Both the position numbers and the translations under genes were made by a program. Below, piece after piece: positions 1 to 64,000 of a DNA stretch of 64,000 nucleotides. The notes beneath the pieces were generated by a model. That model made no database searches and had not been told where the DNA came from. It saw only the letters and a list, made by a program, of their open reading frames with translations. How positions within the stretch are numbered: the first letter of the stretch is position 1; each line of letters begins with the position of its first letter. The stretch comes from an uncultured Candidatus Saccharibacteria bacterium (lineage in GTDB: Bacteria > Patescibacteriota > Minisyncoccia > UBA6257 > CAYRSR01): the NCBI GenBank assembly GCA_964427275.1, contig CAYRSR010000003.1, positions 168-64,167 of the forward strand, read 5' to 3'.

Positions 1-432
1 TCCGGCCCAGGTCACAGTTTCCACTGGGATTCTGACACTGGAATGTATAGAGATGATGCAGACCATTTGGGCTTAGCTACTGGGGGTGTTTCCAGAATAT
101 ATATAGATGATTCAGGTAACGTCGGCATCGGGACGGTGAATCCACAAGCGAAGTTGGATGTGAATGGAACTATAAGTGGATTGAGTAATTCCATTGAGTA
201 TAAGACCTGTACCGGTAGTGGTTCGAATGTTGCTTCTTGCACAGCAAATTGTTCGCCAGGATATAAGGTTATCGGAGGTGGATGTGAGGTAACAGGTGGT
301 GGGGACTGGAATCAGGTATATGCTACCAGGCCTACTGCTGACAATGATGGCTGGTTTTGTAAAGTTACTGTAGATTGGGACCATGGTGCCAGTATGGCTT
401 GTAAGGGATATGCCATCTGTATAAGAGAGTAA
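1..432 (+). CDS. 5'-partial tail-fibre-like repeat protein; the ORF is open from position 1 and the listed Met at 43 is internal
   Basis: Frame 1 is open from nt 1. It has a GNVGIGT...KLDVNG repeat typical of phage tail-fibre and CPR surface proteins, and a Cys-rich C-terminus. It ends at TAA 430-432. Confidence 0.4.
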   Translation, partial: SGPGHSFHWDSDTGMYRDDADHLGLATGGVSRIYIDDSGNVGIGTVNPQAKLDVNGTISGLSNSIEYKTCTGSGSNVASCTANCSPGYKVIGGGCEVTGGGDWNQVYATRPTADNDGWFCKVTVDWDHGASMACKGYAICIRE

Positions 433-900
433 TTCATGAGAAAGTTGAGAGAAATAAGAAGTGAGACTGTGATACGCAATACAGGCAATGTCGGCATCGC
501 TCCCACATCTAATTTAGTAGGTGTAGGGGCATCGGCACGACGAATCTAGGAGGCTATAAGTTTTATGTTAATGGTACAGCATATTCTACTGGAGGTTGGC
601 AAAGTTCAGATTTGAGGTTGAAAAATATTATTTCAGGTATTGAGAACCCCGTAGAGAAATTAAAGAAGTTAAGAGGAGTTAAATTTGAGTGGAAAACAGA
701 CAAGCATCCAGAAAAAGGCTTACCTCAAGGTGTCCATTATGGACTAGTTGCTTAGGAAGTAGAAAAAGTGTTTCCTAAGGTGATTGGAGTGGATAACGAA
801 GGATATAAAACATTATTCTACAACGAATTAATTCCTATCTTGATAGAAGTAATAAAGAGGCAGGAAAAAAGAATTGAAGCACTGGAGAAAAAAACTTAAT
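433..900 (+). pseudogene. degenerate continuation of the tail-fibre-like gene: a Peptidase_S74 / intramolecular-chaperone-like domain disrupted by a frameshift and an in-frame TAG
   Basis: Frame 1 continues (NTGNVGIAPT...) to TAG 547-549. Frame 3 from 513 reads GIGTTNLGGYKFYVNGTAYSTGGWQSSDLRLKNIISGIENPVEKLKKLRGVKFEWK...GLVA*EVEKVFPKVIGVDNEGYKTLFYNELIPIL...EALEKKT. The SDLRLK autoproteolysis motif and a GLxAQEVE-like motif are present, with TAG (752-754) where Gln is expected. Confidence 0.4.
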
Positions 901-948
901 CTTAAGCCTGTTAATCTAAGAAAGTAATAAATTTCTTAGCTCTAAGTT

Positions 949-2904
949 CTATCTTATTTCTGCTCCAAATTCTTTTTCTAACATTTCTGAGATTTTTTGA
1001 ACATCCTGATCTACTTCAGATTTAGTTAAAGTTTTATATTTAGATCTGAATACTAATCTAAAGGTTAAACCTCGGTTTTCCATCCCAATTTGAGGACTTA
1101 CATATTCATCAATTAAATCTACATCTCTTAAATTGCTTAGTTTCATTAACTGAATTACCTCTATAATTTTTCCAATCTTGTATTTCTTATTAACCAGAAT
1201 AGATATATCTCTAATTGAAGAAGGATACTTTGGTAATGGCTGAAATGAGATTTCTTCTTTAACTAGCTTTAATAATTTACTTAGATTAATTTGAGCAAAG
1301 GATTGTTGCTTTGACCCAGTTACATAGCCAAGTTTCTGGGAATCTCCCTCAATTTCTAAATAGTCTTGCTTAGGAATTAATAAAAATTTTACTAGTCCAA
1401 CTTTTCTAAGCAGCCAATTAACCAGTCCTTTTAATTCAAAAAAAGGCTGGTCAGTGCCGGCTATAGCTAAGCCAAGTTGCCAGCTTTCTTTGGCTTCTGA
1501 ATTTTCCAGACAGAAAGTTTTGCCAATTTCAAAGATTTTAACCTGTCCAAATTCTTTTAAGTTTTGCTTGATGTTTTTATATAAACCATAGATTAAATCT
1601 GGTCTTAAATAGGCAAATTGTTCGCTTACTGGATTTTGAATTTCAATTGGCTTTTTTGTTTCTGGCGGTTTGATTTTCAAGTCGTTTTTAGAGACAAATG
1701 AATAGTTATAAACTTCATTAAACCCAAGGCTTGTCAGTAAATCTCTTATTTTTTGATTGAATAGAATAATCTCTTCAGTTTTAGGTGTTTGAATGAGTGA
1801 TATCGGCGGCTGAGGCTTTAGATTTTGATAGCCATAAACTCTAATTACTTCTTCAGCTAGATCAGCAAATTCTCTAATATCAATTCTTAAATCTGGAACT
1901 TCTACTTTCAGTGAATTGTTTACTCTTTTAACTTTCATTCCTAGCTTGCTTAGATATTTGCAAATGGTTGAGACGGGTAAAGAAATTCCAATTAATTTTT
2001 CAAATCTCTTGACTGAAAAAGTTAGAATTTTTTTGGATGGACGAACACAGATTTTATCAATTAGTTTTCCAGGCTTAGCTCCAATTTCTCTGAGTAGTTT
2101 ATTAGCCAGACTTAATCCATATTGAGGGAGGTAATAGGATAATTGATGAGAAAATCTATTTGAGGCATCAGTAGATAATCTGATTTTTTTAGATGTTTGA
2201 TGAATATTTACTCTATCAAACCAGGCAGATTCTATAATTATTCTTTTGGTGTTTTTGTCTACTTCTGCTTTCTTGCCACCTTTAATACCTGCAATGACCA
2301 AAGGTTCTTTACTGTCAGCTATTAATAAAACTGATGGGTCTAAATTGATTGTTTCATTTTCCAGAGTAACAATTTTTTCGTTTTGATAAGCTCTTCTGAT
2401 TATAATTTTTTTAACTAGTTGGTTTTTAAATTTTACTGTTTCAATTTTATCGTAATCAAAAACATGTAGCGGCTGGCCTGATAAAATCATAGCATAATTC
2501 ATTAAATCAACTAGATTATTTACAGAATTAAGACCAGCTTGAGCTAAAATATCTCTTAACCATTTTGGAGACTGTTTAACTTTAACGTTTTCAAAATATT
2601 GAGCCATATATCTGCGACATAGTCTTTTATCCTTTACTTCTACTTCAAAATTTCCAAGCTTTTGATTTTTTACTAGATTGATTTTGGGATACTTCCAATT
2701 TAAATCTAGCTTAGCTGAAAGTTCTTGAGCTATTCCGTAATGGGAGGCTAAATCAGAATAACGGTTATGAGGGATTTCTATATCTATAGTTCCATTACCC
2801 AGGCTATTAGCTTCAGCAATATAGAGATTTAAAACTTGGACAAGCTGTTTTTCAGATTTAATTTCAGGAATTATTTTTTTAATTAGTTTATAAGAAAACT
2901 TCAT
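949..2904 (-). CDS. pheT: phenylalanine--tRNA ligase beta subunit
   Basis: 651 aa. The N-terminal MKFSYKLIKK..., B3/4 and B5 regions, and a C-terminal ferredoxin-fold anticodon-binding domain are recognisable. It lies adjacent to pheS. Confidence 0.9.
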   Translation of the reverse strand: MKFSYKLIKKIIPEIKSEKQLVQVLNLYIAEANSLGNGTIDIEIPHNRYSDLASHYGIAQELSAKLDLNWKYPKINLVKNQKLGNFEVEVKDKRLCRRYMAQYFENVKVKQSPKWLRDILAQAGLNSVNNLVDLMNYAMILSGQPLHVFDYDKIETVKFKNQLVKKIIIRRAYQNEKIVTLENETINLDPSVLLIADSKEPLVIAGIKGGKKAEVDKNTKRIIIESAWFDRVNIHQTSKKIRLSTDASNRFSHQLSYYLPQYGLSLANKLLREIGAKPGKLIDKICVRPSKKILTFSVKRFEKLIGISLPVSTICKYLSKLGMKVKRVNNSLKVEVPDLRIDIREFADLAEEVIRVYGYQNLKPQPPISLIQTPKTEEIILFNQKIRDLLTSLGFNEVYNYSFVSKNDLKIKPPETKKPIEIQNPVSEQFAYLRPDLIYGLYKNIKQNLKEFGQVKIFEIGKTFCLENSEAKESWQLGLAIAGTDQPFFELKGLVNWLLRKVGLVKFLLIPKQDYLEIEGDSQKLGYVTGSKQQSFAQINLSKLLKLVKEEISFQPLPKYPSSIRDISILVNKKYKIGKIIEVIQLMKLSNLRDVDLIDEYVSPQIGMENRGLTFRLVFRSKYKTLTKSEVDQDVQKISEMLEKEFGAEIR

Positions 2905-2908
2905 AATT

Positions 2909-3892
2909 TTAGAATTGTTTTATAAATCTTAAATCACCAGAGTAAAACAATCTAATATCTGGAATTTTATATTTGAGCATAGCCATTCTTTCTATTCCCA
3001 AACCAAATGCAAAACCTTGCCATAGTCTGGGGTTGTATTTTACTGCTTTAAATACTCTGGGGTGAACCATTCCTGCTCCCATAATTTCTAGCCAATCTGA
3101 GTTGTCAATCTTAATATCAATTTCAAGACCCGGTTCTACAAATGGAAAATATCCTGGTCGATATCTAATATTTACATCTTTGCCAAAAAACTTCTTTAAA
3201 AACTGTTCAATTATATACTTGAAATTAGCTAAGTTAACCTTTTTTTCTACCATTAGTCCTTCTAACTGGTAAAAGTTTATTTGGTGAGATGCATCAATTG
3301 CTTCATGTCTAAATACTCTTCCTGGAGCAATAATTCGAAACGGGGGTCGGTTTTTTTCCATATATCTTATCTGAACCGGGGAGGTGTGAGTTCGGAGTAG
3401 TAGGTTTTTCGGATTTTTTAACCAGAGAGTATCCCACATATCTCTGGCTGGGTGATCTCGAGGAATATTTAGTGCGTCAAAATTGTGGTATTCATCTTCA
3501 ATTTCTGGACCTTCTGCCACGCTAAAGTTTAAAGAAAGAAAAATTTGCCTAATTTCTCGTTTGGTTTGAGTTAAAATATGAAGATGCCCAGGTTCTACTT
3601 TTTTACCTGGCCTGGTAATATCAAATTCCTGAACTGGACCAATCTTTTTTAATTGTTCGACTTTCCAGTCAAGCGACTTTTGGATTTCCAATTTTAACTG
3701 GTTAGCTAAAGGACCAATTTCTCTTTTTTGTTCTAAGGAAAGTTGTTTAAGTCTTCTCAAAACCTTGGTCAATTTTCCTCTTTTCCTACCTAGGTATTCT
3801 ATTCGAACTTTTTCTAAATCATCAAAGGATTTTATTTGTCTTAATTTTTCTAAAAATTCTTGCTTAAGGTTTTCAATATCTCTTTTTTCCAT
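2909..3892 (-). CDS. pheS: phenylalanine--tRNA ligase alpha subunit
   Basis: 327 aa with class II aaRS motifs (FRIIAPGRVFRHEAIDASH, GLGIERMAML). Confidence 0.92.
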   Translation of the reverse strand: MEKRDIENLKQEFLEKLRQIKSFDDLEKVRIEYLGRKRGKLTKVLRRLKQLSLEQKREIGPLANQLKLEIQKSLDWKVEQLKKIGPVQEFDITRPGKKVEPGHLHILTQTKREIRQIFLSLNFSVAEGPEIEDEYHNFDALNIPRDHPARDMWDTLWLKNPKNLLLRTHTSPVQIRYMEKNRPPFRIIAPGRVFRHEAIDASHQINFYQLEGLMVEKKVNLANFKYIIEQFLKKFFGKDVNIRYRPGYFPFVEPGLEIDIKIDNSDWLEIMGAGMVHPRVFKAVKYNPRLWQGFAFGLGIERMAMLKYKIPDIRLFYSGDLRFIKQF

Positions 3893-3957
3893 GTAAGGAA
3901 TTGAACTGGAGATTTTTAAATTTAGGTTGACGACAGTCTGTCACTATTCAAACTTAG

Positions 3958-4033
3958 CGGACCCGATGGGATTTGAACCCACGATCTCCTCCGTGACAGG
4001 GAGGCGCGATAGACCGGACTACGCTACGGGTCC
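3958..4033 (-). tRNA. tRNA-Asp (GTC)
   Basis: Reverse complement folds as a cloverleaf: acceptor GGACCCG/CGGGTCC, anticodon loop CUGUCAC, T-loop TTCAAAT. Confidence 0.8.
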
Positions 4034-4089
4034 AAACTTCTTTATTTAACGGCTGGTAAAGTTCTCTAGTTTATTACAACGTTGCCTAG

Positions 4090-4160
4090 TGCCAGCAAGA
4101 GGAATCGAACCTCTGTCTAGGGTTTATGAGTCCCTCGTTCTACCATTGAACTATGCTGGC
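4090..4160 (-). tRNA. tRNA with a CAT anticodon (Met, fMet or Ile2-lysidine)
   Basis: Reverse complement is GCCAGCA-TA-GTTCAATGGTAGAAC-G-AGGGA-CUCAUAA-ACCCU...GGTTCGATTCC...TGCTGGC-A. The anticodon stem has three consecutive G-C pairs. Confidence 0.7.
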
Positions 4161-4161
4161 T

Positions 4162-4231
4162 TGCGGGGGCAGGAGTTGAACCTGCTCCTAGAGGTTATGG
4201 GCCTCTCGAGGTAACCGTTCCTCCACCCCGC
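4162..4231 (-). tRNA. second tRNA with a CAT anticodon (Met/fMet/Ile2), carrying C instead of U at position 33
   Basis: Reverse complement is GCGGGGU...GAGG-AACGGTTA-CCTC-G-AGAGG-CCCAUAA-CCUCU...GCAGG-TTCAACT-CCTGC-CCCCGC-A. It sits immediately next to the previous tRNA. Confidence 0.65.
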
Positions 4232-4296
4232 ACTGTTATTATAGAAAATAAAATAAATAAATCAAGGTAAGTCTTTAAGCTAAAAGCTTTGGGGTA

Positions 4297-4302
4297 TATA
4301 AT
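4297..4302 (+). promoter_or_regulatory. -10 box TATAAT, 6 nt upstream of the cca ATG (leaderless-type promoter)
   Basis: TATAAT at 4297-4302 and ATG at 4309. There is no Shine-Dalgarno sequence. Confidence 0.4.
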
Positions 4303-4308
4303 TAAAAT

Positions 4309-5784
4309 ATGCAAGTTCCAAAAGAAGTAATGGAAATTGTTAGAAAGCTTACTCAGGCTGGCTTTGAAGCTTATTTAGTTGGTGGGTGTGTAAGAGATAT
4401 TCTACTAAATAAAAAACCTACTGATTGGGATGTAACTACCAATGCCAGACCAGAAGAGATTCAACAGATTTTTCCAGATAGTACTTATGAAAACAAATTT
4501 GGAACTGTAAGAGTTAAAACCAACTCAAAAGATCCAACATTAAAGGTAGTTGAAGTTACAACTTTTAGGTTGGAAGGGAGATACACTGACCGAAGGCACC
4601 CTGACGTAATAAAATTCGCAGATAATTTAAAAGATGATTTAGTTAGAAGGGATTTTACTGTGAATGCTATGGCTGTGAAAGTTTTTCCTAAGTCAGAGTT
4701 TAAAACTCCAAATATCCAGATTATTGATTTATTCAATGGCCAGGATGATTTGAAGAAAAGGTTAATTAGAGCTGTTGGTGATCCTCAAAAAAGATTTGAA
4801 GAAGATGCCTTAAGGTTGATCAGAGCAGTAAGATTAAGCTGTCAGTTAGAGTTTGAAATTGAAAGAAATACCTATCAGGCTATAGCAAAGCAGGCTAAGC
4901 TAATCTCAATAATTGCCAAAGAGAGAATCAGAGATGAACTAATAAAAATAATCAATACTAAACTTGCTGCTCGTGGGATTAATCAGCTGCACAAACTAGG
5001 GTTGCTAAAATTTATTATTCCAGAGTTAGAAGAAGGAATAAAAGTTGGACCAGCTAAGCATCACATTTATAACGTGTATGAACATTCAATTCGGTCTTTA
5101 GACTATGCAGCTAAAAAGGGTTTTTCTCTGGAGGTAAGATTAGCTGCTTTGTTTCATGATATTGCTAAGCCTAGATGCAAAAGAGGAACTGGAAAAACTG
5201 CTACTTTCTATGGACATGAAGTAGTTGGAGCAAGAATGACCAGAGAAATTCTAACTCGGTTACATTTTCCAAAAAAAATAATTGACAAAGTAGCTCATTT
5301 AGTTAGATACCATCTCTTTTATTATAATGTCGGAGAAGTAACTGAAGCTGGTGTAAGAAGGTTTTTAAGAAGAGTGGGTCCGGAAAATGTTGATGATTTA
5401 ATAAAATTAAGACAAGCTGATAGAATTGGTTCAGGAGTCCCAAAGGCAGTACCTTATCGAATTAGACATCTTTTGTACATGATTGAAAAAGTAAAGCATC
5501 ATCCAATTTCAGTTAAAATGCTCAAAATAGATGGAAATCAAGTAATGAAAATTGCCAAAATTCCACCAGGACCAAAAGTTGGCTGGATTCTGACAATTTT
5601 ACTGGATAGAGTACTTGAGGATCCAAGTAGAAATTGTCGAAAAGTTTTAGAATCAGAGGTTAAAAATTTGATGAAATTGAGTGATGCTAAACTAAAGCAA
5701 ATGGCCAATCAGGCTAAAAAGAGAAAGATGGAGTTTGAAAAAGGTATTGAAATTGGAATGAAAAGAAAGTATTATGTTCGCTAG
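4309..5784 (+). CDS. cca: CCA-adding tRNA nucleotidyltransferase with an HD domain
   Basis: It has the PolyA_pol head (LVGGCVRDILL...DWD), an HD domain (HDIAKP) and a long C-terminal tail. Confidence 0.85.
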   Translation: MQVPKEVMEIVRKLTQAGFEAYLVGGCVRDILLNKKPTDWDVTTNARPEEIQQIFPDSTYENKFGTVRVKTNSKDPTLKVVEVTTFRLEGRYTDRRHPDVIKFADNLKDDLVRRDFTVNAMAVKVFPKSEFKTPNIQIIDLFNGQDDLKKRLIRAVGDPQKRFEEDALRLIRAVRLSCQLEFEIERNTYQAIAKQAKLISIIAKERIRDELIKIINTKLAARGINQLHKLGLLKFIIPELEEGIKVGPAKHHIYNVYEHSIRSLDYAAKKGFSLEVRLAALFHDIAKPRCKRGTGKTATFYGHEVVGARMTREILTRLHFPKKIIDKVAHLVRYHLFYYNVGEVTEAGVRRFLRRVGPENVDDLIKLRQADRIGSGVPKAVPYRIRHLLYMIEKVKHHPISVKMLKIDGNQVMKIAKIPPGPKVGWILTILLDRVLEDPSRNCRKVLESEVKNLMKLSDAKLKQMANQAKKRKMEFEKGIEIGMKRKYYVR

Positions 5785-5816
5785 CATTGGTTTAGGTGAT
5801 TTAAGATTTTAAATTC

Positions 5817-5885
5817 GGAGTGTAGTATAGTGGTAGTACGCAGGCTTCGGGAGTCTGTAGTCTGGGTTCGATTCCCAGCACTCCG
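5817..5885 (+). tRNA. tRNA-Pro (CGG)
   Basis: Acceptor GGAGTGT/GCACTCC, anticodon stem-loop CAGGC-UUCGGGA-GUCUG with G37, T-arm CTGGG-TTCGATT-CCCAG. Confidence 0.75.
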
Positions 5886-5890
5886 AATAA

Positions 5891-5929
5891 AAAACCCCAT
5901 AGATTAAAATCTATGGGGTATTTTTTTAA
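5891..5929. terminator. bidirectional intrinsic terminator
   Basis: Stem CCCCATAGAT / ATCTATGGGG. On the + strand it is followed by TATTTTTTT. On the - strand the T-tract comes from the A-run 5891-5894. It serves cca/tRNA-Pro (+) and the patatin gene (-). Confidence 0.6.
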
Positions 5930-6785
5930 GAAAAAAATCTAAAATTCTTTTAAAAAAGTTCTTGGGGTACTTTATTTCAGAAGGAAACTCAGCTTGTCTT
6001 AAGCTTACTTCTCTTACTCCAGCAGTTACAATCTGCTCAATTTTATCAAATTCGAATAACTTAAAACCTGAAACCTTTGGCTTTAAAACAATGTCAGCAT
6101 TTTTCAGACAAGCTTTTATCAGTTGATGCTGGTAAATAGCAATTAAAGAATCTAGCAGTCTATGACTAAAAGTGTAATCTAAGAGCTTTTTCCAATTAAT
6201 TTTTGGTTCAAGTATCTTTATTATTTTTTCATCACTAGTTACATCTACTGCAACTATAAACTCTGCCCCCATCTTTTTGACCACATCAACTGGAATCGGG
6301 TTTGAGAAGCCACCATCAACTAGCCAGTACTTTCCAATTTTTACCGGACTAAAGATTAGTGGGAGACTCATGCTGGCTTTTATAGCTTTAGCCAAGTTTC
6401 CTTTTTTCAGGACAACCTGTTTTTTGTTTTTAAGGTTAGTGGCAATTGCAGCAAATGGGATTGAACAATTTTCAATTTTAATGCTTCCAATATTTTTGAC
6501 TAACAACCTAGTGATTGTCTTATCTCTGAACTGACGGTTCTTCGAATCGCTATTGTCTAATATCTTACCAAATCCGGGAAAGTTTTTCCGGATAAATAGA
6601 AATAACTTCTTTAAGGATTTAACTTCTTTATTTGCAGCATACCATCCTCCAACTAAAGCTCCCATACTGGTTCCGCAAATAAAACTAATTTTTACACCTA
6701 TTTTCTCTAGTGCCTCAATTACTCCAATATGTGCCAGGGCTCTAGCACCACCACCACTGAGAGCCAATCCAACTTTCTTAGACAT
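5904..6785 (-). CDS. patatin-like phospholipase
   Basis: GLALSGGGARA oxyanion motif, GTSMG lipase serine motif and a DGG catalytic Asp. Confidence 0.75.
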   Translation of the reverse strand: MSKKVGLALSGGGARALAHIGVIEALEKIGVKISFICGTSMGALVGGWYAANKEVKSLKKLFLFIRKNFPGFGKILDNSDSKNRQFRDKTITRLLVKNIGSIKIENCSIPFAAIATNLKNKKQVVLKKGNLAKAIKASMSLPLIFSPVKIGKYWLVDGGFSNPIPVDVVKKMGAEFIVAVDVTSDEKIIKILEPKINWKKLLDYTFSHRLLDSLIAIYQHQLIKACLKNADIVLKPKVSGFKLFEFDKIEQIVTAGVREVSLRQAEFPSEIKYPKNFFKRILDFFLKKIPHRF

Positions 6786-7182
6786 AATCTACCTCCTTCC
6801 TTATTTTTTGTTTTTAAGTAACCTATTAAATTTATACCATGCTTTTTTTAGATTTGTCAAAGGTAAACTGCAAAAGACGAGATACATTTTTGACATCTCC
6901 AAAATGCTAGATATTGGTATAATTAGTGAAAGAAAGGGTCGAAAATCATCAAAAATTAGTCAAAATGCACCTCATCAATATAGCAAAAAGAGTATTTTCA
7001 CAATGGTGAAATTTGTTAAGAGATTTTAGATATTTGCCATTTATCAATTTTCAATTTTCAATTACCCAGAAGAATTTAACTTCAAACTATCTCGCAAGCT
7101 TTAGGATACAAAACTCCTATTGAGATAATCTGTGGAAGGAGTCAATGTCAAAAATGTACTCATCTTGTACAAGTACAAGGGT

Positions 7183-7211
7183 TTGACATTTTTAAAATAA
7201 AATGGTAGAAT
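7183..7211 (+). promoter_or_regulatory. sigma70-type promoter TTGACA-17-TAGAAT that ends 7 nt before the GTG start at 7219
   Basis: TTGACA at 7183-7188 and TAGAAT at 7206-7211. Confidence 0.5.
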
Positions 7212-7218
7212 TTTACCA

Positions 7219-8223
7219 GTGTTAAAGTTAAATTTAAACAATACTTTAAGGAAGCTTGATAAGCTTGCCGATGACTTACTAAATCGGCTTTCTTTAAGAC
7301 AGAGAGAGGTATTAATTAAAAGATTTTCTCTTAAGGGTAAAAAATATACCCTGGAAGAAATTGGAAGGGAATGGGGTGTTACTAGGGAAAGGGTAAGACA
7401 GGTTGAAGCTCAGGCTCTAGATAAAATAAAACCAATTATTTCTGAAAAGGATTTTGCTCAAGTTGATAGCTATCTTGATCAGGTGGGAGGATTGTACCGT
7501 GATGATTTGTTGATGAAAGAATTTGAGTTTTATAGCAATAATGTAAATGCTTCTAAGCTAAGATTTTTATTCCAGGTTAGAGGAAAACCCTACTTTTTTA
7601 AAGAGAACCAAGATTTTTATAGTTTCTGGTATTTAAGTCCTGAAATTAAACAAAAAGCCTTTAATCAGATAAAGGCATTTTTGAAATTTTTCTCTAGTAA
7701 TAAAAAGGACATTTTGGAACGAAAAACTTATATTTCAAGAATTAAAGACTGGCTCACAATCAATTGTCTAAGTATTTCTAAGCACTTTGGAATAAATTCT
7801 TTTGGTGACTTTGGGTTGACCAGCTGGCCAGAAATTAATCCTAAGAGAATTAGGGATCGGTCATATCTGGTTTTAAAAAAGGTTAATAGGCCACTTCATT
7901 TTCAAGAAATCAATAATCTGGTTAATTATTATTTTGGTGAGAATAAATCTTCACCGCAGACGGTTCACAATGAATTAATTAGAGATTCAAGGTTTGTGCT
8001 AGTTGGTCGTGGAATTTATGCGTTAGAAGAGCATGGATACAGGAAAGGAACTCTGAAAGAATTGATAGTTGAAATACTTAAAAAGTATCAGACTATGCCG
8101 GCTGAAAAAATTGTGAAGTTGGTTAAAAAACAAAGATTGTTTCAGGAAAGTAGCATTATTCTAAATCTTCGGGATAGAAAACTATTTAAGAAGCTAGATA
8201 ATAATAAATATACTTTAGCATAG
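7219..8223 (+). CDS. sigma-70 region-4-like HTH protein with a C-terminal domain of unknown function
   Basis: The N-terminus (LSLRQREVLIKRFSL...YTLEEIGREWGVTRERVRQVEAQALDKI) closely resembles RpoD region 4.2. The rest (about 250 aa) has no recognisable motif. Confidence 0.55.
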   Translation: MLKLNLNNTLRKLDKLADDLLNRLSLRQREVLIKRFSLKGKKYTLEEIGREWGVTRERVRQVEAQALDKIKPIISEKDFAQVDSYLDQVGGLYRDDLLMKEFEFYSNNVNASKLRFLFQVRGKPYFFKENQDFYSFWYLSPEIKQKAFNQIKAFLKFFSSNKKDILERKTYISRIKDWLTINCLSISKHFGINSFGDFGLTSWPEINPKRIRDRSYLVLKKVNRPLHFQEINNLVNYYFGENKSSPQTVHNELIRDSRFVLVGRGIYALEEHGYRKGTLKELIVEILKKYQTMPAEKIVKLVKKQRLFQESSIILNLRDRKLFKKLDNNKYTLA

Positions 8224-8229
8224 CGGATT

Positions 8230-9471
8230 ATGGTCATAGTGTGGCTATTGTTAGCCTTAGGGGTGGTAATTGTAGTTTTATTTTGGAAACGTATTTCAGC
8301 TAGTTGGCTGGAGTATGTAGAAAGAAGATATCGGCAGAAAAAAAACTGGAAATTATTGGAGGTAACTATACCTATTGAAGTAACCAAGGGACCTAAAGCT
8401 ATGGAACAAGTTTTAATAGCTTTGCATCAGCCAGGTGCTAATATTATTGAGAAAAGATTTTGGTTTAAAGGATTGCAGAATATTTTTTCTAAAATTGATT
8501 GTTTTCTGGACCAATGGATAAGAGGAAAAAGAAAGGAATTTAGTCTGGAATTGATGGGAAGAGCCAGAGAGGTTCATTCTTATATTCGAGTTCCAGGAGA
8601 GTATCGAAATTTAGTAGAATCGGTAATTTATTCTCAATATCCTCAAGCTGAAATTGTTGAACAGAATGATTATACTGAAGATTTTCCAGTTGAACTGATT
8701 GGTTCAGTTTATGACCTGTGGAGCGCTGAATTTGTGTTGGCTAAAGATAGCGTTTATCCGATTAAGACTTATTTATCCTTTGAAGGGAAAAAGGGAAAAA
8801 CTGAAGTGGTTGATCCTTTAAGTCATGTATTTGAAGTAATCTCTGAACTAAAGAAGGATGAGGCAATCTGGCTTCAGATGATAATTAGACCAGCCCCAGA
8901 AAGTTTTTACCAAAGAGGAGAAAAAGTTATTGCTGAACTATCTAAAAAGAAACCTCCTTCAAAAAGCCCTGCTGAAGTATTTATTGATTTTTTAAGTAAC
9001 TTAATTAGAGCTCCCTTTGAGCCGGTTCTTACTGAAAAAGAAGAAAAGAAAAAAGCACCCAGCTTGAGTCAGAGAGAACGAAAGATAATAGAAGCAATAG
9101 AAAATAAGCTTTCCAAACTAGCTTATCAGGTTGGAATAAGATTTATTTATATTGATAGAATAGATGCATTTACAGCTTCTAATGTTTCAGCTGTACGACA
9201 ATTCTTCTCATTATTTAGCAGTTTAGACCTTAATGCTTTTAAGATGAAGCCAATCTCAGTGAAAGTTCCAGTTACAGCTCGAAAATTTTTAAAAAGAAAA
9301 AGAGAATACTTAATGAGTTATAAAGAAAGAAAATTTCCTCAGGAAAGTTCCATTTTAAGTACTGAGGAGCTGGCATCCATTTATCACTATCCTACCGAAG
9401 CAGTTGAAGTACCAATATTTCGGAAGAAACCCAAGAAAGCTAAGCCACCTTCAGAATTGCCGGTAATGTAG
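8230..9471 (+). CDS. hypothetical membrane-anchored protein
   Basis: 413-aa ORF with an N-terminal transmembrane helix and a K/E-rich middle. Its stop is 8 nt before comEC. Confidence 0.4.
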   Translation: MVIVWLLLALGVVIVVLFWKRISASWLEYVERRYRQKKNWKLLEVTIPIEVTKGPKAMEQVLIALHQPGANIIEKRFWFKGLQNIFSKIDCFLDQWIRGKRKEFSLELMGRAREVHSYIRVPGEYRNLVESVIYSQYPQAEIVEQNDYTEDFPVELIGSVYDLWSAEFVLAKDSVYPIKTYLSFEGKKGKTEVVDPLSHVFEVISELKKDEAIWLQMIIRPAPESFYQRGEKVIAELSKKKPPSKSPAEVFIDFLSNLIRAPFEPVLTEKEEKKKAPSLSQRERKIIEAIENKLSKLAYQVGIRFIYIDRIDAFTASNVSAVRQFFSLFSSLDLNAFKMKPISVKVPVTARKFLKRKREYLMSYKERKFPQESSILSTEELASIYHYPTEAVEVPIFRKKPKKAKPPSELPVM

Positions 9472-9479
9472 CGAAATCG

Positions 9480-10652
9480 ATGCTTCCTTATCAATTTCTT
9501 CTTTATTCTATAACTTTCTTTTTAAGTGGAATTTTTATAGCTTCTTTTCAGCTTAGTTTTTTAATTATTTCATTAATAGTTCTGCTATTTTGTTTAATTT
9601 TGATTTTTTTAACATTTTTTTACCCTGAAAAATCGAAGTTTTTCATTTGTTTAGCTGGTTTATCTTTCTTTATTTTAGCTGGAACATCCTACTTTTTATT
9701 TTTTAAGGATTTAGATTTAACTCCAGACTGTCCTGATTTTCTTCTATCAGCTAGAAAATTTATGGTAAATTCGTTTAAGCGAGTTTTGCCGGTGCTGGAA
9801 AGTAAATACCTAACCAGTTTAATGTTTGGAGAAAAATATCAGCTAAGTCAAGAATTTAGAGATTTACTTGCTTCAGCTGGAGTAGCTCATCTGGTAGCTT
9901 TCTCTGGTTTACATCTGACCATATCAACTTTATTGATAACCGGGGTAATTTCTTATTTTTTCTCACCTGGTTTCAGTTTACTTATAACCATAATTTTGAT
10001 TTCATTATTACTTCTAATCACTGGATTTAGAGCTACAGCTTTACGAGCAGGTATTATGATGATTGCTTACCTTCTAGCCAGTCAGGTTGGCCGGAAAATA
10101 AAACCAGTTATCATTGTTAGTTTAACTGCATTAATAATAGTGCTTTTAAAGCCAGCCGCTTTAACTCAGGACTTAGGATTTCAATTTTCCTTTTTAGCTG
10201 TTTTGGGATTGATTTATATTAAAGAACCTTTGCGAAGATTTTTGAAAATGAAAAATCAGCCTGGGATTCTTTCCTGGAGAGAGATTTTTTTGACTACCAG
10301 TTCGGCTTTAATTGCAGTTAACCCGCTGTTAATAATTAAGTTTAATCAAATATCGCTGGTAGCTATAGTTTCCAACTTACTGATTTTAGGATTTGTACCC
10401 CTAACTTTAGTTTTAGGATACCTGATTGGATTTTCTGCTATTCTTTCTAACCATTTATCTATTATACTTGGATGGTTTGCTTATATATTGATAAAATATC
10501 AGATTTCAGTAATTCAAATTTTTGGAAGGTTAAATCAAATTATTCAGAATAGCCTTCCCTTTACTTTTTTCACAAATTTTGGTATAGTAGCCCTGTATTG
10601 TTTGGGAGTTATTATTCTGATTTACAGAAATAAAGCACATGACGCGCTCTAA
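9480..10652 (+). CDS. comEC: ComEC/Rec2-family competence channel protein, core only (no MBL domain)
   Basis: Polytopic membrane protein with the competence-domain motif [20 protein letters not shown]. Confidence 0.65.
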
Positions 10653-10851
10653 GATTTATAAACGGGGAACAGTAATTGAAGCATTACCTGGTTTAACTTT
10701 TAGGGTAAAACTAGACCAGCAAGAAGAGATTTTAGCTCATCTTTCAGGAAAAATGAAAATGTACCGTATTAAGATAGTACCTGGAGATAAAGTAGATGTA
10801 GAAATTTCTCCTTACGATGCTAGTCGGGGTAGGATAATTAGAAGATTGTAA
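10639..10851 (+). CDS. infA: translation initiation factor IF-1
   Basis: S1-like fold. [18 protein letters not shown]...[19 protein letters not shown] is strongly conserved. Confidence 0.9.
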
Positions 10852-10861
10852 GTTAATTATT

Positions 10862-10975
10862 ATGAAGGTGAAAAGCTCGGTTAAAAAAAGGTGTAAGAAT
10901 TGTAAGATTGTCCGCCGAAAAAAGCGGGTTTATGTTATCTGCAAAAATCCCAAGCATAAACAAAGACAGGGATGA
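10862..10975 (+). CDS. rpmJ: 50S ribosomal protein L36
   Basis: Unlisted 37-aa [40 protein letters not shown] (a C-x2-C...C...H zinc ribbon). Confidence 0.85.
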
Positions 10976-11088
10976 TAAAAATTCAAAATTCAAAAATCAA
11001 AAATCAAAATGACAATTTAAAATTCAAAATGAACAAATGTTAAAATGATTTTGAAATTTGCTAATTTTAACATTTTACATTTATTATT

Positions 11089-11472
11089 ATGCGTTTTTTG
11101 GGAGTAAATATACCAGATAACAAAAAAATTAAAATAGCCCTAACTTACATTTATGGAATTGGGGTTAGTTTGGCTTATCAGGCCCTTAAGGCAGTTAAAA
11201 TAGATCCTGAATTGAGAACTAACCAGCTTGATTCAAGCCAGATTAGCAGGTTAAAGGAATATATAGAAAAGAACTATCGAATTGAAGGTGCTTTAAGGCA
11301 GGAAATTAGGCAAAATATTGAAAGATTAAAAAGGATTAATTGCTATCGAGGAATACGTCACATTAAGCATTTACCAGTTAGGGGTCAGCGAACCAGAACT
11401 AATTCAAGAACGGTAAGAGGAAATGTTAGAAGAACCGTAGGAAGTGGAAGAAGAAAAATAGAATTAAAGTAA
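11089..11472 (+). CDS. rpsM: 30S ribosomal protein S13
   Basis: The MRFLGVNIPDNKKI...YGIG signature. Confidence 0.93.
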   Translation: MRFLGVNIPDNKKIKIALTYIYGIGVSLAYQALKAVKIDPELRTNQLDSSQISRLKEYIEKNYRIEGALRQEIRQNIERLKRINCYRGIRHIKHLPVRGQRTRTNSRTVRGNVRRTVGSGRRKIELK

Positions 11473-11478
11473 CCTATT

Positions 11479-11928
11479 ATGGGTAAAAAAAGAGTTGTTA
11501 AAATAGCTGGGCAAGAAGTTATTAAGGAATCAAAAGCTCGAGAAGAAGCGCTAATTAGAAAGCTGGTTAAGAAAGGAAAGAAATTGGAGAAAGGAAGAAT
11601 TTATATTCAGGCCAGCTACAATAATACTAGAGTTACAGTTACTGATGAAAAAGGTGATGTAATAACCTGGGCTACGGCTGGCTCGCTTGGCTTTTCTGGT
11701 CCCAAAAAAACTACTCCGTTTGCTGCCAGTAAAGTTGCTGAAGTGGTAGTCGAAAGGATAAAAAAATTGGGAGTTGGGGAGGTAGATGTTCTGGTAAGTG
11801 GAATAGGTAGTGGAAGAACAGCTGTTTTGAAAGTTTTAGCTAGCCAAAATATAAATATTGTTTCAATCAAAGATATTACTCCAATTCCACACAATGGTCC
11901 TCGACCTAAAAAGGTAAGAAGAGTATAA
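11479..11928 (+). CDS. rpsK: 30S ribosomal protein S11
   Basis: Conserved S11 core (ASYNNTRVTVTD...GSLGFSG...). Confidence 0.93.
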   Translation: MGKKRVVKIAGQEVIKESKAREEALIRKLVKKGKKLEKGRIYIQASYNNTRVTVTDEKGDVITWATAGSLGFSGPKKTTPFAASKVAEVVVERIKKLGVGEVDVLVSGIGSGRTAVLKVLASQNINIVSIKDITPIPHNGPRPKKVRRV

Positions 11929-11931
11929 ACT

Positions 11932-12540
11932 ATGCGGATAATTAGAGCAAAAGAAAAGAAGGAGAGAGCTTTAGGGGTTAAATTACTACTAAAACCGATT
12001 AGAGGACAATCGGCTAAAGCAGCTATTTTAAGAAAGCCTTATCCTCCTGGAGTTCATGGTCTTAAAAGAAAAGCCAGGAAGCTGTCCGGATATGGACGAC
12101 AGCTTCAGGAAAAACAAAAATTACAAATTACCTATGGATTAACCAACAAACAATTGAGGCGAATTTTTCAGAAGCTTCAAGGACCGGATGAAATTCTATC
12201 ATATTTGGAAAGGAGGCTGGATAATGTAGTCTTTAGATTAGGACTAGCAAAATCTAGAGCTATGGCTAGACAGCTTGTAGTTCACGGGCACTTTCTAGTA
12301 AATGGGGTTAAAGTAAAAAGTCCCTCATATCAGGTAAGATTAGATGATGAAATTTGCATTCGGCCTCAAAGTCTTAACAAAAAAGTATTTAAGGACTTAA
12401 CACTGGAATTAAGAGCATATCAGCCTCCTTCCTGGCTGGAACTAGATAAAGAAAAATTACGAGGTAAGATAATTAGCTTACCTGAAAATATTTCTTGCCC
12501 CTTTGACTTAGGTCTAATAATCAATTATTATTCAAGATAA
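11932..12540 (+). CDS. rpsD: 30S ribosomal protein S4
   Basis: S4 N-terminal and S4 RNA-binding domain (RLDNVVFRLGLAKSRAMARQLVVHGH). Confidence 0.93.
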   Translation: MRIIRAKEKKERALGVKLLLKPIRGQSAKAAILRKPYPPGVHGLKRKARKLSGYGRQLQEKQKLQITYGLTNKQLRRIFQKLQGPDEILSYLERRLDNVVFRLGLAKSRAMARQLVVHGHFLVNGVKVKSPSYQVRLDDEICIRPQSLNKKVFKDLTLELRAYQPPSWLELDKEKLRGKIISLPENISCPFDLGLIINYYSR

Positions 12541-12541
12541 T

Positions 12542-13237
12542 ATGGAATCACTAAGCGATATTATCGAGGTTAAAAAAATTTTTGATGATGGAAGACGGGG
12601 AGAGTTTCATATTGAAAAGTTGTATCCAGGGTATGGGATAACTATAGGGAATGCTCTCAGAAGAGCTTTACTTTCTTCCCTGCCTGGAGCGGGAATTACA
12701 AGTATAAAAGTTGAGGGTGTCTCTCACGAGTTTTCTACTATTCCGGGGGTTAAAGAAGATCTGGTAGAAGTTATATTAAACTTAAAGAGAATTCGCTTTA
12801 AGTTTGTTGGAGAAGAACCCCAAATCTTAACTTTAAATGAAGTTGGGAAAAAGAAAGTAAAAGCCAAAGATTTAAGATGTCCACCTCAGGTTCAACCAAT
12901 TAATAAAGATTTTCCCATTCTTACTCTGGTTGATGATAAAGCTAAGATAAATATGGAATTAACTGTAGAAAAGGGGTTAGGGTATTCACCAGCGTCTCAA
13001 AGACCGGCTAAAAAATTACCAATCGGAACTATTCTTATTGATGCCATTTTTTCTCCAATTGAGAAAGTAAATTTTTCGGTTGAGAATATGAGAGTTAGAG
13101 AGAGAACCGATTATAATAGACTGAAATTAGAAATTGAAACAGATGGTTCTTTAACACCAACTGAAGCATTTAGAAAAGTAAGTCAAATTTTAAGAGATCA
13201 CTACGATAGAATAGAGCAACAGCTAACTAAACTATGA
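12542..13237 (+). CDS. rpoA: DNA-directed RNA polymerase alpha subunit, N-terminal domain only (no alpha-CTD)
   Basis: 231 aa with alpha-NTD motifs (GYGITIGNALRRALLSSLPGAGITSIKVEGV). It ends where rplQ starts. Confidence 0.85.
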   Translation: MESLSDIIEVKKIFDDGRRGEFHIEKLYPGYGITIGNALRRALLSSLPGAGITSIKVEGVSHEFSTIPGVKEDLVEVILNLKRIRFKFVGEEPQILTLNEVGKKKVKAKDLRCPPQVQPINKDFPILTLVDDKAKINMELTVEKGLGYSPASQRPAKKLPIGTILIDAIFSPIEKVNFSVENMRVRERTDYNRLKLEIETDGSLTPTEAFRKVSQILRDHYDRIEQQLTKL

Positions 13238-13551
13238 GAAAGCTAACTAAAAAAAAACTTTTAAAAGTGCTGGCTGGCAACTTAATTATCTGGGAGAAAA
13301 TAAAAACTACTGAAGGAAGAGCCAAAAAATTAAGGGTATTTTTAGAGCCACTAATTAGCATAGCAAAAAAACAAACTCTATCTTCTTACAGGTTTCTTTT
13401 AGCTCGGTTACCTAAAACTGCAGCCAATAAACTTTTTTATGAAATAGCCCCAAGGTATAAAAATAGACCGGGTGGTTACTTAAGAATTATCAAACATTCT
13501 AAAAGAAGATTAAATGATGGAGCCAGGATGGCTACTATAGAATTTGTCTAA
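13234..13551 (+). CDS. rplQ: 50S ribosomal protein L17
   Basis: The GGYLRI motif, and it follows rpoA. Confidence 0.9.
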   Translation: MRKLTKKKLLKVLAGNLIIWEKIKTTEGRAKKLRVFLEPLISIAKKQTLSSYRFLLARLPKTAANKLFYEIAPRYKNRPGGYLRIIKHSKRRLNDGARMATIEFV

Positions 13552-13882
13552 AATTATGGAAATTGATGCTAAAAATAAAGTACTGGGTAGGTTAGCTTCA
13601 GAAATTGCTCAGATTTTACAGGGGAAAAATAAGCCCGATTATCATCCTCAACTGGAAGGAAAAGAAAAAGTGATTGTTTTAAATGCGGATAAAATAAAGC
13701 TAACCGGGAAAAAGAAACAGAAGAAGATTTATTACAGTGTTCCAGCTGGTTATGTTGGTCATTTAAAAAAAAGAACCTTTTTGCAAATTGGACCAAAGCA
13801 GGCTTTAAGAAAAGCTATTTATAACATGCTTCCTAAAAATAGGTTAAGAGCAAAAAGGATGAAAAGGTTAATCATAAAGTAA
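13544..13882 (+). CDS. rplM: 50S ribosomal protein L13
   Basis: Conserved N-terminus (IDAKNKVLGRLASEIAQILQGK). Confidence 0.9.
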   Translation: MSKIMEIDAKNKVLGRLASEIAQILQGKNKPDYHPQLEGKEKVIVLNADKIKLTGKKKQKKIYYSVPAGYVGHLKKRTFLQIGPKQALRKAIYNMLPKNRLRAKRMKRLIIK

Positions 13883-13884
13883 TT

Positions 13885-14292
13885 ATGCCTAAAAAATTGG
13901 GAAAAATTAAGTACATTGAAGGAATTGGTAGAAGAAAAGAAAGTACAGCTAGAGTAAGAGTTTATCCTACTAGAAAAACCGGAGAATTTATAGTAAACCA
14001 AAAGAATTATCAGGATTATTTTCCATTAGAAAAGTATCAGCAGATTGTAACTGCTCCACTGAAGTTAATTAATCGTAAAATAAATGTTTCGGTAAAAGTA
14101 AAAGGAGGGGGAATTACCGGGCAGGCTGAGGCAATCAGGTTAGGGTTGGCTCGTGCTTTGGTTAAATTAAATGAAGCCTGGAGGCCTGAATTTAGAAAGC
14201 TGGGATTACTTACCAGAGATCCTAGAATGGTGGAAAGAAAGAAATATGGATTGAGAAAAGCCAGACGAGCTCGCCAGTGGAGAAAGAGATAA
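13885..14292 (+). CDS. rpsI: 30S ribosomal protein S9
   Basis: GRRKESTARVRV...GGGITGQAEAIRLGLARAL and a basic C-terminal tail. Confidence 0.9.
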   Translation: MPKKLGKIKYIEGIGRRKESTARVRVYPTRKTGEFIVNQKNYQDYFPLEKYQQIVTAPLKLINRKINVSVKVKGGGITGQAEAIRLGLARALVKLNEAWRPEFRKLGLLTRDPRMVERKKYGLRKARRARQWRKR

Positions 14293-14311
14293 TTTTACTT
14301 GTAGTTTTCTA

Positions 14312-15991
14312 TTAGTTTAGTGTTGCCTTTATTCTTCTAATTCCTTTTCCGATTCCTTTTTCTTTTAATATTTTGAATTTACCTAATTCGGAAGTATTTT
14401 TCACATGAGGCCCTTTACATATCTCTTTACTGTAATCATCAATAAAGTAGACTCTAACTATATCTGGGTACTTCTGCTTAAAGAATGCCAAAGCTCCAAT
14501 TTTTAATGCTTCTTGTAGGGGCATTTCTCTGTAGTAAACTTTCAAGTTTTGTTTTATTTTTTGATTAACTATCTCTTCTATTTTTTTCAGTTCTGCCTCA
14601 GTTAACTTTCTTGGAAAATTAAAATCAAATCGCAGTCGTTCAGGAGTAATATCTGAGCCCTGTTGTTGAACCTGATTTCCTAAAACATCTCTCAATGCTT
14701 GATGTAAAAGGTGAGTTGCAGTATGAAGTTTTTTGATTCTTGGGTGAGGAATAAACCCGTGTCCTCCAAATTTTGCCTCAACTCCAGCTCTAGAAACTTC
14801 TTGATGTTTTTTTAGTAATTCTTGAAATTCTATCTCGGAGAAATTTTTAAGCTTATCTGGTGCCAGGTATTTGATTAATTCCGGTGATAGACCAAAACTT
14901 TGGTATAAGTTGAATACTGCCTTGGTGTCAATAAACTTGAGTTTACTTATTTCTTTTATTCCTCGTCTCAATGTCTGCTGAAATTGAGATATTTCTGCAT
15001 TTAGGACTTTAAGTATTTTAGGTAACTCTAATTCTTTATAAATTGACTGGTATTTTTCCACTACTGCTTTTACTCCTTCATTGAAAATCTGATAATCAAG
15101 TTCGTATTTATACTGGTAGACAGTTAACTTTCTGATTAGTCTTCGTAAAATATACCCAGCTTCTTTGTTTGAAGGAATTAATCCATCTCCAATTAAAAAA
15201 CTAATTCCTCTAAGATGGTCAATAAATATTCGTTGCTTAGTTTCATCTAAGTTCTTGCCATATTTTTGAACCACTGAAGCTAAAGGGGAAAATAAATCAG
15301 TTTTAAAAACATTGGTAGTTTTGTTGAGTATTGCAGTTAGCCTTTCCAGACCCATTCCGGTATCCACTCCGAATGTTTTCAACTTGGAGAGTTGGCCATC
15401 CTTTTGTTGATAATACTGGTTGAAAACTATATTCCAGACTTCCAGTCCATCAATATATATTTCGGTTGTAGGGCCACAAGGACCTTCAGCACCAGTAGGT
15501 CCCCAGAAATTATCTTCTCTGCCGCCAAATTTTATTTTGTCGGCAGGTAATCCAATTTCCTCTTTCCAAATTCTTAAACTTTCTAGATCTGATTCCAGTT
15601 TTTGGCCTTTAAATACCGAAACAAAGATTCGACTAACTGGAATTTTTAGTTCTTTGATTATAAATTCCCAGGCCAACTTTATAGCTTTCAATTTAAAATA
15701 GTCTCCAAAGGAGAAGTTACCAAGCATTTCAAAGAAGGTTAAATGACTAGTATCTCCAACTTTGTCTAAGTCAGTGGTTCTGAAACATTTTTGAATGGAA
15801 CAAACTCGTTTGGTGTTAAAATCTTTAACTGGATCAAGTAATCCTGAAAAATAAGGCTTGAATTGCTGCATTCCAGCAGTAGTTAAAAGTACCTGAGGGT
15901 CATCAGCCAATAACGATGAAGAAGGAATTATTTTATGTTTATACTCCTTGAAGAAAGTTAAGAATTTTTCTCGAACTTCTTCTGATTTCAT
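14312..15991 (-). CDS. alaS: alanine--tRNA ligase, compact form (catalytic plus editing core, no C-Ala domain)
   Basis: N-terminal class II AlaRS motifs ([23 protein letters not shown]), the editing-domain HTATHLLH zinc motif, and ...GIRRIKA near the C-terminus. Only 559 aa. Confidence 0.85.
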
Positions 15992-16896
15992 AAGTTTTTT
16001 AATTGTTGTATTTTTGGATTTTTTCGCAGTCTACTTAATGCCTTAGCTTCAATTTGTCGAATTCTTTCTCTGGTTACTCCAAATTTTCTACCTACCTGCT
16101 CTAAGGTATGACGATAATATCCTCCTAATCCAAATCGCATTTGAATTACTTTTTGTTCTCTTTCTGGAAGTTCTTTAATAGCTTCGTTTAGGTATTGGCA
16201 TAAAAGTGAATAATCGGCTGATTCTGTTGGAATGTCCGTCTTTACTTTAAGAAATTCCAGCAAAGTAGCTCCCTCTGATTCATCTCCAATTGGTGTTTCA
16301 AGAGACAATACTCTTTGGGAGATTTTTTGAATTTCCTGAGCTTTTTTTGTACTTATTCCCATTTCATTAGCTATTTCTTCTAAAGTTGGTGCTCTGTTTA
16401 GAACTTGAGCTAATTCTTGTTTAGTTTTAGTAAACTTGGCAATAGTTTCTACCATATGAACCGGAATTCTAATTGTTCTGGATTGGTCAGCTAAAGCTCT
16501 GGTAATAGATTGTCTAATCCACCATGTGGCATAAGTGGAAAATTTGAATCCCTTTCGCCAGTTAAATTTTTCTACTGCCTTAAATAGTCCTAAGTTTCCT
16601 TCCTGAATTAAGTCTAAAAAAGTTAAATGGGGAGTTCGGTTAACATAACGTTTAGCAATTGAAACTACCAGTCGTAAATTCGATTCTACCAATTTTCTTC
16701 TGGCTTTAAGTGAACCCTTCTCTTTCTGTTTGGCAAGTTCTATTTCTTCTTGTGGTGTAAGTATTGGAATTTTTCCAATTTCTCTTAAATACATCTGAAC
16801 ATTATCCAGTTGAATAGGCTTGGTTAATTCTGCAGGAAGTTCAAACTTACCTTCTTCTGGTGGATGCTCCGGACTAGTTTGTGTCTTTTTCTTCAT
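15988..16896 (-). CDS. rpoD: RNA polymerase sigma factor, short sigma70 (regions 2-4)
   Basis: Region 2.4 ([16 protein letters not shown]), region 3 and region 4.2 ([24 protein letters not shown]). It overlaps the dnaG stop, as in a dnaG-rpoD operon. Confidence 0.85.
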
Positions 16897-18548
16897 AATT
16901 CTTTTTTGATTAAATTAATTTTTTGATAGGTAGCTTGAAATTCCTTTAGTAGTTTATTTAGTTCATTTAGGTTTCCATTCTGCTGGGCCAGTTCAATTTT
17001 GGATTTTAATTTTTCACCCTGATTTTTATAAAATTCAATTTTTAACTGGTTGATTAGTTCTTGAAAAAGTTTTTCCATTTCAATTTGGTCAATGTTTTGA
17101 AATTTGTAATCTCCTCTTAACTCTAATAAATTAATTTCTTGATTGTTGTTGCCATGTAGAATTTCTTGCCATTTTGGCGGTAAAAACTCCTGATGCTCTT
17201 CTAGGCTAGGCAAGAATTGTTTGTTACTGAATGCCAGACTGAATAAATCCTGGCAAATTAAATCTATTCTCGGTATTTTTTCTTTTGAAACTAAGTTACT
17301 GGATAATGCTGGACTGGTTTTTATTCTTTCCAGTTCATCTAAAAGTATTGATTCTTTAATTTTAGTCTTTAAAGAAAGTTGCTGGATTATATGATACTGT
17401 TCAAGTTGTGAAGAGAGTTGTTTTATTAAACTTAACAGGTGAAGGACATTTTTTTTACGAATTTCCCAGGACTGCTCTGGCTTAATATAGAAATCAAATA
17501 ATACCCGAAATACTGGTTTTGGTTGACTTTTTTTAAAGAAATCTGGCTCACTTAAGATTGCTTCAGCTGGATCTTTAAATTTTCCTAAATCCAGGGCTAA
17601 AATTTCAAAATCCATTTTAGCTAAATTTTCTAGATATTTTTCCAATGCATTTATTCCAGCCTCATCCTTATCAAAACAAACAATTATTTTATTCACTCCG
17701 GTTCTTTTTAATAAGTTTAATTGAATGTTAGTTAGAGCAGTTCCTGAAGTTGCTACCGCGTTTTTAATTCCAGCCTGCCAGCACATTAAAAAATCCATCT
17801 GACCTTCCACCAGAAAAGCATTTTCAGTTTTTCTTATTTCAGCTTTACTTTTGTGAAATCCATATAAAATTTTTGACTTATTAAATATTAGAGTTTCTGG
17901 AGAGTTTAAGTATTTTGGTTGTTGTTTTTCTTTTAAACTTCTTCCACTAAATCCAACTATTTTGCCAAACTGATTGTAAATTGGGAAAATGATTCTATTT
18001 TGAAAGAAATCTGTGGTTTTGGGTTTAATTTTAGCTAATCCAGCTGAAACAATCTCATCTGCTGAGTAACCTAGATTCATTAAATGAATTGTTAAATTAT
18101 CACCGGCTGGAGCAAATCCAAGTTCAAATTCCTGAATTGTTTTTGAGTTTAGTCCTCTGGTTTTAAGATAATTTAAAACTTCTGAATTTAGATTTTGTTT
18201 GAAAAAGTCTTTAGCTTTAGAATTTAAATCATAAAGTAAGTCAATTTTTTTCTGGTCTAAGGTGGAGTACCTAGTGTATTCAATTCCAGCTTTTTCAGCT
18301 AGGATTTTTAAAGCCTCTTGAAAACCAATATGCTCATATTCCATCAAAAACTTGATTACATCTCCTCCCTTTCCGCAACCAAAACAATGCCAGATTTGCT
18401 TTTCTCTTGAAACCATAAACGAAGGAGTTTTTTCTGAATGAAATGGACATAAAGCTTTGTAATTTTTTCCAGCTGGAACTAGACGGATATATTCAGAAAT
18501 AAATTCTACTATGTCTATTTTTTCTTTAATTTGGTCAATTAAAGTCAT
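16893..18548 (-). CDS. dnaG: DNA primase
   Basis: Zinc-ribbon [11 protein letters not shown]...CFGCG and a TOPRIM domain (LVEGQMDFL...DKDEAG). Confidence 0.85.
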
Positions 18549-18559
18549 TTTTCCTTTAG

Positions 18560-18643
18560 CGGAGAGGGCAGGATTCGAACCTGCGAGAGCTTTCGCTCAC
18601 ATGTTCTCCAAACATGCGCTTTAAACCACTCAGCCACCTCTCC
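18560..18643 (-). tRNA. tRNA-Ser (GGA)
   Basis: Acceptor GGAGAGG/CCTCTCC, anticodon stem-loop CAUGU-UUGGAGA-ACAUG, long variable arm, T-loop TTCGAAT. Confidence 0.8.
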
Positions 18644-18701
18644 AAATTTTGCCCTGTTGCAAAACCCACTTTGTGAGGGTTTTGACAAGGCAAGGCAGTT
18701 T

Positions 18702-20366
<1,665 letters not shown>

Positions 20367-20657
20367 TTATTCCAAAATGGCTAGTATTTCATCTTCTTCC
20401 CCAACCAGATACTTTTTATCATTAATTTTAATTTCATCCAATCCGTATTTTTTAAATAGAACTATATCTCCAACCTTTACTTGCATTGGAATTCTCCTTC
20501 CTTCTTCAGTTAATTTTCCTGGTCCAACTGCCACTATCTTTCCTTTGATTGGTTTTTCCTTTTCTGCAGTTTCAGGGATAACTATTCCTGCTCTGGTTTT
20601 TTCTTCTGATTCAATTGGTTCAATAAAGACGTGGTTGGATAATGGTTTAATATTCAT
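20367..20657 (-). CDS. groS: co-chaperonin GroES
   Basis: 96 aa with the mobile-loop region ([29 protein letters not shown]). Confidence 0.93.
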
Positions 20658-20842
20658 AATACTTAACTTTTTCGACCTTTAGTTTAGTAGCAATAGCTAG
20701 GTTAATTCTGCTAAACGATTATAGTTTTATCTCAATTTAATGTCAATATTTTTGAGTAACTTTTTTCAATTCAGTTCGTTTTATCTAATGGAAGCAAAAT
20801 TGAAAGTTATCCACAAGGTTGAGAATTTTTTAGTCGGACTTG

Positions 20843-20922
20843 TGGTATAATATATTAGCCGAGGGTGAGGTCTAAAAATTCGTTTTAGAGTTTTCAGTAT
20901 CTCACCTTTGGTGAGATTTTTT
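20843..20922 (+). ncRNA. candidate short transcript or attenuator: extended -10 promoter, about 65-nt RNA, intrinsic terminator
   Basis: TGgTATAAT at 20843-20851. Stem ATCTCACC / GGTGAGAT (20899-20917) followed by TTTTTT. It lies upstream of the 21057 gene. Confidence 0.3.
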
Positions 20923-21056
20923 AGTTTGAAATTAAGGTTTTAAACTAAAGGTCGAAAGTTTTGCTAGCCTGTCAGGACTTAAATTGACAGGCAAAGGTCG
21001 ATAGCAAAATTAAAACTCAAAGTCCAACTGGCTAATACCTGGTTGGACAAAAAAGA

Positions 21057-24000
21057 ATGAGCAAAAAAATTGTTGCAAGTTTCGTTTCCTTTACCACTGC
21101 AGTCTGGCTATCTGGAGCTGCAGCCATAATTCCGGTTGCTCATGCTGATGAAGTGGCTGATCTGCAGGCTCAGATTCAAATGCTTTTGGAACAGATTTCT
21201 CAGCTTCAGAAAAAGATTGCTGAGTATGAAGGAAAAGAAGCCTTACCAGCAGTTAAATTTGAGCGAGATCTCACCCTCGGCTCAACTGGCGCTGACGTTA
21301 AGGCTTTGCAGGAGTTTCTAAATAGAGATGAAGCTACTAGAGTAGCTGAATCAGGTCCAGGTTCTCCTGGTAATGAAACTGAATACTTTGGTGCTTTGAC
21401 CAAAGCTGCGGTTAAAAAGTTTCAGGAGCTCCATGCTGACGAAATCCTGGCTCCAGTTGGTTTGTCTCACGGAACCGGGTATTTCGGTCCTTCTACTCGG
21501 AGTTACATTAATTCTCTAATAGAAAAAGAAGCTGCTAAAGAGGAAGAAGAGGAAGAAGTAGAAGAAGAAGAGGAAGAAGTTGTTGGAAATGTTTTAGAGG
21601 TAGAAGCTGTTGAGCTAGCCGATGGTGCAGTTCCTAAGAAAGCCACTGCAGTTCCAATGCTAAAAGTTAAACTAACTGCAGGAGATGAAGATGTAACCAT
21701 CGACAAGATGGTGTTTGAGAGAAAAGGCATTGGCTCTCCTGGTGATTTCGATGAGGGTTATCTTTACGAAGGTGATGTTCGTCTAACTGACGGACGCTCA
21801 GTTCGTTCTGATAACACTTTAACTCATCGAAATCTGGACCTGGAAATCAAAGCCGGAGAATCAAGAGAAATAACTTTAGCTCTGGATATTGCTGATGATG
21901 CTGATGTTGGCGATATCAACTACTTCGTCCTGAAAGAAATTGATTGTGATGCTGACGAAGTAGCTGGCTTGCCAGTTGAGGGAGCCAGAATGACTCAAGC
22001 TGCTTCCGAAGTTGGCAAGATCACCGTTTCTGAAAAGGCCATTGATAATCTGGTAAATATTGGTGATGAGGATGTAACTCTGGCCAAACTCAAAGTTGAC
22101 ATTGATGGTGAAGATGCTGAGCTAAAACAAATAACCTTTACTCAGGAAGGCTCAGCTTCACTTGATGAACTGGAGAACATTGAATGTGAAGGAGCTGAAA
22201 TTGAAATCAGCGGAGATAAGTTGGTAGTTAAGTTTGAAGATGAAATAATTGAAGATGGAGATTCTAAAACTTATGAAATTAAAGCCGATATAGGAATTGG
22301 AGTTGATCCTGATGATGATGCTATTAAGTTAAGCATAGACGAAGTTTACGATGTAGTTGCTATTGGCCAGGATTATGGCTATGGTTTGGATGTGGTAAAT
22401 AATTTTGACGCTACTGCCATTGAAGTTGAAGGAGGAGAAATGAATCTGGCTTATGTTGGTCCAAAGACTCAGGATATCTCTGCCGGAGATGACATCAAGG
22501 TATTTGAATTTGATGTTGCCAATGCCGATGAGCTTAAAGTAAAGGAGACCAAGGTTAAAATTAAGGACCTAATTGAATTGGATAGTGCTCTACTCAACGG
22601 TGATGGAGATGGCGACTTAGAAGAAGATGAAGTTTCTCCATACCTGGATAACTTCAGATTAATTGATGTAGATGAAAACAAAGTTCTAGCCAGCACTGAT
22701 GACTTTGAAATTGATAACGCAGCTGCTGGTGATATTGAAATCACCTTCAGCGAGGATTACATCTTAGATCCCGGAGAAACCAGGTTGGCAGTTCTAATTG
22801 ATATTGATGATGGTATCTATGATTTTGCAGGCGCAATAGACTTCTTTGCCGAACTACAAAAGTTTGGTGCTAATAAAGTTAAAGACCTGGATACCGGAGA
22901 TTATCTGGTTCCAGCTGATGATATTGTTCCTAATGATGAAATAGCTGGAAAAGAGCAGACCATTGAAGAAATTGGTTTGACTGTAGCTAAAGCAGTCAGA
23001 CCAGAAAGTCAAACCTATGTAGTCGGCGAAGATGATGCTGAATTGGCCGGATTTGTTCTAAGTGCTGGCCCAGCTGAAGGTGTAAAGATTAATGAAATTA
23101 AATTGAAAGCTCAAGCTGACGATACTGATGATGGTGCAATTGGAGCTAACGCAGTCAAGCCAAGTTTGACTGTATCTTCAGTTTACTTAGTAGATAGTAC
23201 TGGAGCCAAAATTGCTTCCAGCGAAAATCTCTCCAATGACGATATTGCCGAAGTAACCTTCTCTGATATTGATTTGACTTTAGCTGCCAGCGAATCTGAA
23301 ACTATTAAAGTAATTGGTGACATTCGCTCAGATGCTACTGCCAAAGAAATCAGATTTGAACTAGATGATATTGATTATGAAACCTTAGATACCGGCATTG
23401 AAAAAACTGAGGATGCTAATGAGGTTGGTAACATAATGGATATTGGAGAGGGTCAACTTACTGTTAAAGTTGACGCTGACACTCCAGATGAAGATATTGC
23501 CATAGCTGGAGCAAATAAGGTTGCCTTTGCTATCTACGAATTTGAAGCTGAAAATGAAGATATTACCATTGATAAAATTACTGTAAAATGCAGTGGTGCT
23601 GATGAATTGGATAATCTGGAAAAGGTATATCTGGAGTCTTCTAAGGGTTCTGCCTCCGAGACCAGTTTTGCTGATGTAGATATTACCTTCAGAAATCTTA
23701 ACTGGACTGTTGAAGCCGGAGAGAAACTTGATGTTAAGGTTTATGCTGACATCAATGACCTCTCCGATGATGCCTTACAGTCTGGTGAAGACTTCAGCCT
23801 GGCTATCGGTGATAATACCCAACTGTTTGACTTCAGAGCCACTGGTGAAGCTTCCGGTGAAGTTTATGATGAAGCTGCTGTATACACTGATTCTGGTAAC
23901 CCGGATCTAAGAGTTAATCATATGGTTGTCTACGAAGGAAAGCCGGTAGTAGAGTTTAAGAGTGTAAGCACTGACCTGGCTAGAGGTAATAATCCAAACT

Positions 24001-24413
24001 ACATCCTCTACAAATTCGAGGTTAAAGCCGATTCTTCTGGCGATGTAATTTTCCTGAGAGGAGTAAAGTTTGAAATTGATCTTCACGATGATGATGGTGG
24101 AGGCGAACTCGATCTTACTGGTAAAGATACTGAGTTGATTGATTCTGATGGCAATATATTGGCTACCGATGATGATTACACTGATGGTATAGTATTTAAT
24201 ATAGCTGCAGCCGATCAACCAGAATTAGGAACTGTTGGTGATGTATTCAGCGTAAGAGCTGATATTGTGGGTGTTGAAGAGAATGATGCTATATCTATTA
24301 ATATGGTTGATCCTGATGATGATGCTAATGCACTGACCTGGGATGATGATACTGCAATTGGTAATGCTGAACTTATTGACATTCCAGAAGATGTAGTCCA
24401 TCACGAAGAGTAA
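21057..24413 (+). CDS. large, highly acidic secreted/cell-surface protein with a peptidoglycan-binding domain
   Basis: Signal peptide (…AIIPVAHA) and a coiled coil. PG_binding_1-like motif LTLGSTGADVKALQEFLN…GALTKAAVKKFQ. A poly-Glu linker is followed by about 900 aa of D/E-rich beta-repeat-like sequence. Confidence 0.6.
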   Translation: MSKKIVASFVSFTTAVWLSGAAAIIPVAHADEVADLQAQIQMLLEQISQLQKKIAEYEGKEALPAVKFERDLTLGSTGADVKALQEFLNRDEATRVAESGPGSPGNETEYFGALTKAAVKKFQELHADEILAPVGLSHGTGYFGPSTRSYINSLIEKEAAKEEEEEEVEEEEEEVVGNVLEVEAVELADGAVPKKATAVPMLKVKLTAGDEDVTIDKMVFERKGIGSPGDFDEGYLYEGDVRLTDGRSVRSDNTLTHRNLDLEIKAGESREITLALDIADDADVGDINYFVLKEIDCDADEVAGLPVEGARMTQAASEVGKITVSEKAIDNLVNIGDEDVTLAKLKVDIDGEDAELKQITFTQEGSASLDELENIECEGAEIEISGDKLVVKFEDEIIEDGDSKTYEIKADIGIGVDPDDDAIKLSIDEVYDVVAIGQDYGYGLDVVNNFDATAIEVEGGEMNLAYVGPKTQDISAGDDIKVFEFDVANADELKVKETKVKIKDLIELDSALLNGDGDGDLEEDEVSPYLDNFRLIDVDENKVLASTDDFEIDNAAAGDIEITFSEDYILDPGETRLAVLIDIDDGIYDFAGAIDFFAELQKFGANKVKDLDTGDYLVPADDIVPNDEIAGKEQTIEEIGLTVAKAVRPESQTYVVGEDDAELAGFVLSAGPAEGVKINEIKLKAQADDTDDGAIGANAVKPSLTVSSVYLVDSTGAKIASSENLSNDDIAEVTFSDIDLTLAASESETIKVIGDIRSDATAKEIRFELDDIDYETLDTGIEKTEDANEVGNIMDIGEGQLTVKVDADTPDEDIAIAGANKVAFAIYEFEAENEDITIDKITVKCSGADELDNLEKVYLESSKGSASETSFADVDITFRNLNWTVEAGEKLDVKVYADINDLSDDALQSGEDFSLAIGDNTQLFDFRATGEASGEVYDEAAVYTDSGNPDLRVNHMVVYEGKPVVEFKSVSTDLARGNNPNYILYKFEVKADSSGDVIFLRGVKFEIDLHDDDGGGELDLTGKDTELIDSDGNILATDDDYTDGIVFNIAAADQPELGTVGDVFSVRADIVGVEENDAISINMVDPDDDANALTWDDDTAIGNAELIDIPEDVVHHEE

Positions 24414-24453
24414 GGGTGCTTCCTTGACACCTAAACCTGTCTTAGCAGGTTAA

Positions 24454-24489
24454 AGAGATGCCCCAGAAAAGGGGCATCTCTTTTTTTCT
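24454..24489 (+). terminator. intrinsic terminator after the surface-protein gene
   Basis: Stem AGAGATGCCCC / GGGGCATCTCT with an AGAAAA loop, followed by TTTTTTT. Confidence 0.65.
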
Positions 24490-24501
24490 TGAAAAGGTTA
24501 G

Positions 24502-25950
24502 TTAATTTAATAACCAGCTTTTAAGTTTTTTAGTTGAGTCAGTAAGTATGAGTAAACTTAAAAAGTAGATTATTGCTGAAATTAAGATGTTTAAAATTAC
24601 TTTGAATCCAATAAATTTTAGAGTTAAAGTAATTCCAGTCATTATGATTAAGGCTAAAACTATTTTACTTAAATAAGGAAAAATCGAGAAATAATTTATT
24701 CTTTTCATTACAAACCAGGCAAAAATACCACAAAAAACTAAGGTTATTGCAGTTGAAATTGAACAACCTACTGCTCCCCAATTTGGAATCAAAAGTAAAT
24801 CTAAAATAATATTGGCAAATAATCCAATCAAGAAATATTTAACTAGCTGTTTTTCCTGTCTAAAAGCTAAAATTCCATCAGCCAAAAAAGCCAGAGGATA
24901 ACTTATTAAAATAGAGATAATTAAAATTTGAAATGGTAAGATTGAATTGAGGTATTTTTCCCCATAGACCAAACTGATTATCTCTTTTCCTAAAATAATT
25001 CCTCCAACAGTTAGCGGCAAAGCTAAAGCTATTGCCAGACTAATGCCTTTTTCAATTAAATATCTAAATTTTTGATTGTTTTGTTTGGCCAATCTTGCCA
25101 GGTTAGGGAAAAAAGCAGCAGCAAGTAAAGTTGGAATTATTGATAGAAAATGAATTGGTCTGTGAGCAGCTGAATAAAATCCAACAGCTTGAGCGGTTTT
25201 GAAATACCCCAGCATTAATAGGTCAATACTACACATAATTCCTGGTAAAAACCCATATAAAGCAAAGCGCCAGGAAGAATTGAATAATTCATAGCTTGGT
25301 TTTAACCTAAATTGAACTGGGAACTTCAAGTATTCTTTTAAGATTATTAAAAAGGCAACTAATCCAAAGAAACTTCCTGCAACATAGCTTAAAACTAAGT
25401 AAAATGGAGAAGGAAAAAATTTTAGAACAATTAGAGCTAAAATTACAATAGTTGCATTAACTAAAATTTTTATTCCGGCTTCAATTTGCATTTTTTCCTG
25501 AGCTCTGACTATTGGAAAGCAGAATTCTCTAAGAGAATCAAAGATTAGTAAAGCAATAATTATTGGAATTAAACTTGAAACTTCGGGAATTTTTATAAAA
25601 TAAGAATGAAATAAAAGAATAATTAAGGTAATTAAGATTAGCAAAGTAGTTTTAGTAATGAAAGCGCTAGATAAGTAAATCTGTTTTTGTTCGGGCTTTT
25701 TGGATAATTCTCTGGTTAAAATTGAACCAATTCCAATGTCACTGGCAATAGTAAGAAAGGCAGCCAAAGATATAGCGTAAGAAAAAATACCAAATCCAGC
25801 CACAGCTAACAATCTAGCTGAATAGATTACAATTCCAAAACGAATTATTCTTCCTAAAATTTCTCCAAGATTTAACCAGAAAATATTTTTAGCTATTCTT
25901 TGCTTTAATCCAGCATTTTTAAATAAAGCTGTTTTAATTTTTGAAAACAT
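24502..25950 (-). CDS. oligosaccharide/polysaccharide flippase (Wzx / MOP-superfamily-like)
   Basis: 482 aa with about 12-14 transmembrane helices and the N-terminal layout of the polysaccharide biosynthesis protein family. Confidence 0.65.
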   Translation of the reverse strand: MFSKIKTALFKNAGLKQRIAKNIFWLNLGEILGRIIRFGIVIYSARLLAVAGFGIFSYAISLAAFLTIASDIGIGSILTRELSKKPEQKQIYLSSAFITKTTLLILITLIILLFHSYFIKIPEVSSLIPIIIALLIFDSLREFCFPIVRAQEKMQIEAGIKILVNATIVILALIVLKFFPSPFYLVLSYVAGSFFGLVAFLIILKEYLKFPVQFRLKPSYELFNSSWRFALYGFLPGIMCSIDLLMLGYFKTAQAVGFYSAAHRPIHFLSIIPTLLAAAFFPNLARLAKQNNQKFRYLIEKGISLAIALALPLTVGGIILGKEIISLVYGEKYLNSILPFQILIISILISYPLAFLADGILAFRQEKQLVKYFLIGLFANIILDLLLIPNWGAVGCSISTAITLVFCGIFAWFVMKRINYFSIFPYLSKIVLALIIMTGITLTLKFIGFKVILNILISAIIYFLSLLILTDSTKKLKSWLLN

Positions 25951-26084
25951 TTTGTGGATAATTAACTTGATTTTAATGGTTACATTCCATAATATTAAAA
26001 TAGAAATTAAATAACAAGTAGGTTAAAAGCAAAATTTAGTCAATTTGATAGAAAAATTTAAAGGTCGAAAAAAGCAAATAACCT

Positions 26085-26375
26085 ATGAAAGGAATAGAAA
26101 TAGTTGAAATTATTTTAGCTGTATTAATTATAATTTCTCCCTGGCTATTTCCTGATGTTATTACAGTAACCAATGTAGCTTTTGGAGTTGTTCTGATAAT
26201 TCTTTCTATTGTTGAACTCAGTCAGAGTAAAAAAGTTCCCGAAGTAAAACGAGCAGTTGAAGAGATTGTAAAAAAAGAAGAACCAGCTGAGGAAGAGCCG
26301 GTTGAAGAGAAGCCAGAAGAAGCTGCATCAGAAGAACCTGAAAAGAAAGAGGAAGAAACTTCATCAGTTGAGTAG
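26085..26375 (+). CDS. small membrane protein with an acidic E/P-rich tail
   Basis: Two hydrophobic helices followed by EEPAEEEPVEEKPEE. An AAAGGTCGA motif sits 16 nt upstream. Confidence 0.4.
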   Translation: MKGIEIVEIILAVLIIISPWLFPDVITVTNVAFGVVLIILSIVELSQSKKVPEVKRAVEEIVKKEEPAEEEPVEEKPEEAASEEPEKKEEETSSVE

Positions 26376-26381
26376 TTTATT

Positions 26382-26417
26382 AATCCCGCCCAAATTTTTT
26401 TGGGCGGGATTTTCTTT
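26382..26417 (+). terminator. intrinsic terminator
   Basis: Stem AATCCCGCCCA / TGGGCGGGATT followed by TTTCTTT. Confidence 0.65.
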
Positions 26418-26428
26418 ATCTCAAAATT

Positions 26429-27451
26429 ATGGCTAAAATTGCAATAAATGGTTTTGGGAGAATTGGAAGATTGTTTTTCAGGCAAGCATTTGGACATCCT
26501 CAGATTGATATTCGAGCAATAAATGATCTGGGAACTCTAAAAAATTTGGCTTACTTACTGAAATACGACACGGTTTATGGGGAATATGAAAAGGAAGTTT
26601 CCTTTGATGAAGAAAAAGGAGTATTGATTGTGGATGGAAAGGAAATTCGTTTTCTTCAGGAAAGGGATCCGTTAAAGCTTCCCTGGAAGGAAATGGATAT
26701 AGATGTAGTGGTAGAAGCTACTGGAGTTTTTGCAGCATTTTCCAAGGCAGCGGTTCACTTTAAAGCTGGAGCTAAGAAAGTAGTAATTACTGCTCCAGCT
26801 AAAGACCAGGAAGGTGTAGAAGGAGGTAAGACTATTTTAGTTGGTGTAAATGAAAAGGATTTTACCGATGCTAAATTAACTTCTAATGGCTCCTGTACTA
26901 CTAATGCGATAGCTCAGGTAATTAAAATTTTGGATGAAAATATTGGAATAGCTAAAGCAGTATTAAATACTATTCATGCTTATACTGCTAATCAGAATTT
27001 AGTTGATGGAGTGAGCAGAAGTTCAGATTTAAGGAGAGGAAGAGCAGCTGCTCATAATATTGTTCCAACTTCAACTGGTGCAGCAATTTGCACTACCAGA
27101 ATGATTAAAAACTTAGAAGGAAAATTTGATGGAATTGCCCTAAGAGTGCCAGTAATTTGCGGTTCAATTGCTGATATTACTGCAGTGGTTAAGCGAGATA
27201 CTACAGTGGAAGAGATAAACCAGATACTTAAACGAGAATCTGAAAACCCAAGATGGAGAGGATTGCTGAAAGTAAATGAACAGCCTTTAGTATCTTCAGA
27301 TATAATTAAACAACCTTATGGTGCAATTGTAGATTTATCTTTTACTAAAGTAATTGATAAGAATCTGGTTAAAGTACTGGTCTGGTATGATAACGAATGG
27401 GGTTATGTAACCACCTTAATCAAGCATATTCTGGAGTTAGTTGAGAGTTAA
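26429..27451 (+). CDS. gap: glyceraldehyde-3-phosphate dehydrogenase
   Basis: NGFGRIGR Rossmann motif and the catalytic SCTTN block. Confidence 0.92.
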   Translation: MAKIAINGFGRIGRLFFRQAFGHPQIDIRAINDLGTLKNLAYLLKYDTVYGEYEKEVSFDEEKGVLIVDGKEIRFLQERDPLKLPWKEMDIDVVVEATGVFAAFSKAAVHFKAGAKKVVITAPAKDQEGVEGGKTILVGVNEKDFTDAKLTSNGSCTTNAIAQVIKILDENIGIAKAVLNTIHAYTANQNLVDGVSRSSDLRRGRAAAHNIVPTSTGAAICTTRMIKNLEGKFDGIALRVPVICGSIADITAVVKRDTTVEEINQILKRESENPRWRGLLKVNEQPLVSSDIIKQPYGAIVDLSFTKVIDKNLVKVLVWYDNEWGYVTTLIKHILELVES

Positions 27452-27460
27452 TTCTAGCTT

Positions 27461-28450
27461 ATGTTCGATGTCGTAACTGTTGGTACTGCTACCAGGGATA
27501 TTTACATTGAAAAACTGAACTTTCCAATAGTTAAAGTTAAAGAAAAAGGATTTGTAACAAGAAGAGGAATTTGTATTCCTTATGATTCAAAAACTGAGGT
27601 TCCCAGGATTAGTTTTGGCTGGGGTGGTTCTGGGGCAAATACTGCAGTTACCTTTAGAAGAATGGGTTTTAAAGTTGGCTTAATTTCCAGAGTAGGAGAT
27701 GATATTTATGGAAGGGAGATACAGGCTAGTTTTAAAAAGCAGAAGGTTAAAACTTTTATACAAATTGATAAACAATATTCAACTCCAATTGGAGTTATAC
27801 TTTTAGATGTAAGTGGAGGGAGAACTGTTTTAGTTTATCGAGGAGCAGAAGAGAGATTTACGCCAAAAGAAGTTCCCTGGCCAAAAATTAAAACTAGGTG
27901 GTTATTTATCGGGTCTATTGCTGGAAGAGTTGATCTGTTATTGAAGCTTTTTAACTGGGCTAAGAAAAACAAAATAAAAATTGCCGGAAATCCAGGTAAA
28001 AGAGAACTTCAGTTTTTGAAAAAAAATTTAAATCTATTAAACAACTACGATATATTTGTATGTAACCAAAATGAAGCCTCGATTTTAACCGGCGAGGAGT
28101 TTTTTGAAGTAAGGAAAATATTTAAAAGATTAGATAAATTAGTTAAGGGAATAGCAGTAATGACAAGAGGAAAAGATGGAGTAATGGTTTCAGATGGAGA
28201 AACTTTATATAAGTCAGAAACATTTAAACCAAAAAAAATAGAAAATAAAACTGGTGCAGGTGATGCATTTGCCTCAGGTTTTACTGCTGGATACATTTTA
28301 AAAAATAACATTGAATATGCTATTAAAGCTGGCTTAGCCAATGCTTGCAGTGTAGTAGAAACAATTGGTTCTCAGGCAGGAATTTTAACTAAAAAGCAAC
28401 TTGACTCACCTAGGTGGAAAAACTTATCTATTTTAAAAGTTAGGTTGTAA
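27461..28450 (+). CDS. PfkB-family carbohydrate kinase
   Basis: GGSGANTAV and the C-terminal TGAGDAFASGF anion-hole motif. Confidence 0.8.
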   Translation: MFDVVTVGTATRDIYIEKLNFPIVKVKEKGFVTRRGICIPYDSKTEVPRISFGWGGSGANTAVTFRRMGFKVGLISRVGDDIYGREIQASFKKQKVKTFIQIDKQYSTPIGVILLDVSGGRTVLVYRGAEERFTPKEVPWPKIKTRWLFIGSIAGRVDLLLKLFNWAKKNKIKIAGNPGKRELQFLKKNLNLLNNYDIFVCNQNEASILTGEEFFEVRKIFKRLDKLVKGIAVMTRGKDGVMVSDGETLYKSETFKPKKIENKTGAGDAFASGFTAGYILKNNIEYAIKAGLANACSVVETIGSQAGILTKKQLDSPRWKNLSILKVRL

Positions 28451-28457
28451 GTTTTTT

Positions 28458-30293
28458 ATGTGTGGGATAGCTGGATATATTGGCAAAAGGAATGCAGTGA
28501 AGGTCATTTTAGCCGGACTGAAGAAGCTGCAATATCGTGGTTACGATTCGGTTGGAATTTCGATAATGGATGAAGGTAAAGTTAAAACTATTAAAGCAGT
28601 CGGGAAAATATCTAATTTAGAAAAAAAGCTGATTAGATTAAACCTGAAAGGAAATTTGGGAATTGGACATACTAGATGGGCTACCTGCGGAAAAGTAAAC
28701 TTAGCTAATGCTCATCCTCAATCCGATTGTTCTAGAAAAATATTTTTAGTTCACAATGGAATTGTTGAGAATTATTTAGAACTAAAAAGAAAACTAGAAA
28801 AACTGGGTCATCAATTTAGCTCTCAGACCGACACCGAAGTTTTAGCTCATTTAATTGAGGAAGAACTAATTAAAAATCCAGGGATAAAGCTAGAAAAAGC
28901 TACTGAATTAGCTTTACAAAGAGTAATTGGAACTTATGCTCTGGTAATAATTTCAGAATATCAGCCAGATAAGCTGATAGTTGCAACTTGCTCTAGTCCA
29001 TTGGTTATTGGTCTGGGAAAAAAAGAGTACTTTGTAGCTTCCGATCCTTTAGCAATTGTTTCTAGAACTAAAAAGGTTATTTATCTAAAAGATGGACATA
29101 TTGGAGTAATTACTCCCTATGGTTGCCAAATTTATTTTAAAAAGAAACTTGTTAAGCAAGATATTCATAGTTTGGATTTTGATGAACTGAAAGTTAGTAA
29201 AAAACAGTTTCCTTACTTTATGGCCAAGGAAATTTTTGAACAACCAGTTTCAATTGAGAATTCAATTACCGGGAGAATAGATTTAAAAAATTGTAATTCG
29301 AAATTAGGTGGAATAGAGGATGTACTAGATAAATTGGCTAAAATTGAACAATTAATAATTATTGGTTGTGGTTCAGCTTATCTGGCCGGGCTTTTTGGGG
29401 AGTATTTTTTAGAAGAGTATTCAAATATAAGTTGTCATTCTTATTTAGCTTCTGAATTTAGGTATCGAAATCCAGTTTTAAATCAAAACACGGCATTTTT
29501 GTTTATATCTCAATCTGGAGAAACTGCTGACACTCTGGCTGTACTCAGGGAAGTAAAGAAGAAAAATATTTTAAGCTTAGGGATAGTTAATGTAGTTGGT
29601 TCCTCAATTGCTAGAGAAACTGATGCTGGAATTTATAACCACTGTGGTCCTGAAATTGGAGTAGCTTCAACTAAGGCATTTACTTCTCAGTTGACTATTT
29701 TAATTCTTCTAGGAATTCTTTTGGGAAGACAAAGAAAGTTGTCAAAAAAAATAGCCTGCCGTATTTTAACTGAATTAAAGAATTTACCGGGCTTAATTAA
29801 GCAGGTACTTCAACAAAGCTCTTACTTAAAAAGGTTAGCTAAGAAATATTTAAAGTATGATAACTTTTTATTCATTGGGCGAAAATATAATTATCCAATT
29901 GCAATGGAAGGAGCATTAAAACTTAAAGAAATTAGCTATGTTCATGCTGAAGGTTATCCTTCTGGAGAAATGAAACATGGCCCAATAGCTATGATTGATA
30001 AAGGCTTTCCTACCGTTGCGATATGCCCAAAAGATTCGGTATATTCAAAAACTATTTCTAATATTCTGGAAATTAAGACTAGGAGTGGAAAGGTAATTGC
30101 TGTGGCTACTAAAGGAGATAGGAAAATCAAGAAAATAGTTGATGATGTAATTTATGTTCCCAAAATTTTTGAACCAATTCAACCAATTTTAGAGGTTATT
30201 CCTTTACAACTATTTGCTTATTATTTTTCAGTTTTAAAAGGATTGGATCCGGACAAACCCAGAAATTTAGCTAAATCGGTAACTGTAGAGTAA
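28458..30293 (+). CDS. glmS: glutamine--fructose-6-phosphate aminotransferase
   Basis: N-terminal nucleophile MCGIAGY and two SIS domains. Confidence 0.93.
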   Translation: MCGIAGYIGKRNAVKVILAGLKKLQYRGYDSVGISIMDEGKVKTIKAVGKISNLEKKLIRLNLKGNLGIGHTRWATCGKVNLANAHPQSDCSRKIFLVHNGIVENYLELKRKLEKLGHQFSSQTDTEVLAHLIEEELIKNPGIKLEKATELALQRVIGTYALVIISEYQPDKLIVATCSSPLVIGLGKKEYFVASDPLAIVSRTKKVIYLKDGHIGVITPYGCQIYFKKKLVKQDIHSLDFDELKVSKKQFPYFMAKEIFEQPVSIENSITGRIDLKNCNSKLGGIEDVLDKLAKIEQLIIIGCGSAYLAGLFGEYFLEEYSNISCHSYLASEFRYRNPVLNQNTAFLFISQSGETADTLAVLREVKKKNILSLGIVNVVGSSIARETDAGIYNHCGPEIGVASTKAFTSQLTILILLGILLGRQRKLSKKIACRILTELKNLPGLIKQVLQQSSYLKRLAKKYLKYDNFLFIGRKYNYPIAMEGALKLKEISYVHAEGYPSGEMKHGPIAMIDKGFPTVAICPKDSVYSKTISNILEIKTRSGKVIAVATKGDRKIKKIVDDVIYVPKIFEPIQPILEVIPLQLFAYYFSVLKGLDPDKPRNLAKSVTVE

Positions 30294-30327
30294 TTTTATA
30301 AGGAATTGCAAAGTTTTTAATTCTCAC

Positions 30328-30462
30328 TTATCCACAATCAAACCCTTGACAAACTATCTTAATTGAATAACATTAAAAATGGAGCTGGAAGGAAATCTAT
30401 TCTTCGGAATAGAGGACCAACCAGCTCCACTGGGGGACGAATCGAAAGATTTGTCCCCCATT
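30328..30462 (+). repeat. left copy of a 135-bp inverted repeat (about 97% identical to 33166..33300, reverse complement)
   Basis: Base-by-base comparison with the reverse complement of 33166-33300 shows 3-4 mismatches over 135 bp. Confidence 0.8.
30346..30373 (+). promoter_or_regulatory. promoter-like TTGACA-16-TAACAT inside the left repeat
   Basis: TTGACA at 30346-30351 and TAACAT at 30368-30373. The predicted start (about 30381) is the first base of the hairpin. Confidence 0.35.
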
Positions 30463-30465
30463 TTT
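30381..30465 (+). ncRNA. candidate structured small RNA or attenuator: UUCG-capped hairpin plus GAAA-capped intrinsic terminator
   Basis: Hairpin 1 is GGAGCTGG...CTATTC-UUCG-GAATAG...CCAGCTCC (30381-30428). Hairpin 2 is TGGGGGAC-(AATC-GAAA-GATT)-GTCCCCCA (30431-30460), followed by TTTTT. Confidence 0.3.
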
Positions 30466-30738
30466 AATTCAAGAATTGAATAGGCAACTATTTCTAATTT
30501 GCAATTTTTAATTCACAATTTTTAATTTTCAATCAATTTTCAATTTTCAATTACCAATTTATAAATTTTAACATTAAATCATTTTGAGTTTTAAATTGCC
30601 TGCCCGCCAATCGTCCGACGGCTCAAGGCGTCTGGCAGGCGGGTAATTTTTAATTTTGATATTTGAATTTTAAATTTTATTTTGTAGATTGGCATCATAC
30701 ATTGTAAATTCGTTGATAACCTTATATATTAATTTTCA

Positions 30739-30777
30739 AATGCAACGTTGTATGCAACGTTGCATACAACGTGCTAA
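30739..30777. promoter_or_regulatory. cluster of CAACGTTG palindromes (putative operator) about 80 nt upstream of recG
   Basis: ATGCAACGTTGTATGCAACGTTGCATACAACGTGC contains a perfect 12-bp palindrome TGCAACGTTGCA flanked by CAACGTTG half-sites. The whole forms a near-perfect 36-bp palindrome. Confidence 0.4.
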
Positions 30778-30854
30778 AAATTGATAGAATCTATTCCCGC
30801 TCCCTCATATTCTTAGAAATTTACTATTTAGTCAAAATCAGCTAATATAATTAA

Positions 30855-32969
30855 ATGCTTGAATTGAATACACCACTTAATCAAGTTCCAGGTTTAGGTT
30901 ATAGATTTTTAAAAAAATTTAACAAACTGAATTTAATCACAGTTAAAGATTTACTCTGGCATTTTCCTTCTAGGTACGAAGATTTTTCCAGAGTTAAAAA
31001 AATTGCCGATGTTAGAATTGGAGAACAGCTAACTATTCAGGGACAGGTGAAAACTATTTCAGCATTCAGAACTCCTAAAAAAAGAATGAAAATAGTTCAG
31101 GCATTAATCAGTGATGGTAGTGGAACCATCCAGGCTATTTGGTTTAACCAATTTTATATTCGAACTAGACTAAAAAAAGGAACTCTAGTTAACTTGGCTG
31201 GAAAAGTTAGTGTATATAAAAATAAGCTTTGTTTAAATAATCCAACTTACGAAATTCTCAAAAACAAAGTCCCAATTCACACTGCTAGAATTGTTCCAAT
31301 TTATCCTGAAACCAAAGGACTAACCTCAAAAGGAATTCGGCATTTCATTAGAAAGATTTTGATGAATCTTAAGCCAATCCCCGAATTTCTGCCAAAATTA
31401 GCCTTAGTTGAGCTTAACTTCCCAGAAATAAACAAAGCTTTATGGCAAATTCATTTCCCTGAAAATTTATCAGAAATAAATCCAGCTAAAAAAAGATTTG
31501 CATTCCAGGATTTATTTTTACTCCAATTAAACAATTTAATTGAAAGGTGGAATATCAGAAAACATAAAGCCTATCCATTCAAAATTGATTATAAACGAAT
31601 TAAGCAACTTTTAGCCAAGCTTCCGTTTCAATTAACTATTTCTCAAAAAAAATGCCTATTTCAAATTCTAAAAGACTTACAAAATGAATATCCAATGAAT
31701 CGTTTACTTCAAGGAGAAGTTGGTTCAGGAAAAACTATTTTAAGCTTTCTGGCAGCCAATGTTGTAGCTGAACAAAACCAGCAAGTTGCCCTGCTTGCAC
31801 CTACCGAAATTTTAGCATTTCAGCATTATCAAGCTTTTAAAAAATTTTTTCCTAAGTTTGAAAAAGGAGTTTGTATTTTAACTTCCAAACAAAAAAGAAT
31901 TTTTTATTCAGAAAAATTGGAATGTAAAACTACCAAAAAAGAACTATTACCTCTAATAGAATCAGGTAAAATCAAAATAGTAATTGGTACTCAAACTTTG
32001 ATCCAAAAAGAGGTTAAATTTAGTAATTTAGCTTTAGTAGTAATTGACGAACAACATAGATTTGGCGTAAAACAAAGAGCTAAATTACTTAAAGAAGGTA
32101 CTACAAATATCCCTCACTTTCTATCTATGACTGCTACTCCAATTCCCAGAACTCTAGGTTTAGCTATTTTCGGTGACCTGGATATGTCTAGAATTGAAGA
32201 ACTTCCTAAAAATCGAAAGCCAGTAATCACCAAAATAATTCCTCCAAAAAAAAGAAAACAAGCTTATTCATTTATTAGAGCTGAAATTAAGAAAGGAAAT
32301 CAGGCTTTTGTAGTTTGTCCAAGGATAGAACCCACTAATAAAGAAGCTAATAATCTAAATAGAAAAAAATTAATCTGGGCTGAAGTAAAGGCAGTAAAAG
32401 AAGAATATCAAAAGTTATCTAAAAAAATTTTTCCCGATTTAAAAGTTGAAATGCTCCATGGGAAGATGGATTCAGAGAAGAAGGAAAAGATTATAAACCG
32501 ATTTAAAGATGGAAAAATTGATATTTTAGTTTCAACTTCAGTAATTGAAGTTGGAATTGATATTCCTAACGCTACTATTATGGTAATTGAAGGGGCAGAA
32601 AGATTTGGATTAGCTCAACTTTATCAACTCAGGGGAAGAGTTGGGAGAAGAGAAAAACAATCTTATTGCTTTTTATTCAGTGATTTAGAATCAAAAACAT
32701 CCAGACAAAGACTAGAATCAATAATTAAAGCTAAAAATGCTTTTGAGTTAGCTGAGCAGGATCTGAAACTAAGAGGACCGGGTGAATTTTTAGGAGAAAG
32801 TCAAACTGGACTCCCAGATTTAGCAATGCAAGCCTTAAATAATCCAGAATTAGTAAAAGTTTCTAGAGAAATTGCAATAAAAACCTTAAAAATTGACCCA
32901 AGCTTAAAAGCTTTTCCAGAACTAAGAAAGAAAGTGATTGAGTTTTACAAAGAAGTACATCTGGAATAA
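30855..32969 (+). CDS. recG: ATP-dependent DNA helicase RecG
   Basis: Wedge domain plus SF2 helicase motifs (GEVGSGKT, DEQHRFG, YQLRGRVGR). Confidence 0.88.
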   Translation: MLELNTPLNQVPGLGYRFLKKFNKLNLITVKDLLWHFPSRYEDFSRVKKIADVRIGEQLTIQGQVKTISAFRTPKKRMKIVQALISDGSGTIQAIWFNQFYIRTRLKKGTLVNLAGKVSVYKNKLCLNNPTYEILKNKVPIHTARIVPIYPETKGLTSKGIRHFIRKILMNLKPIPEFLPKLALVELNFPEINKALWQIHFPENLSEINPAKKRFAFQDLFLLQLNNLIERWNIRKHKAYPFKIDYKRIKQLLAKLPFQLTISQKKCLFQILKDLQNEYPMNRLLQGEVGSGKTILSFLAANVVAEQNQQVALLAPTEILAFQHYQAFKKFFPKFEKGVCILTSKQKRIFYSEKLECKTTKKELLPLIESGKIKIVIGTQTLIQKEVKFSNLALVVIDEQHRFGVKQRAKLLKEGTTNIPHFLSMTATPIPRTLGLAIFGDLDMSRIEELPKNRKPVITKIIPPKKRKQAYSFIRAEIKKGNQAFVVCPRIEPTNKEANNLNRKKLIWAEVKAVKEEYQKLSKKIFPDLKVEMLHGKMDSEKKEKIINRFKDGKIDILVSTSVIEVGIDIPNATIMVIEGAERFGLAQLYQLRGRVGRREKQSYCFLFSDLESKTSRQRLESIIKAKNAFELAEQDLKLRGPGEFLGESQTGLPDLAMQALNNPELVKVSREIAIKTLKIDPSLKAFPELRKKVIEFYKEVHLE

Positions 32970-33097
32970 ATTTTCGAAATTCTTTTAAAATTAAGGATAT
33001 CGACAGTCGGTTCGATTACTGTTACTATTATTCCAGCCAATATTAGCAAAACAACTACAACTATTAACAATTCAATCAAAGTGAATCCATTCTTCAT
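32945..33097 (-). CDS. short type IV pilin-like protein (class III signal peptide), 50 aa
   Basis: Unlisted ORF MKNGFTLIELLIVVVVLLILAGIIVTVIEPTVDILNFKRISKIYSRCTSL. It has the canonical prepilin cleavage/methylation motif G|FTLIEL with Glu at +5. It overlaps the recG 3' end by 25 nt on the opposite strand. Confidence 0.5.
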   Translation of the reverse strand: MKNGFTLIELLIVVVVLLILAGIIVTVIEPTVDILNFKRISKIYSRCTSL

Positions 33098-33162
33098 TTT
33101 TAACTTTCTTATTAGTATACCACGAGATTGACAAACGATAAGTTGGTAAGCTTACTTTTATA

Positions 33163-33247
33163 AAAAATGGGGGACAAATCTTTCGATTCGTCCCCCAGTG
33201 GAGCTGGTTGGTCCTCTATTCCGAAGAATAGATTTCCTTCCAGCTCC
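33163..33247 (-). ncRNA. second (inverted) copy of the candidate structured RNA/attenuator, upstream of the pilin-like ORF
   Basis: Same two hairpins on the minus strand. The promoter-like TTGACA is at 33277-33282 (minus sense), and a U6 tract follows the terminator hairpin, about 70 nt before the pilin ATG. Confidence 0.3.
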
Positions 33248-33300
33248 ACTATTAATGTTATTCAATTAAGATAATTTGTCAAGGGTTTGATTGTGGATAA
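33166..33300 (-). repeat. right copy of the 135-bp inverted repeat
   Basis: Reverse complement of 30328-30462 with 3-4 mismatches. Confidence 0.8.
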
Positions 33301-33490
33301 CTTTTATAGGTTATCAACCAATTTGCAATATATGATGCCAATCTGCAAAAGTTAAAAATTTAAAGTGTGAAAATCAAAATGTAAAAAGGTCATCAACGAA
33401 TTTACGAATAAAAGTTAGAAATTAGAAGTTAGAAGTTGGAAGTTGATAATTGATTGAAAATTAGAAATTGAAAATTGTAAATTGAATTAT

Positions 33491-33519
33491 TTGCCACTCT
33501 TAGGTTTTTGTGCTAAAAT
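33491..33519 (+). promoter_or_regulatory. promoter TTGCCA-17-TAAAAT that ends 6 nt before the ATG (leaderless)
   Basis: TTGCCA at 33491-33496, TAAAAT at 33514-33519 and ATG at 33526. Confidence 0.45.
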
Positions 33520-33525
33520 CTAATT

Positions 33526-34104
33526 ATGATTATTCAGTGGTACGGAGAAAATTGTTTCAGATTAAAAATTGGAGATACATCAATTCTGACCGACCCTACT
33601 AATAAAAAACTAAAAGGAGATTTAACTATTTACACCTCATATCCGTTTAAGGATTTAGAAAAATTTCAGTCAGCTGGAATAATAAATTACCCCGGGGAAT
33701 ACGAATTAAAAAATATCTTTGTAACCGGGTTTTTAAATCCTGGTTCAAATCAGCAAACTATTAAGACAATTTATCAAATTTCCTGGAATAATTTTTTGAT
33801 TGGAATTTTAGGGTATTTGAAACCAAAAGAATTAAATGAATGGCAGAAGGAACTTGGTAATATTGACATCTTATTTATTCCGGTTGGTGGAAAGCCATTT
33901 ATTTCAATTGAACAAGCGGTTGAATTAGTGAAATATTTTAAACCTAAGTTGGTGATTCCTACTCTATTTAAGCAAATTAAGCAGGTTAGTTTATTTGCCA
34001 AGCAACTTGGAAAATTTAAATTAAAACCTCAACTTAAAATAGCTATAACCAGTTCAGGTTTAGAACGACAGGAATTGGAAATAGGTTGTTTAACCAAAAG
34101 CTAA
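33526..34104 (+). CDS. MBL-fold metal-dependent hydrolase (UPF0173-like)
   Basis: MIIQWYGENCFRL...TDP in the N-terminus, resembling the MKIQWLGHSCF-type hydrolase family. Confidence 0.55.
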   Translation: MIIQWYGENCFRLKIGDTSILTDPTNKKLKGDLTIYTSYPFKDLEKFQSAGIINYPGEYELKNIFVTGFLNPGSNQQTIKTIYQISWNNFLIGILGYLKPKELNEWQKELGNIDILFIPVGGKPFISIEQAVELVKYFKPKLVIPTLFKQIKQVSLFAKQLGKFKLKPQLKIAITSSGLERQELEIGCLTKS

Positions 34105-34108
34105 AAAA

Positions 34109-34342
34109 TTGACTATCTACCAAAAAAAGATCTGGTTAGTTTTTTTAACCGCTGTTACCATGACAATGGTGATAACTATCTGGCTAAAAACTATTGATAT
34201 TGATTTTTCTACAAGCCAGACTAAAGAATTTAAAGAGCTGAAATCAGCTTTTCAAGAAGTTAAGGAAAGTTTTCGAAAAGCAAAAAAAGAATTCCAGCAG
34301 TTACAAAACTTATCAACCACTACTACTTCAACTAGCTACTAA
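34109..34342 (+). CDS. small membrane protein (hypothetical)
   Basis: 77 aa with an N-terminal transmembrane helix and a polar coiled tail, between the MBL gene and gyrA. Confidence 0.3.
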
Positions 34343-34343
34343 T

Positions 34344-36746
34344 ATGAAAAGGCTAAAAAAAGTCAGTATATCAAAAGAATTGCAGGATTCTTACCTGGAC
34401 TATGCTATGTCTGTAATTATATCCAGGGCTATTCCAGATGCCAGAGATGGATTGAAACCGGTTCAAAGAAGAATTTTGTATTCAATGTATAAAATGGGAT
34501 TAACTTTTAGTGCTAAATTTAAAAAGACTGCTACAGTAGTGGGAGAAACCTTGGGTAAGTATCACCCACATGGAGATGCTTCGGTATATGACGCTCTTAC
34601 TAGAATGGCTCAGGATTTTTCATTGAGGTATCCTTTAATTCTGGGGCAAGGAAACTTTGGAAGTATTGATGATCCTCCTGCTCAGATGAGATACACTGAA
34701 GCTAAGCTTTCTCCACTTGGAGAAAAACTACTGGAGGATATTGAAAAGGACACTGTGGATTTTATCCCGAATTATGATGAATCTTTAGTTGAGCCAAAGG
34801 TTTTACCAGCACCTTATCCTCAATTATTAGTAAATGGTAGCCTAGGAATTGCTGTAGGAACTGCTACAAGTATTCCCTGTCATAATTTATCTGAGGTAAT
34901 TGATGCAACCATATATTTAATTGACCATCCAAATTGCTTAACCAAGAACTTGATTAAATTTATTCCTGGACCCGATTTTCCTACTGGAGCAAAAATCTAT
35001 GCTGAAAAAATAGAAGAAATTTATAGTATTGGAAGAGGAGCTATTACAGTTAGGAGCAAAGCTGATATTCAACCAGGTAAAATAGTAATTTTTGAGCTTC
35101 CTTATCAGGTCAGCAAAGCTGATTTAGTAGCTAAAATAGCCAGGCTAGCTCAGGATAATCCAGTACTGGGAATAAAAGAAGTTAGAGACGAAAGCAGTAA
35201 ACAGGGAACCAGAATAGTAATTGACTTAAAGCCAGATGTCATTCCTAAAAAAACCCTTAATTTTCTGTATGCCCGAACTAATTTACAGCAGGATTTCCAC
35301 TTTAATATGGTTGCTTTAAAAGATGGCATTCAGCCAAAAACCTGTAGTCTAAAAGACTTATTAGTTTATTGGCTGGAGCATCGAAAACAGGTGATTACCA
35401 GAAAAACTAAGTTTGATTTAGATAAACTTGAAAAGCGAGCTCATATCCTTGAAGGTTTAACCTCCTGCCTGGGCAAGATTGATAAAGTAATTGCTACTAT
35501 CAAAAAATCCAAGGATAGAAATACTGCTCTGGAAAACTTGATTCAAAAATTTAAGTTTACCAAGGTTCAAGCGGAAGCAATTTTAGAAATGAAATTGCAA
35601 AGTCTGGCTAATTTAGAAAGAAAAAAACTTAGGGATGAATTGGAACAAAAAAGAAAACAAATCAAAGAATTAAAACTTATTCTTAAAAATCCTCAAAAAA
35701 TATTAACTATAATTAAGGAAGAATTGAAACAAATTAAACAAAAATATGGGGATTCAAGAAGGTCAGAGATTGTTCACGGGAAATTAAAAGAATTTAAAGA
35801 ATTAGATCTTATCCCTCAGGAGGATGCAATTGTTATCTTAACCAGAAACAATTATGTTAAAAGATTATCCCCGCTTAGTTTCAGGATTCAAAAAAGAGGA
35901 GGAACTGGAATAGCTGGACTGGAATTAAGAGAAGAGGACCAGGTTAATTTCTTTCTGGCCACTAAAACCCATCACTTAATTTTGTTCTTTACCAATCAAG
36001 GAAAAGTTCTTCAAAGTAGAGTTTATGAAATACCCAAAACTAAACGGACTGCCAAAGGAAAATTGATTTACAATTTTTTGCAACTTTCTCCTCAAGAAAA
36101 AATCAGTGCAGTAAAAAGCTTTGATCCTTCTTTACCTCCAGATTATTTAGTAATGGTTACCAAACGAGGATTTATTAAGAAAACAAAGCTGGATCAATTT
36201 AAAAACATTCGCAGAACTGGAATCAGAGCGTTTAAATTGGCTAAAAATGATAGTTTATCTTTTGTTGGATTTTGTTCTAAAGGTGACCAGATAATTATAA
36301 CTACCACTAATGGTCTGTCGATAAGATTTAAACAAGACCAAGTTAAGGAAAGGGGAAGGACCGCAGGAGGAATAAACGCAATTAAGTTAAAAGGTAACGA
36401 CCAGGTTTGTGGAATGGATATAATTAAAAGTAAAGATTTGAAAACAGGTGCTCTAATGGTGGTTAGCGAAAATGGATTTGCCAAACAAACTCCAATTAAG
36501 GATTACCGCCTGCAAAAAAGAGGAGGAACTGGAATAACTACTGCCAGATTAACTGAATCTACCGGGAAATTGGTTTCTTGTCGGGTAATTAGTCCTGAAT
36601 ATGCCAGTGTACTGTTTATTACCAATCGGGGGCAAATTTTAAAAACCAGTTTAAAAACTATTCGAAAATCAAAGCGCAATACCAAAGGAGTAAAGATAAT
36701 GAACCTAAAGGAAGGTGATAAAATAAAACAATTTATTTGCCTTTAA
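34344..36746 (+). CDS. gyrA: DNA gyrase subunit A
   Basis: [26 protein letters not shown], the active-site Tyr region and a C-terminal beta-pinwheel. Confidence 0.93.
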
Positions 36747-36749
36747 AAA

Positions 36750-37997
36750 ATGGAGTTAAGAAAAAATCAAATAATTATTTTGGGAGCTTTAGGAATAATA
36801 ATTCTATTCCTTGTTTTACTTTTTTCGGGAATTATACCTGGATTAAGACCTATAAGAAGAGTCAGGAAAATAGAGCTAGAATTCTGGGGAATAGAAGATA
36901 TTTCAGTTTATCGGGATTTTATTGATCAATTCTGTGAAAGTTATCCTAACCTAAAAATAAACTATCGAAGAATTCCAGAAAGTGATTATGAAACTGAATT
37001 AATAAACGGATTAGCCTCTTTGAAAGGACCGGATATATTAATGATTAAAAATACCTGGCTTTTGAAGCACTATGATAAAATTTCTCCTCTACCACCAGAA
37101 AGATTTGGAGTCAAAGACCTACAAAAGTTGTTTCCCAAGGTAGTTGAGCAAGATTTTGCCTTGAGCCAACGAGTTTATGCTTTACCTCTGTCAATCTATG
37201 CTTTAAGTTTGATTTATAATCAGGATATGTTAGAAACAGTCGGAATTGCTACTTTACCGGAAACCTGGCTGGAATTCCAGAAAATTGTTCCCAGGTTAAC
37301 TGAATTTGAACATGGCTCTCTGGTTAAAGCAGCTGCAGCTATTGGTGGTTCAAATAAGAGTATTCACAAGGCTACTGATTTGTTATTTGCTCTAATGCTT
37401 CAGAGTGGATGCCCAATGGTTGACAAGAAGGTTACTCGAGCTATTTTTGGTCCCGGGATAGAAGCATTAGATTTTTATACTCATTTTGCTAATGCCCAGA
37501 ATAGAGACTATACCTGGAACGAGAAATTTGGCTACTCTCTTGATGCTTTTTGTAAAGAAAAAGTAGCTATGATTTTTGACTATTCCTATATACTTCCCTT
37601 GCTGGAGCAAAAAAATCCTTATTTGAGGATAGGAATAGCTCCTCTTCCTCAATTGGATCCTGACAATCCGATAAATTATGCTGACTATTGGGGATACAGT
37701 GTATCTAATCAGAGTAAGTATCCAGAAATCAGCTGGGATTTTGTTTTAAGTCTAACTACCAACAAACAAAACGTTTATAGTTATCTTCAAAAGACCGGTA
37801 ATCCTCCAGCTTTGAGAGATTTTATAGAAGAACCCCAAACTTTAACTGCTCGGTCCTGGCCACAGGTTGATGCTAAAAAAATCAGTCAAGTCTTTAGCAG
37901 AGCAATTGAGGAGGTAATAACTGGGAAAAAGACTGTTTCTGATGTTTTAGGAGAGGTTGAGTTGCAGGTTACCGAATTAATCAGAACCAGGTTCTAG
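36750..37997 (+). CDS. extracellular solute-binding protein (ABC family 1, sugar type), orphan
   Basis: N-terminal transmembrane anchor and an SBP_bac_1-like layout. No permease or ATPase is adjacent. Confidence 0.55.
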   Translation: MELRKNQIIILGALGIIILFLVLLFSGIIPGLRPIRRVRKIELEFWGIEDISVYRDFIDQFCESYPNLKINYRRIPESDYETELINGLASLKGPDILMIKNTWLLKHYDKISPLPPERFGVKDLQKLFPKVVEQDFALSQRVYALPLSIYALSLIYNQDMLETVGIATLPETWLEFQKIVPRLTEFEHGSLVKAAAAIGGSNKSIHKATDLLFALMLQSGCPMVDKKVTRAIFGPGIEALDFYTHFANAQNRDYTWNEKFGYSLDAFCKEKVAMIFDYSYILPLLEQKNPYLRIGIAPLPQLDPDNPINYADYWGYSVSNQSKYPEISWDFVLSLTTNKQNVYSYLQKTGNPPALRDFIEEPQTLTARSWPQVDAKKISQVFSRAIEEVITGKKTVSDVLGEVELQVTELIRTRF

Positions 37998-38025
37998 TCA
38001 AAAAACAATTGAAAGTTTTAGTATT

Positions 38026-38415
38026 TTGGTTTATAATCTAAGTATGTATAAGTTTATAATCCTGGCTGGGTTAATGCCTGAATGTCCTGAAACTGGGTGC
38101 ACTTTTTGTAATTTAATGCAGTTGGGAGAAAACATCTTAGATTTTTTAATTGGGTTAGCTATTCCAGTTAGTGTTGGTTTTATTGCCTGGGGTGGAATAA
38201 TATTAATAACCGCTGGTGGTAGTGAAAGAAAAGTAAGTGAAGGTAGAAGGATTGTTACTGGTGCAATAACTGGATTAGTTATTGTGCTTTGTTCCTGGTT
38301 AATTTTAAGTACACTCCTTCAGATAATTGCCGGGCAGGAGTGGTACAAACCCTGGAAAAAAATTGAATGTCTTTCAAGTCAAAAACTAGCCAGGGTTGAA
38401 CTTAAAAGATTATGA
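38026..38415 (+). CDS. small two-helix membrane protein, VirB2/TrbC-pilin-like (paralog 1)
   Basis: Helix-GG-loop-helix layout ending ...LLQIIAG. It shares a motif with the next two ORFs. It has an N-terminal Cys cluster CPETGCTFC. Confidence 0.35.
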   Translation: MVYNLSMYKFIILAGLMPECPETGCTFCNLMQLGENILDFLIGLAIPVSVGFIAWGGIILITAGGSERKVSEGRRIVTGAITGLVIVLCSWLILSTLLQIIAGQEWYKPWKKIECLSSQKLARVELKRL

Positions 38416-38738
38416 TTTTATCAATTGTTCACAAAGTTTTAGCAGTAGAATTACCTAATCCGCTAAGGGCTGAAAGTATTGCTGAAGTGATTGAAAGAGT
38501 TATTGACGGATTAATGTGGGTAGCTACCCCGCTGGCTACCATAATGATTTTAGTGGCAGCTTTTCAGTATATGACTTCTGGGGGAAATCCGGAAAACATA
38601 AATCGAGCCAAAAGAACTCTACTTTGGACAGTAATTGGTTATGGAATAATTTTGGTTTCAAGAGGAATAATAGAAATAGTTCAACAACTATTAGGAGCTC
38701 CAGCTTCACCTCCAACTCCACCATTAATTTCAGTTTAA
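38412..38738 (+). CDS. small two-helix membrane protein, VirB2/TrbC-pilin-like (paralog 2)
   Basis: Shared motif AAFQYMTSGGNPENINRAKRTLLWTVIGYGIILVSRGIIEIVQQLLGA. Confidence 0.35.
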   Translation: MILSIVHKVLAVELPNPLRAESIAEVIERVIDGLMWVATPLATIMILVAAFQYMTSGGNPENINRAKRTLLWTVIGYGIILVSRGIIEIVQQLLGAPASPPTPPLISV

Positions 38739-38806
38739 AAACATTAAACTTGACAAGAGGGTAATTAATGGTTAAATAAGATAAAGGTCGAGAGTTTGAA
38801 TAAAAA

Positions 38807-39139
38807 ATGAAGATTATCAAACAAATTTTACCTCTAGTAGTGTTATTTTCAGTAGTGTCACTTCCCTTATTAGCTATCGAGCATGCTCCTGCACCGGTTA
38901 GAAGCATTGAGGATGTAATTGCTATATTAAACCGAGTTGTTGATTGGTTCTTTACTATACTGATGATAGTAGCAGTAATATTTATTTTTGTGGCTGCTGT
39001 TGGATATTTAACCAGTGGCGGGAAGGAGGATAAGATTATTAAAGCTCAAAGACAGTTTATTTATGCTGTAGTAGCAATTGGCATAGCTCTAGTTGCTCGA
39101 GGAATAGAATTTATTGTTAGACAATTACTTGGAGCTTAA
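38807..39139 (+). CDS. small two-helix membrane protein, VirB2/TrbC-pilin-like (paralog 3)
   Basis: Signal peptide plus AAVGYLTSGGKEDKIIKAQRQFIYAVVAIGIALVARGIEFIVRQLLGA. An AAAGGTCGA motif sits 14 nt upstream. Confidence 0.35.
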   Translation: MKIIKQILPLVVLFSVVSLPLLAIEHAPAPVRSIEDVIAILNRVVDWFFTILMIVAVIFIFVAAVGYLTSGGKEDKIIKAQRQFIYAVVAIGIALVARGIEFIVRQLLGA

Positions 39140-39205
39140 GTTTAATTGGTGTTTTTAGTTGAATTTGAAGCTCTGAATATTTCAGGGTTTCTAGTTTGTA
39201 GTTCC

Positions 39206-39287
39206 GGGCAGATGGCGGAACTGGAATACGCGTACGGCTTAGGACCGTATCCCGAAAGGGGTGAGGGTTCGAGTCCCTCTCTGCCCA
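39206..39287 (+). tRNA. tRNA-Leu (TAG)
   Basis: Acceptor GGGCAGA/TCTGCCC, anticodon stem-loop UACGG-CUUAGGA-CCGUA, long variable arm, T-loop TTCGAGT. Confidence 0.8.
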
Positions 39288-39454
39288 CACTTAGTATAAA
39301 CTTACTTAATTAAACTGGACTTTTAAGGTCGATTTATACCTGTCTTGATTTTAACTTTTTATACTTTCTTTTATGTCTTCCTTGACCGGGAGAGATAAGC
39401 TAGAAAGTATAAAAATAGTAGAGGAAGGCAGGGAAAGTAATTCTCAAGTTCTCA

Positions 39455-39522
39455 AGAACATTAGAATACTAGCAGAAGAAAAAGGACAACTCTTAAGTTC
39501 TTGAGAACATTAGAATAATTTC
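39455..39522. promoter_or_regulatory. two 22-bp direct repeats with a palindromic core GTTCTYRAGAAC (putative ArsR-family operator)
   Basis: AGTTCTCAAGAACATTAGAATA and AGTTCTTGAGAACATTAGAATA. A third copy (GTTCTTAAGAACATTGGAGTA) is at 39863-39886. Confidence 0.4.
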
Positions 39523-39599
39523 ACCTTCCGAAAATATACAAAATAGGTAAAAAATGATATAATTTTAAAAGCAGATAAATTGATAGATGTAAATTAAAT

Positions 39600-39890
39600 A
39601 TGAAATTGCCACTTAATAGGAAATATAATTATCGTCAACTGGAGAGAATAGTGAAAGGTTTTTCAAATCACCGAAGGATTGAGATATTAAGACTTCTGAA
39701 AAAATATCCTGGGCTTTCAGTAGTTGAAATTTTTGAAAAACTCAATGTTAATTTTAAAACAATTGCTGGGCACATTCAGCGATTAACCATTGCTGGTTCG
39801 GTAATGAAAAAATCCTTGGGAGCAAGCGTCTGTCATCGACTTGCAGAAAGAGGAGAGGTAGTTCTCAAGTTCTTAAGAACATTGGAGTAA
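39600..39890 (+). CDS. ArsR/SmtB-family transcriptional regulator
   Basis: Winged HTH (NHRRIEILRLLKKYPGLSVVEI...FKTIAGHIQRLTIAGSV). Confidence 0.65.
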   Translation: MKLPLNRKYNYRQLERIVKGFSNHRRIEILRLLKKYPGLSVVEIFEKLNVNFKTIAGHIQRLTIAGSVMKKSLGASVCHRLAERGEVVLKFLRTLE

Positions 39891-39939
39891 CAAATAATTT
39901 AACACTCCTTTTCTATCTTTTTCTATAAACAACCCAAAA

Positions 39940-40572
39940 ATGAAAATTACTATTATTTACGACAATACTACTTTTAAAAAAGGCCTTCAGGCAAATTGGG
40001 GTTTTTCTGCTCTGATAGAAGTTAAAGATATACCCAAAATTTTATTTGATACTGGTGGAAATGGAAAAATTTTACTTTCTAATATGGAAAAGTTAGCGAT
40101 TGATCCTTTATCAATTGAAGAGGTTTTTATTTCTCATTTACATTTTGACCATATCGGTGGGCTTTCTGAACTTTTAAAAGTAAATCCAAATATTAAAAAA
40201 ATTTATGTCCCTTCTTCAATGGGTCTTGAAAACGAAATAATTTTAAAAGAGCCCACAGAAATTTATAAAAATATCTTTTCCACCGGAGAACTGGAAGGAA
40301 TAGAACAATCAATGGGAGTGATTACAGAAAAGGGAATTGTTTTAATTGTCGGTTGTTCTCATCCTTATATGGGAACTATTTTAGATGCTGGTCGCCGATT
40401 TGGTGAGATTTATGCCATTGTTGGCGGAATGCATGGATTTTCTGAATTTGAGTTATTTAAAGATATAAATCTAATTTGTCCTACTCACTGCACTCAATAT
40501 AAATCAAAACTTAAAGAGCTTTATCCCCAAAAATACATTGAAGGAGGAGTAGGAAGAATAATTGAAATTTAA
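39940..40572 (+). CDS. MBL-fold metallo-hydrolase (COG1237-like)
   Basis: YDNTT...GLQANWGFSALIE...ILFDTGGNG and HxHxDH (HLHFDHIGG). Confidence 0.6.
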   Translation: MKITIIYDNTTFKKGLQANWGFSALIEVKDIPKILFDTGGNGKILLSNMEKLAIDPLSIEEVFISHLHFDHIGGLSELLKVNPNIKKIYVPSSMGLENEIILKEPTEIYKNIFSTGELEGIEQSMGVITEKGIVLIVGCSHPYMGTILDAGRRFGEIYAIVGGMHGFSEFELFKDINLICPTHCTQYKSKLKELYPQKYIEGGVGRIIEI

Positions 40573-40693
40573 AGAGAGCAAAAATGAAAATTACAAAAAA
40601 TAAAATATATTTTTCTTATCATACTAATTGCTATGATTTGCAATTTGGGTTCAGAGATATTTCAAATAGAAAAACCAACAATACTTTTTATGT

Positions 40694-41617
40694 TTGAACT
40701 TATTGCAATCTTGCCAGGTCATTTTAGCTATTTCAGTACTCAAAAATTTAAAACAGCAAAAAATGAAATATAAAATATTTGTTTTAATTATAATTTTAGT
40801 TTTGATAGGAGGAGGGATTTTTTTAATTCAAAAAGAGAAGGTTTCTAAAACAGAAATTTCTATTGAAAAGGAGCTTAAAGTTAAAAAAGAAAAAGTTTTA
40901 AAAGAAGAAGAAAAAGAAAAATCAGAGGTTAGTTTAATTTCTGTCTATGATAATTATCAGGTTAACCCAGAATTAAAAACTGCCTGGGGATTTGGACTGG
41001 TAATTGAAACTTCAAATGAAAAAATTTTATTTGATACCGGAGGCAACTCAGGTATTTTGCTTTTTAATATGAAAAAATTAGGGGTTGATCCTGAATCAAT
41101 TGACAAAGTGGTAATTTCTCATATTCATGGTGACCATATAGGAGGACTTGAAGGATTTTTAAAGGAAAATCCAAAGGTAAAAGTTTTTATCCCGGCTTCT
41201 TTTCCAGATTCAGTAAGGGAAATGATAAAAAGTTATGGAGCAAATTTTATTAATGTCTCAAGGTCTCAAAAAATTTCAGATTTTATTTTTTCAACCGGCG
41301 AACTTTATGGTCCGCCAGATGAGCAATCTTTAGTGATTCTTTCAAAGAAAGGTTTAATTATAATTACCGGCTGTGCTCATCCAGGAATTGTTAATATTGT
41401 TAAAAAAGCAAAAGAAATGTTTCCTCAAAAAGAAGTTTATCTAGTTTTAGGTGGTTTTCATCATCCACCAAAAAAAGTAGTTTCTGAATTAAAAAAATTA
41501 AAAGTAAAAAAAGTTGCTCCCTCTCATTGCTCTGGAGATGAAATTAGAGAATTATTTAAAAAAGAATATCAAAACGATTTCATAGAAAATGGAGTTGGAA
41601 AAATTATTAGTATATAA
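40694..41617 (+). CDS. MBL-fold metallo-hydrolase paralog with an N-terminal transmembrane anchor and a KE-rich linker
   Basis: YDNYQVNPELKTAWGFGLVIE...ILFDTGGNSG and HIHGDHIGG. The true start is probably the Met at about 40763. Confidence 0.6.
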   Translation: MNLLQSCQVILAISVLKNLKQQKMKYKIFVLIIILVLIGGGIFLIQKEKVSKTEISIEKELKVKKEKVLKEEEKEKSEVSLISVYDNYQVNPELKTAWGFGLVIETSNEKILFDTGGNSGILLFNMKKLGVDPESIDKVVISHIHGDHIGGLEGFLKENPKVKVFIPASFPDSVREMIKSYGANFINVSRSQKISDFIFSTGELYGPPDEQSLVILSKKGLIIITGCAHPGIVNIVKKAKEMFPQKEVYLVLGGFHHPPKKVVSELKKLKVKKVAPSHCSGDEIRELFKKEYQNDFIENGVGKIISI

Positions 41618-41644
41618 TAGAAAATGTAAAACAAGGCAGGATTA

Positions 41645-42973
41645 ATGAAGAGAATAAAATATAAAATTGGAGTAATGGAAAAAGCAGGTAGAAGTAAAAC
41701 TTTATCTGAGAAGCTAGTAAAAACTGCAAAAGTTGTGGGAGAAGAGATCGCCAGACAGGGTTGTGTATTAGTCACAGGTGCCTGTATGGGTGTTCCCGAT
41801 GTTGCAGCTAAAGTAGCCTTAGACAAAGGAGGCTTGGTTCTTGGATTTTCTCCGGCCAAGAGCTTAAAAGAGCATGTTGAGCCACCTTTCTCTTATCCTT
41901 ATCCTTCTCAAAATATGGAGTTGATTTTTACTAATTTAGATAAGATTGGCCGAAATGTTTTATCAATAATTGAGTGTGATGGAATAATATGCATTGGTGG
42001 AGGAATGGAAACTTTAAATGAATTTTCTATAGCAGCTCATGAGGGAAAGGTAATAGGAGTATTAGAGGGTTTTTGGGGATTAATAGAGAAAATTCTTCCA
42101 GAAATCGAAAATCAGGTTTCTGAAAAATCTGGTGCTGTTTTAATTAAAGATAGAAATCCAAAAAGATTGGTAAGAAGAGTAATTCAAGAAGTTGAAAAAA
42201 GAAGGAAAAAGATAAGAAAAGAAATTCCTTTAACTTTTGAAAACAAAAGAGGTGAGCAGTTAGTTGGGATACTTCATTTACCCGCAAAAGAAAAACCTCC
42301 TTTAGCAGTTTTAGTTCATGGATTTGGGCAGACCAAATCAAAAAGAAGCCTGGTAAGATTGGCCAGGTCTTTAGAAAGACAAGGAATTGCCGTTTTTCGG
42401 TTTGATTTTTCTGGATGTGGGGATTCACAGGGAGAATTGGAAAATACTACACTCAAAAGGCAGATTGAAGATTTAAATGTGGTAATGAAAGGTATTTTTA
42501 AGCAAGTAAATCTAGATAGTAGAAGAATAGCTTTTGTAGGCGAGAGTCTGGGATGTGTAGCAGCAACATTGTATTACAAAAATTATTCAGACATTTCTTT
42601 AAAGACAATGGTTTTTTGGGCTCCTGCTTTCTGTCAGAAAAAACTTATTCCAATCTGGAATTCAAAAGAACAGTTAAAAGAATGGAAGAAAAAAGGATAT
42701 TTAATAGTTAAGGATAAAAAAATTGGCTTAGAATATTTGAAGGAAAATGAAAATAAAGATTATTCTTCTATTCTTTTAAAGATGCATTTACCAATTTTAG
42801 TTCTCCATGGAAAAGAAGATGAAGTGGTTCCTTTAGAGTTTTCAGAAAAATTAGCAAAAAAATATAAAAACATAAAACTGGTTAAGCTGAACACTGACCA
42901 TAAATTTGAAAATTATTTTGAACAGCAAAAATTAATAAAAGAAACTGTAAGCTGGATTAAAAAATACCTTTAA
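41645..42973 (+). CDS. fusion protein: LOG/TIGR00725-family (SLOG) nucleotide-binding domain plus a C-terminal alpha/beta-hydrolase
   Basis: N-terminal GCVLVTGACMGVPDVAAKVALDKGGLVLGFSP...ICIGGGMETLNEF. C-terminal LAVLVHGFGQ...FDFSGCGDSQG...VGESLG (GxSxG). Confidence 0.6.
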   Translation: MKRIKYKIGVMEKAGRSKTLSEKLVKTAKVVGEEIARQGCVLVTGACMGVPDVAAKVALDKGGLVLGFSPAKSLKEHVEPPFSYPYPSQNMELIFTNLDKIGRNVLSIIECDGIICIGGGMETLNEFSIAAHEGKVIGVLEGFWGLIEKILPEIENQVSEKSGAVLIKDRNPKRLVRRVIQEVEKRRKKIRKEIPLTFENKRGEQLVGILHLPAKEKPPLAVLVHGFGQTKSKRSLVRLARSLERQGIAVFRFDFSGCGDSQGELENTTLKRQIEDLNVVMKGIFKQVNLDSRRIAFVGESLGCVAATLYYKNYSDISLKTMVFWAPAFCQKKLIPIWNSKEQLKEWKKKGYLIVKDKKIGLEYLKENENKDYSSILLKMHLPILVLHGKEDEVVPLEFSEKLAKKYKNIKLVKLNTDHKFENYFEQQKLIKETVSWIKKYL

Positions 42974-42974
42974 A

Positions 42975-43874
42975 ATGCTTCCCAGTTACCTTTTTCTTTC
43001 AGAAAAAGAATGGCAGAAAAGAATAGAAAAACTTTTTAAAATTTTGGAAAAGTGTGAGATTTGTTCAAGAAAATGTAAAGTTAATCGGCTTAAAGGAGAA
43101 GAAGGTTTCTGTAGATTAAAATTTTTACCTAAAGTTTCGGCTTATCATCCTCATTTTGGAGAGGAAGGGGTTTTAGTAGGAAAATATGGCTCAGGAACAA
43201 TTTTTTTAACCAGTTGCAATTTAGCTTGTGTTTATTGCCAAAATTATGAAATTTCTCAACTAAGAATTGGAAAAGAGGTTTCTTTTGAAAGATTGGCTGA
43301 AATGATGCTTGAACTTCAAAGAATGGGTTGCCATAATATCAATTTTGTTACTCCAACGCCGCAAGTGCCCCAGATTGTGAAAGCAGTTTATTTGGCAGTT
43401 AAGAAAGGATTAAAAATTCCTTTGGTTTATAACACTAATAGTTATGATTCGGTTGAAGTTTTAAAGTTACTTGAAGGAATTTTTGATATTTATCTTCCTG
43501 ATGCTAAATATTCGGATGATGGAATTGCTTTAAAATATTCTCAAGCCAAAAATTATTTTGAGATTATGAAAAAAGCCATCAAAGAAATGTATCGGCAGGT
43601 TGGCGATTTAAAAATAGACGAAAGAGGGATTGCCTTTAGAGGAGTTTTAGTACGCCATTTAATTTTACCCAATGATTTAGCTGGCTCTGAAAAGATTTTT
43701 CAATTTTTAGCCAAAGAGATTTCAAAAAATACTTTCTTAAACATTATGGACCAGTACTGGCCAGCCTTTAAAGCTTATAAATTCCAAGAACTTTCAAGGA
43801 GAATCAAAAAAGAGGAATTTGAAAATGTGATTTCTTTAGCTCAGAAATTTGGCTTTAAAAGGATTTATTATTAA
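42975..43874 (+). CDS. radical SAM protein, PflA-like (AmmeMemoRadiSam-type layout)
   Basis: CNLACVYC (CX3CX2C) plus an N-terminal Cys cluster CEICSRKC...GFC. Confidence 0.7.
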   Translation: MLPSYLFLSEKEWQKRIEKLFKILEKCEICSRKCKVNRLKGEEGFCRLKFLPKVSAYHPHFGEEGVLVGKYGSGTIFLTSCNLACVYCQNYEISQLRIGKEVSFERLAEMMLELQRMGCHNINFVTPTPQVPQIVKAVYLAVKKGLKIPLVYNTNSYDSVEVLKLLEGIFDIYLPDAKYSDDGIALKYSQAKNYFEIMKKAIKEMYRQVGDLKIDERGIAFRGVLVRHLILPNDLAGSEKIFQFLAKEISKNTFLNIMDQYWPAFKAYKFQELSRRIKKEEFENVISLAQKFGFKRIYY

Positions 43875-43881
43875 AATTAAA

Positions 43882-44106
43882 ATGATGACATTTTTTGGAA
43901 AAATTTTAATTTTAACCGGTATTTTGCTGGTTATTTTAGGTTTAATTTTTTCTTTCTCACCTAAAATTCCTTACTTAGGAAAATTACCTGGCGATATTTA
44001 CATTAAAAAAGAGAATTTTACTTTTTATTTTCCTCTAACAACCTGTCTTTTGATTAGTATTTTTCTTTCTTTATTTTTTTATCTAGTTTCTAAGTTTTTC
44101 AAATAA
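43882..44106 (+). CDS. DUF2905-like small membrane protein
   Basis: MMTFFGKILILTGILLVILGL...LPGDIYIKKENFTFYFPLTTCLLISI. Confidence 0.45.
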   Translation: MMTFFGKILILTGILLVILGLIFSFSPKIPYLGKLPGDIYIKKENFTFYFPLTTCLLISIFLSLFFYLVSKFFK

Positions 44107-44108
44107 TT

Positions 44109-44795
44109 ATGGAAAAGGATTTAATTTTGGAAGTGAAAAATCTTTGGGTAGAATTAGATAAACTGAAGGTTATAGAAAATCTTTCTTTTAGAGTAAAAGA
44201 AGGAGAAGTTTTAACAATTTTGGGACCTAATGGAGCAGGAAAAACGGTTCTTTTAAAAACTTTACTTGGAATTTTTCCTTATCAGGGAGAAATTATTTGG
44301 AAAAAAGGAGTAAAAATTGGGTATGTACCTCAGAGGTTACCATTCATAAAAAATATCCCAATGAGCGTAAAGGATTTTTTTGAATTGAAAGGAATTTCAG
44401 AAACTGAAATAAAGAGTATTCTAAAAGAGATAGACCTTGAAGAGGTTTTTGAAAAAGGAATAGGAAATCTTTCCTCAGGACAATTTCAAAGGGCTTTGAT
44501 TGGCTGGGCTTTGGCAAGAAATCCTAATGTTTTACTTTTTGATGAACCTACTGCAGAAATTGATATTCCAGGAAAAGAAACTATCTATTCTTTAATAAAA
44601 AGATTGAAAGAAAAAAGAAATCTAACTGTTTTACTGGTTACCCATGATCTAAACATAGTTTATAAATTTTCCGATTATATAATTTGTCTGAATAAAACAG
44701 CAATTTGCCAGGGCAAGCCAGAGATAATTCTTACTCCTGAAAACTTACAAAAGCTTTATCGCCACGAAATAAAATTTTACAAACATACCCATTAA
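44109..44795 (+). CDS. metal (Zn/Mn)-type ABC transporter ATP-binding protein
   Basis: Walker A GPNGAGKT, signature LSSGQFQRA and Walker B LLFDEP. Confidence 0.85.
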   Translation: MEKDLILEVKNLWVELDKLKVIENLSFRVKEGEVLTILGPNGAGKTVLLKTLLGIFPYQGEIIWKKGVKIGYVPQRLPFIKNIPMSVKDFFELKGISETEIKSILKEIDLEEVFEKGIGNLSSGQFQRALIGWALARNPNVLLFDEPTAEIDIPGKETIYSLIKRLKEKRNLTVLLVTHDLNIVYKFSDYIICLNKTAICQGKPEIILTPENLQKLYRHEIKFYKHTH

Positions 44796-44799
44796 AATT

Positions 44800-45564
44800 A
44801 TGAACTTTCAACTTATTTTAAGCTTAGTTTCAGGAATTTTTATTGGGGGAGTAGCTGGACTTTTGGGTACTTTGATGCTTTCCAAAAGAATGGCCTTGGT
44901 TGCTGGGCCTTTAGGACATTTAGCTTTACCAGGAATTGCTTTAGCTTTAATTTATAACTTTGATGTTTCCTTGGGTGCATTTCCTTTTATTATTTTAGGA
45001 ATAATTTTAATATGGCTGTTTGAGATAAAAACAAAGCTACCAGTTGAAGCTTTAACTGCCATTGTTTTTGCTTTTGGAGTGGCAATTTCTTTTTTACTCT
45101 TGCCGATTGAAAAAGCAAAAACTGCATTGGTAGGAGATATTACAAAGATTTCTTTAACAGAAACACTGATGATTATTATTTTATCTATCTTAATTGTTGC
45201 CTTGGTAAAAAGGATTTATTCTAAAATAGTTTTAATCAACATTTCAGAAGACTTAGCTAAGGCAGAAAAAATTAATGTTAAAAGATATAATTTTCTCTAC
45301 CTGGGAATTATTGGGATAATGGTTGCTTTAGGAGTAAAAGTAGTAGGAGGACTTTTAACTGCTGCTTTAGTAGCTATTCCTGCCTCTACTTCTAGGAACT
45401 TAAGCAGAAACTTATTTCAATACAATTCTTTAAGCATCTTTTTTGGTGCTTTTTCAGCTCTTTTTGGGATTTTACTTTTTAAGATTACTCATTTTCCGGC
45501 TGGTCCTTTGATAATTATCATTTCGACATTTTTCTTTTTAACTTCTTTAGTTTTTAAAAGATAG
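44800..45564 (+). CDS. metal ABC transporter permease (ZnuB-like)
   Basis: 254 aa, about 8 transmembrane helices, ABC-3 family layout. Confidence 0.8.
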   Translation: MNFQLILSLVSGIFIGGVAGLLGTLMLSKRMALVAGPLGHLALPGIALALIYNFDVSLGAFPFIILGIILIWLFEIKTKLPVEALTAIVFAFGVAISFLLLPIEKAKTALVGDITKISLTETLMIIILSILIVALVKRIYSKIVLINISEDLAKAEKINVKRYNFLYLGIIGIMVALGVKVVGGLLTAALVAIPASTSRNLSRNLFQYNSLSIFFGAFSALFGILLFKITHFPAGPLIIIISTFFFLTSLVFKR

Positions 45565-45602
45565 TAACTTTCATTTTGTTTTTTTATTGTTAAAATGAAA
45601 AT

Positions 45603-47981
45603 ATGAGATTCTTTCTTTTAGATTTGAATTATATTATTGATTCTTCTGGAAAGACAAAAGCACGCTTGTTTGGAAAGGATGAAAAAGGGAAAGTGGTAAA
45701 GTCTCTTATTGATTTTTCTCCTTATTTTTTTGTTTTGCCAGAGAAAGGAAAGGAAAAACAAGCAATAAGGGATATTGAAAAGTTACTTGCTTTGAAAAAG
45801 AAAAAGGTAGAAAAAATAGAAATTGTAAAGAAAAAATTAAATGGAAAAGAAAAAGCCCTTATTAAAATTACCTGTTTTACTCCTCCTGATACTTCAAATA
45901 TAAGAGACATTGTAAAGAAGCTGGAGAAAAAAAGAGGAGGAAAAGGAACAGTCTTAGAAGAGTATCAATATTCTCTTTCTTTTTCTGATTCTTTTTTGCT
46001 TGAAAATAGGATTTATGAACCTAGTTGGGTTGAAGAAAAGAATGGAAAAATTACTTCTTCTAATATTGAAAAAGAGCCCCAACTAAAGACAATTGCCTTT
46101 GATATTGAAATTAATATTGAAAATGGAAAAGAGAAAATTATTATGATTTCTTATTTTGGAGATAATTTTAAAAAAGTAGTTACTTATAGAAAAAAAGGTA
46201 GATATCCTGATTTTGTAAAACTGGTAAAAAACGAAAAAGAACTTTTGGAAGATTTTGAAGCTACCATTAAAGAAAAAGATCCAGATATTATTCTAACTTA
46301 TAATGGTGATGCTTTTGATTTCCCAATGATAAGAGAGAGAGCAAAAGAGTACAAGTTGAAATTAAAAATCGGAAGAGCTAATGATGAATTCAAGTTTTTA
46401 AGGAGAGGAAGAGCATCAGCAGCTCATATTTCAGGAAGGGTTCATGTTGATATTTTCCCTTTTGTAAATAACATTCTTTCTCCGAGTCTTGAAACTGAAG
46501 TTTTAACTTTAAATGCGGTCTCAGGTGAACTTTTAGAAGATAAAAAAATCGAAATGGATTTTCAGGAGTTGCTGGAGGCCTGGCGAAAGAAAAAAGATTT
46601 ACAGAAGTTAGCCTTATATTGCCTAAAGGATTCTGAACTTACTTTTCGACTTTTCAATTTACTTTCTTCTCAAATCTTTGAACTTTCAAAAATTTCAGGT
46701 CAGCTTCTGTTTGATGTTTCAAGAATGAGCTATTCACAACTGGTAGAAAGCTTTTTAACTAAAAAAGCCCATTATTTAGGAGAGGTAATCCCCAATCAAC
46801 CAAAATTTGATGAGATTTTAAGAAGAAAGCAATTTACCTTTGCTGGTGGTTATGTTAAAGAACCAATTGGGGGAATTCATAAAAACATTGCGGTGGTAGA
46901 TTTTCGTTCTCTTTATCCTTCAATCATTGCTACATTCAATATTTCTCCGGAAACTTTAAATTGTTCTTGTTGTAGGGACAACGGGTTTAAGGTTCCTGAA
47001 TCAAATTTTTGGTTTTGTAAAAAGAAAAAAGGATTTGTTTCTTCAGTAATTAGAGAGCTTTTGAAAGAAAGGTGGGAGATTAAAAAGAGAATGAAAAAGT
47101 TAAAAGAAGATTCAAAAAAATATCATCTTTTAAATACTCGTCAGCAGGTTGTAAAAATTATTACCAATGCTACCTATGGTTATTTTGGTTTCCCTGCTTC
47201 AAAATGGTACTGTAAGGAGTGTGCTCAGTCTGCAGCTTCATGGGGAAGAAGTTTGATTAGAAGAGTAATGGAAAAAGCAAGTGAAAATTTTGTGGTGGTT
47301 TATGGAGATACTGATTCGGCATTTTTAAAGCCAAAAGAAAAAAAGGAGAAAACTCTTAAAAAAGATATTGAAAAGTTCCTAGAAAAAATCAATAAAGCCC
47401 TACCAGGAATAATTGAGTTGGATTTGCAGGGCTTTTATAAAAGAGGAATTTTTATCCCCAGAGGTTTAATTAAAGGCACAGCAAAGAAAAGATATGCTCT
47501 TTTAGATGAAAAAGGAAAGCTCTTAATAAGGGGACTTGAAACTGTAAGAAAGGATTGGTGCAATCTGGCAAAAGAACTTCAAAGAAAAGTTTTAGAATTT
47601 GTACTTAAAAAAGAGGACATTAAAGGAGCTATTAAATATACCCAGAAAACTATTTCAAAATTGAAGTCAAGAAAGATTTCATTAAGAGATTTGGTAATTT
47701 ATGAACAGTTAACCAAGCCAATTGAAAAGTATAAATCTTTATCACCTCATTTAGCCTGTGCTAAAAAAATGAAAGAAAAAGGAGAAGAAGTAGAACCTGG
47801 AACAATTATTATGTTTGTAATTTCAAAAAAGGAAGGAAAAATTTCTGACAAGGCAATTCCTTATGAGTGGGCAAAAGTTTCTGATGTTGATGTAGACTAT
47901 TATATTCATCACCAGATATTACCAGCAGCATTAAGAGTTCTTTCTGTTTTTAAAGTTGAGGAAAAGGACTTAATTGTTTAA
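45603..47981 (+). CDS. family B DNA polymerase with 3'-5' exonuclease
   Basis: Exo I FDIE, Exo II YNGDAFDFP, Exo III YCLKDSELTF. Pol motif A DFRSLYPSII, KKRY motif and motif C YGDTDS. Confidence 0.8.
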   Translation: MRFFLLDLNYIIDSSGKTKARLFGKDEKGKVVKSLIDFSPYFFVLPEKGKEKQAIRDIEKLLALKKKKVEKIEIVKKKLNGKEKALIKITCFTPPDTSNIRDIVKKLEKKRGGKGTVLEEYQYSLSFSDSFLLENRIYEPSWVEEKNGKITSSNIEKEPQLKTIAFDIEINIENGKEKIIMISYFGDNFKKVVTYRKKGRYPDFVKLVKNEKELLEDFEATIKEKDPDIILTYNGDAFDFPMIRERAKEYKLKLKIGRANDEFKFLRRGRASAAHISGRVHVDIFPFVNNILSPSLETEVLTLNAVSGELLEDKKIEMDFQELLEAWRKKKDLQKLALYCLKDSELTFRLFNLLSSQIFELSKISGQLLFDVSRMSYSQLVESFLTKKAHYLGEVIPNQPKFDEILRRKQFTFAGGYVKEPIGGIHKNIAVVDFRSLYPSIIATFNISPETLNCSCCRDNGFKVPESNFWFCKKKKGFVSSVIRELLKERWEIKKRMKKLKEDSKKYHLLNTRQQVVKIITNATYGYFGFPASKWYCKECAQSAASWGRSLIRRVMEKASENFVVVYGDTDSAFLKPKEKKEKTLKKDIEKFLEKINKALPGIIELDLQGFYKRGIFIPRGLIKGTAKKRYALLDEKGKLLIRGLETVRKDWCNLAKELQRKVLEFVLKKEDIKGAIKYTQKTISKLKSRKISLRDLVIYEQLTKPIEKYKSLSPHLACAKKMKEKGEEVEPGTIIMFVISKKEGKISDKAIPYEWAKVSDVDVDYYIHHQILPAALRVLSVFKVEEKDLIV

Positions 47982-48392
47982 ATGAAATTAAACCAGATAA
48001 TTAAAGGGTTTAAAGAATTTGAAAGGTTAAAAGAAGATAAACTAAAAGGAATTTATCTTTTGCTTATTAAAGTAAAGAAAGATACTTCTATTCAAATTGG
48101 TAAATTGAGGAAAATAAGGTTTGATAAAGGAAATTATCTTTATGTTGGTTCAGCTCAAAATAACTTGAGGGCAAGGATAAAAAGACACTTTAGAAAAAAT
48201 AATAAAACTAAATTCTGGCACATTGATTATTTACTTTCCAATAAAAATGTGAAAATTAAAAAGGTATTTTATAAGCTTGCAAAAAAGGAGGAAGAATGCA
48301 AAGCTGCCCGGTTAGCTTTAAAATATGGCAAGCCAATTAGAGGTTTTGGTTGCTCGGATTGTCAGTGTAGGAGTCATCTTATAAAAATTTAA
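47982..48392 (+). CDS. GIY-YIG domain protein (DUF123-like)
   Basis: GIYLLLIK-(~28 aa)-YLYVGSAQNNL…R…H, 136 aa. Confidence 0.5.
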   Translation: MKLNQIIKGFKEFERLKEDKLKGIYLLLIKVKKDTSIQIGKLRKIRFDKGNYLYVGSAQNNLRARIKRHFRKNNKTKFWHIDYLLSNKNVKIKKVFYKLAKKEEECKAARLALKYGKPIRGFGCSDCQCRSHLIKI

Positions 48393-48393
48393 G

Positions 48394-49278
48394 TTACTTT
48401 GATATTTTTAATTTTCTCCTTCTTGTTGCATGAAATGACTGATATACCTGTTTGAGCTGTCGATTGGTTAAATGTGTATATACCTGGGTAGTAGAAATGT
48501 TTTTATGCCCTAAAAGAGCTTGAACTGATCGAAGATCAGCTCCATTAATTAGTAAATCGGTAGCAAAAGAATGTCTTAACTTGTGAGGAGATACTCTTTT
48601 TAGAATTCCCGCTTTTCTGGCATAAAAATCTACAATTCTTTCCACTGTTCTTGGGGATACTGGGAAAAGCTTTGGGCTCACATCCTTTCTTTTGTTTAGA
48701 TACTTTTTTAAGGCTTGTTTAGCTGATTCAGATAAAAAAACTAATCTTAATTGTCCTCCTTTTCCCCTGATTGTAATTTCTCCTTTATCTATATCAATAT
48801 ATCTTTCTAAACTACATAATTCAGATAACCTTAATCCGGTTGAAAACAAAACTTCCAAAATAGCCTTATCTCTTAAGGACTTTAGGTCGTTACCCTGAGG
48901 AGCGTCCAGCAATCTTAAAAGTTCCTGGTAATCTAAAACTTCTATTTGTCTTGGGGGAATTCTTGGAAGTTCTATTTTATCTGGAGATAAAACTTTAAAA
49001 TCTCTTTTAATTAAATATTTTAAGAAATTTCTTAATGCAATTATGTAATAGGATTGGGTATTTTTTTGGAGAGGTTTTCCAGATGCAGTTTTCTTTCTGG
49101 CCAACCACAATCTAAATTCTCTTACTTTATCTTTGGTTATATCCTTTTCGGTTTTAATTTTAGAAAATTTAAAGAAGGTCTCTAGATAATGTCGGTAATT
49201 TCTTCTAGTTCTAATGGAGCGATTTTTTTCAATTTCAAGATAATCTAGATAATCTTTTAAAAGAATGTTGATATCCAT
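48394..49278 (-). CDS. tyrosine recombinase XerC/XerD-like
   Basis: The C-terminal LRHSFATDLLINGADLRSVQALLGHKNISTTQVYTHL matches the Xer catalytic region (R..HxxR...Y). Confidence 0.8.
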   Translation of the reverse strand: MDINILLKDYLDYLEIEKNRSIRTRRNYRHYLETFFKFSKIKTEKDITKDKVREFRLWLARKKTASGKPLQKNTQSYYIIALRNFLKYLIKRDFKVLSPDKIELPRIPPRQIEVLDYQELLRLLDAPQGNDLKSLRDKAILEVLFSTGLRLSELCSLERYIDIDKGEITIRGKGGQLRLVFLSESAKQALKKYLNKRKDVSPKLFPVSPRTVERIVDFYARKAGILKRVSPHKLRHSFATDLLINGADLRSVQALLGHKNISTTQVYTHLTNRQLKQVYQSFHATRRRKLKISK

Positions 49279-49280
49279 GC

Positions 49281-49895
49281 TTAGATTCCAGCTAAAACTA
49301 TGGTTAATTTTCTAATTAGTGAAGCTATGTAAGGAAAAATAAAGAATATCCAGATAGCTATAAAAATTAAACTATGTCTTAAAAGTATTTCTTTGAGCTT
49401 GTAAAATCTAACCGGTAACATTGATAAAAAGATATGGTGTCCATCAAGAGGATAAAATGGAGCCAGGTTAAAAAATGCTAAAAGCAGATTTAAAAATATT
49501 ACTATAGAGCAAAGGAAAACTAATTGAGAAGAAACAATATTAAAAATTGTTAATAATCTAACCAGAAAACTGAATATTAAAGCTAGTCCAATATTTGACA
49601 GAGGTCCGGCTAATGCAGTTAACATAATTCCTTTCTTTTTATCTCTAAAATATACTGGGTTAAACGGAACTGGCTTGGCATAACCAATAACAAATGGACT
49701 TTTAAATATAATTAAAATTAAAGGTAAGATAACTGTTCCAAATGGATCTATGTGGGCAATTGGATTTAAAGTTAACCTGCCAGCATTTTTGGCCGTAGGG
49801 TCGCCCAATTTATATGCCATCAATCCATGAGAAAATTCATGAATTACTATAGCAAAATAAAGAACTATTAATTGAAAGATTAATAAAATATCCAT
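49281..49895 (-). CDS. site-2 protease family (M50) membrane metalloprotease
   Basis: HEFSHGLMA (HExxH) in a transmembrane helix, polytopic. Confidence 0.7.
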   Translation of the reverse strand: MDILLIFQLIVLYFAIVIHEFSHGLMAYKLGDPTAKNAGRLTLNPIAHIDPFGTVILPLILIIFKSPFVIGYAKPVPFNPVYFRDKKKGIMLTALAGPLSNIGLALIFSFLVRLLTIFNIVSSQLVFLCSIVIFLNLLLAFFNLAPFYPLDGHHIFLSMLPVRFYKLKEILLRHSLIFIAIWIFFIFPYIASLIRKLTIVLAGI

Positions 49896-50051
49896 TATGA
49901 CGGAAAAAGTTTTAAGCCTTTACATTGATTATAAGTCTTAAACATTAAAGGTCAAATTAATTATTCCTACAACAGAAGATATTTATAAAACTTCTTTAGA
50001 TAAATTACAGAACTAATCTGGCAAGAGAATAGCAGGTACTTAGAAAGCTTG

Positions 50052-50123
50052 TGGACCGATGGGGACTTGAACCCCAGACCTTCGCAGTGCAAGTGCGACG
50101 CTCTACCGCTGAGCTATCGGCCC
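50052..50123 (-). tRNA. tRNA-Ala (TGC)
   Basis: Acceptor GGGCCGA with the G3·U70 wobble, and anticodon loop CUUGCAC. Confidence 0.85.
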
Positions 50124-50131
50124 AGTTGTTG

Positions 50132-50203
50132 TGCGCACGCCTAGATTCGAACTAGGGACCTCTGCTTTATCAGAGCAGCGTTCTACCCCTGAACTACGTG
50201 CGC
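50132..50203 (-). tRNA. tRNA-Ile (GAT)
   Basis: Acceptor GCGCACG/CGTGCGC, anticodon stem-loop CUGCU-CUGAUAA-AGCAG. Confidence 0.85.
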
Positions 50204-50235
50204 TCTCACTAATTATTTTATTATTTTTTTTAAGT

Positions 50236-50460
50236 TTAATCAAGACTCTTGCCTGGTATCAGATTTAGCTTTTTAAATCGTTCCAGGTCAAATTCAATTA
50301 ATCCGGTAGCTCCAGAGGTAATTTTTTTTAAACTCAAATCTAAATTCCGAATTAAAAATCTTATCGATATTGTAACTAAAGTCATCAGTATTACAAATAG
50401 CACAATTCCAGCTGAGGTAAACATAGCAGTCCAGTAGCGTTTAGAACTAACTTTTTTCAT
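50236..50460 (-). CDS. small membrane protein (hypothetical)
   Basis: 74 aa with a single transmembrane helix, directly downstream of the 50465 ORF. Confidence 0.3.
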   Translation of the reverse strand: MKKVSSKRYWTAMFTSAGIVLFVILMTLVTISIRFLIRNLDLSLKKITSGATGLIEFDLERFKKLNLIPGKSLD

Positions 50461-50464
50461 AAAT

Positions 50465-50989
50465 TTATTGTCTAAAAAAAATTCTTCCCTTGATAGTCAT
50501 AGTTATTCGACCTGAGCCGATATCTCGACTGAAACTTAAACTATCTAAGCTAATTGGAAAGTTAGAATTTTCCAGACTTACAAGAAAATCTAGAATTTTT
50601 CTAAAAACTCCGGAAAGGCTCATAACAAACTCTATTTCTCCAGGGACAGTTCTAGTACCAGCCTTTTCACTACCAAAAGAAAAACTAAAACCTACCTCAT
50701 TTTGTCTGGCTAGTTCTTCTAGTTCTCGGGAAAGCTGTAATAATCTATCTTTTTCTGGTAAAGCATTTTCTAAAATACTGAATAATGTCTGAGCTTTTTC
50801 AAATTGTTTCTTAAAAGAAGCTAGGGAAGATAAAGACTGACTTTGTCTTAAAATTTCCATTCTTTGGGTCACTACTTTTCTGGCTTGGTTTTGAATATCT
50901 TTAGCTAGCCCCCATAATAAGCTGCCTAAAATCACAATTATACCAAGACTAATTGAAAGTCTTTTAATTAACTTTTTATGGAAATCCAT
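50465..50989 (-). CDS. membrane-anchored protein with a PilO-like layout (N-terminal transmembrane helix, coiled coil, C-terminal alpha/beta domain)
   Basis: The call rests on topology and a weak resemblance only. Confidence 0.3.
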   Translation of the reverse strand: MDFHKKLIKRLSISLGIIVILGSLLWGLAKDIQNQARKVVTQRMEILRQSQSLSSLASFKKQFEKAQTLFSILENALPEKDRLLQLSRELEELARQNEVGFSFSFGSEKAGTRTVPGEIEFVMSLSGVFRKILDFLVSLENSNFPISLDSLSFSRDIGSGRITMTIKGRIFFRQ

Positions 50990-51053
50990 AATGGTGTTTA
51001 CAATTTAATCACAGTATCATTATAATAATACGGTATTTAAAGCTATTTAGCAA

Positions 51054-51911
51054 ATGCCTGAAATTAAAAAAATCAATTTAACTGATAGAGATTATCCAGT
51101 TTTTCTTAGAGAGATACCCTATCCTCCATCTCCGCTTTACCTAAAAGGAGTTTTTCCAGCATCGAATTTAATAAAAATTGCCATAGTGGGGACCAGAAAA
51201 CCCACTGAACTAGGGATTCATTTAGCTAAAAAAATTGCTAAAGATCTGGCTAAGCAGGGTTTGGTAATTGTTAGTGGTTTAGCTTTGGGAATTGACAGCG
51301 CAGCTCATCAAGGGTGCTTGGATGGGGGTGGACAAGCCATAGCGGTATTGGGTAGTGGTTTGGATAAAATATATCCTGTTACTAACAGAACTTTAGCTCA
51401 AAGGATTTTAAATCAAAGAGGAGCTTTAATTTCGGAATACCCCCCAGGTACTCCTGCATTACCGCATCACTTTCCAGCTCGCAATCGAATAATTAGTGGT
51501 TTATCTCAAGCAGTTGTAGTAATTGAAGCTCCTAGAAAATCTGGTGCATTAATTACAGCTAAATTTGCTTTGGAACAGAATCGGGAGGTATTTGTGGTTC
51601 CAGGACCAGCAAATCATCTTAATTATCAGGGCTCGCACTGGTTAATTAGAGAAGGAGCTAGGTTAGTTTGTACGGCAGAGCAGATTTTAGAAGATTTAAA
51701 CATTAAACCATTTCAACTAAAATTAAATCAAAAGGAAAAGATTATTCTAGAAGCTATCCAGCAAAGTAAAGTTCCTTTAACAGTTGACAAGTTAGTAGAA
51801 GTTACTAAACTTGACTTTCAAGCGGTAAATAAAAGTTTAACTACCTTGCTAGTTGAAGGATTGGTTGAGGAAACCTTAGCTGGATACCAAATAAATACAA
51901 AATCAAAATGA
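51054..51911 (+). CDS. dprA: DNA processing protein DprA/Smf
   Basis: IAIVGTRKPT...IVSGLALGIDSAAHQG...GSGLDKIYP. Confidence 0.85.
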   Translation: MPEIKKINLTDRDYPVFLREIPYPPSPLYLKGVFPASNLIKIAIVGTRKPTELGIHLAKKIAKDLAKQGLVIVSGLALGIDSAAHQGCLDGGGQAIAVLGSGLDKIYPVTNRTLAQRILNQRGALISEYPPGTPALPHHFPARNRIISGLSQAVVVIEAPRKSGALITAKFALEQNREVFVVPGPANHLNYQGSHWLIREGARLVCTAEQILEDLNIKPFQLKLNQKEKIILEAIQQSKVPLTVDKLVEVTKLDFQAVNKSLTTLLVEGLVEETLAGYQINTKSK

Positions 51912-51917
51912 AATAAA

Positions 51918-53879
51918 TTGATTTTTATATTTACTATCATGGTTTTAATCATTGTTGAATCCCCAACTAAAGCTAATACTATTCAGAAACTTCTAGGAAA
52001 AAGCTACAAAGTGGTTTGTAGCTATGGTCATGTTAGAGATCTTCCTAAAAGTAAGTTAGGGATTGATATTGAGCATAACTTTGAGCCAACTTACGTTATT
52101 CCAGTTAAAGCTCGAAAAAGGGTGAATTTTTTGAAGAAAGAAAGCAAGCAGGCAGAAAAAGTTATCCTGGCTACTGACCAAGACAGAGAAGGGGAAGCAA
52201 TAGCCTATCATCTAGCCCAAATCTTAGGATTAAAGAATGCTCCCAGAATTGTATTTAACGAAATTACCAAGTCAGCCATACTTACTGCTCTTAAAAATCT
52301 GGTTAAGATTAATCTGAATTTAGTAAATGCTCAGCAGAGTCGGAGAATATTAGACCGACTGGTTGGTTATAAACTATCTCCGTTTTTGTGGGAAAAAGTT
52401 GCCAGGAAGTTATCTGCCGGAAGAGTACAATCAGTAGCTTTACGATTAATTGTAGAAAGAGATCAGGAAATTAGAAATTTTAAACCTACTACTTATTTTA
52501 CTATAAGTGGTATTTTACTTACTTTGGCTTCTCCAAAAAGAATTATTGAGGCTGAGTTATCTAAAATAAATAATCGGACATTACCTAAACCTGGCTTTAC
52601 TGACTTAAAGAAAGTCGAAAAAATTGTTAGCGAATTAAAAACTAGAAAATTTTACCTTAAAAATTTGATTACAAAGCTGGTAAAGAAGTATCCTTTGCCA
52701 CCATTTACTACCAGCACTTTAGGACAGCAGGCAGCCAAACAACTTGGATTTTCAATGAAAAAGACTATGTATCTTGCTCAAAGTCTCTATGAAAACGGAT
52801 TAATCACTTATATGCGAACTGACTCAGTAAATCTTTCCAAGGAATCTTTAATTATGGCTGAAAAGTGGATTAAAAGTAATCTGGGTGAAAGGTACTTTGA
52901 ACAACCTAGAATTTTTAAAACCAAAACTAAACTAGCTCAAGAAGCTCATGAGGCTATTCGGCCAACTAATGTTTTTAATACTCAACCAAGTTTAGATGCA
53001 GACCAGAAAAAACTTTATGACTTAATCTGGAGGAGATTTGTTGCTTCTCAACTTCCGCCAGCTATTTTTCAAGCAACCAGTTTAGAAATATCCAGCCTGG
53101 ATGATAAGTATTTATTAAAAGCTTCAGGAAGTGTTTTAAAATTTGATGGGTTTTTAAAAATCTGGCCTAAGGAATTTCAACAAAATCAGCTTCCAGAATT
53201 AACTGAGGGAGAAAAATTAAAACTAAAGAGGACTAAGATTAATAAGCATTTAACTCAGCCTCCACCTAGATATACTGATGCTAGTTTGATTAAAGATTTG
53301 GAAAAATTTGGAATTGGTCGACCATCAACTTATGTCCCAATAATTTCAATTATTCAGGAAAGAAATTATGTTTATAAGCAACAGGGTAAATTCTATCCTA
53401 CTGAAATGGGCTTATTGGTTAATAAGATACTCACTCAACATTTTCCAGAAATTGTAGATATTTCTTTTACTGCTAAATTAGAAGAGAAATTAGACTTGAT
53501 TGCTCAGGGAAAACTTGATTGGCGTAAGGTAGTTGGAGATTTTTATTATCCGTTTGCTAAAAATTTGAAAGAGAAATATAAACAGGTTAAAAAAATTAAG
53601 GTAGAACAGAAAACCAACCTTATCTGTGAGAAGTGCGGTCGGCCAATGGTGATTAAAACTTCCAGATTTGGAGAGTTTTTAGCCTGTTCAGGATTTCCTA
53701 AATGTAAAAATGTTAAGCCGCTAAAGGAAAAAACTTATGGTAAGTGCCCTAAATGTAAGATTGGAGACATTGTAGAAAGAAGAGCTAAAACAGGCAAAAA
53801 GTTCTATGGTTGCTCCAGGTATCCTGAGTGTGACTGGGCTAGCTGGAAGTTAGATCAAAGTAATGAGAAGAGAGGTTAA
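51918..53879 (+). CDS. topA: DNA topoisomerase I
   Basis: TOPRIM N-terminus, active-site region and C-terminal Cys4 zinc ribbons (CEKCGRPM…CSGFPKC; CPKC…CSRYPEC). Confidence 0.9.
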   Translation: MIFIFTIMVLIIVESPTKANTIQKLLGKSYKVVCSYGHVRDLPKSKLGIDIEHNFEPTYVIPVKARKRVNFLKKESKQAEKVILATDQDREGEAIAYHLAQILGLKNAPRIVFNEITKSAILTALKNLVKINLNLVNAQQSRRILDRLVGYKLSPFLWEKVARKLSAGRVQSVALRLIVERDQEIRNFKPTTYFTISGILLTLASPKRIIEAELSKINNRTLPKPGFTDLKKVEKIVSELKTRKFYLKNLITKLVKKYPLPPFTTSTLGQQAAKQLGFSMKKTMYLAQSLYENGLITYMRTDSVNLSKESLIMAEKWIKSNLGERYFEQPRIFKTKTKLAQEAHEAIRPTNVFNTQPSLDADQKKLYDLIWRRFVASQLPPAIFQATSLEISSLDDKYLLKASGSVLKFDGFLKIWPKEFQQNQLPELTEGEKLKLKRTKINKHLTQPPPRYTDASLIKDLEKFGIGRPSTYVPIISIIQERNYVYKQQGKFYPTEMGLLVNKILTQHFPEIVDISFTAKLEEKLDLIAQGKLDWRKVVGDFYYPFAKNLKEKYKQVKKIKVEQKTNLICEKCGRPMVIKTSRFGEFLACSGFPKCKNVKPLKEKTYGKCPKCKIGDIVERRAKTGKKFYGCSRYPECDWASWKLDQSNEKRG

Positions 53880-53921
53880 AAATCTTTGAAATTTTTTAAT
53901 GCCTGATTTAAAATATTAATA

Positions 53922-54587
53922 GTGATTAGTTTTGCTTGCTTTGCTCCTCATCCTCCAATAATTTTACCTGAAATTGGTTCGGCTGAAGATAGAAAGAAAG
54001 TAAAGTTAGTCATTGAAAGTCTGAAAAAGCTGGGAGAAAAGTTTAGAAAAGTAGATCCGGACTTGGTAATTATTTCTTCTCCACATCCGGATTGGGGAAT
54101 AAAAGTGCCGTTATATTTTTTAATTTCAGAAAATCAGAGTTTTAAATATCAGAATTATCAATCTCCAAGTAATCTGAAAATTGAACCATCTTACCGATTT
54201 ATCTATCCTGTTTTAACTACTTTGGATTCTTGCCGGCAGCATTTTGAGTGGGGAAAGAATTTAAAGATTAAGGATTACAAGCTAAAGGTGGCTTTGGTAG
54301 CTAGCGGAGATATGTCTCATTGTCTGAAGTCTGAAGGACCTTATGGTTTTCACCCAGATGGGCCAAAGTTTGATAAGGCTTTTATTGAAGCCTTAAGGAA
54401 AAAAGACCTTGAAACAATTTTTGAGTTAAACGATTTATATCCGGAAGCTGGAGAATGTGGACTCCGGTCATTTTGTTTTGTTTTAGGAATCTTAGAAGGC
54501 TCTGAATTAAACTGGCAACCAAAGATTTTAGCCTATCAAGGCCCATTTGGAGTAGGGTATTTAGTAGTAGAATTTAATCTTACTTAA
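53922..54587 (+). CDS. LigB/Memo-like (class III extradiol dioxygenase superfamily) protein
   Basis: The N-terminus (CFAPHPPIILPEIG) and size fit the superfamily. The match is weak. Confidence 0.35.
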   Translation: MISFACFAPHPPIILPEIGSAEDRKKVKLVIESLKKLGEKFRKVDPDLVIISSPHPDWGIKVPLYFLISENQSFKYQNYQSPSNLKIEPSYRFIYPVLTTLDSCRQHFEWGKNLKIKDYKLKVALVASGDMSHCLKSEGPYGFHPDGPKFDKAFIEALRKKDLETIFELNDLYPEAGECGLRSFCFVLGILEGSELNWQPKILAYQGPFGVGYLVVEFNLT

Positions 54588-54593
54588 ACTAAG

Positions 54594-55055
54594 ATGAGAA
54601 AACAGTTTAAAGTTTTTATTGGTTCTGACCACGCCGGATTTAAATTAAAAGAAATAATTAAAAAATATCTGGATAAATGTGGGTATAATGTTGAAGATTT
54701 GGGAAATTATTCCTTGGATCCGAATGATGACTATCCGGATTTTGCCAAAAAAGTTGCTTTAGCAGTAGCTAAAGGTAAGGGCTTAGGAATAATAATTTGT
54801 GATAGTGGAGTAGGAGTTTGTATTGTAGCTAATAAAATTAAGGGTGTTAGAGCAGTAAATGCTTATAACTTAAAGATAGCTAAAGCATCCAGAGAACATA
54901 ATCATACTAATGTTTTATGTTTAGGTCAGAAATATTTAACTGTCAATTTGGCTAAAAGAATTGTTAGAACCTGGCTCAATTCAAGTTTTGATTTAGCTCC
55001 CAGGCATTGTCGTAGAGTGGATAAAATTAAAAAAATTGAACAGGAAAATCTATGA
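54594..55055 (+). CDS. rpiB: ribose-5-phosphate isomerase B
   Basis: The KVFIGSDHAGFKLKE start and the GVGVCIVANKI block. Confidence 0.88.
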   Translation: MRKQFKVFIGSDHAGFKLKEIIKKYLDKCGYNVEDLGNYSLDPNDDYPDFAKKVALAVAKGKGLGIIICDSGVGVCIVANKIKGVRAVNAYNLKIAKASREHNHTNVLCLGQKYLTVNLAKRIVRTWLNSSFDLAPRHCRRVDKIKKIEQENL

Positions 55056-55696
55056 AAGAAATTATTCCGGCAATTTTAACCAACAACTTACAGGACTTAA
55101 AACAAAAGTTAGAAAAATTAGCTGGGTTGTTTAGCTGGGCTCAAATTGACCTGATGGATGGAAAATTTGTTCCAAATACTTCAATTGGTTTGGAGGAACT
55201 AGCCAGAGTTTCAATCAAACTCAATCTAGAAATTCACCTAATGGTTATGAATCCAGAAAATTTTTTTAGCCAATGTCAAAGAGTCGGAGCTAAACGGGTA
55301 GTTTTTCATCTGGAAGCTACTAAAAATCTGGATTATGTTTTAAAACAGATGGAAAGATTCAATTTTCAAAGAGGAATAGCTTTAAATCCAGAAACTCCAC
55401 CTGAACAACTCAGGCCTTATCTGGATAGGTTGGATTCAGTTTTGATTTTGGGAGTTCATCCAGGATTTCAGGGACAAAAGTTTATTCCTGAAGTGTTAAA
55501 AAAAGTTGAAAAGGTAAAGAAATTGTCTCCAAAAGTAAAAATAGGAATTGATGGTGGGATTAATCTGGAGAATGTAGAGATGGTAGCTAAATTTGATCCG
55601 GATTTCTTGATTATTGGCAGTGCTTTGTTTGCAGAAAGTAATTTGAAACAAACTTTAAAAAAATTTAAACAGAAGATTCAATCAATTAAAAAATGA
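55052..55696 (+). CDS. rpe: ribulose-phosphate 3-epimerase
   Basis: DLMDGKFVPN and the C-terminal GIDGGIN. Confidence 0.88.
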   Translation: MKEIIPAILTNNLQDLKQKLEKLAGLFSWAQIDLMDGKFVPNTSIGLEELARVSIKLNLEIHLMVMNPENFFSQCQRVGAKRVVFHLEATKNLDYVLKQMERFNFQRGIALNPETPPEQLRPYLDRLDSVLILGVHPGFQGQKFIPEVLKKVEKVKKLSPKVKIGIDGGINLENVEMVAKFDPDFLIIGSALFAESNLKQTLKKFKQKIQSIKK

Positions 55697-57528
55697 CTTT
55701 AGAAAAATTAAAGAAGATAGCTAAATTAATCAGGTACTGGATTTTACTGGAGACTACTCAGGCTGGTTCAGGTCACTTGACTTCTTCTCTTTCAGCAGTT
55801 GAATTAATGACCGGTTTAATGTTTGGGGGTATTTTCCGATTTGATGTTAAAAACCCAAAGCATCCTAATAACGACAGATTGATTTTTTCCAAAGGTCATG
55901 CTGCTGCACTATTATATGCTTTATGGGCTATTGCTGGAGTTTTAGATGAAAAAGAATTAGAAACCTTCCGGAGATTTGATAGTTTCCTTGAGGGGCATCC
56001 AACTCCAAGATTTAAATATTGTGAAGCAGCTACTGGTTCGCTAGGTCAAGGTTTGTCTGTTGGGGTTGGAATGGCTTTAAATGCTAAATTTGACCAGCTT
56101 CCTTATCGAACTTATGTCCTTTTAGGAGACAGCGAGATGACCGAAGGTTCTAATTGGGAAGCTATCCAGGTTGCTGCTCATTATAAGCTGGATAATTTAA
56201 CAGCTATCATAGATGTTAATCGACTGGGACAAACTGGAGAGACTATGTATGGTCATAATCTTAAAGCTTATCAAGAGAGAATTTCAGCTTTTGGCTGGCA
56301 AACTATTCTGGTTGATGATGGTCATTCTTTATCTCAAGTTCTTTCTGCTTACATGCGGGCATTAAAAGTCAAAGGAAAGCCCACTGCAATTTTAGCCAAA
56401 ACTATTAAAGGCAAAGGAGTTAGTTTTTTAGAAAATAAAATTGGCTGGCATGGAAAAGTTTTAGATCAGGAAAAATTTGAACTGGCAGTAAGAGAGCTTG
56501 GTAAAATTGATAAACATATTCGGGCTGAAATTAAACCACCAAAGAATCTTAAGCCAGAAAAGTCAATTTCTCGAAAAATTAAGCCAGTTTTCTATCCACC
56601 AGGTACTTTACTTGCTACAAGAAAAGCTTATGGAAATGCTCTGGTTAGAATTTATCCTGGATTTCCTGAAATGGTAGTTTTAGATGCTGAGGTTTCTAAT
56701 TCCACCTTTGCTCAAACTTTTAAACAAAGATACCCTCAAAGATTTTTAGAAATGTTTATTGCTGAACAAAATATGGTTGGGGTAGCTTTGGGTTTAAGTC
56801 TGCGAGGTAAAATCCCATTTGTTTCTACTTTTGGAGCTTTTTTCACCCGAGCTCATGACCAGATTAGAATGTCTCAGTACTCCAATGCAAACATCAAATT
56901 TGTTGGCTCACATGCAGGGGTTTCTATTGGTCAAGATGGACCTTCCCAAATGGGTTTAGATGATATTGCTATGTTTAGAGGAATTTTAAATAGCGTAGTT
57001 TTGTATCCAGCTGATGCAATAGCCTGTGAGAAATTGGTTGAAAAAGCAGCTAAATATCCAGGAATGGTTTATATACGTACTACCAGAAAGGATACCCCAA
57101 TTATTTATTCTTTAGATGAAGAATTTTCCATTGGTGGAAGTAAGGTATTGAAAAAAAGTCGGAAAGATTTAGTTACAGTAATTGCTGCTGGTATTACTCT
57201 TTACCAAGCACTTTCCGCTTACCAGGAATTAAAGAAAAAAGGAATTTTAATTCGAGTAATTGATTTATACAGTATAAAACCAATTGATAAAAAGACTCTA
57301 ATTCAATCAGCTAGGCATACTAAAGCAATAGTTACAGTAGAGGATCACTATCCTGCGGGAGGGTTAGGTGAAGCAGTAAAAACTACTCTTTCTAATGTGA
57401 ATATACCGGTTTATTCGCTAGCAGTGCAGAAAATACCTAGGAGCGGCCTGCCAGAAGAGCTTTTAGATTTTGAGCAAATTTCAAAAGACACAATTGTTAG
57501 AAAGATAAAAGAAATAATTCGTAAATAA
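55693..57528 (+). CDS. tkt: transketolase (compact single-chain form)
   Basis: TPP-binding GSGHLTSSLS…GDSEMTEG and a C-terminal pyrimidine-binding domain. Confidence 0.88.
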   Translation: MTLEKLKKIAKLIRYWILLETTQAGSGHLTSSLSAVELMTGLMFGGIFRFDVKNPKHPNNDRLIFSKGHAAALLYALWAIAGVLDEKELETFRRFDSFLEGHPTPRFKYCEAATGSLGQGLSVGVGMALNAKFDQLPYRTYVLLGDSEMTEGSNWEAIQVAAHYKLDNLTAIIDVNRLGQTGETMYGHNLKAYQERISAFGWQTILVDDGHSLSQVLSAYMRALKVKGKPTAILAKTIKGKGVSFLENKIGWHGKVLDQEKFELAVRELGKIDKHIRAEIKPPKNLKPEKSISRKIKPVFYPPGTLLATRKAYGNALVRIYPGFPEMVVLDAEVSNSTFAQTFKQRYPQRFLEMFIAEQNMVGVALGLSLRGKIPFVSTFGAFFTRAHDQIRMSQYSNANIKFVGSHAGVSIGQDGPSQMGLDDIAMFRGILNSVVLYPADAIACEKLVEKAAKYPGMVYIRTTRKDTPIIYSLDEEFSIGGSKVLKKSRKDLVTVIAAGITLYQALSAYQELKKKGILIRVIDLYSIKPIDKKTLIQSARHTKAIVTVEDHYPAGGLGEAVKTTLSNVNIPVYSLAVQKIPRSGLPEELLDFEQISKDTIVRKIKEIIRK

Positions 57529-57534
57529 AACTTT

Positions 57535-58104
57535 CTATTTGTATTGGGATAGAATAATATCTAAAGCTTTTTGAGTTCTTTCCTCAACTGTTCCAGTTAT
57601 TAGATAGTAATTAATTTTTTTCTGCTCTAAAAGCTGTTTAACTTCTTTAGAAATTTTATAAGTTAATTGCTTAAATATTCTCACTCCATCATCTTTAAAA
57701 TCAAATTCAATTGGCAAAAAGAAATGTAAGTTATAGCTGCTAATTTCTGGTTCTACTATTTCAGTAATTCTTTTTTGGATTAGAAAATATCTTTTATTAG
57801 CTAAATAGTCGGTAGACTTTGGTTTGTATAGCTTGCTGTAAACATAGGTTAAATAACTTGCTGAGTCACAAATGATAAAATCAGGATTTTTTCTTTCTAC
57901 TCTTTTTTCAATTTCAATCTGACCAATAACTATGTTAAGCTGGTCTTTAATGTCCTTTGGTGGCCCATATTGAATAATAAAGCTTCTGGCATATTCACTT
58001 ACTAGTCTGGTCTGGTAGTTCTTTTGGTTAAGTTTTTTAACTAAAGATTTAGCCAGAGTGGTTTTTCCGGTGCTTGGACTGCCGACAATACAAATTTTTT
58101 TCAT
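57535..58104 (-). CDS. P-loop NTPase (NadR/AAA_28-like kinase domain)
   Basis: Walker A GSPSTGKTT, 189 aa. Confidence 0.45.
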   Translation of the reverse strand: MKKICIVGSPSTGKTTLAKSLVKKLNQKNYQTRLVSEYARSFIIQYGPPKDIKDQLNIVIGQIEIEKRVERKNPDFIICDSASYLTYVYSKLYKPKSTDYLANKRYFLIQKRITEIVEPEISSYNLHFFLPIEFDFKDDGVRIFKQLTYKISKEVKQLLEQKKINYYLITGTVEERTQKALDIILSQYK

Positions 58105-58165
58105 TATTTTAATTAAACTTTAATAGGTTAATTTTGTCAAATTGATTTACTTTTCAAAGAAAGTT

Positions 58166-58174
58166 TGGTATAAT
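58166..58174 (+). promoter_or_regulatory. extended -10 promoter TGgTATAAT, 7 nt before the ATG of the small peptide ORF (leaderless)
   Basis: TGGTATAAT at 58166-58174 and ATG at 58182. Confidence 0.45.
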
Positions 58175-58181
58175 CAACCAA

Positions 58182-58286
58182 ATGTTAAATCAAAAGGATT
58201 TTCTAGTTTTTTCAGTGCTTCTTTTTTTAGTTTTGTTTTTTACTTTAGGATTTTACTCTGAGGTTTTTCCTTTTTCATTCAGTTAA
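58182..58286 (+). CDS. 34-aa hydrophobic peptide (candidate precursor or small membrane peptide)
   Basis: MLNQKDFLVFSVLLFLVLFFTLGFYSEVFPFSFS. It is not in the ORF track because it is under 60 aa. It heads the radical-SAM cluster. Confidence 0.35.
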   Translation: MLNQKDFLVFSVLLFLVLFFTLGFYSEVFPFSFS

Positions 58287-58336
58287 GTGTGGTTTAGATT
58301 TTCAAAATTACTAACAGCTTATTTTGAAGAAGATTT

Positions 58337-59371
58337 ATGGGTTATTTACTGCTTAAGTGCTTGTTATTTAGCTTAACAATTGTTTTGGGAATTTTAAGTA
58401 GTTTAACTGATATTAAAAGACATCAGATTAAAAATTCCTTAATACTTTCTGGAATAGCAGCAGGGTTGGTAATTTATCTTATTTTTGTTACTTTTGGTAA
58501 TTTAAGGTTAAGATATGACTTTTTCTTAAATTTGATAATTGCATTTACCATTAGTTTTGGGTTATATCTTTTAAGAATTTGGCCTCCTGGAGATGCTAAA
58601 TTGTTTTTGCTTTTTTCATTTTTGATGCCTTTTTCTAACTCTTTTAAAATTTACCCCTCGCTTTTTTTGTTTTTTAACATTTTTATAGCTGGCGGGCTGG
58701 TGATTTTATTAAGCTTATTATTAAATTTTATTTTTTCTCCAAGACAAGCAATTAAAGCTATGATAACTAAAAAAAGTTTAAGATTTTTTTCAGAAACTTT
58801 TATAATAGTTTTTTCAATTAGCTGGTTATTCTGGTATTTACTAGAAAAACTAAATTTAAATTTTAATTTTTGGTTAATGTTCGTTCTTTACTTAATTTAT
58901 CTTTCGATTTATAAAGCAATTTACAGGCTAAAAAAGATACCTCTGGCTTTAGGAATTATTTTGATTACTGGAATAAGCTTAAGGTTTTTGCTTCAAAGGC
59001 AAATATTTATTCAACCAGGTTATTTATTTTCCAGCTTAAAGTATAGTATTTTTTTTATTTTGGTTTATACCATATTTCAGGGGTCTAAAGATATATTTAT
59101 GACCGGAAGAGTTCCGGTTCAAAAGCTTTCTGCCTATATGAAAGTAGCCGCTGACTTATATGATAAGCAGGGAAATTTATTGTTAAAAAAAGACACTTTA
59201 CTTACTCAAGAAAATATAAAGGAATTAAAAAGGATTGTTTGGGATAAAAAGGTTGACTTTCAAACTATTCCAGTTAGAAGAATAATCCCGTTTGCGCCTT
59301 TAATGCTTCTAGGAGCAGTTTTAAGTTACACTAATTTTCTAGTTTATTTTTCAAATTTAATTCATAGATAA
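58337..59371 (+). CDS. A24-family prepilin-peptidase-like polytopic membrane protein with an extra C-terminal domain
   Basis: TDIKRHQIKNSLIL (D[IL]xxxxI[PK]N-like first Asp motif) and PPGDAKLFLL (GxGDxKL-like second Asp motif). Confidence 0.45.
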   Translation: MGYLLLKCLLFSLTIVLGILSSLTDIKRHQIKNSLILSGIAAGLVIYLIFVTFGNLRLRYDFFLNLIIAFTISFGLYLLRIWPPGDAKLFLLFSFLMPFSNSFKIYPSLFLFFNIFIAGGLVILLSLLLNFIFSPRQAIKAMITKKSLRFFSETFIIVFSISWLFWYLLEKLNLNFNFWLMFVLYLIYLSIYKAIYRLKKIPLALGIILITGISLRFLLQRQIFIQPGYLFSSLKYSIFFILVYTIFQGSKDIFMTGRVPVQKLSAYMKVAADLYDKQGNLLLKKDTLLTQENIKELKRIVWDKKVDFQTIPVRRIIPFAPLMLLGAVLSYTNFLVYFSNLIHR

Positions 59372-60348
59372 TGGGAAGCTATCCAGAAAATATAACTATT
59401 GAAGTAACTACTGTCTGTAATCAAAGATGTGAGTTTTGTTTTTATGCTCAAAAAAAACTAAAAAATTTATTCCTTCCAAAATCTAGAATAATTGATGCTT
59501 TAAATGAAGCTAAAAAATTAAAAGTAGAAAGTATTAGATTTACTGGAGGTGAACCGCTTTTAAGAAAGGATATAGTAGATATTTTAAGTCAAACTAAGGA
59601 TTTAGGATTCTATGTATTTTTAAATACCAATGCTACACTAATTAATGATGATTTGATAAGGAAAATAGAAAACAATGTAGATAATGTTTTGATTTCTCTG
59701 CCAGCAGCAAGCAAGTTGATAGCTAAAAAAATTGGTAATTCAAATATTTCTTTAAAATTAAAAAATATTAGGAAACTGGTTAGGTCACGAATTCCTCATA
59801 TCAGAGTAGGGACGATTATTTCTAGATATTTGCTTAAAAATTTCAATCAGTATTTTAATTTAATTAATTACTTAGGAATAAAACGGTGGGAATTTTATAG
59901 GCCGATGATAGAAAAAAAGATACTTAAAAAACTACCAGAATATAATATTTCCAGGCAAGATATTTTGAAAGTAATGAATTTTTGCCTGTGGCTTAGAAAG
60001 AAGGGGATAGCAGCCTACATTCCCAACGCAGTTCCTTTTTGTATAACCGATGATAAAAAATTGGCTATTTACAGTTTAAAAGGAGGACAGTTTGATGATG
60101 GCAGAGAAAGATTAGTGTTGGATGTTAGAGGATACTTTAAACCGAGCTATTATATCGATATAAACCTGGGAGAAACTATAACCTCAGCTATAAATCATCC
60201 ATTTATCAAAAAAGTTCATAGTGAATCCTGGCTTTCCGAAGTTTGTCAGAAATGTCCATTTGTAAACAAATGTGGAGGGGGAAGTAGATTCTGGGCTTAT
60301 CAAAAGTATGGAGATTATTTTGCTAAAGACCCACTGATGAAACAATGA
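59371..60348 (+). CDS. radical SAM / SPASM-domain protein
   Basis: N-terminal CNQRCEFC (CX3CX2C) and C-terminal CQKCPFVNKCGGG. The start overlaps the upstream stop. Confidence 0.75.
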   Translation: MGSYPENITIEVTTVCNQRCEFCFYAQKKLKNLFLPKSRIIDALNEAKKLKVESIRFTGGEPLLRKDIVDILSQTKDLGFYVFLNTNATLINDDLIRKIENNVDNVLISLPAASKLIAKKIGNSNISLKLKNIRKLVRSRIPHIRVGTIISRYLLKNFNQYFNLINYLGIKRWEFYRPMIEKKILKKLPEYNISRQDILKVMNFCLWLRKKGIAAYIPNAVPFCITDDKKLAIYSLKGGQFDDGRERLVLDVRGYFKPSYYIDINLGETITSAINHPFIKKVHSESWLSEVCQKCPFVNKCGGGSRFWAYQKYGDYFAKDPLMKQ

Positions 60349-61046
60349 AGTTTGTATTTTTAAGAGATGATGATGTTTTTGAGCTGGATTGGAAACTTCG
60401 AAAATTTTGCCAGCTAATTTTAGCTCTGAAAATGCCAGTAATTTTTGGAGTAATTCCCAAAAAGATTACTCCGGCTACAGTTAATTTTTTAAATCAGTTA
60501 AAAGAAGAATATCCCGATTTAATTGATATTGTTCAGCATGGCTATCAACATAAAAATTATAGTCAAAATTCAAATTACAAATACGAGTTTGGTCCGAAAA
60601 GAACTTATCTTCAACAAAAAAACGATATTCTGGCTGGCAAAAAATTGATGGAAAAATATTTTGGTAAAAATTTTACTCCTGCTTTTATTCCTCCATTTCA
60701 TGGATATAATTTAGATACTTTGAAAGTTATAAACGAACTTGGCTATAAAATCTTTTCAGCCGGAAAGAAAACTAACTTTCCAAGCAAATTTTTTTTAGAT
60801 TTACCAGCTAAAATAAGTTTAAATATTTATTTAAAAAATCAGACCAGAACTTTAAATTTAAAAGAAATGATTATAAAGTTTACTAATGCTTGTTTTAACT
60901 CTAAAGTTTTGGGAATAGTTTTACATCATCAAGATTTGGATGACTTTAAATCAATTGGTAAATTTTTTAGATTTATTCAAATGAAAAGTAAGAAAAGCGA
61001 AATAAAGTTAATTAATTTTTCAGCTATACTAAAATTAAGAAAATGA
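60345..61046 (+). CDS. putative polysaccharide-deacetylase-like protein (DUF2334-like)
   Basis: LRDDDV...HGYQH motifs. The call is weak. Confidence 0.35.
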   Translation: MKFVFLRDDDVFELDWKLRKFCQLILALKMPVIFGVIPKKITPATVNFLNQLKEEYPDLIDIVQHGYQHKNYSQNSNYKYEFGPKRTYLQQKNDILAGKKLMEKYFGKNFTPAFIPPFHGYNLDTLKVINELGYKIFSAGKKTNFPSKFFLDLPAKISLNIYLKNQTRTLNLKEMIIKFTNACFNSKVLGIVLHHQDLDDFKSIGKFFRFIQMKSKKSEIKLINFSAILKLRK

Positions 61047-62026
61047 AAACACTACCTATTCAAGATATCACTTTAGAAATTACTAATCGATGCAATTTGA
61101 AATGCAGGATGTGCAGTATTTGGCAAGAGAAAGAAAAAAAGTATCTTGATATAAACCAAATTAGAGATTTGGTTCTTTCTCCAGTTTTTAATAAACCAAT
61201 TGGCTCAATATCTTTAACCGGAGGAGAGCCGTTTATGCATCCGGATATTGGTAAAATTTATAAGTTTTTGGTTTTATGTAAGGCCAAAAAATTAATCAGA
61301 AACATTGGAATTTATTCTAATGGCTATGATACCAGTACTATTTTAGATTTTTTAAAAGAAAATAAAAAATATCTGAGTAATTTAAGTCTTGGAATTAGTC
61401 TTGATGGAAAAGAAAAAATTCATAATTTTTTAAGAGGCAGAAATGATGCATTTCAAAAGACTCTGGATACTATTATGAAAGTATCCAGCTTATATTCGCA
61501 GGTAAATTTAGAAATAAAATTTACCATCAGTCCATATAACTTTGACCAGATTCTGGATATTTATAAGCTTTGCAGGAAAAATAATTTGTTTTTCAGTCCT
61601 AAATTTGCCGAAAGCAAGACTAAGCATTACTATCATAAGGCTGGTTCTAGTAAGCTTAAAACAAGTCTTAATTTAAATCAAAAAAGACAAGTAAAAAACG
61701 ACTTATTAAAAATATTTAAAGCTGAAGGTAAACAAGAAAAGCCAGTGGTTAATCTAAAAGTTATTGCTGTATTAATTAAATTTTTGAACTATGGCCTTGA
61801 TTTTATCAAGACCTGCCATACCCCATCTTTTTCCTTGTTTGTTAGCTCTAGCGCGAAAATTTTTCCTTGTGTGTATATGCCGGCATTAGTCAGTTTGAAA
61901 CAGAAAAATTGGTTTAAAAAATTTGAATCAAAAAAGTATTTAGAAATAGTAAATAGAGCTCTTTCTGGTGCCTGTCCTAAATGTCTGGCTTATCACGGAT
62001 TTTTAAAAGATTTTAATTTGGATTAG
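61043..62026 (+). CDS. radical SAM protein with a C-terminal Cys cluster
   Basis: CNLKCRMC near the N-terminus and a C-terminal CPKC. It is a paralog of 62029. Confidence 0.7.
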   Translation: MKTLPIQDITLEITNRCNLKCRMCSIWQEKEKKYLDINQIRDLVLSPVFNKPIGSISLTGGEPFMHPDIGKIYKFLVLCKAKKLIRNIGIYSNGYDTSTILDFLKENKKYLSNLSLGISLDGKEKIHNFLRGRNDAFQKTLDTIMKVSSLYSQVNLEIKFTISPYNFDQILDIYKLCRKNNLFFSPKFAESKTKHYYHKAGSSKLKTSLNLNQKRQVKNDLLKIFKAEGKQEKPVVNLKVIAVLIKFLNYGLDFIKTCHTPSFSLFVSSSAKIFPCVYMPALVSLKQKNWFKKFESKKYLEIVNRALSGACPKCLAYHGFLKDFNLD

Positions 62027-62028
62027 TT

Positions 62029-63060
62029 ATGAAAGAAATAGATTTAATGATAAGAATTACTAATCGTTGTAATTTGGAATGTAAAATGTGCCGATTCAGG
62101 GAATCTTCTAAAATTCCTAGAATTGACCTGAGTTTTAGTCAGATAAAAAGACTGGTTTCAGGTGTTACTAGTCGATTTTTTATTAGAAATTTAACTTTGA
62201 CTGGTGGAGAACCATTTTTAAATCCAGAAATTGAAAAGATTTATAAATATTTAGCAGCTCAGTGTAAAAACAATAAAATTAGAAGGTTAAAATTGTCAAC
62301 TAATGGGTATTTAACCAAGAAGGTAATTCAGTTTTTGACTCAAAATAAATCCAGTATATCTAACTTATTTTTACATTTTAGTCTGGATGGTCCTTTAAAG
62401 GTTCACAATTTAATTAGGGGAAAAGATGATGCTTATCAGAAAACTGATTTAACAATAAATAAGATTAGGTTGCTTTTTCCAGAACTTAATCTAGGAGTAG
62501 GTTTTACTATCACTCCAGCTAACTATCAACATATTGAATATGTATATGAATATTGCTTAAAAAGAAATATTCAATTCTTTCCAGATATTATGGTAATAAC
62601 TGACTTTGGTGTTGACTTGAGCAGAACTTTAACTAAAAGAAATAAGGATTTGAAGTCTGTTTTTTCAAAAGTTAAGGTGAAATTACCTGAGATTGAACAA
62701 ATTTACACCAGAAATCAGCGAAGTCAAATAATAAAATGCTTATCTGCCATCTTAAAACAGGAAGTTAAAGAAAAGAACCGAATAGTTCAATTAAGTGAAC
62801 TGGTTAGAGTGATTAAGTTAATCAGTCATGGAAAATCAATAATAAAATCATGTAAACTTCCAATGTATTTTCTTTTGGTTAGAGAAAGTGGAGATATTTT
62901 TCCTTGTCCGTATATGTGGAATTTACCAATTGCTAATTTAAATCAGGAAAATTTTGAAAAGCAAATTTTTGGAAAATTACACCTGAATATAATAAAAAGA
63001 GGACTAAAACTTAATTGTCCCAAATGTTTTGGAAATTGTGGTTACTTAGAATTAGAATAA
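62029..63060 (+). CDS. radical SAM protein with a C-terminal Cys cluster (paralog)
   Basis: CNLECKMC near the N-terminus and CPKCFGNCGY at the C-terminus. Confidence 0.7.
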   Translation: MKEIDLMIRITNRCNLECKMCRFRESSKIPRIDLSFSQIKRLVSGVTSRFFIRNLTLTGGEPFLNPEIEKIYKYLAAQCKNNKIRRLKLSTNGYLTKKVIQFLTQNKSSISNLFLHFSLDGPLKVHNLIRGKDDAYQKTDLTINKIRLLFPELNLGVGFTITPANYQHIEYVYEYCLKRNIQFFPDIMVITDFGVDLSRTLTKRNKDLKSVFSKVKVKLPEIEQIYTRNQRSQIIKCLSAILKQEVKEKNRIVQLSELVRVIKLISHGKSIIKSCKLPMYFLLVRESGDIFPCPYMWNLPIANLNQENFEKQIFGKLHLNIIKRGLKLNCPKCFGNCGYLELE

Positions 63061-64000
63061 AACTGATTAATCTTTTGAATTACATATTTGATTTCAGCTG
63101 GCTTAATTAAAGGAAAGATTGGCAGAGCCAGGCCATGTTTATGGTAGTATTTTGCTCCTGGAAAGCATTGTTTTTTGATAAATGGTTTGAAGATTTTAAA
63201 TGTATAAACTGGCTCGAATTGAAATTCTGCTCCTTCAATTCCATTTCTTTCTAAAAATCTAGCCAGTTTGTCTCTTTTTTTTGCGTAGATTAGATAATTC
63301 TGCCAGATGGTCTTTTCATAAGGCTTATCTTTTATTAACTTCACTTGTTTGATTTTACTGAGGTATTTTCCATAGATTCTTGCTGAAAGTAGTTTATTTT
63401 GCTCAATCTTTTTGGCTAGCTTAGTTTTTATTTCAATAAATGGCAGTGAATTGTATGAAAAATAAGGAGTAGGTCTTTTGGTGGAAATAATCAGCTGACT
63501 GTCCAGCTTATAAAGAGTTCTTTTGTGAATTTCAGTTTTTATTTTTTTGGAGTTGAAATTTATCGCTCCTCCTTCGCCAAAAGTTGAGATAGTTTTTCTA
63601 AAATTAAAACTGAAACAGCCAATATCACCAAATGAACCAAGTTTTTTATTTTGATATTCACTCCCATGAGCCTGGCAGGCATCTTCAAGTATTTTTAAAT
63701 TATGTTGCTTAGCTAATTCTAAAATCGGATAGGGATTAAGACTTTTTCCGTACATATAGGATATTATTATCACTTTGGTTTTTTTACTAATTTTTCTTTT
63801 CAGGTCTTTTAAATTTGGACTTAAATCTGGATTTATATCTATAAACACTGGCTTGGCTGAAAGACCCAGTATTGATAAAACCGTGGCTGGATGAGCGGTA
63901 ACTGGTAAAATTACCTCATCATTTTTTTTAACTCCTAAAACTGACAATCCAATCCAGATACAGCTGGTTCCAGAATCAGTAAACACCGAATATTTAGTTT
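63042..64000 (-). CDS. DegT/DnrJ/EryC1/StrS-family PLP-dependent sugar aminotransferase (N-terminus beyond the window)
   Basis: DACQAHGSEY...GSFGDIGCFSFNFRKTIS covers the lysine-region block. The ORF continues past 63986. Confidence 0.75.
   Translation of the reverse strand, partial: TKYSVFTDSGTSCIWIGLSVLGVKKNDEVILPVTAHPATVLSILGLSAKPVFIDINPDLSPNLKDLKRKISKKTKVIIISYMYGKSLNPYPILELAKQHNLKILEDACQAHGSEYQNKKLGSFGDIGCFSFNFRKTISTFGEGGAINFNSKKIKTEIHKRTLYKLDSQLIISTKRPTPYFSYNSLPFIEIKTKLAKKIEQNKLLSARIYGKYLSKIKQVKLIKDKPYEKTIWQNYLIYAKKRDKLARFLERNGIEGAEFQFEPVYTFKIFKPFIKKQCFPGAKYYHKHGLALPIFPLIKPAEIKYVIQKINQFYSNSK

Follow-up and report, generated by a model that had tools for sequence, protein, structure and literature searches.

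Three tandem VirB2/TrbC-like pilin genes adjoin a MalE-type solute-binding protein gene in a conserved chromosomal cluster of Patescibacteria

The DNA analysed here, a stretch of 64 kb to which we refer as the window, comes from a bacterium of the Patescibacteria (CPR) of Paceibacteria/Parcubacteria type. On its forward strand, a series of genes and signals runs from a Lactamase_B_3-fold protein through gyrA and a solute-binding protein (SBP) to three small tandem genes and a tRNA:

33526-34104, forward strand: Lactamase_B_3-fold protein (Pfam PF13483, 4.1e-18)
34109-34342, forward strand: small membrane protein of 77 aa, part of the conserved upstream context
34344..36746, forward strand: gyrA, 800 aa, recognised by sequence; ends 4 nt before the SBP start
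36750..37997, forward strand: MalE-type SBP, 415 aa (SBP_bac_1 2.3e-24, SBP_bac_8 2.4e-18)
38009..38037, forward strand: promoter-like site, TTGAAA-17 nt-TATAAT, 11/12 matches, between the SBP stop and copy 1
38074..38415, forward strand: pilin-like copy 1, 113 aa (PF18895 37.3 bits), of the position-1 four-Cys subfamily described below
38026 (TTG, 129 aa) and 38044 (ATG, 123 aa), forward strand: alternative starts of copy 1
38412..38738, forward strand: pilin-like copy 2, 108 aa (PF18895 49.2 bits, PF04956 32.0 bits)
38807..39139, forward strand: pilin-like copy 3, 110 aa (PF18895 38.7 bits)
39167..39191, forward strand: terminator-like hairpin (11 pairs, 3-nt loop) with a T-rich tail, a pattern match only
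39206..39288, forward strand: tRNA-Leu(UAG), the downstream boundary of the module (ARAGORN; Rfam tRNA 55.9 bits)

The order of the cluster is (Lactamase_B_3 - small ORF -) gyrA - SBP - pilins 1, 2, 3 - hairpin/tRNA-Leu, and the pilins make up its distal end. The cluster belongs to the core chromosome and is inherited vertically, and housekeeping genes flank the array. The Lactamase_B_3 protein and the small ORF also precede gyrA, SBP and pilins in the related loci L090, L092, L094 and L096, the Lactamase_B_3 ORF recurs in 14 related loci, and in about half of the related loci the SBP is immediately preceded by a GyrA homologue (that of L006 matches DNA_topoisoIV at 1.3e-168). The promoter-like site is a consensus match only, such sites being no commoner in this region than expected from shuffled sequence. 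A mobile element, or a holin or bacteriocin cluster, was considered and rejected: no integrase, lysin or immunity genes lie beside the array, which is core-chromosomal and keeps its position across lineages.

A preliminary description of this DNA, made from the sequence without database searches, had placed three tandem paralogues at 38026-39139, and this arrangement stands, the three ORFs being co-directional on the forward strand. Copies 2 and 3 share 44% identity over 89 aa (E 6e-22) and copy 1 is 21–24% identical to them (E ~1e-5); the start of copy 2 overlaps the stop of copy 1 (ATGA). The lengths given there (129, 108 and 110 aa) hold for copies 2 and 3, but copy 1 probably starts at ATG 38074 (113 aa) and not at TTG 38026 (129 aa), gene callers other than the original ORF list making it 113 or 123 aa long. 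The array DNA is identical in two independent assemblies, and a third shows 7 SNPs in copy 3, mostly synonymous, with only two residue changes, both conservative; the trio is neither a chance occurrence nor an assembly artefact. An assembly error behind the short N-terminus of copy 1 was likewise rejected, because the independent assemblies are identical and the orthologue in the closest relative, L096, is equally leaderless (MSKLLPDCPNGIC...).

The two-helix, pilin-like layout first ascribed to these proteins is borne out. In each copy the hydrophobicity profile gives two hydrophobic 19-residue segments (Kyte-Doolittle at least 1.6), with a short basic loop between them that reads T(A/S)GG followed by K/R-rich residues. 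The motif that was thought to be common to all three, (Y/I)xTSGG(N/K)xE ... RGIExIVxQLLGA, applies to copies 2 and 3 only, the corresponding positions of copy 1 reading LITAGGSERK ... SWLILSTLLQIIAGQ. Both of the individual features that had been pointed out were found, namely the CPETGCTFC cysteine cluster of copy 1 and the Pro-rich C-terminal tail of copy 2 (APASPPTPPLISV), whose orthologue in L096 has a C-terminal tail too. A canonical Sec signal peptide (MKIIKQILPLVVLFSVVSLPLLA/IEHA) is confined to copy 3. In copies 1 and 2, just 10–11 residues precede the mature-type motif ('NPL'-type in copy 2) and there is no convincing signal peptide, whereas most of their orthologues have one. The AF2 models of copies 1 and 3 are helical hairpins, with predicted helices at residues 20–56 and 61–95 in copy 1, where both termini are of low confidence (pLDDT 42–56), and at 2–25, 34–69 and 74–109 in copy 3 (pLDDT 73.6).

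Searches with Pfam models uphold the family membership that had been proposed. All three copies exceed the gathering cut-off of PF18895 (T4SS_pilin, 26.6 bits) and copy 2 also exceeds that of PF04956 (TrbC/VirB2, 27.9 bits), copies 1 and 3 falling below it (14.6 and 18.6 bits); the match to NCBIfam NF045849 (Mbov_0395 family pilin-like conjugal transfer protein) is sub-threshold. A profile built from the three copies recovered 58,633 cluster representatives at E <= 1e-3, and tblastn of copy 2 led to haloarchaeal plasmid genes annotated 'pilin' (30–38% identity over 60–70% of copy 2). One of these, from a Natrinema plasmid, heads a cluster with type IV secretion conjugative-transfer proteins. 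Sequence searches of the PDB with copies 2 and 3 returned designed proteins at E ~1 or no match, a word-indexed homologue search with copy 2 alone found nothing beyond copy 2 itself, and in fold searches other helical hairpins were not separable from pilins. The profile evidence shows that the three ORFs encode pilin-like proteins of the VirB2/TrbC superfamily (PF18895). Of the two alternatives offered earlier, a CPR surface filament is the same idea in other words, and a secreted effector is unsupported. More broadly, secreted effectors, bacteriocin-like peptides or holin-like lysis proteins might be suspected from the small size of the proteins, their tandem genes and the cysteine cluster of copy 1, but such a nature is most improbable given that two long hydrophobic helices fill most of each protein, that the pilin-family HMM scores lie above curated cut-offs, that processing, immunity, lysin and export genes were not found nearby, and that the array occupies a core chromosomal site beside gyrA which is kept across the lineage.

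Since the pilin alignment holds no conserved stretch of even 7 residues, we gathered related loci by way of the SBP, and the synteny became apparent from this set. Of 70 related loci, 66 have a pilin-domain ORF immediately behind the SBP homologue (its start lying between -250 and +700 nt relative to the SBP stop); altogether, 197 pilin ORFs follow the SBP and 2 precede it. The SBPs concerned are diverse, forming 55 clusters at 70% identity; three loci found through the pilin alone (L090, L092 and L094) carry an SBP as well, and L096 has an identical layout with three pilins. The linkage between SBP and pilins is conserved. The homologues with a named source, for the pilins and for the SBP alike, all come from Patescibacteria (Wolfebacteria, Azambacteria, Moranbacteria, Paceibacterota). 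The preliminary description had correctly noticed a solute-binding protein ahead of the array but treated it as incidental; it is actually the array's most conserved partner.

The SBP itself is a complete member of its family. The PF01547 match covers residues 53–341, and the profile aligns over ~390 positions with 5ci5, 1eu8 and 5ysb, i.e. with the family fold at full length, the PDB matches being oligosaccharide SBPs (5ci5 at 1.4e-31, TMBP 1eu8, Lin1841 and MalE). It has a single N-terminal TM segment (residues 8–26) and no lipobox Cys. No cognate permease or ATPase lies beside it, its neighbours in the window being gyrA and the pilins; the sole ABC genes of the window are an ABC ATPase and an ABC-3 family permease at 44109-45564, and no permease family recurs beside the SBP in ~80 related loci.

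The related loci also inform on the paralogues. Of 19 loci compared, 16 keep them in collinear order, where chance would give 1/6 (binomial p = 2e-10, for loci that are phylogenetically non-independent). In 57 of 64 loci the ORF at position 1 has copy 1 as its closest counterpart, the best matches of copy 2 are mostly at position 2, and those of copy 3 are at position 3 or later. This order and the subfamily identity of each member are kept across SBP lineages with only 30–50% identity, which argues that the divergence of the paralogues is ancient and position-specific, not recent; judged by these comparisons, the trio consists of three anciently diverged paralogues in a fixed order. Position-1 proteins share the signature PxC...CxxC...W...PWxxIxC. 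All 76 homologues retain C19, C22 and C109, while C14, W85 and W104 are each kept in at least 90%, i.e. there are four conserved cysteines, three N-terminal and one C-terminal, and on sequence grounds the position-1 pilin is a distinct four-Cys subfamily. Array length among the relatives ranges from 1 to 7 ORFs.

Some relatives also encode giant PKD/fn3 surface proteins that end in the same pilin domain.

Published work already describes divergent VirB2-like genes in tandem arrays from Patescibacteria, so the core finding is a further example of them. In all, 441 arrays of 2–11 genes with ~25% mutual identity are known from 383 patescibacterial assemblies (Quinonero-Coronel et al. 2025, PMC12102498). 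An array is defined there as at least two pilin genes of low mutual identity in Patescibacteria, in tandem or with one non-pilin gene between them, and three adjacent genes with 21–44% mutual identity fall within that definition. The array described here resembles the published ones (PMC12102498, PMC10633639) in its families (PF18895/PF04956), its tandem genes of low identity, the monoderm CPR bacterium that carries it, its chromosomal location and the lack of a relaxase nearby. That study suggested that the members of such arrays could be interchangeable variants, serving antigenic variation or adaptation of the host range along the lines of proposals made for Bartonella and Anaplasma. For the present locus the low mutual identity and the varying array length would fit this idea; we nevertheless hold it to be quite improbable, given that paralogue order and subfamily identity persist across SBP lineages, that copy 1 alone has an invariant Cys/Trp signature, and that the SNPs of copy 3 between samples are mostly synonymous.

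The statement that no VirB4, VirB6 or relaxase is nearby was confirmed by a Pfam scan of the 64-kb window, in which VirB4, VirB6, VirB3, VirD4 and relaxase were all without a match; the scan covered almost every plausible ORF of 100 aa or more, with a 314-aa ORF at 63042-63986 on the minus strand outside its scope. Likewise, none of these families was found within 10 kb of the module in ~32 long related loci, except for a DUF87/TrwB-like ATPase 8 kb from the array in L039. The case for dependence on a T4SS is therefore one of family membership and of the literature, where virB4 is close to the pilin genes in only 1135 of 1948 assemblies (PMC12102498) and the array of Ca. Southlakia epibionticum proved essential (Wang et al. 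2023, PMC10633639; PMC12857230). The S. epibionticum array lies inside a T4SS gene cluster, whereas the one described here sits beside gyrA. The literature searched contains no report of a pilus made of these proteins in Patescibacteria.

We propose that each pilin would reside in the cytoplasmic membrane with its termini outside and its basic loop inside, copy 3 being inserted via Sec and the leaderless copies 1 and 2 probably by a YidC-type route. A machine of VirB4/VirB6/VirB3 type, encoded elsewhere in the genome, would extract the subunits and polymerise them into a surface pilus used in contact with the host cell. Rather than being antigenic variants that can replace one another, the paralogues would have non-redundant roles, e.g. 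one major subunit with priming or minor subunits. Disulfides probably link the N-terminal cysteines of the position-1 pilin to its C-terminal one, a staple that would hold the extracellular termini together and would do for this pilin what head-to-tail cyclisation does for TrbC, VirB2 and TrhA. For the SBP, the most likely ligand is an oligosaccharide, perhaps a glycan of the host envelope, and we infer that the protein is no part of an ABC importer but works with the pilins, be it as receptor, as adhesin or as a cue for assembly. Taking pilin identity, gene cluster and mechanism together, this is the best explanation as a whole, and we put its probability at roughly 0.6. A further elaboration is offered tentatively as one possibility among others: the gyrA-linked SBP and three position-specific pilins might be a dedicated and hitherto undescribed sub-system of the patescibacterial T4SS, with a heteromeric pilus, a first subunit 'pseudo-cyclised' by disulfides between its termini, a membrane-anchored SBP that recognises a host envelope glycan and so governs assembly or host targeting, and the PKD/fn3 giants of relatives as the missing pilus-borne adhesins of Patescibacteria.

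The same gene neighbourhood could also be read without any T4SS, the two-TM subunits of pilin fold staying in the membrane as a complex that docks the SBP and senses or takes up glycans, with no pilus. The near-universal adjacency of SBP and pilins in a neighbourhood devoid of T4SS genes, the full-length SBP with its resemblance to functional oligosaccharide binders, the absence of an adjacent ABC permease and the leaderless copies 1 and 2 would all agree with such a complex. We know, however, of no transporter or sensor made of the two-TM hairpins of this family, the cluster has no energising component, and the PKD/fn3 giants with their terminal pilin domain fit a surface fibre better than a channel. 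The pilin family is, moreover, tied genetically to T4SS clusters elsewhere (the Natrinema plasmid; PMC12102498), and on balance we regard a T4SS-independent complex as unlikely.

For the pilus model, close known counterparts are the conjugative pilins TrbC (RP4), VirB2 (Ti plasmid), TrhA (R27) and TraA (F), which share the two-helix hairpin and basic connecting loop and are homologous at HMM level (copy 2 lying above the PF04956 cut-off). They are single major subunits of diderm bacteria, with long leaders and genes within a T4SS operon, in contrast to three differentiated paralogues in a monoderm, two of them leaderless, with no T4SS adjacent. TrbC, VirB2 and TrhA are cyclised N-to-C (cf. PMC12037004, PMC13434634). 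The position-1 pilin is conceptually alike in that conserved residues at both termini could join; in the cyclic conjugative pilins the closure is a peptide bond made by a dedicated peptidase, and here cysteines would take its place. The haloarchaeal 'pilin' of Natrinema pellirubrum pNATPE02 (WP_280513034.1) belongs to the same small pilin family as copy 2, but it is a single gene heading a cluster of T4SS conjugative-transfer and TraM-recognition-domain proteins, with neither SBP nor array.

With regard to the SBP, a partial parallel is offered by PrgZ/TraC, orphan SBPs of the enterococcal pheromone-responsive conjugative plasmids, OppA-like peptide binders (SBP_bac_5) that feed the chromosomal Opp permease and so regulate conjugation. 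They too lack a permease of their own and are genetically associated with a Gram-positive-type T4SS function. The SBP described here, in contrast, is a MalE-like sugar binder (SBP_bac_1), is TM-anchored and chromosomal, and adjoins pilins and not regulators.

Patescibacteria account for much of bacterial diversity and live in attachment to other microbes. In the one species among them that is genetically tractable, T4SS and pilin arrays are essential. Taken alone, three VirB2-like paralogues confirm published work. A conserved chromosomal unit of pilins and a membrane-anchored sugar-binding protein appears to be new, and the literature searched makes no mention of the SBP link, the fixed paralogue order or the four-Cys position-1 subfamily. 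For annotation, an 'extracellular solute-binding protein' beside gyrA in these genomes is probably no part of a transporter. From the conserved order of the paralogues one would predict that the three pilins differ in role, and from the invariant cysteine pattern at position 1 a specific disulfide arrangement. A large and diverse subset of the arrays is hard-wired to a sugar-binding protein, which is in effect a candidate ligand-binding component whose specificity can be measured.

The three pilin-like ORFs, hereafter copies 1 to 3, are co-directional and are preceded by gyrA and by the gene of a MalE-type solute-binding protein (SBP), arranged as follows:

34344–36746, gyrA, 800 aa
36750–37997 (+), SBP, 415 aa
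38026–38415 (+), copy 1
38412–38738 (+), copy 2
38807–39139 (+), copy 3
39206–39288, tRNA-Leu, 3' of the trio

The paralogy proposed in the preliminary description was borne out by pairwise matches between copies 2 and 3 (44% identity over 89 residues, E 6e-22) and between copy 1 and the other two (21–24% identity, E about 1e-5). A hydrophobicity scan recovered the expected two-helix layout in every copy, i.e. two TM-like segments with T(A/S)GG and a K/R loop between them, plus an extra N-terminal hydrophobic leader in copy 3 only. The cysteine cluster of copy 1 and the Pro-rich tail of copy 2 are also present as claimed; the motif (Y/I)xTSGG...RGIExIVxQLLGA, described as common to all three, holds for copies 2 and 3 and not for copy 1. 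The region has the same sequence in two independent assemblies, while a third carries 7 SNPs within copy 3 with only two residue changes, both conservative. These are real genes under constraint. The seven SNPs (L003:509–841, from one sample; five synonymous, two V to I) are packed into 64 nt (38929–38992), with none in copy 2, and may represent a small recombination tract or local microdiversity.

The HMM test named at the outset supports membership of the VirB2/TrbC-type pilin family, as first proposed. Against PF18895 (T4SS_pilin, gathering score 26.6) copies 1, 2 and 3 scored 37.3, 49.2 and 38.7 bits, and copy 2 also exceeded the cut-off of PF04956 (TrbC/VirB2; 32.0 vs 27.9). The match to NF045849 (Mbov_0395 family pilin-like conjugal transfer protein, NCBIfam) was below threshold. 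A profile built from the three copies, run in an exhaustive search with HMMER, matched 58,633 cluster representatives (cut-off E <= 1e-3). In tblastn against plasmids, copy 2 matched haloarchaeal genes annotated 'pilin', one of which, in Natrinema pNATPE02, is the first gene of a cluster that also encodes a 'type IV secretory system conjugative DNA transfer family protein' and a 'TraM recognition domain' protein. Structure comparison was uninformative on the family: the AF2 models are helical hairpins, and Foldseek returned no matches. Bacteriocin, holin and effector readings, including the 'secreted effectors' alternative raised earlier, were not supported. Many database proteins hold 2–8 tandem pilin domains per predicted polypeptide behind one signal peptide (e.g. 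P0002, 606 aa, with seven domains and short linkers; P0003, 820 aa; P0004); on these gene predictions, they would be fused versions of pilin arrays.

Using the SBP as a search handle, we collected five Patescibacteria loci from GTDB and 80 further metagenomic loci (30–46% identity), in which pilin ORFs were called by local hmmsearch with pilin profiles. An orphan SBP does precede the trio, as first noted, and its placement is not incidental: among the 70 loci whose sequence extends at least 400 nt downstream, 66 have a pilin-domain ORF on the same strand beginning −250 to +700 nt from the SBP stop. Pilin ORFs numbered 197 downstream of the SBP (361 kb) vs 2 upstream (430 kb), across diverse SBPs that fall into 55 clusters at 70% and 23 at 50% identity. 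In roughly half of the loci gyrA is directly upstream of the SBP, and the other recurrent neighbours (S1, FtsH, ComM, RodZ, RecA, LeuRS, FtsK) are housekeeping genes. The pilin at position 1, counted from the SBP, retrieves as sole query the loci L090 (Ca. Wolfebacteria), L092 and L094, all ordered Lactamase_B_3 – small ORF – gyrA – (methyltransferase) – SBP – pilins; a distant pilin, at 17% identity, lies in a locus without SBP. The closest relative, L096 (585-kb contig, SBP 52% identical), has exactly the layout of the window, with three pilins. The SBP itself is full-length, with a single N-terminal TM anchor, no lipobox and an invariant NYADYWGY motif; its profile matches oligosaccharide binders (5ci5, TMBP 1eu8, Lin1841, MalE), and permeases and ABC ATPases are not among its recurrent neighbours in the related loci.

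Two further features of these loci are absent from the window. GyrA carries an intein in related Wolfebacteria-/Yanofskybacteria-type genomes (L090:1148–4780; L094:3787–7650, with a LAGLIDADG domain), and the window GyrA has none. Giant surface proteins of 1,309 and 2,209 aa with PKD/fn3/SBBP domains and a C-terminal T4SS_pilin domain lie between the SBP and the small pilins (L006:11280–15209, L007:13973–20602); the first ORFs of L056, L023 and L047 are further cases. They could be pilus-anchored adhesins; no such gene occupies the SBP–pilin site of the window.

Copy 1 is the best match of the position-1 ORF in 57 of 64 loci, and in 16 of the 19 loci where the three copies pick three different ORFs as best match, these ORFs stand in collinear order (1/6 expected by chance, binomial p = 2e-10, the loci not being phylogenetically independent). 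Judged by these sequence matches, the paralogues are ancient and position-specific. Such positional orthology counts against, and so weakens, the idea from the literature that they are interchangeable variant pilins. The position-1 subfamily has the signature (L/I)VPCG...CxxC(D/H)L...N(I/V)I(D/N)F – TM1 – loop – TM2 (..W.I.N) ...PWxxIxC; across 76 homologues C19, C22 and C109 are invariant and C14, W85 and W104 are conserved at 90% or more (residues numbered as in the 123-aa form of copy 1). A hairpin of two TM segments and a basic loop is expected to have both ends outside the cell, and we therefore infer that disulfides join the N- and C-terminal segments, where the AF2 model is of low confidence; the effect would be analogous to that in the cyclised pilins TrbC, VirB2 and TrhA. 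As this pilin is leaderless in both the window (MPECPETGC...) and L096 (MSKLLPDCPNGIC...), the comparison favours ATG 38074 as the start of copy 1, giving 113 aa instead of the 129 aa originally assigned. In both genomes the position-2 protein has a C-terminal Pro-containing tail, and a canonical signal peptide is confined to position 3.

A Pfam scan covering almost every plausible ORF of 100 aa or more (excepting a 314-aa ORF, 63042–63986 (−)) identified the window as housekeeping chromosome, including PheRS, AlaRS, ribosomal proteins, rpoA, sigma factors, DnaG, GroEL, RecG, GyrA, TopA, transketolase and others. No VirB4, VirB6, VirD4 or relaxase was found among these ORFs, in line with the initial remark that VirB4, VirB6 and relaxase are missing nearby. 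Of the P-loop ORFs with 400 aa or more across all related loci, only one looks T4SS-like (L039:19361–21301; DUF87 and weak TrwB/T4SS-DNA_transf matches), 8 kb from the array with unrelated genes between. The main rival explanation is a T4SS-independent membrane complex of the SBP and two-TM subunits; from family membership and the literature, we infer that the pilins depend on a T4SS.

Dispersed in the window are ComEC (9480–10652), DprA (51054–51911) and a PilO-like protein (50465–50989 (−)), competence and type IV pilus parts that fit the known dependence of Patescibacteria on type IV pili and on taking up DNA. A 50-aa ORF overlapping the recG end (32945–33097 (−)) starts with MKNGFTLIELLIVVVVLL, a type IV prepilin-like N-terminus, and may be a truncated or very short pilin. 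A 1,118-aa protein (21057–24413 (+)) with PG_binding_1 as its only domain, plus a weak fn3-like match, and no pilin domain by local HMM, is probably a large cell-surface protein. At 39439–39517, a 30-nt direct repeat occurs twice (copies 87% identical, each with a palindrome-like TTCTCAAGAA/TTCTTGAGAA). Both copies are likely operator sites and lie upstream of a winged-helix (HTH_24) gene (39600–39890), which is directly followed by a tandem pair of paralogous metallo-beta-lactamase-fold genes (39940–41617, 41645–42973) and then a SLOG (LDcluster4)–alpha/beta-hydrolase fusion protein. At 45603–49278, a family-B DNA polymerase (792 aa), a DUF123/GIY-YIG protein and an opposite-strand tyrosine recombinase adjoin tRNA-Ala and tRNA-Ile (50051–50203) and may be what is left of an integrated element. 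The cluster at 58337–63060 encodes three radical-SAM proteins along with a peptidase A24-like membrane protein and a DUF2334/polysaccharide-deacetylase protein.

With the same two Pfam models, PF18895 and PF04956, Quinonero-Coronel et al. (2025) reported VirB2-like pilins in 1,948 VirB4-containing Patescibacteria assemblies, near virB4 in only 1,135 of them, and 441 arrays of 2–11 pilin genes with a mean identity of about 25%, detecting no adhesins (PMC12102498). In Ca. S. epibionticum, pilins of this type proved essential (Wang et al. 2023, PMC10633639), and a 2025 review considers the system unique among monoderms in its potential for making conjugative pili (PMC12857230). All named homologues of the window pilins and SBP come from Patescibacteria (Wolfebacteria, Azambacteria, Moranbacteria, Yanofskybacteria, Paceibacterota), and the window array is therefore a member of this published kind. 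In the best-supported reading, the pilin proteins would form hairpins in the membrane, a T4SS with genes elsewhere would build a heteromeric VirB2-type pilus from them, and the co-inherited SBP would serve as a glycan-binding partner. The literature searched, PMC12102498 and PMC10633639 included, is silent on the link to the SBP, on the position next to gyrA and on the cysteine subfamily; within this literature, an SBP-coupled, position-specific, T4SS-distal pilin module appears to be undescribed so far. These three traits make the module a variant of the published kind.

What the first reader, a model, noticed from the sequence alone, without database searches (positions are those of the whole stretch)
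45603..48392. Proofreading family-B DNA polymerase paired with a DUF123-type GIY-YIG protein in a CPR-like genome
All three exonuclease motifs and the PolB motifs A, KKRY and C (YGDTDS) are intact, so the enzyme is likely active. Small-genome Patescibacteria normally replicate with Pol III only, so a PolB is accessory here. It is followed 1 nt later by a 136-aa GIY-YIG protein (GIY…YVG…R…H). Within 2 kb are a Xer-type tyrosine recombinase and tRNA-Ala/Ile genes, so a remnant integrative element or repair module is possible. I did not see a transposase, a terminal protein or inverted repeats at its edges.
Basis: partly seen in the sequence, partly recalled or inferred. Interest (0 to 1): 0.55.

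Follow-up and report, generated by a model that had tools for sequence, protein, structure and literature searches.

The report
Archaeal-type proofreading polymerase in a CPR bacterium
A small-genome (Patescibacteria) bacterium carries an intact DNA polymerase of the kind archaea use, inherited from an old archaea-to-bacteria transfer and lacking the tail that binds the archaeal sliding clamp; the nuclease gene next to it is a neighbour only in this one population, not a conserved partner.

Summary
ORF 45603-47981 is a full-length family-B polymerase with all exonuclease and polymerase motifs. ORF 47982-48392 is a DUF123/COG1833 GIY-YIG nuclease that starts right after the polymerase stop codon. 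The host is a Patescibacteria-like bacterium.

The interpretation needs changing. The polymerase is not Pol II, phage-type or protein-primed. It is an archaeal B3-type enzyme (523 bits to Pyrococcus PolB, 167 to E. coli Pol II). It belongs to a clade whose checked members are all bacterial, nested inside Aenigmarchaeota-like B3 sequences. The only systematic difference from the archaeal sisters is loss of the C-terminal PIP-like (PCNA-binding) tail.

It is a resident chromosomal gene:
- Sibling genomes have orthologues at 69-86% identity.
- dN/dS is about 0.08.
- Composition matches the host.
- The upstream DUF2905 gene is syntenic in three siblings.
- There are no bounding repeats and no close viral relatives.

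The PolB-DUF123 pairing is not conserved. It is absent from all other PolB loci examined and from 80 DUF123 loci. One sibling carries DUF123 a few genes away, and four siblings have an NTPase_1 gene after PolB instead. The Xer gene and the tRNAs look like ordinary chromosomal genes.

The likely role is an accessory, PCNA-independent repair or gap-filling polymerase; this is inferred, not shown.

The parts
45603..47981 (+). Archaeal-B3-derived family-B DNA polymerase with intact 3'-5' exonuclease and no C-terminal PIP-like tail
   Evidence: Pfam and NCBIfam hits. Best solved structures are Thermococcales PolB at 523 bits, against 167 for E. coli Pol II. Catalytic residues are present. The C-terminus ends at the position matching Pfu residue 756 of 775. 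Archaeal sister sequences carry an ...LLGESLKSFLK tail that this protein lacks.
47982..48392 (+). DUF123/COG1833 GIY-YIG nuclease with a C-terminal Cys/His cluster. Its start codon abuts the PolB stop, and it has a 20-aa N-terminal extension not seen in most homologues.
43849..44106 (+). DUF2905 small membrane protein. It is a synteny anchor: it directly precedes PolB in sibling genomes.
   Evidence: Pfam PF11146 1.8e-23. It is adjacent to PolB in L003, L005 and L017.
44109..45564 (+). ABC ATPase plus ABC-3 permease (Znu/Mnt-like). Here they lie between DUF2905 and PolB; in siblings L004 and L005 they lie downstream of PolB. This marks a local rearrangement.
   Evidence: Pfam ABC_tran and ABC-3. 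Gene-order comparison.
48394..49278 (-). Xer-type tyrosine recombinase, convergent with DUF123. This is context: probably the host's chromosome-dimer resolvase, not an element integrase.
   Evidence: Phage_integrase plus SAM-like N-domain. NCBIfam XerA_Arch scores 238 against a cut-off of 220; XerC scores 240 and XerD 230, both below their cut-offs. It has host-like composition.
50051..50203 (-). tRNA-Ile(GAT) and tRNA-Ala(TGC) pair. This is context; I saw no direct repeat or att-like duplication linking it to the PolB region.
   Evidence: ARAGORN and Rfam. Repeat scan.

Best explanation
The locus holds two separately resident, archaeal-type DNA-repair genes of a Patescibacteria lineage. It is neither a mobile element nor a conserved two-gene module.

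**The polymerase.** It descends from a DPANN (Aenigmarchaeota-like) B3 polymerase that was transferred into Bacteria (shown). It now belongs to a clade in which every contig I checked is bacterial. That clade kept every exonuclease and polymerase catalytic residue but lost the C-terminal PIP-like peptide (shown). Established work on archaeal PolB says this peptide tethers the enzyme to PCNA. In this lineage the gene is inherited vertically under strong purifying selection (shown).

Inferred mechanism: it works without PCNA as an accurate accessory polymerase beside the bacterial Pol III replisome. Likely jobs are gap filling after excision, replication restart, or synthesis on damaged or uracil-containing templates. 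I found no conserved beta-clamp motif, so it probably acts distributively or through an unknown partner.

**The nuclease.** The DUF123 protein is an intact GIY-YIG nuclease of the mostly archaeal COG1833 family. In this population a local rearrangement has placed it immediately after PolB. The two genes are probably co-transcribed here (stop and start codons abut), but the adjacency is specific to this population.
For: **B3 affinity**
- 523 bits to Pfu, KOD and Tgo PolB; 346 to Pyrobaculum B3; 167 to E. coli Pol II; 143 to Sulfolobus B1.
- All Pol II NCBIfam models score far below their cut-offs.

**Homologues**
- Twelve relatives at 69-86% identity come from contigs that are CPR-labelled or, as far as checked, bacterial.
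- The next tier, at 50-60%, comes from Aenigmarchaeota and from Desulfofervidaceae.

**Phylogeny**
- In an NJ tree with tails excluded and Pfu as outgroup, the 44 tail-less sequences form one clade (130/200 bootstraps).
- The window's own subclade is supported 196-200/200.
- The tail-less clade is nested inside the tail-bearing archaeal set in every replicate in which it was monophyletic (65 of 100).

**Context**
- Every tail-less member whose contig I checked is bacterial: L001-L009, L011, L017, L018, L019, L103.
- The one archaeal genome locus, L010, keeps the tail.
- The only systematic indel between the two groups is the missing tail.

**Residency**
- dN/dS is 0.07-0.09.
- PolB has GC 0.310 and GC3 0.222, against a window mean of 0.331 and 0.239.
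- DUF2905-PolB synteny holds in siblings.
- The same arrangement was assembled independently in four samples.
- There are no close viral relatives and no defence-system match other than an intein-PolB artefact.

**Pairing not conserved:**

**Repair role of B3 enzymes:** T. kodakarensis PolB is dispensable for growth but needed for repair (PMC6759347; also summarised in PMC7544198).
Against: - The function is inferred only. No expression or biochemical data exist, and the rest of the genome (polA, dnaE, dnaN) is outside the window.
- Support for a single bacterial clade is moderate (65% NJ bootstrap). I could not run a maximum-likelihood tree.
- Only about a third of the 44 tail-less sequences had their genomic context checked.
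- The 0-nt spacing, and the presence of DUF123 and a LigD 3'-phosphoesterase gene in the same neighbourhood of siblings, leave room for a loose functional link.
- The uracil-sensing pocket is only partly conserved, so template-uracil stalling cannot be asserted.
Confidence: 0.7

Rival explanations
1. PolB and DUF123 form a real repair module. The GIY-YIG nuclease incises next to a lesion (an AP site, uracil or a 3'-blocked end), and the proofreading PolB resynthesises the patch. This would be an imported archaeal-style excision pathway, possibly together with LigD 3'-phosphoesterase and NTPase_1.
For: - The stop and start codons abut, so the genes are likely co-transcribed or translationally coupled.
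- Both families are typically archaeal (PMC1564403).
- COG1833 is fused to endonuclease III in Methanococcales, which led to a base-excision-repair proposal (PMC1564403).
- Sibling contig L100 carries LigD_N, a small gene, DUF123 and then the MBL2 orthologue. In L005 that MBL2 gene lies about 1 kb (two genes) upstream of PolB.
- A family-4 UDG lies 3.5 kb downstream of PolB in L002.
Against: - The adjacency occurs only in this population. It is absent from all 15 other PolB loci I fetched (screened by tblastn or by precomputed Pfam gene tables).
- It is absent from all 80 DUF123 loci, 43 of which are longer than 4 kb.
- Four siblings have NTPase_1 after PolB instead.
- The recurrent DUF123 neighbours elsewhere are two kinases (labelled from the sequences only, not confirmed by a family search), not polymerases.
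Confidence: 0.15
2. The region is the remnant of an integrated mobile element (phage, plasmid, casposon or pipolin-like) that brought its own polymerase and was integrated by the adjacent tyrosine recombinase next to tRNA genes.
For: - A tyrosine recombinase and two tRNA genes lie within 2 kb.
- Gene order around PolB varies between siblings. L017 has an R-M/Abi island upstream of PolB.
Against: - Composition and codon usage are host-like.
- No bounding direct or inverted repeats stand out.
- No Cas1, terminal protein, or DNA_pol_B_2 (PF03175) match was found in this protein.
- There are no close IMG/VR relatives. The best PHROG polymerase family scores 247 bits, against 523 for cellular archaeal B3.
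- PolB has been retained at dN/dS 0.08 across siblings, with a conserved upstream neighbour.
- Xer scores as XerC/D/A, not as a phage integrase subfamily.
- The flanks are housekeeping genes (M50 protease, DprA, TopA).
Confidence: 0.05
3. The archaeal-type genes are an assembly or binning artefact: archaeal DNA joined chimerically to a bacterial contig.
For: The nearest non-lineage homologues are archaeal.
Against: - The same PolB-DUF123-Xer junctions were recovered in independent assemblies from four samples.
- Intergenic gaps are 0-38 nt, and GC and codon usage are uniform.
- Many sibling MAG contigs carry the orthologue among bacterial genes.
- Desulfofervidaceae contigs of 81-203 kb also carry it among bacterial housekeeping genes.
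Confidence: 0.02
4. The B3-type PolB has become a main replicative polymerase of this lineage, replacing or sharing the role of Pol III.
For: - Purifying selection is strong, and PolB is more conserved than its neighbours: 84% identity against 68-77% for adjacent genes between the window and L005.
- B3 enzymes replicate DNA in some archaea (PMC7544198).
Against: - The clamp-loader gene dnaX lies next to PolB in L017, and bacterial DnaG is in the window. This implies an ordinary Pol III replisome.
- The polymerase has no recognisable clamp-binding motif, which argues against processive replication.
Confidence: 0.05

Closest known systems
Archaeal PolB3 (B3 group; Pyrococcus/Thermococcus PolB, e.g. 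PDB 3A2F, 1TGO)
   Same: - Collinear over the full length (query 5-790 against Pfu 2-756).
- 523 bits.
- All Exo I-III, motif A/B/C and KKRY residues are present.
- The conserved Cys pairs are present.
- Most of the N-terminal uracil-pocket residues are present.
   Different: - It is encoded in a bacterial chromosome.
- It lacks the C-terminal PIP-box tail, ending at the equivalent of Pfu residue 756 of 775.
- Two pocket positions are changed: V93->T and P115->S.
- It has an 8-residue insertion before KKRY, shared with its DPANN sisters.
Aenigmarchaeota-type B3 polymerases (nearest archaeal sisters, e.g. P0024, P0087, P0098, L010)
   Same: - 51-57% identity.
- Same length class and the same insertion before KKRY.
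- They fall in the same 50%-identity cluster representative, P0071.
   Different: The archaeal proteins end in a ...LLG(E/Q)SLK(S/R)FLK PIP-like tail. The window protein and its bacterial clade do not.
E. coli Pol II and the bacterial PolB groups G1, G2 and G3 of Kazlauskas et al. 2020 (PMC7544198)
   Same: It is an accessory family-B polymerase in a bacterium that replicates with Pol III. Like G2, it is of archaeal origin.
   Different: - Not G1: 167 bits to Pol II, Exo II reads NGDAFD rather than the GWN signature, and NCBIfam Pol II models score below cut-off.
- Not G2: G2 is nested in B2 with degenerate Exo I/III and a single Asp in motif C, whereas here all are intact.
- I did not compare sequences against G3 (epsilon-like). 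The B3 match is far stronger than the match to any eukaryotic-type polymerase.
- That survey describes no bacterial group inside B3.
COG1833 / DUF123 'Uri superfamily' GIY-YIG nucleases (Dunin-Horkawicz et al. 2006, PMC1564403)
   Same: About 130-150 aa, with GIY and YVG boxes, Arg/His, Glu and the C-terminal His/Cys cluster. The family is mostly archaeal, with sporadic bacterial members explained by transfer.
   Different: - It has a 20-aa N-terminal extension, created by using a start codon that abuts the PolB stop.
- It has no endonuclease III fusion.
- The family still has no experimentally defined substrate in the literature I could search.

Membership tests
Archaeal B3-group family-B DNA polymerase | Closest sequence relatives are B3 enzymes rather than B1, B2, Pol II or eukaryotic-type polymerases | tested here: met
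   523 bits to Thermococcales PolB and 346 to Pyrobaculum B3 (5mdn), against 167 for Pol II, 143 for Sulfolobus B1 and about 159 for Pol delta. The nearest named homologues are from Aenigmarchaeota.
Archaeal B3-group family-B DNA polymerase | Intact Exo I/II/III and polymerase motifs A, B, C and KKRY | tested here: met
   D167/E169, D236, Y339/D343, D433/Y438, K518, D569/D571 and K628 are all present.
Archaeal B3-group family-B DNA polymerase | N-terminal read-ahead uracil-binding pocket (Pfu Y7, P36, Y37, P90, V93, I114, P115, F116; residue list from my own knowledge of the Pfu/Tgo structures) | tested here: inconclusive
   The window has Y10, P40, Y41, P94, T97, L125, S126 and F127. Five of eight are identical, I->L and V->T are conservative, and P115 is S. 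Position 115 is N or S in both the archaeal and bacterial relatives. Function is not testable in silico.
Archaeal B3-group family-B DNA polymerase | C-terminal PIP-box peptide for PCNA binding (PIP boxes lie at protein termini; Pfu PolB binds PCNA through one: PMC3504372) | tested here: not met
   The protein ends 19 residues short of Pfu. All 44 members of its clade lack the tail that the archaeal sisters carry.
Archaeal B3-group family-B DNA polymerase | Encoded in an archaeal genome alongside PCNA, RFC and an archaeal primase | tested here: not met
   The window encodes bacterial DnaG, GyrA, RpoD, RecG, TopA and DprA. No PCNA was seen in the annotated ORFs of the window; the rest of the genome was not available.
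Bacterial Pol II (G1, E. coli polB type) | Reaches the NCBIfam Pol II equivalog score; GWN signature in Exo II (PMC7544198) | tested here: not met
   NF004421 scores 256.7 against a cut-off of 570; the other Pol II models fall further below. Exo II reads TYNGDAFDFP.
Bacterial G2 / archaeal B2 (translesion-type PolB) | Degenerate Exo I, missing Exo III, single Asp in motif C (PMC7544198) | tested here: not met
   All these motifs are intact in the window protein.
Protein-primed PolB, casposon or pipolin self-replicating element | DNA_pol_B_2-type polymerase with TPR insertions; Cas1 or a terminal protein; terminal inverted repeats or att sites | tested here: not met
   No PF03175 hit for the window protein. 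The neighbours are an ABC transporter, DUF123 and Xer. No bounding repeats. No close viral-contig relatives.
DUF123 / COG1833 GIY-YIG nuclease | PF01986 match above cut-off; GIY and Y(V/I)G boxes, Arg, Glu; C-terminal Cys/His cluster; GIY-YIG fold | tested here: met
Integrative element with tyrosine integrase at a tRNA gene | Integrase adjacent to cargo, att repeats (often a tRNA 3' end duplication), atypical composition, patchy presence among close relatives | tested here: not met
   No repeat links the tRNAs to the far side of PolB. Composition is typical. PolB is present in all sibling loci recovered. The recombinase scores as Xer.

The most novel reading that the evidence does not exclude
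Bacteria harbour a fourth, so far unclassified PolB group beside G1-G3. It would be a proofreading B3-derived clade acquired from DPANN archaea and spread through several lineages: this Patescibacteria lineage, Desulfofervidaceae and at least one more. It would be adapted to life without PCNA by deletion of the PIP tail. In CPR genomes it would work with other imported archaeal-type repair genes that cluster around it (DUF123 GIY-YIG nuclease, LigD 3'-phosphoesterase, NTPase_1) as a clamp-independent excision and gap-filling pathway.
Probability: 0.2. Interest if true: 0.6.

Novelty: new variant of a known kind. Interest (0 to 1): 0.42.

Why it matters
The broad PolB survey I could read (PMC7544198) recognises three bacterial groups, none of them inside archaeal B3, and concludes that bacteria gained PolBs by separate imports. 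A B3-derived, exonuclease-proficient clade that lost only its PCNA-binding tail would be a further, cleanly interpretable import. It would show which part of an archaeal replisome enzyme becomes dispensable once it is removed from its clamp.

It also adds a repair-type polymerase to the sparse DNA-maintenance repertoire known for CPR bacteria. The enzymes themselves may interest enzymologists, because they are small, proofreading, possibly thermotolerant and naturally PCNA-independent.

The specific claim that drew attention, a PolB/GIY-YIG pair or mobile-element remnant, is not borne out. The locus itself is therefore of moderate rather than high interest.

Tried and rejected
1. **Exact look-up of the window PolB in the contig index:** not on record. 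The DUF123 look-up succeeded and returned only same-population contigs.
2. **Cluster-member look-up for organism names:** no names were returned. I inferred host taxonomy from named GyrA homologues instead.
4. **Defence-system reading:** the only PADLOC hit is a 1671-position 'HEase' model. From its length and how it matches, I take it to be an intein-bearing PolB, so I treat the hit as an artefact.
5. **Phage origin:** the best PHROG polymerase family scores 247 bits, far below archaeal B3, and IMG/VR holds no close relative.
6. **Beta-clamp-binding motif (Qhxhh) conserved in the bacterial clade:** none at the C-terminus. One internal column matches in 16 of 44 members, but not in the window protein.
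7. **Clade-specific fixed substitutions between bacterial and archaeal groups:** none at the 90% level.
8. **Bounding repeats:** only AT-rich, chance-level matches, plus one 28-nt repeat reported under 'noticed in passing'.
9. **Literature searches** for DUF123+GIY-YIG, family-B polymerase+Patescibacteria, AUK117, Desulfofervidus+polymerase and DPANN/Patescibacteria interdomain transfer found no description of a bacterial B3 PolB. The library is incomplete, so this is not proof of absence.
10. **Representative search at 50% identity:** it collapses the bacterial clade and its archaeal sisters into one representative, so it could not measure the diversity of the bacterial clade.
Full report
**1. 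Observation**

The polymerase stop TAA is followed directly by ATG.

The first protein matches Pfam DNA_pol_B (4.4e-70) and DNA_pol_B_exo1 (1.9e-25). The second matches DUF123 (1.1e-29) and, just above threshold, GIY-YIG.

All catalytic residues of Exo I, II and III, motifs A, B and C (YGDTDS) and KKRY are present. All but motif A Y438 (H in 3 sequences) are invariant in 118 aligned homologues.

A Xer-type recombinase lies convergently 1 nt downstream. tRNA-Ala and tRNA-Ile lie about 1.7 kb away.

**2. Host**

The window is a piece of bacterial chromosome. It holds PheS/PheT, the CCA-adding enzyme, ComEC, ribosomal proteins S13/S11/S4, RpoA, L17, L13, S9, AlaRS, RpoD, DnaG, GroEL, RecG, GyrA, DprA, TopA and pentose-phosphate enzymes. 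It also has three tandem T4SS-pilin genes, which in my experience are common in CPR genomes.

Of the 12 closest GyrA homologues that name an organism, 10 are Paceibacterota, Parcubacteria, Minisyncoccia, Brennerbacteria or 'Patescibacteria group' (one is Chloroflexi, one plain 'bacterium'), at 54-57% identity. 'CPR-like' is therefore supported.

**3. What kind of PolB**

By sequence, the best solved structures are Thermococcales PolB (Pfu 3A2F 523 bits; Tgo, KOD and 9°N similar). Next come Pyrobaculum B3 (346), E. coli Pol II (167), Pol delta (about 159) and Sulfolobus B1 (143). The Pol II NCBIfam equivalogs score far below their cut-offs. The Exo II motif reads NGDAFD, not the GWN signature of the Pol II clade described in PMC7544198.

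The protein is thus an archaeal B3-type enzyme. It is not Pol II, not the exonuclease-degenerate G2/B2 type, and not protein-primed (no PF03175 hit).

Among 5.8 billion proteins, the homologues fall into tiers:
- Twelve relatives at 69-86% identity. Those whose contigs I examined lie among bacterial genes, and their genome records are labelled Candidatus Saccharibacteria or 'bacterium' (AUK isolates).
- A large set at 50-60% identity. Its named members are Aenigmarchaeota archaea and Candidatus Desulfofervidus / Desulfofervidaceae bacteria.

**4. The C-terminal tail**

Listing the C-termini shows a clean dichotomy.
- Sequences named as Aenigmarchaeota, and the one locus from an archaeal genome (L010), end in ...LLG(E/Q)SLK(S/R)FLK. 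This fits the hydrophobic/aromatic core of a PIP box. PIP boxes lie at protein termini, and Pfu PolB binds PCNA through one (PMC3504372).
- The window protein ends at ...EEKDLIV. This aligns with Pfu residue 756 of 775, just before the Pfu tail.

Forty-four sequences share this truncation. A column-by-column comparison finds the missing tail to be the only systematic indel between the two groups. There are no fixed substitutions and no conserved clamp-binding-like motif.

In an NJ tree built without the tail columns, with the Pfu sequence as outgroup:
- The 44 tail-less sequences form one clade (130/200 bootstraps).
- The window's subclade has 196-200/200 support.
- In each of the 65 (of 100) replicates in which the tail-less clade was monophyletic, it is nested inside the tail-bearing set. 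Its sister group is a subset of tail-bearing sequences that includes L010 and an Aenigmarchaeota protein.

Every tail-less member whose contig I inspected lies among bacterial genes:
- the CPR-like loci L001-L006, L011 and L017;
- L018 and L019, with Mur ligase, EF-P with its bacterial C-domain, and (L018) a D-Ala-D-Ala carboxypeptidase-type protein;
- Desulfofervidaceae L007-L009 and L103, the last with FtsH, FolP, GlmM, CoaX and MnmA.

At 50% clustering, the bacterial clade and its archaeal sisters share a single representative. The bacterial clade is therefore a shallow offshoot of one DPANN-type B3 subfamily.

The simplest reading is an archaea-to-bacteria transfer, followed by loss of the peptide that is useless without PCNA.

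**5. Resident gene or mobile element?**

- *Composition.* PolB (GC 0.310, GC3 0.222, scaled codon chi-square 0.106) and DUF123 (0.280, 0.241, 0.352) lie inside the range of the window's 55 genes. The mean GC is 0.331 (sd 0.034), and short genes commonly have chi-square values of 0.3-0.46.
- *Repeats.* Apart from one 28-nt repeat discussed in section 8, the repeats in 43-51 kb are AT-rich, chance-level matches, and none brackets the genes.
- *Selection.* Sibling orthologues give dN/dS of 0.07-0.09. dS is 0.9-1.3, near saturation but usable. PolB (84% identity to L005) is more conserved than its neighbours (68-77%).
- *Synteny.* The small DUF2905 gene directly precedes PolB in L003, L005 and L017. 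In the window and L002, the ABC ATPase/permease pair lies between them (for L002 only the permease end is on the contig); in L004 and L005 that pair lies downstream of PolB.
- *Viruses and defence.* No close relative exists in IMG/VR. The best phage family scores 247 bits. The single PADLOC hit is a 1671-position 'HEase' model that I take to be an intein-bearing PolB, so I treat it as an artefact.
- *Xer.* The recombinase scores as XerC/XerD/XerA. The archaeal XerA model is above its cut-off; the bacterial models are just below theirs.
- *Assembly.* The same PolB-DUF123-Xer junctions were assembled independently in four samples. This also excludes a chimeric contig.

I conclude that PolB is a vertically inherited chromosomal gene in a rearrangement-prone neighbourhood, not an element remnant.

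**6. Is the pair a module?**

DUF123 was not found in any other PolB locus I fetched (screened by tblastn or by precomputed Pfam gene tables).
- Four siblings (L001, L003, L004, L005) instead have an NTPase_1 (THEP1-type, PF03266) gene right after PolB. In L005 it overlaps PolB by 4 nt.
- L017 has dnaX on the opposite strand.
- L002 has unrelated genes.

Conversely, 80 metagenomic DUF123 loci (456 kb in total, 43 longer than 4 kb) contain no PolB. Their recurrent neighbours are an APH-like kinase (23 loci) and a small P-loop kinase (19 loci) (labels from reading the sequences, not from a family search), in contexts that look archaeal (ribosomal-protein-like genes, labelled from the sequences only).

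The closest DUF123 (71% identity) is on L100, a 29%-GC contig of a sibling genome. Its gene order is LigD 3'-phosphoesterase, a small membrane protein, DUF123, and then the orthologue (75%) of the window's MBL-fold gene 40694..41617. In L005 that MBL gene lies about 1 kb (two genes) upstream of PolB, preceded by LigD_N.

DUF123 is therefore also a lineage resident that moves within the same roughly 10-kb neighbourhood. Its position after PolB is specific to this population. Co-transcription here is likely, because the codons abut. A loose 'repair neighbourhood' (LigD_N, DUF123, PolB, NTPase_1, and a family-4 UDG 3.5 kb downstream in L002) remains possible, but the data do not support a conserved two-gene system.

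**7. Mechanism**

Shown:
- an intact proofreading B3 polymerase under purifying selection in bacteria that have a bacterial replisome (DnaG and GyrA here, DnaX in L017);
- loss of the PCNA-binding tail;
- no recognisable beta-clamp motif.

Inferred: a PCNA-independent, accurate accessory polymerase for gap filling or restart. This fits the finding that Thermococcus kodakarensis PolB is dispensable for growth but important for repair (PMC6759347; PMC7544198).

The uracil-sensing pocket is mostly conserved. The residue list comes from my knowledge of the Pfu/Tgo structures. The mapping is Y10, P40, Y41, P94, T97 for V93, L125 for I114, S126 for P115, and F127. Read-ahead stalling at template uracil is therefore possible but unproven.

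DUF123/COG1833 remains biochemically uncharacterised in the literature I could search. Its endonuclease III fusion in Methanococcales led to a proposed role in base excision repair (PMC1564403).

**8. Comparison with what is known, and novelty**

PMC7544198 recognises bacterial PolB groups G1 (Pol II), G2 (inside B2, exonuclease-degenerate) and G3 (epsilon-like), and describes B3 as archaeal. PMC4104785 likewise mentions bacterial homologues only for PolB2 and for casposon polymerases. My literature searches found no description of a bacterial B3-type clade. The library is incomplete, so prior description elsewhere cannot be excluded.

I rate the polymerase a new variant of a known kind: a B3 enzyme in bacteria, without its PIP tail. 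I rate DUF123 an ordinary new member of its family. The proposed pairing and mobile-element ideas are not supported.

One small oddity is a 28-nt repeat (82% identical; its 16-nt core is found only twice in 64 kb). It sits at the start of the ABC ATPase gene (44111) and at the end of PolB (47960). These are two of the junctions that differ from the sibling gene order. It may be a rearrangement footprint or chance.

**9. Verdict**

Interest is moderate (0.42). The interest lies in the inter-domain origin and tail loss of the polymerase, not in the gene pair.

Noticed in passing
L005:12373-12891; also L001:2423-2899, L003:3234-3749, L004:2484-2999: In four sibling genomes an NTPase_1 (THEP1-type, PF03266, 3.2e-49) gene follows PolB directly. 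In L005 it overlaps the PolB stop by 4 nt. This PolB-NTPase pair recurs more often than PolB-DUF123. The window has no copy.
   Followed up: partly
window 44111-44138 and 47960-47987: A 28-nt direct repeat (82% identical) has a 16-nt core, GGAAAAGGAYTTAATT, that occurs only at these two sites in 64 kb. One copy encodes the start of the ABC ATPase (MEKDLI), the other the end of PolB (EEKDLIV*). These are two of the junctions that differ from the sibling gene order. It may be a microhomology footprint of the rearrangement, or post-hoc chance.
   Followed up: partly
L100:33-1119 (Logan SRR23186780): In a sibling genome DUF123 sits two genes after a stand-alone LigD 3'-phosphoesterase (LigD_N) gene. 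LigD_N also occurs upstream of PolB in L005 and L017 but is absent from the window. This hints at a shifting cluster of repair genes.
   Followed up: partly
window 48394-49278 (-): The Xer recombinase passes the NCBIfam archaeal XerA model (238 against a cut-off of 220) but falls below the bacterial XerC and XerD cut-offs (240/335 and 230/330). I did not examine whether this is typical of CPR single-Xer systems or is another archaeal-type gene.
   Followed up: no
window 12542-13237 (+) and 14312-15991 (-): RpoA is only 231 aa: the N-terminal and insert domains match, but nothing corresponds to an alpha C-terminal domain. AlaRS is only 558 aa and lacks the usual C-terminal part. Both look like reduced-genome truncations.
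   Followed up: no
window 38026-39139 (+): Three tandem small genes each match the T4SS pilin family PF18895.
   Followed up: no
L020-L099 (80 DUF123 loci): In mostly archaeal-looking contexts, DUF123 is flanked upstream by a ~360-aa APH-like kinase (23 loci) and downstream by a ~140-190-aa P-loop kinase (19 loci). A metallophosphoesterase is nearby in 10 loci. I labelled these families from the sequences only and did not confirm them with Pfam.
   Followed up: partly
L019:14652-15482 and L018/L019 flanks: The bacterial contigs that carry the tail-less PolB (P0015, P0019) also encode a TBP-domain protein (L019), an archaemetzincin-type peptidase M54, AMMECR1 and inositol-1-phosphate synthase. 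These sit next to Mur ligase and EF-P. This lineage seems rich in archaeal-type genes.
   Followed up: no
P0037-P0053 subgroup of PolB homologues: One sister subgroup ends in ...LLGESLF or ...QGKFW(N/D) instead of ...SLKSFLK. The GESLF ending resembles both the Sulfolobus PolB1 QLTLF PIP variant and the bacterial QL(S/D)LF clamp motif (PMC3504372). I did not check whether their genomic contexts are archaeal or bacterial.
   Followed up: no
window 45603-47981, PADLOC hit: The PADLOC model PDLC03707 'HEase' (1671 positions) matches the PolB at 3.4e-136. From its length and match pattern I infer that the model was built from intein-containing PolBs. The label could mislead automated defence-system annotation.
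   Followed up: yes

What the first reader, a model, noticed from the sequence alone, without database searches (positions are those of the whole stretch)
58166..63060. Candidate peptide- or glycan-modification cluster: leaderless 34-aa peptide, A24-peptidase-like membrane protein, three radical SAM enzymes and a deacetylase-like protein
A strong extended -10 (TGgTATAAT) sits 7 nt before an unlisted ORF encoding MLNQKDFLVFSVLLFLVLFFTLGFYSEVFPFSFS. Then comes a tight, start-stop-overlapping operon. Its products are a polytopic protein with both prepilin-peptidase Asp motifs, a radical SAM enzyme with a clear SPASM-type CX2CX5C…GGG motif, a DDD/HGYQH deacetylase-like protein, and two paralogous radical SAM enzymes with C-terminal CxxC clusters. 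SPASM radical SAM enzymes are the hallmark maturases of ribosomally synthesised and post-translationally modified peptides (RiPPs), and an intramembrane aspartyl peptidase could serve as the leader protease. The architecture matches no named RiPP class, and a precursor without Cys would be unusual. Alternatively, the three radical SAM enzymes together with the convergent DegT aminotransferase could build a modified sugar for pilin or S-layer glycosylation.
Basis: partly seen in the sequence, partly recalled or inferred. Interest (0 to 1): 0.72.

Follow-up and report, generated by a model that had tools for sequence, protein, structure and literature searches.

The report
Variant His-Xaa-Ser peptide maturation cluster
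The five-gene operon is real, but it is one arm of a larger 13-gene cluster that matures a His-Xaa-Ser repeat peptide encoded just past the window's end, an undescribed variant of the recently characterised HXS anti-phage system that carries its own prepilin-peptidase-like protease and sugar-type tailoring enzymes.

Summary
The operon at 58337-63060 is as described: an A24-like membrane protein, radical SAM enzyme rSAM1, a DUF2334/NodB-like hydrolase, and paralogous rSAM2 and rSAM3, with start-stop overlaps. None of the three radical SAM enzymes reaches any curated family cut-off.

The same contig (identical over 9112 nt) continues past the window. It then carries DegT, a GT28_C glycosyltransferase, an AMP-ligase-like gene and a 285-aa membrane-anchored protein. 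These are followed by an 87-aa HxsA3-like precursor, HxsB (376 bits, cut-off 370), a small HxsD-related protein and HxsD.

This whole architecture recurs in candidate phyla radiation (CPR) bacteria, Omnitrophota, Planctomycetota and DPANN-type archaea:
- HxsB is present in 12 of 29 loci that hold an rSAM1 ortholog, including this window's own locus; most of the rest are short contigs.
- The A24-like gene recurs in at least five phyla.
- DUF2334 and rSAM2 are often fused into one protein.
- The precursors share a conserved leader (FLxxExG), a hydrophobic helix and an HxS-rich tail ending in SY.

Verdict: the peptide-modification (RiPP-like) reading is partly right, but with the wrong precursor. 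This is a new variant of the His-Xaa-Ser (HXS) system. No canonical HxsC is present; rSAM1 takes its place in most loci.

The parts
58146..58174 (+). Promoter-like site, TTTACT-17 nt-TATAAT with a TG extension. It is the probable operon promoter.
   Evidence: 10 of 12 matches; the only site with TG. The extended -10 is kept in L170 (TGATATAAT) and directly upstream of the A24-like gene in L006. Function is not shown.
58182..58286 (+). 34-aa hydrophobic ORF (MLNQKDFLVFSVLLFLVLFFTLGFYSEVFPFSFS). It is lineage-specific and not the precursor; whether it codes for anything is undecided.
   Evidence: It is intact in L170, with 17 substitutions (5/3/9 by codon position), 7 synonymous and 7 non-synonymous codons, and indels only outside the ORF. 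It is absent in L006 and L002. It has no family hit.
58337..59371 (+). A24-family (GxGD-type) polytopic membrane aspartyl peptidase homolog, 344 aa, with a soluble insert before the last helices. It is the candidate leader peptidase for the Hxs precursor.
   Evidence: PF01478 31.4 bits against a cut-off of 26.5. D25 and D86 are conserved. The only high-probability fold match is FlaK 3s0x (probability 0.93-0.97, but E 0.3). Orthologs lie next to rSAM1 or Hxs genes in L002, L006, L007, L013, L095, L168, L169, L172 and L173.
59371..60348 (+). rSAM1: a radical SAM enzyme of an unnamed family with one Cys4 auxiliary site (C224, C292, C295, C301). It is the second maturase that stands where HxsC stands in canonical HXS systems.
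   Evidence: No NCBIfam cut-off is reached. AlphaFold2 pLDDT is 95, and the best folds are anSME, CteB, SuiB and PqqE. hhalign against canonical HxsC gives probability 95.9 %, E 5e-9, and includes the PFCI and CxxCx5CGG motifs. It lies next to HxsB and the precursor in L007, L008, L013, L014, L088, L090, L091, L092, L167, L168, L169 and L172.
60345..61046 (+). DUF2334/NodB-like metal-dependent hydrolase (deacetylase-type), translationally coupled to rSAM1 and rSAM2.
   Evidence: PF10096 50.4 bits and PF01522 32.1 bits. R7, D9, D10, H65, H69, P116-P117-H119 and H194-H195 are invariant. It is fused to rSAM2 in L007, L087, L172 and in P0138, P0141-P0143, P0145, P0148.
61043..62026 (+). rSAM2: a radical SAM enzyme with a C-terminal C...C...CxxC site, the partner of DUF2334.
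   Evidence: PF04055 68 bits. The best NCBIfam hits (SkfB 74, twitch 66, HxsC 63 bits) are all far below their cut-offs. The family is small and repeatedly fused to DUF2334.
62029..63060 (+). rSAM3: a lineage-specific paralog of rSAM2 (38 % identity).
   Evidence: The relatives L002 and L006 have only one copy.
63042..64000 (-). DegT/DnrJ/EryC1-family PLP aminotransferase, convergent with the operon. Its 3' part lies in the window; its start lies beyond the window end (window-equivalent 64151).
   Evidence: PF01041 187 bits. The full gene is in L001 at 8154-9263. It is conserved next to GT28_C in L002, L006, L172 and L173.

Best explanation
The operon at 58337-63060 is the in-window half of a conserved cluster of about 11.5 kb and 13 genes. 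The cluster matures a short His-Xaa-Ser-type precursor peptide. That precursor is 87 aa, HxsA3-like, and encoded on the same contig at window-equivalent 67356-67619, outside the window.

Shown by homology and synteny:
- HxsB, HxsD, a small HxsD-related protein and the precursor form the core.
- No canonical HxsC is present. In most loci rSAM1 takes its place; rSAM1 belongs to an unnamed family with an anSME-like fold and one auxiliary-cluster site.
- The A24-like peptidase, the DUF2334-rSAM2 pair, a GT-B glycosyltransferase, a DegT aminotransferase, an AMP-ligase-like enzyme and a membrane-anchored protein of 285-297 aa travel with these genes.

Inferred mechanism:
1. In the cytoplasm, HxsB (probably with HxsD) and rSAM1 recognise the conserved Lys-rich leader (FLxxExG). 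They install radical-mediated modifications in the His/Ser/Cys-rich C-terminal core.
2. DUF2334-rSAM2/rSAM3, the glycosyltransferase, DegT and the ligase add further tailoring, possibly an amino-sugar or acyl group on Ser.
3. The A24-like GxGD protease removes the leader near the invariant Gly, six residues before the hydrophobic helix, as the peptide enters the membrane.
4. This leaves the HxS tail outside the cell. An AxA site after the helix would alternatively allow release by signal peptidase I.

By analogy with the characterised HXS system, the product may act at the cell envelope, for example against phage DNA entry. This last step is speculation.
For: Locus continuity:
- L001 is identical to the window over 9112 nt and continues 6.3 kb further.

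Hxs components on that contig:
- HxsB scores 376.2 bits against a cut-off of 370.
- HxsD (TIGR03976) scores 39.8 bits (E 4e-10, below the cut-off of 50) and has a precomputed PF27806 hit.
- The precursor matches HxsA3 at 33.7 bits.

Precursor family:
- 15 examples were aligned. E and G are invariant in the leader, and the hydrophobic stretch starts at +6/+7, except in the two tandem L088 copies (+13).
- Mean pairwise identity is 0.40 in the leader, 0.14 in the next 26 residues and 0.36 in the last 8 residues, which usually end HxSxxSY.
- The L167 member passes the HxsA4 cut-off (69.9 bits against 55).
- The window-locus and L172 leaders are nearly identical (LKNFLKDESGLMSKEN), although their rSAM1 proteins are only about 46 % identical.

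Synteny:
- The same gene set and order occur in the archaeal locus L173 and in L172, L002 and L006.
- Minimal operons also exist: A24-like, HxsD, HxsB, precursor, rSAM1 in L013; and HxsB, precursor, rSAM1 in L014 and L091.
- In the HMM table of 29 rSAM1 loci, counting this window's own locus L001, HxsB is present in 12, an HxsA-like peptide without HxsB in 2 more (L009, L017), A24-like in 11 and DUF2334 in 12.

Other support:
- DUF2334-rSAM2 fusions.
- The rSAM1 fold resembles peptide- and protein-modifying SPASM enzymes, and rSAM1 has a remote relation to HxsC.
- For the canonical HXS system, N-terminal processing of HxsA and a +8 Da modification both depend on HxsB, HxsC and HxsD (PMC13128918).
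Against: - The precursor and the Hxs genes are outside the window, 4-7 kb from the operon and on the other strand, so co-regulation is not shown.
- The window-locus precursor has only two strict HxS triplets and falls below the HxsA3 cut-off.
- HxsD is below its NCBIfam cut-off.
- The leader does not look like a canonical class III signal. It has an acidic E-x-G instead of K/R-G, followed by six polar residues before the helix, and E at +5 is not conserved. A24 cleavage at that site is therefore conjecture.
- The E-x-G motif is also present in loci where no A24-like gene was seen (L167, L014).
- The Elusimicrobia loci L003-L005 have GT28_C, rSAM1 and DUF2334 but no Hxs gene within 8 kb.
- The archaeal locus L173 lacks an rSAM1 ortholog.
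- No chemistry, cleavage or phenotype has been tested.
Confidence: 0.7

Rival explanations
1. A free-standing sugar or glycan pathway. The three radical SAM enzymes, the NodB-like deacetylase, DegT and the GT28_C transferase would build and transfer a modified amino sugar for pilin, S-layer or cell-wall glycosylation. The A24-like protein would be an ordinary prepilin peptidase, and the Hxs genes would merely be neighbours.
For: - DegT scores 187 bits, GT28_C is present, and the CE4-type motifs are intact.
- In the Elusimicrobia loci L003-L005, the GT28_C-rSAM1-DUF2334 triad sits among an epimerase/dehydratase, a polysaccharide deacetylase and B12-radical SAM genes, with no Hxs gene within 8 kb.
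- Fold matches also include BlsE and DesII, which act on sugar nucleotides.
Against: - rSAM1 sits inside Hxs operons that have no glycosyl genes at all (L013, L014, L091).
- The full 13-gene arrangement, including the Hxs genes, is repeated in bacteria and archaea.
- No nucleotidyltransferase or NDP-sugar 4,6-dehydratase is in the locus.
- The top fold matches of rSAM1 are peptide- and protein-modifying enzymes.
- L167 shares the Elusimicrobia-type neighbours and has the Hxs genes alongside.
Confidence: 0.15
2. The leaderless 34-aa peptide at 58182-58286 is the precursor, modified by the three radical SAM enzymes and cut by the A24-like peptidase.
For: - The ORF is directly behind a conserved extended -10.
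- It is intact in L170, with substitutions biased to third codon positions and indels only outside it.
Against: - It is absent upstream of the homologous clusters in L006 (25-nt spacer) and L002, and no tblastn hit was found in any other locus.
- It has no Cys, His or Ser-rich core and no similarity to the precursors that co-occur with these enzymes.
- Its composition is what translation of T-rich DNA gives.
- It evolves faster (84 % DNA identity) than the flanking genes (91-93 %).
Confidence: 0.04
3. A composite island. The in-window operon and the Hxs module would be two independent radical SAM systems that tend to sit together in radical-SAM-rich islands of small-genome organisms, without sharing a substrate.
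For: - Related loci hold many radical SAM genes of several families (about 9 in L007; L169).
- GC content of 58-64 kb (27-30 %) is below that of the 10 kb just upstream (34 %), as in an acquired island; other stretches of the window (40-50 kb) are equally low.
- The gene complement varies between loci.
Against: - Order and orientation are conserved between a CPR bacterium and an archaeon.
- rSAM1 is directly adjacent to HxsB and the precursor in minimal operons.
- No second candidate precursor was found in the window or in L001.
Confidence: 0.1

Closest known systems
HXS anti-phage system (HxsD-HxsB-HxsC-HxsA) of Pseudomonadota (Li et al., Nat Commun 2026, PMC13128918; predicted earlier by Haft and Basu as TIGR03976-03979)
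   Same: - An HxsB ortholog passes the equivalog cut-off.
- An HxsD homolog sits directly upstream.
- The precursor has His-x-Ser motifs near its C-terminus and an N-terminal export or processing region.
- Two radical SAM maturases act together.
- N-terminal processing is part of maturation in the characterised system.
   Different: - There is no HxsC ortholog (best score 63 bits against a cut-off of 268); the rSAM1 family stands in its place.
- The precursor is 67-140 aa, has no peptidoglycan-binding domain and has a conserved FLxxExG leader.
- Gene order is D-D'-B-A rather than D-B-C-A.
- It adds a dedicated A24-like peptidase, the DUF2334-rSAM2 pair, a glycosyltransferase, DegT and an AMP-ligase.
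- It occurs in CPR bacteria, Omnitrophota, Planctomycetota and DPANN-type archaea rather than Pseudomonadota.
- Its function is untested.
NCBIfam HxsA3 / HxsA4 precursor families (NF038309, NF038313)
   Same: The leader and the HxS tail match these models. The L167 relative passes the HxsA4 cut-off.
   Different: The window-locus peptide scores 33.7 bits, below the HxsA3 cut-off of 65. Its core is Cys-rich with few HxS repeats. No publication describing the accessory genes of these variants turned up in the paper searches run here.
SPASM/twitch radical SAM peptide maturases (anSME, CteB, SuiB, PqqE, SkfB)
   Same: The CX3CX2C core is present, the predicted fold matches over the full length (TM 0.72-0.76), and the C-terminal motif is CX2CX5C.
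   Different: Only four auxiliary Cys are conserved. The SPASM model matches in part and below its cut-off. The short form has no RRE-like N-terminal domain, whereas the long forms carry an N-terminal extension of about 115 aa with conserved Cys residues.
Type IV prepilin / preflagellin peptidases (PilD, FlaK, PibD; MEROPS A24)
   Same: The Pfam A24 hit is above its cut-off. Both catalytic Asp motifs are conserved. The protein is polytopic, with a soluble insert as in the archaeal FlaK/Arc_PepC type.
   Different: - The active-site motif is [AP]GD rather than GxGD.
- The protein is very divergent, with no sequence hit in the PDB.
- The presumed substrate lacks the K/R-G / hydrophobic +1 class III signal.
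- It is encoded with radical SAM maturases, not with pilus or archaellum genes.
Aminoglycoside-type logic (BtrM glycosyltransferase, BtrD deacetylase, BtrN radical SAM dehydrogenase, BtrS DegT aminotransferase). Recalled from memory as an analogy only.
   Same: It combines a glycosyltransferase, a deacetylase, a twitch-type radical SAM enzyme and a DegT aminotransferase.
   Different: No orthology was found; BtrN is only a weak sequence match (E 5e-5). The acceptor here would be a peptide. Nothing was tested.

Membership tests
HXS / His-Xaa-Ser system | HxsB radical SAM/SPASM maturase (TIGR03978) | tested here: met
   L001:12786-14198(-) scores 376.2 bits against a cut-off of 370. It lies on the same contig as the window but outside it (window-equivalent 67674-69086).
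HXS / His-Xaa-Ser system | HxsC radical SAM maturase (TIGR03977) | tested here: not met
   rSAM2 scores 63 bits and rSAM3 43 bits against a cut-off of 267.9. HxsC is not among the best 25 hits of rSAM1. rSAM1 is only remotely related to a canonical HxsC (hhalign probability 95.9 %, E 5e-9; BLASTP E 2e-4).
HXS / His-Xaa-Ser system | HxsD small protein (TIGR03976 / PF27806) | tested here: inconclusive
   TIGR03976 scores 39.8 bits (E 4e-10), below the cut-off of 50. A precomputed PF27806 hit is listed. Orthologs lie next to HxsB in 9 related loci.
HXS / His-Xaa-Ser system | Precursor or effector with tandem His-Xaa-Ser repeats | tested here: inconclusive
   The 87-aa peptide matches HxsA3 at 33.7 bits against a cut-off of 65 and has two HxS triplets. 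It shares the leader and the SY tail with relatives that have 3-20 repeats, one of which passes the HxsA4 cut-off.
HXS / His-Xaa-Ser system | [quoted passage not shown] | tested here: not met
   The order is HxsD, HxsD-related, HxsB, precursor. The precursors are 67-140 aa and have no such domain. The canonical features are taken from PMC13128918.
HXS / His-Xaa-Ser system | Anti-phage activity by blocking DNA entry | not testable with these tools
   PADLOC-DB 2023 has no HXS model. Only generic radical SAM similarity to pVip was found.
SPASM-domain radical SAM RiPP maturase | CX3CX2C radical SAM core | tested here: met
   C16, C20 and C23 are invariant in 62 sequences. PF04055 scores 81.5 bits.
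SPASM-domain radical SAM RiPP maturase | SPASM domain with seven Cys binding two auxiliary clusters (TIGR04085 / PF13186) | tested here: not met
   For rSAM1, TIGR04085 scores 22.6 bits against a cut-off of 27 and covers only model positions 37-87 of 93. There is no PF13186 hit, and only four Cys are conserved. For rSAM3 the score is 13.9 bits, and rSAM2 has none.
SPASM-domain radical SAM RiPP maturase | Overall fold like anSME, CteB or SuiB | tested here: met
   Model pLDDT is 95.1. The Foldseek top hits are 4k37, 5why and 5v1q, with E about 1e-13 and TM 0.72-0.76.
Peptidase A24 (prepilin/preflagellin peptidase) | Pfam PF01478 above the gathering score | tested here: met
   31.4 bits against 26.5, with residues 14-123 aligned to model positions 3-103 of 104.
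Peptidase A24 (prepilin/preflagellin peptidase) | Two catalytic Asp, the second in a GxGD motif | tested here: inconclusive
   D25 and D86 are conserved, but the second motif is W-x-[AP]-G-D-A-K-L-F (PPGD in the window), with no first Gly.
Peptidase A24 (prepilin/preflagellin peptidase) | FlaK-like membrane fold | tested here: inconclusive
   Model pLDDT is 74. FlaK 3s0x is the only high-probability hit (0.93-0.97; TM 0.49-0.60 on the FlaK length), but E is 0.3-0.4.
Peptidase A24 (prepilin/preflagellin peptidase) | Substrate with a class III signal (basic leader, G at -1, hydrophobic from +1) | tested here: not met
   The candidate substrates have an invariant E-x-G followed by about six polar residues before the helix, and E at +5 is not conserved. 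Cleavage itself cannot be tested here.
CE4 / NodB-type deacetylase (including DUF2334) | Pfam hits and the Asp-Asp plus His-x3-His metal motif | tested here: met
   PF10096 scores 50.4 bits (cut-off 26) and PF01522 scores 32.1 bits (cut-off 23.1). D9, D10, H65 and H69 are invariant. The substrate is unknown.
Nucleotide-sugar biosynthesis cluster | Nucleotidyltransferase and/or NDP-sugar 4,6-dehydratase next to the DegT aminotransferase | tested here: not met
   Neither is among the genes called in L001, L002, L006 or L173. DegT itself is present (187 bits).

The most novel reading that the evidence does not exclude
A new class of multi-radical-SAM peptide maturation system shared by CPR bacteria, Omnitrophota and DPANN archaea. 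In it, a prepilin-peptidase-like GxGD intramembrane protease would serve as the dedicated leader peptidase. A fused NodB-hydrolase/radical SAM enzyme, a glycosyltransferase and an aminotransferase would decorate a membrane-inserted His-x-Ser peptide. The product would be a surface-displayed, glycosylated HxS peptide acting as an envelope barrier to phage DNA or as a metal-binding factor in organisms with tiny genomes.
Probability: 0.3. Interest if true: 0.8.

Novelty: new variant of a known kind. Interest (0 to 1): 0.6.

Why it matters
- The HXS system was shown only in 2026 to be a radical-SAM-matured anti-phage effector, and it was reported as 99.7 % confined to Pseudomonadota. The cluster described here shows that a structurally different Hxs-type system is spread through CPR bacteria, Omnitrophota, Planctomycetota and DPANN-type archaea.
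- In the canonical system the protease that trims HxsA is unknown. Here a dedicated A24-type intramembrane protease is encoded in the operon. That gives a concrete, testable candidate for leader removal. As far as the paper searches run here show, it would also be the first pairing of a prepilin-peptidase homolog with radical SAM peptide maturases.
- The recurrent DUF2334-radical SAM fusion and the attached glycosyltransferase/aminotransferase point to chemistry not yet described for ribosomal peptides.
- For annotation, the result also shows that the precursor of a RiPP-like cluster may lie several kilobases away on the other strand.

Tried and rejected
- **Curated family assignment of the three radical SAM enzymes.** No NCBIfam model reaches its cut-off. 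The W-cofactor maturase, viperin, PqqE, MoaA and SkfB hits are similarity to the radical SAM core only.
- **Viperin or defence-system membership through PADLOC.** Only generic pVip hits of 30-93 bits appeared, with no system context. Rejected.
- **The 34-aa ORF as precursor.** Rejected on lack of conservation beyond an 88 %-identical relative.
- **The precursor as a type IV pilin-like protein.** The window-locus peptide has G|LMSKE with Glu at +5. Across 15 precursors, +5 is not conserved and +1 to +6 are polar. Rejected as a canonical class III signal.
- **Sequence searches of the PDB.** The A24-like profile and the GT28_C protein gave nothing, and DUF2334 gave one weak NodB hit.
- **Rfam scan of the window.** Only tRNAs were found; no riboswitch lies in the 5' region.
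- **More DNA downstream through rSAM2 and rSAM3 look-ups.** Both were 'not on record', so the locus beyond HxsD is known only to L001 position 15460.
- **First structure job.** It was re-run with permitted rows.
- **Organism name.** 'CPR/Patescibacteria-like' is inferred from the nearest named relatives (Berkelbacteria, Saccharibacteria, Falkowbacteria) and from the low GC content.

Full report
**1. What is in the window**

- A promoter-like site, TTTACT-17-TGgTATAAT, lies at 58146-58174. It is the only site in the region with a TG extension. Promoter-like sites overall are no commoner than in shuffles (25 found, 30 expected).
- A 34-codon ORF lies at 58182-58286.
- Five same-strand genes follow: 58337-59371, 59371-60348, 60345-61046, 61043-62026 and 62029-63060. 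They are joined by TAATG or ATGA overlaps or a 2-nt gap.
- A convergent DegT gene runs off the window end.

Pfam gives the following:

| Gene | Pfam hit |
|---|---|
| A24-like | Peptidase_A24, 31.4 bits (cut-off 26.5) |
| rSAM1 | Radical_SAM, 81.5 bits |
| hydrolase | DUF2334 50.4 bits; Polysacc_deac_1 32.1 bits |
| rSAM2 | Radical_SAM, 68 bits |
| rSAM3 | Radical_SAM, 62 bits |
| DegT | 187 bits |

None of the three radical SAM proteins comes near any NCBIfam equivalog cut-off. The best hits are 86, 74 and 64 bits against cut-offs of 170-650.

- The C-terminus of rSAM1 matches just the second half of TIGR04085 (22.6 bits, cut-off 27).
- Only four non-core cysteines are invariant in 62 family members (C224, C292, C295, C301).
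- The AlphaFold2 model (pLDDT 95) does superpose over its whole length on anSME, CteB, SuiB, PqqE and ChlB (TM 0.72-0.76).

**2. The locus continues beyond the window**

A metagenome contig (L001) is identical to the window over the 9112 overlapping bases and extends 6.3 kb further. In order, it encodes:
- DegT, then a GT28_C (GT-B) glycosyltransferase;
- an AMP-ligase-like protein;
- a 285-aa protein with an N-terminal membrane anchor;
- an 87-aa peptide;
- a 470-aa radical SAM/SPASM enzyme;
- a 77-aa protein;
- a 148-aa protein.

NCBIfam identifies several of these:
- The 470-aa enzyme is HxsB (TIGR03978, 376.2 bits, cut-off 370).
- The 148-aa protein is HxsD-like (39.8 bits, E 4e-10, cut-off 50). 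A precomputed Pfam HxsD hit is also listed.
- The 77-aa protein is weakly HxsD-related.
- The 87-aa peptide is HxsA3-like (33.7 bits, cut-off 65).

The peptide sequence is MKLADKIKSKVKKELKNFLKDESGLMSKENILKVAIGSAAILGLIQAGNAEAGCSHSNSCSIESKDIGGGCYEVYTTHSNHCSHSSY.

No Hxs gene and no HxS-rich ORF lies inside the window itself.

**3. Synteny elsewhere**

Loci were gathered by protein searches, exact-protein look-ups and scans of genome and metagenome contigs. They were then scored with HMMs built from this locus. Among 29 loci with a clear rSAM1 ortholog, counting this window's own locus L001:
- HxsB is present in 12.
- An HxsA-like peptide without HxsB is present in 2 more (L009, L017).
- Most of the remaining loci are contigs that end within a few kilobases.

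Minimal operons exist:
- A24-like, HxsD, HxsB, precursor, rSAM1 in an Iainarchaeum genome (L013).
- HxsB, precursor, rSAM1 in a Chloroflexota genome (L014) and in L091.

The full arrangement seen here is: A24-like, [rSAM1], DUF2334, rSAM2, a further radical SAM enzyme; converging on GT28_C and DegT; then the AMP-ligase; then the 285-297-aa protein, precursor, HxsB, small HxsD-related protein and HxsD. It is repeated almost gene for gene in an archaeal MAG (L173, which lacks rSAM1 itself) and in L172. It recurs in truncated form in the CPR relatives L002 and L006.

The A24-like gene is adjacent to rSAM1 or the Hxs genes in:
- the CPR group;
- Omnitrophota (L168);
- Planctomycetales (L007);
- Iainarchaeota (L013);
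- Altiarchaeota (L169, where it is called Arc_PepC);
- L095, L172 and L173.

DUF2334 and rSAM2 are fused into one protein of about 565 aa in L007, L087, L172 and six database clusters. This argues that the two act on the same substrate.

Related loci carry up to about nine radical SAM genes, plus MiaB-like enzymes, a kinase and a methyltransferase.

**4. The precursor family**

Fifteen peptides lying next to HxsB (or next to rSAM1, where HxsB was not found) were collected and aligned. They share the following features:
- A Lys-rich N-terminus.
- The motif [FL]Px[IV]KKx[IL]xx[FY][LIV]xxExG, in which E and G are invariant.
- A hydrophobic stretch of about 15 residues that starts at +6/+7 after the Gly (+13 in the two tandem L088 copies), often followed by an AxA-like site.
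- A variable middle region.
- A His/Ser-rich end with 1-20 HxS triplets, usually finishing in (G/S/A)SY.

Mean pairwise identity is 0.40 in the leader, 0.14 in the next 26 residues and 0.36 in the last eight. A conserved leader with a variable core is the usual signature of a ribosomal precursor peptide.

The L167 peptide passes the HxsA4 cut-off (69.9 bits against 55).

The window-locus leader is nearly identical to that of L172, although their rSAM1 enzymes are only about 46 % identical.

**5. The 34-aa ORF**

In L170, whose A24-like protein is 88 % identical, the ORF is intact. It has 17 substitutions (5/3/9 by codon position), 7 synonymous and 7 non-synonymous codons, and indels only outside the ORF. 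It may therefore encode a small lineage-specific membrane peptide.

In L006 the same extended -10 sits 31 nt from the A24-like start, with only 25 nt between the genes. L002 has no such ORF. The ORF does not travel with the cluster and has none of the precursor features. It is rejected as the substrate.

**6. Relation to the known HXS system**

[quoted passage not shown] It was shown in 2026 to defend E. coli against phages by blocking DNA entry. Its 214-aa HxsA has a signal peptide and a peptidoglycan-binding domain. It undergoes N-terminal processing and a +8 Da modification at an SHRSS motif, both of which need HxsB, HxsC and HxsD. HxsC binds HxsD. The system was reported as 99.7 % Pseudomonadota (PMC13128918).

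Here HxsC is missing:
- No radical SAM protein of the locus reaches TIGR03977 (best 63 bits against a cut-off of 268).
- The rSAM1 family aligns with a canonical HxsC from a Methylobacter plasmid only at profile level (probability 95.9 %, E 5e-9). That alignment does include the PFCI and CxxCx5CGG motifs.
- rSAM1 therefore stands where HxsC stands without being its ortholog.

The paper searches turned up no description of the A24-like, DUF2334-rSAM2, glycosyltransferase or DegT accessory genes, nor of Hxs-type systems in CPR or DPANN organisms.

**7. Mechanism and its status**

Shown by homology and synteny: a radical SAM peptide-maturation cluster of the Hxs type, with an A24-family peptidase and sugar-type enzymes as conserved members.

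Inferred:
- HxsB/HxsD and rSAM1 modify the C-terminal core in the cytoplasm.
- The A24-like protease removes the leader at or near the invariant Gly at the inner face of the membrane. Both catalytic Asp motifs are conserved. The FlaK fold match is suggestive but not significant.
- The NodB-like hydrolase, rSAM2/rSAM3, the glycosyltransferase, DegT and the ligase tailor the peptide.

Weak points:
- The leader is not a canonical class III signal.
- An AxA site offers signal peptidase I as an alternative.
- The Elusimicrobia loci show the GT28_C-rSAM1-DUF2334 triad without Hxs genes within 8 kb.
- The biological role (envelope barrier to phage, metal binding or other) is open.

**8. Verdict**

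It is wrong on the precursor and on the claim that no named class fits. The sugar-pathway alternative captures real members of the cluster but not its organising principle. The locus is a new variant of a known kind, of moderate to high interest.

Noticed in passing
L007:12-1709, L087:1217-2908, L172:7077-8789; proteins P0138, P0141-P0143, P0145, P0148: DUF2334 (NodB-like hydrolase) and rSAM2 are fused into one protein of about 565 aa in several lineages. This is a domain combination with no described function.
   Followed up: partly
L088:2005-2415 and 2406-2840: Two tandem HxsA-like precursors with 18 and 20 HxS repeats follow HxsB. Both end in CY rather than SY.
   Followed up: no
L007:11304-11927, L167:14775-15281, L168:14647-15213 and 15235-15858: Secreted proteins that share an N-terminal motif T(T/N)YYPSPxGxY sit just upstream of HxsD in three loci. 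No family hit was found, and no counterpart was seen in the part of L001 that is available.
   Followed up: partly
L167:15346-18382, L168:15877-18427, L007:4694-5959: A MiaB-like (UPF0004 plus radical SAM) gene, in two loci followed by RsmE-type methyltransferase and AMMECR1/Memo genes, lies next to the Hxs module. It may be a further conserved neighbour.
   Followed up: no
rSAM1 homologs P0006-P0100 (about 440 aa), alignment A1 columns 1-130: Most rSAM1 family members outside the CPR group carry an N-terminal extension of about 115 aa with a conserved PxCLxPxAxxH...CxxC...CPG motif. The window protein and other short forms lack it.
   Followed up: partly
window 58001-64000 compared with 50001-58000: GC content drops to 27-30 % in the cluster, against 34-35 % just upstream. 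That would fit horizontal acquisition, and the same architecture occurs in archaea (L173). Other stretches of the window (40-50 kb) are equally low in GC.
   Followed up: partly
window 53922-57528; L170:3552-7197: Upstream lie a LigB/Memo-like gene and pentose-phosphate genes (RpiB, Rpe, transketolase). The transketolase is one 611-aa gene in the window but is split into 366-aa and 246-aa genes in the close relative L170.
   Followed up: no
window 58337-59371, residues 256-306: The soluble insert of the A24-like protein weakly matches the C-terminal part of a NosR-family c-di-GMP phosphodiesterase response-regulator model (23.6 bits, cut-off 400). The corresponding protein in L169 is called Arc_PepC. 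The role of this insert is unknown.
   Followed up: no
window 3958-4232, 50052-50203 and four further sites: Rfam finds eight tRNA genes in the window and nothing else. No riboswitch precedes the operon.
   Followed up: yes
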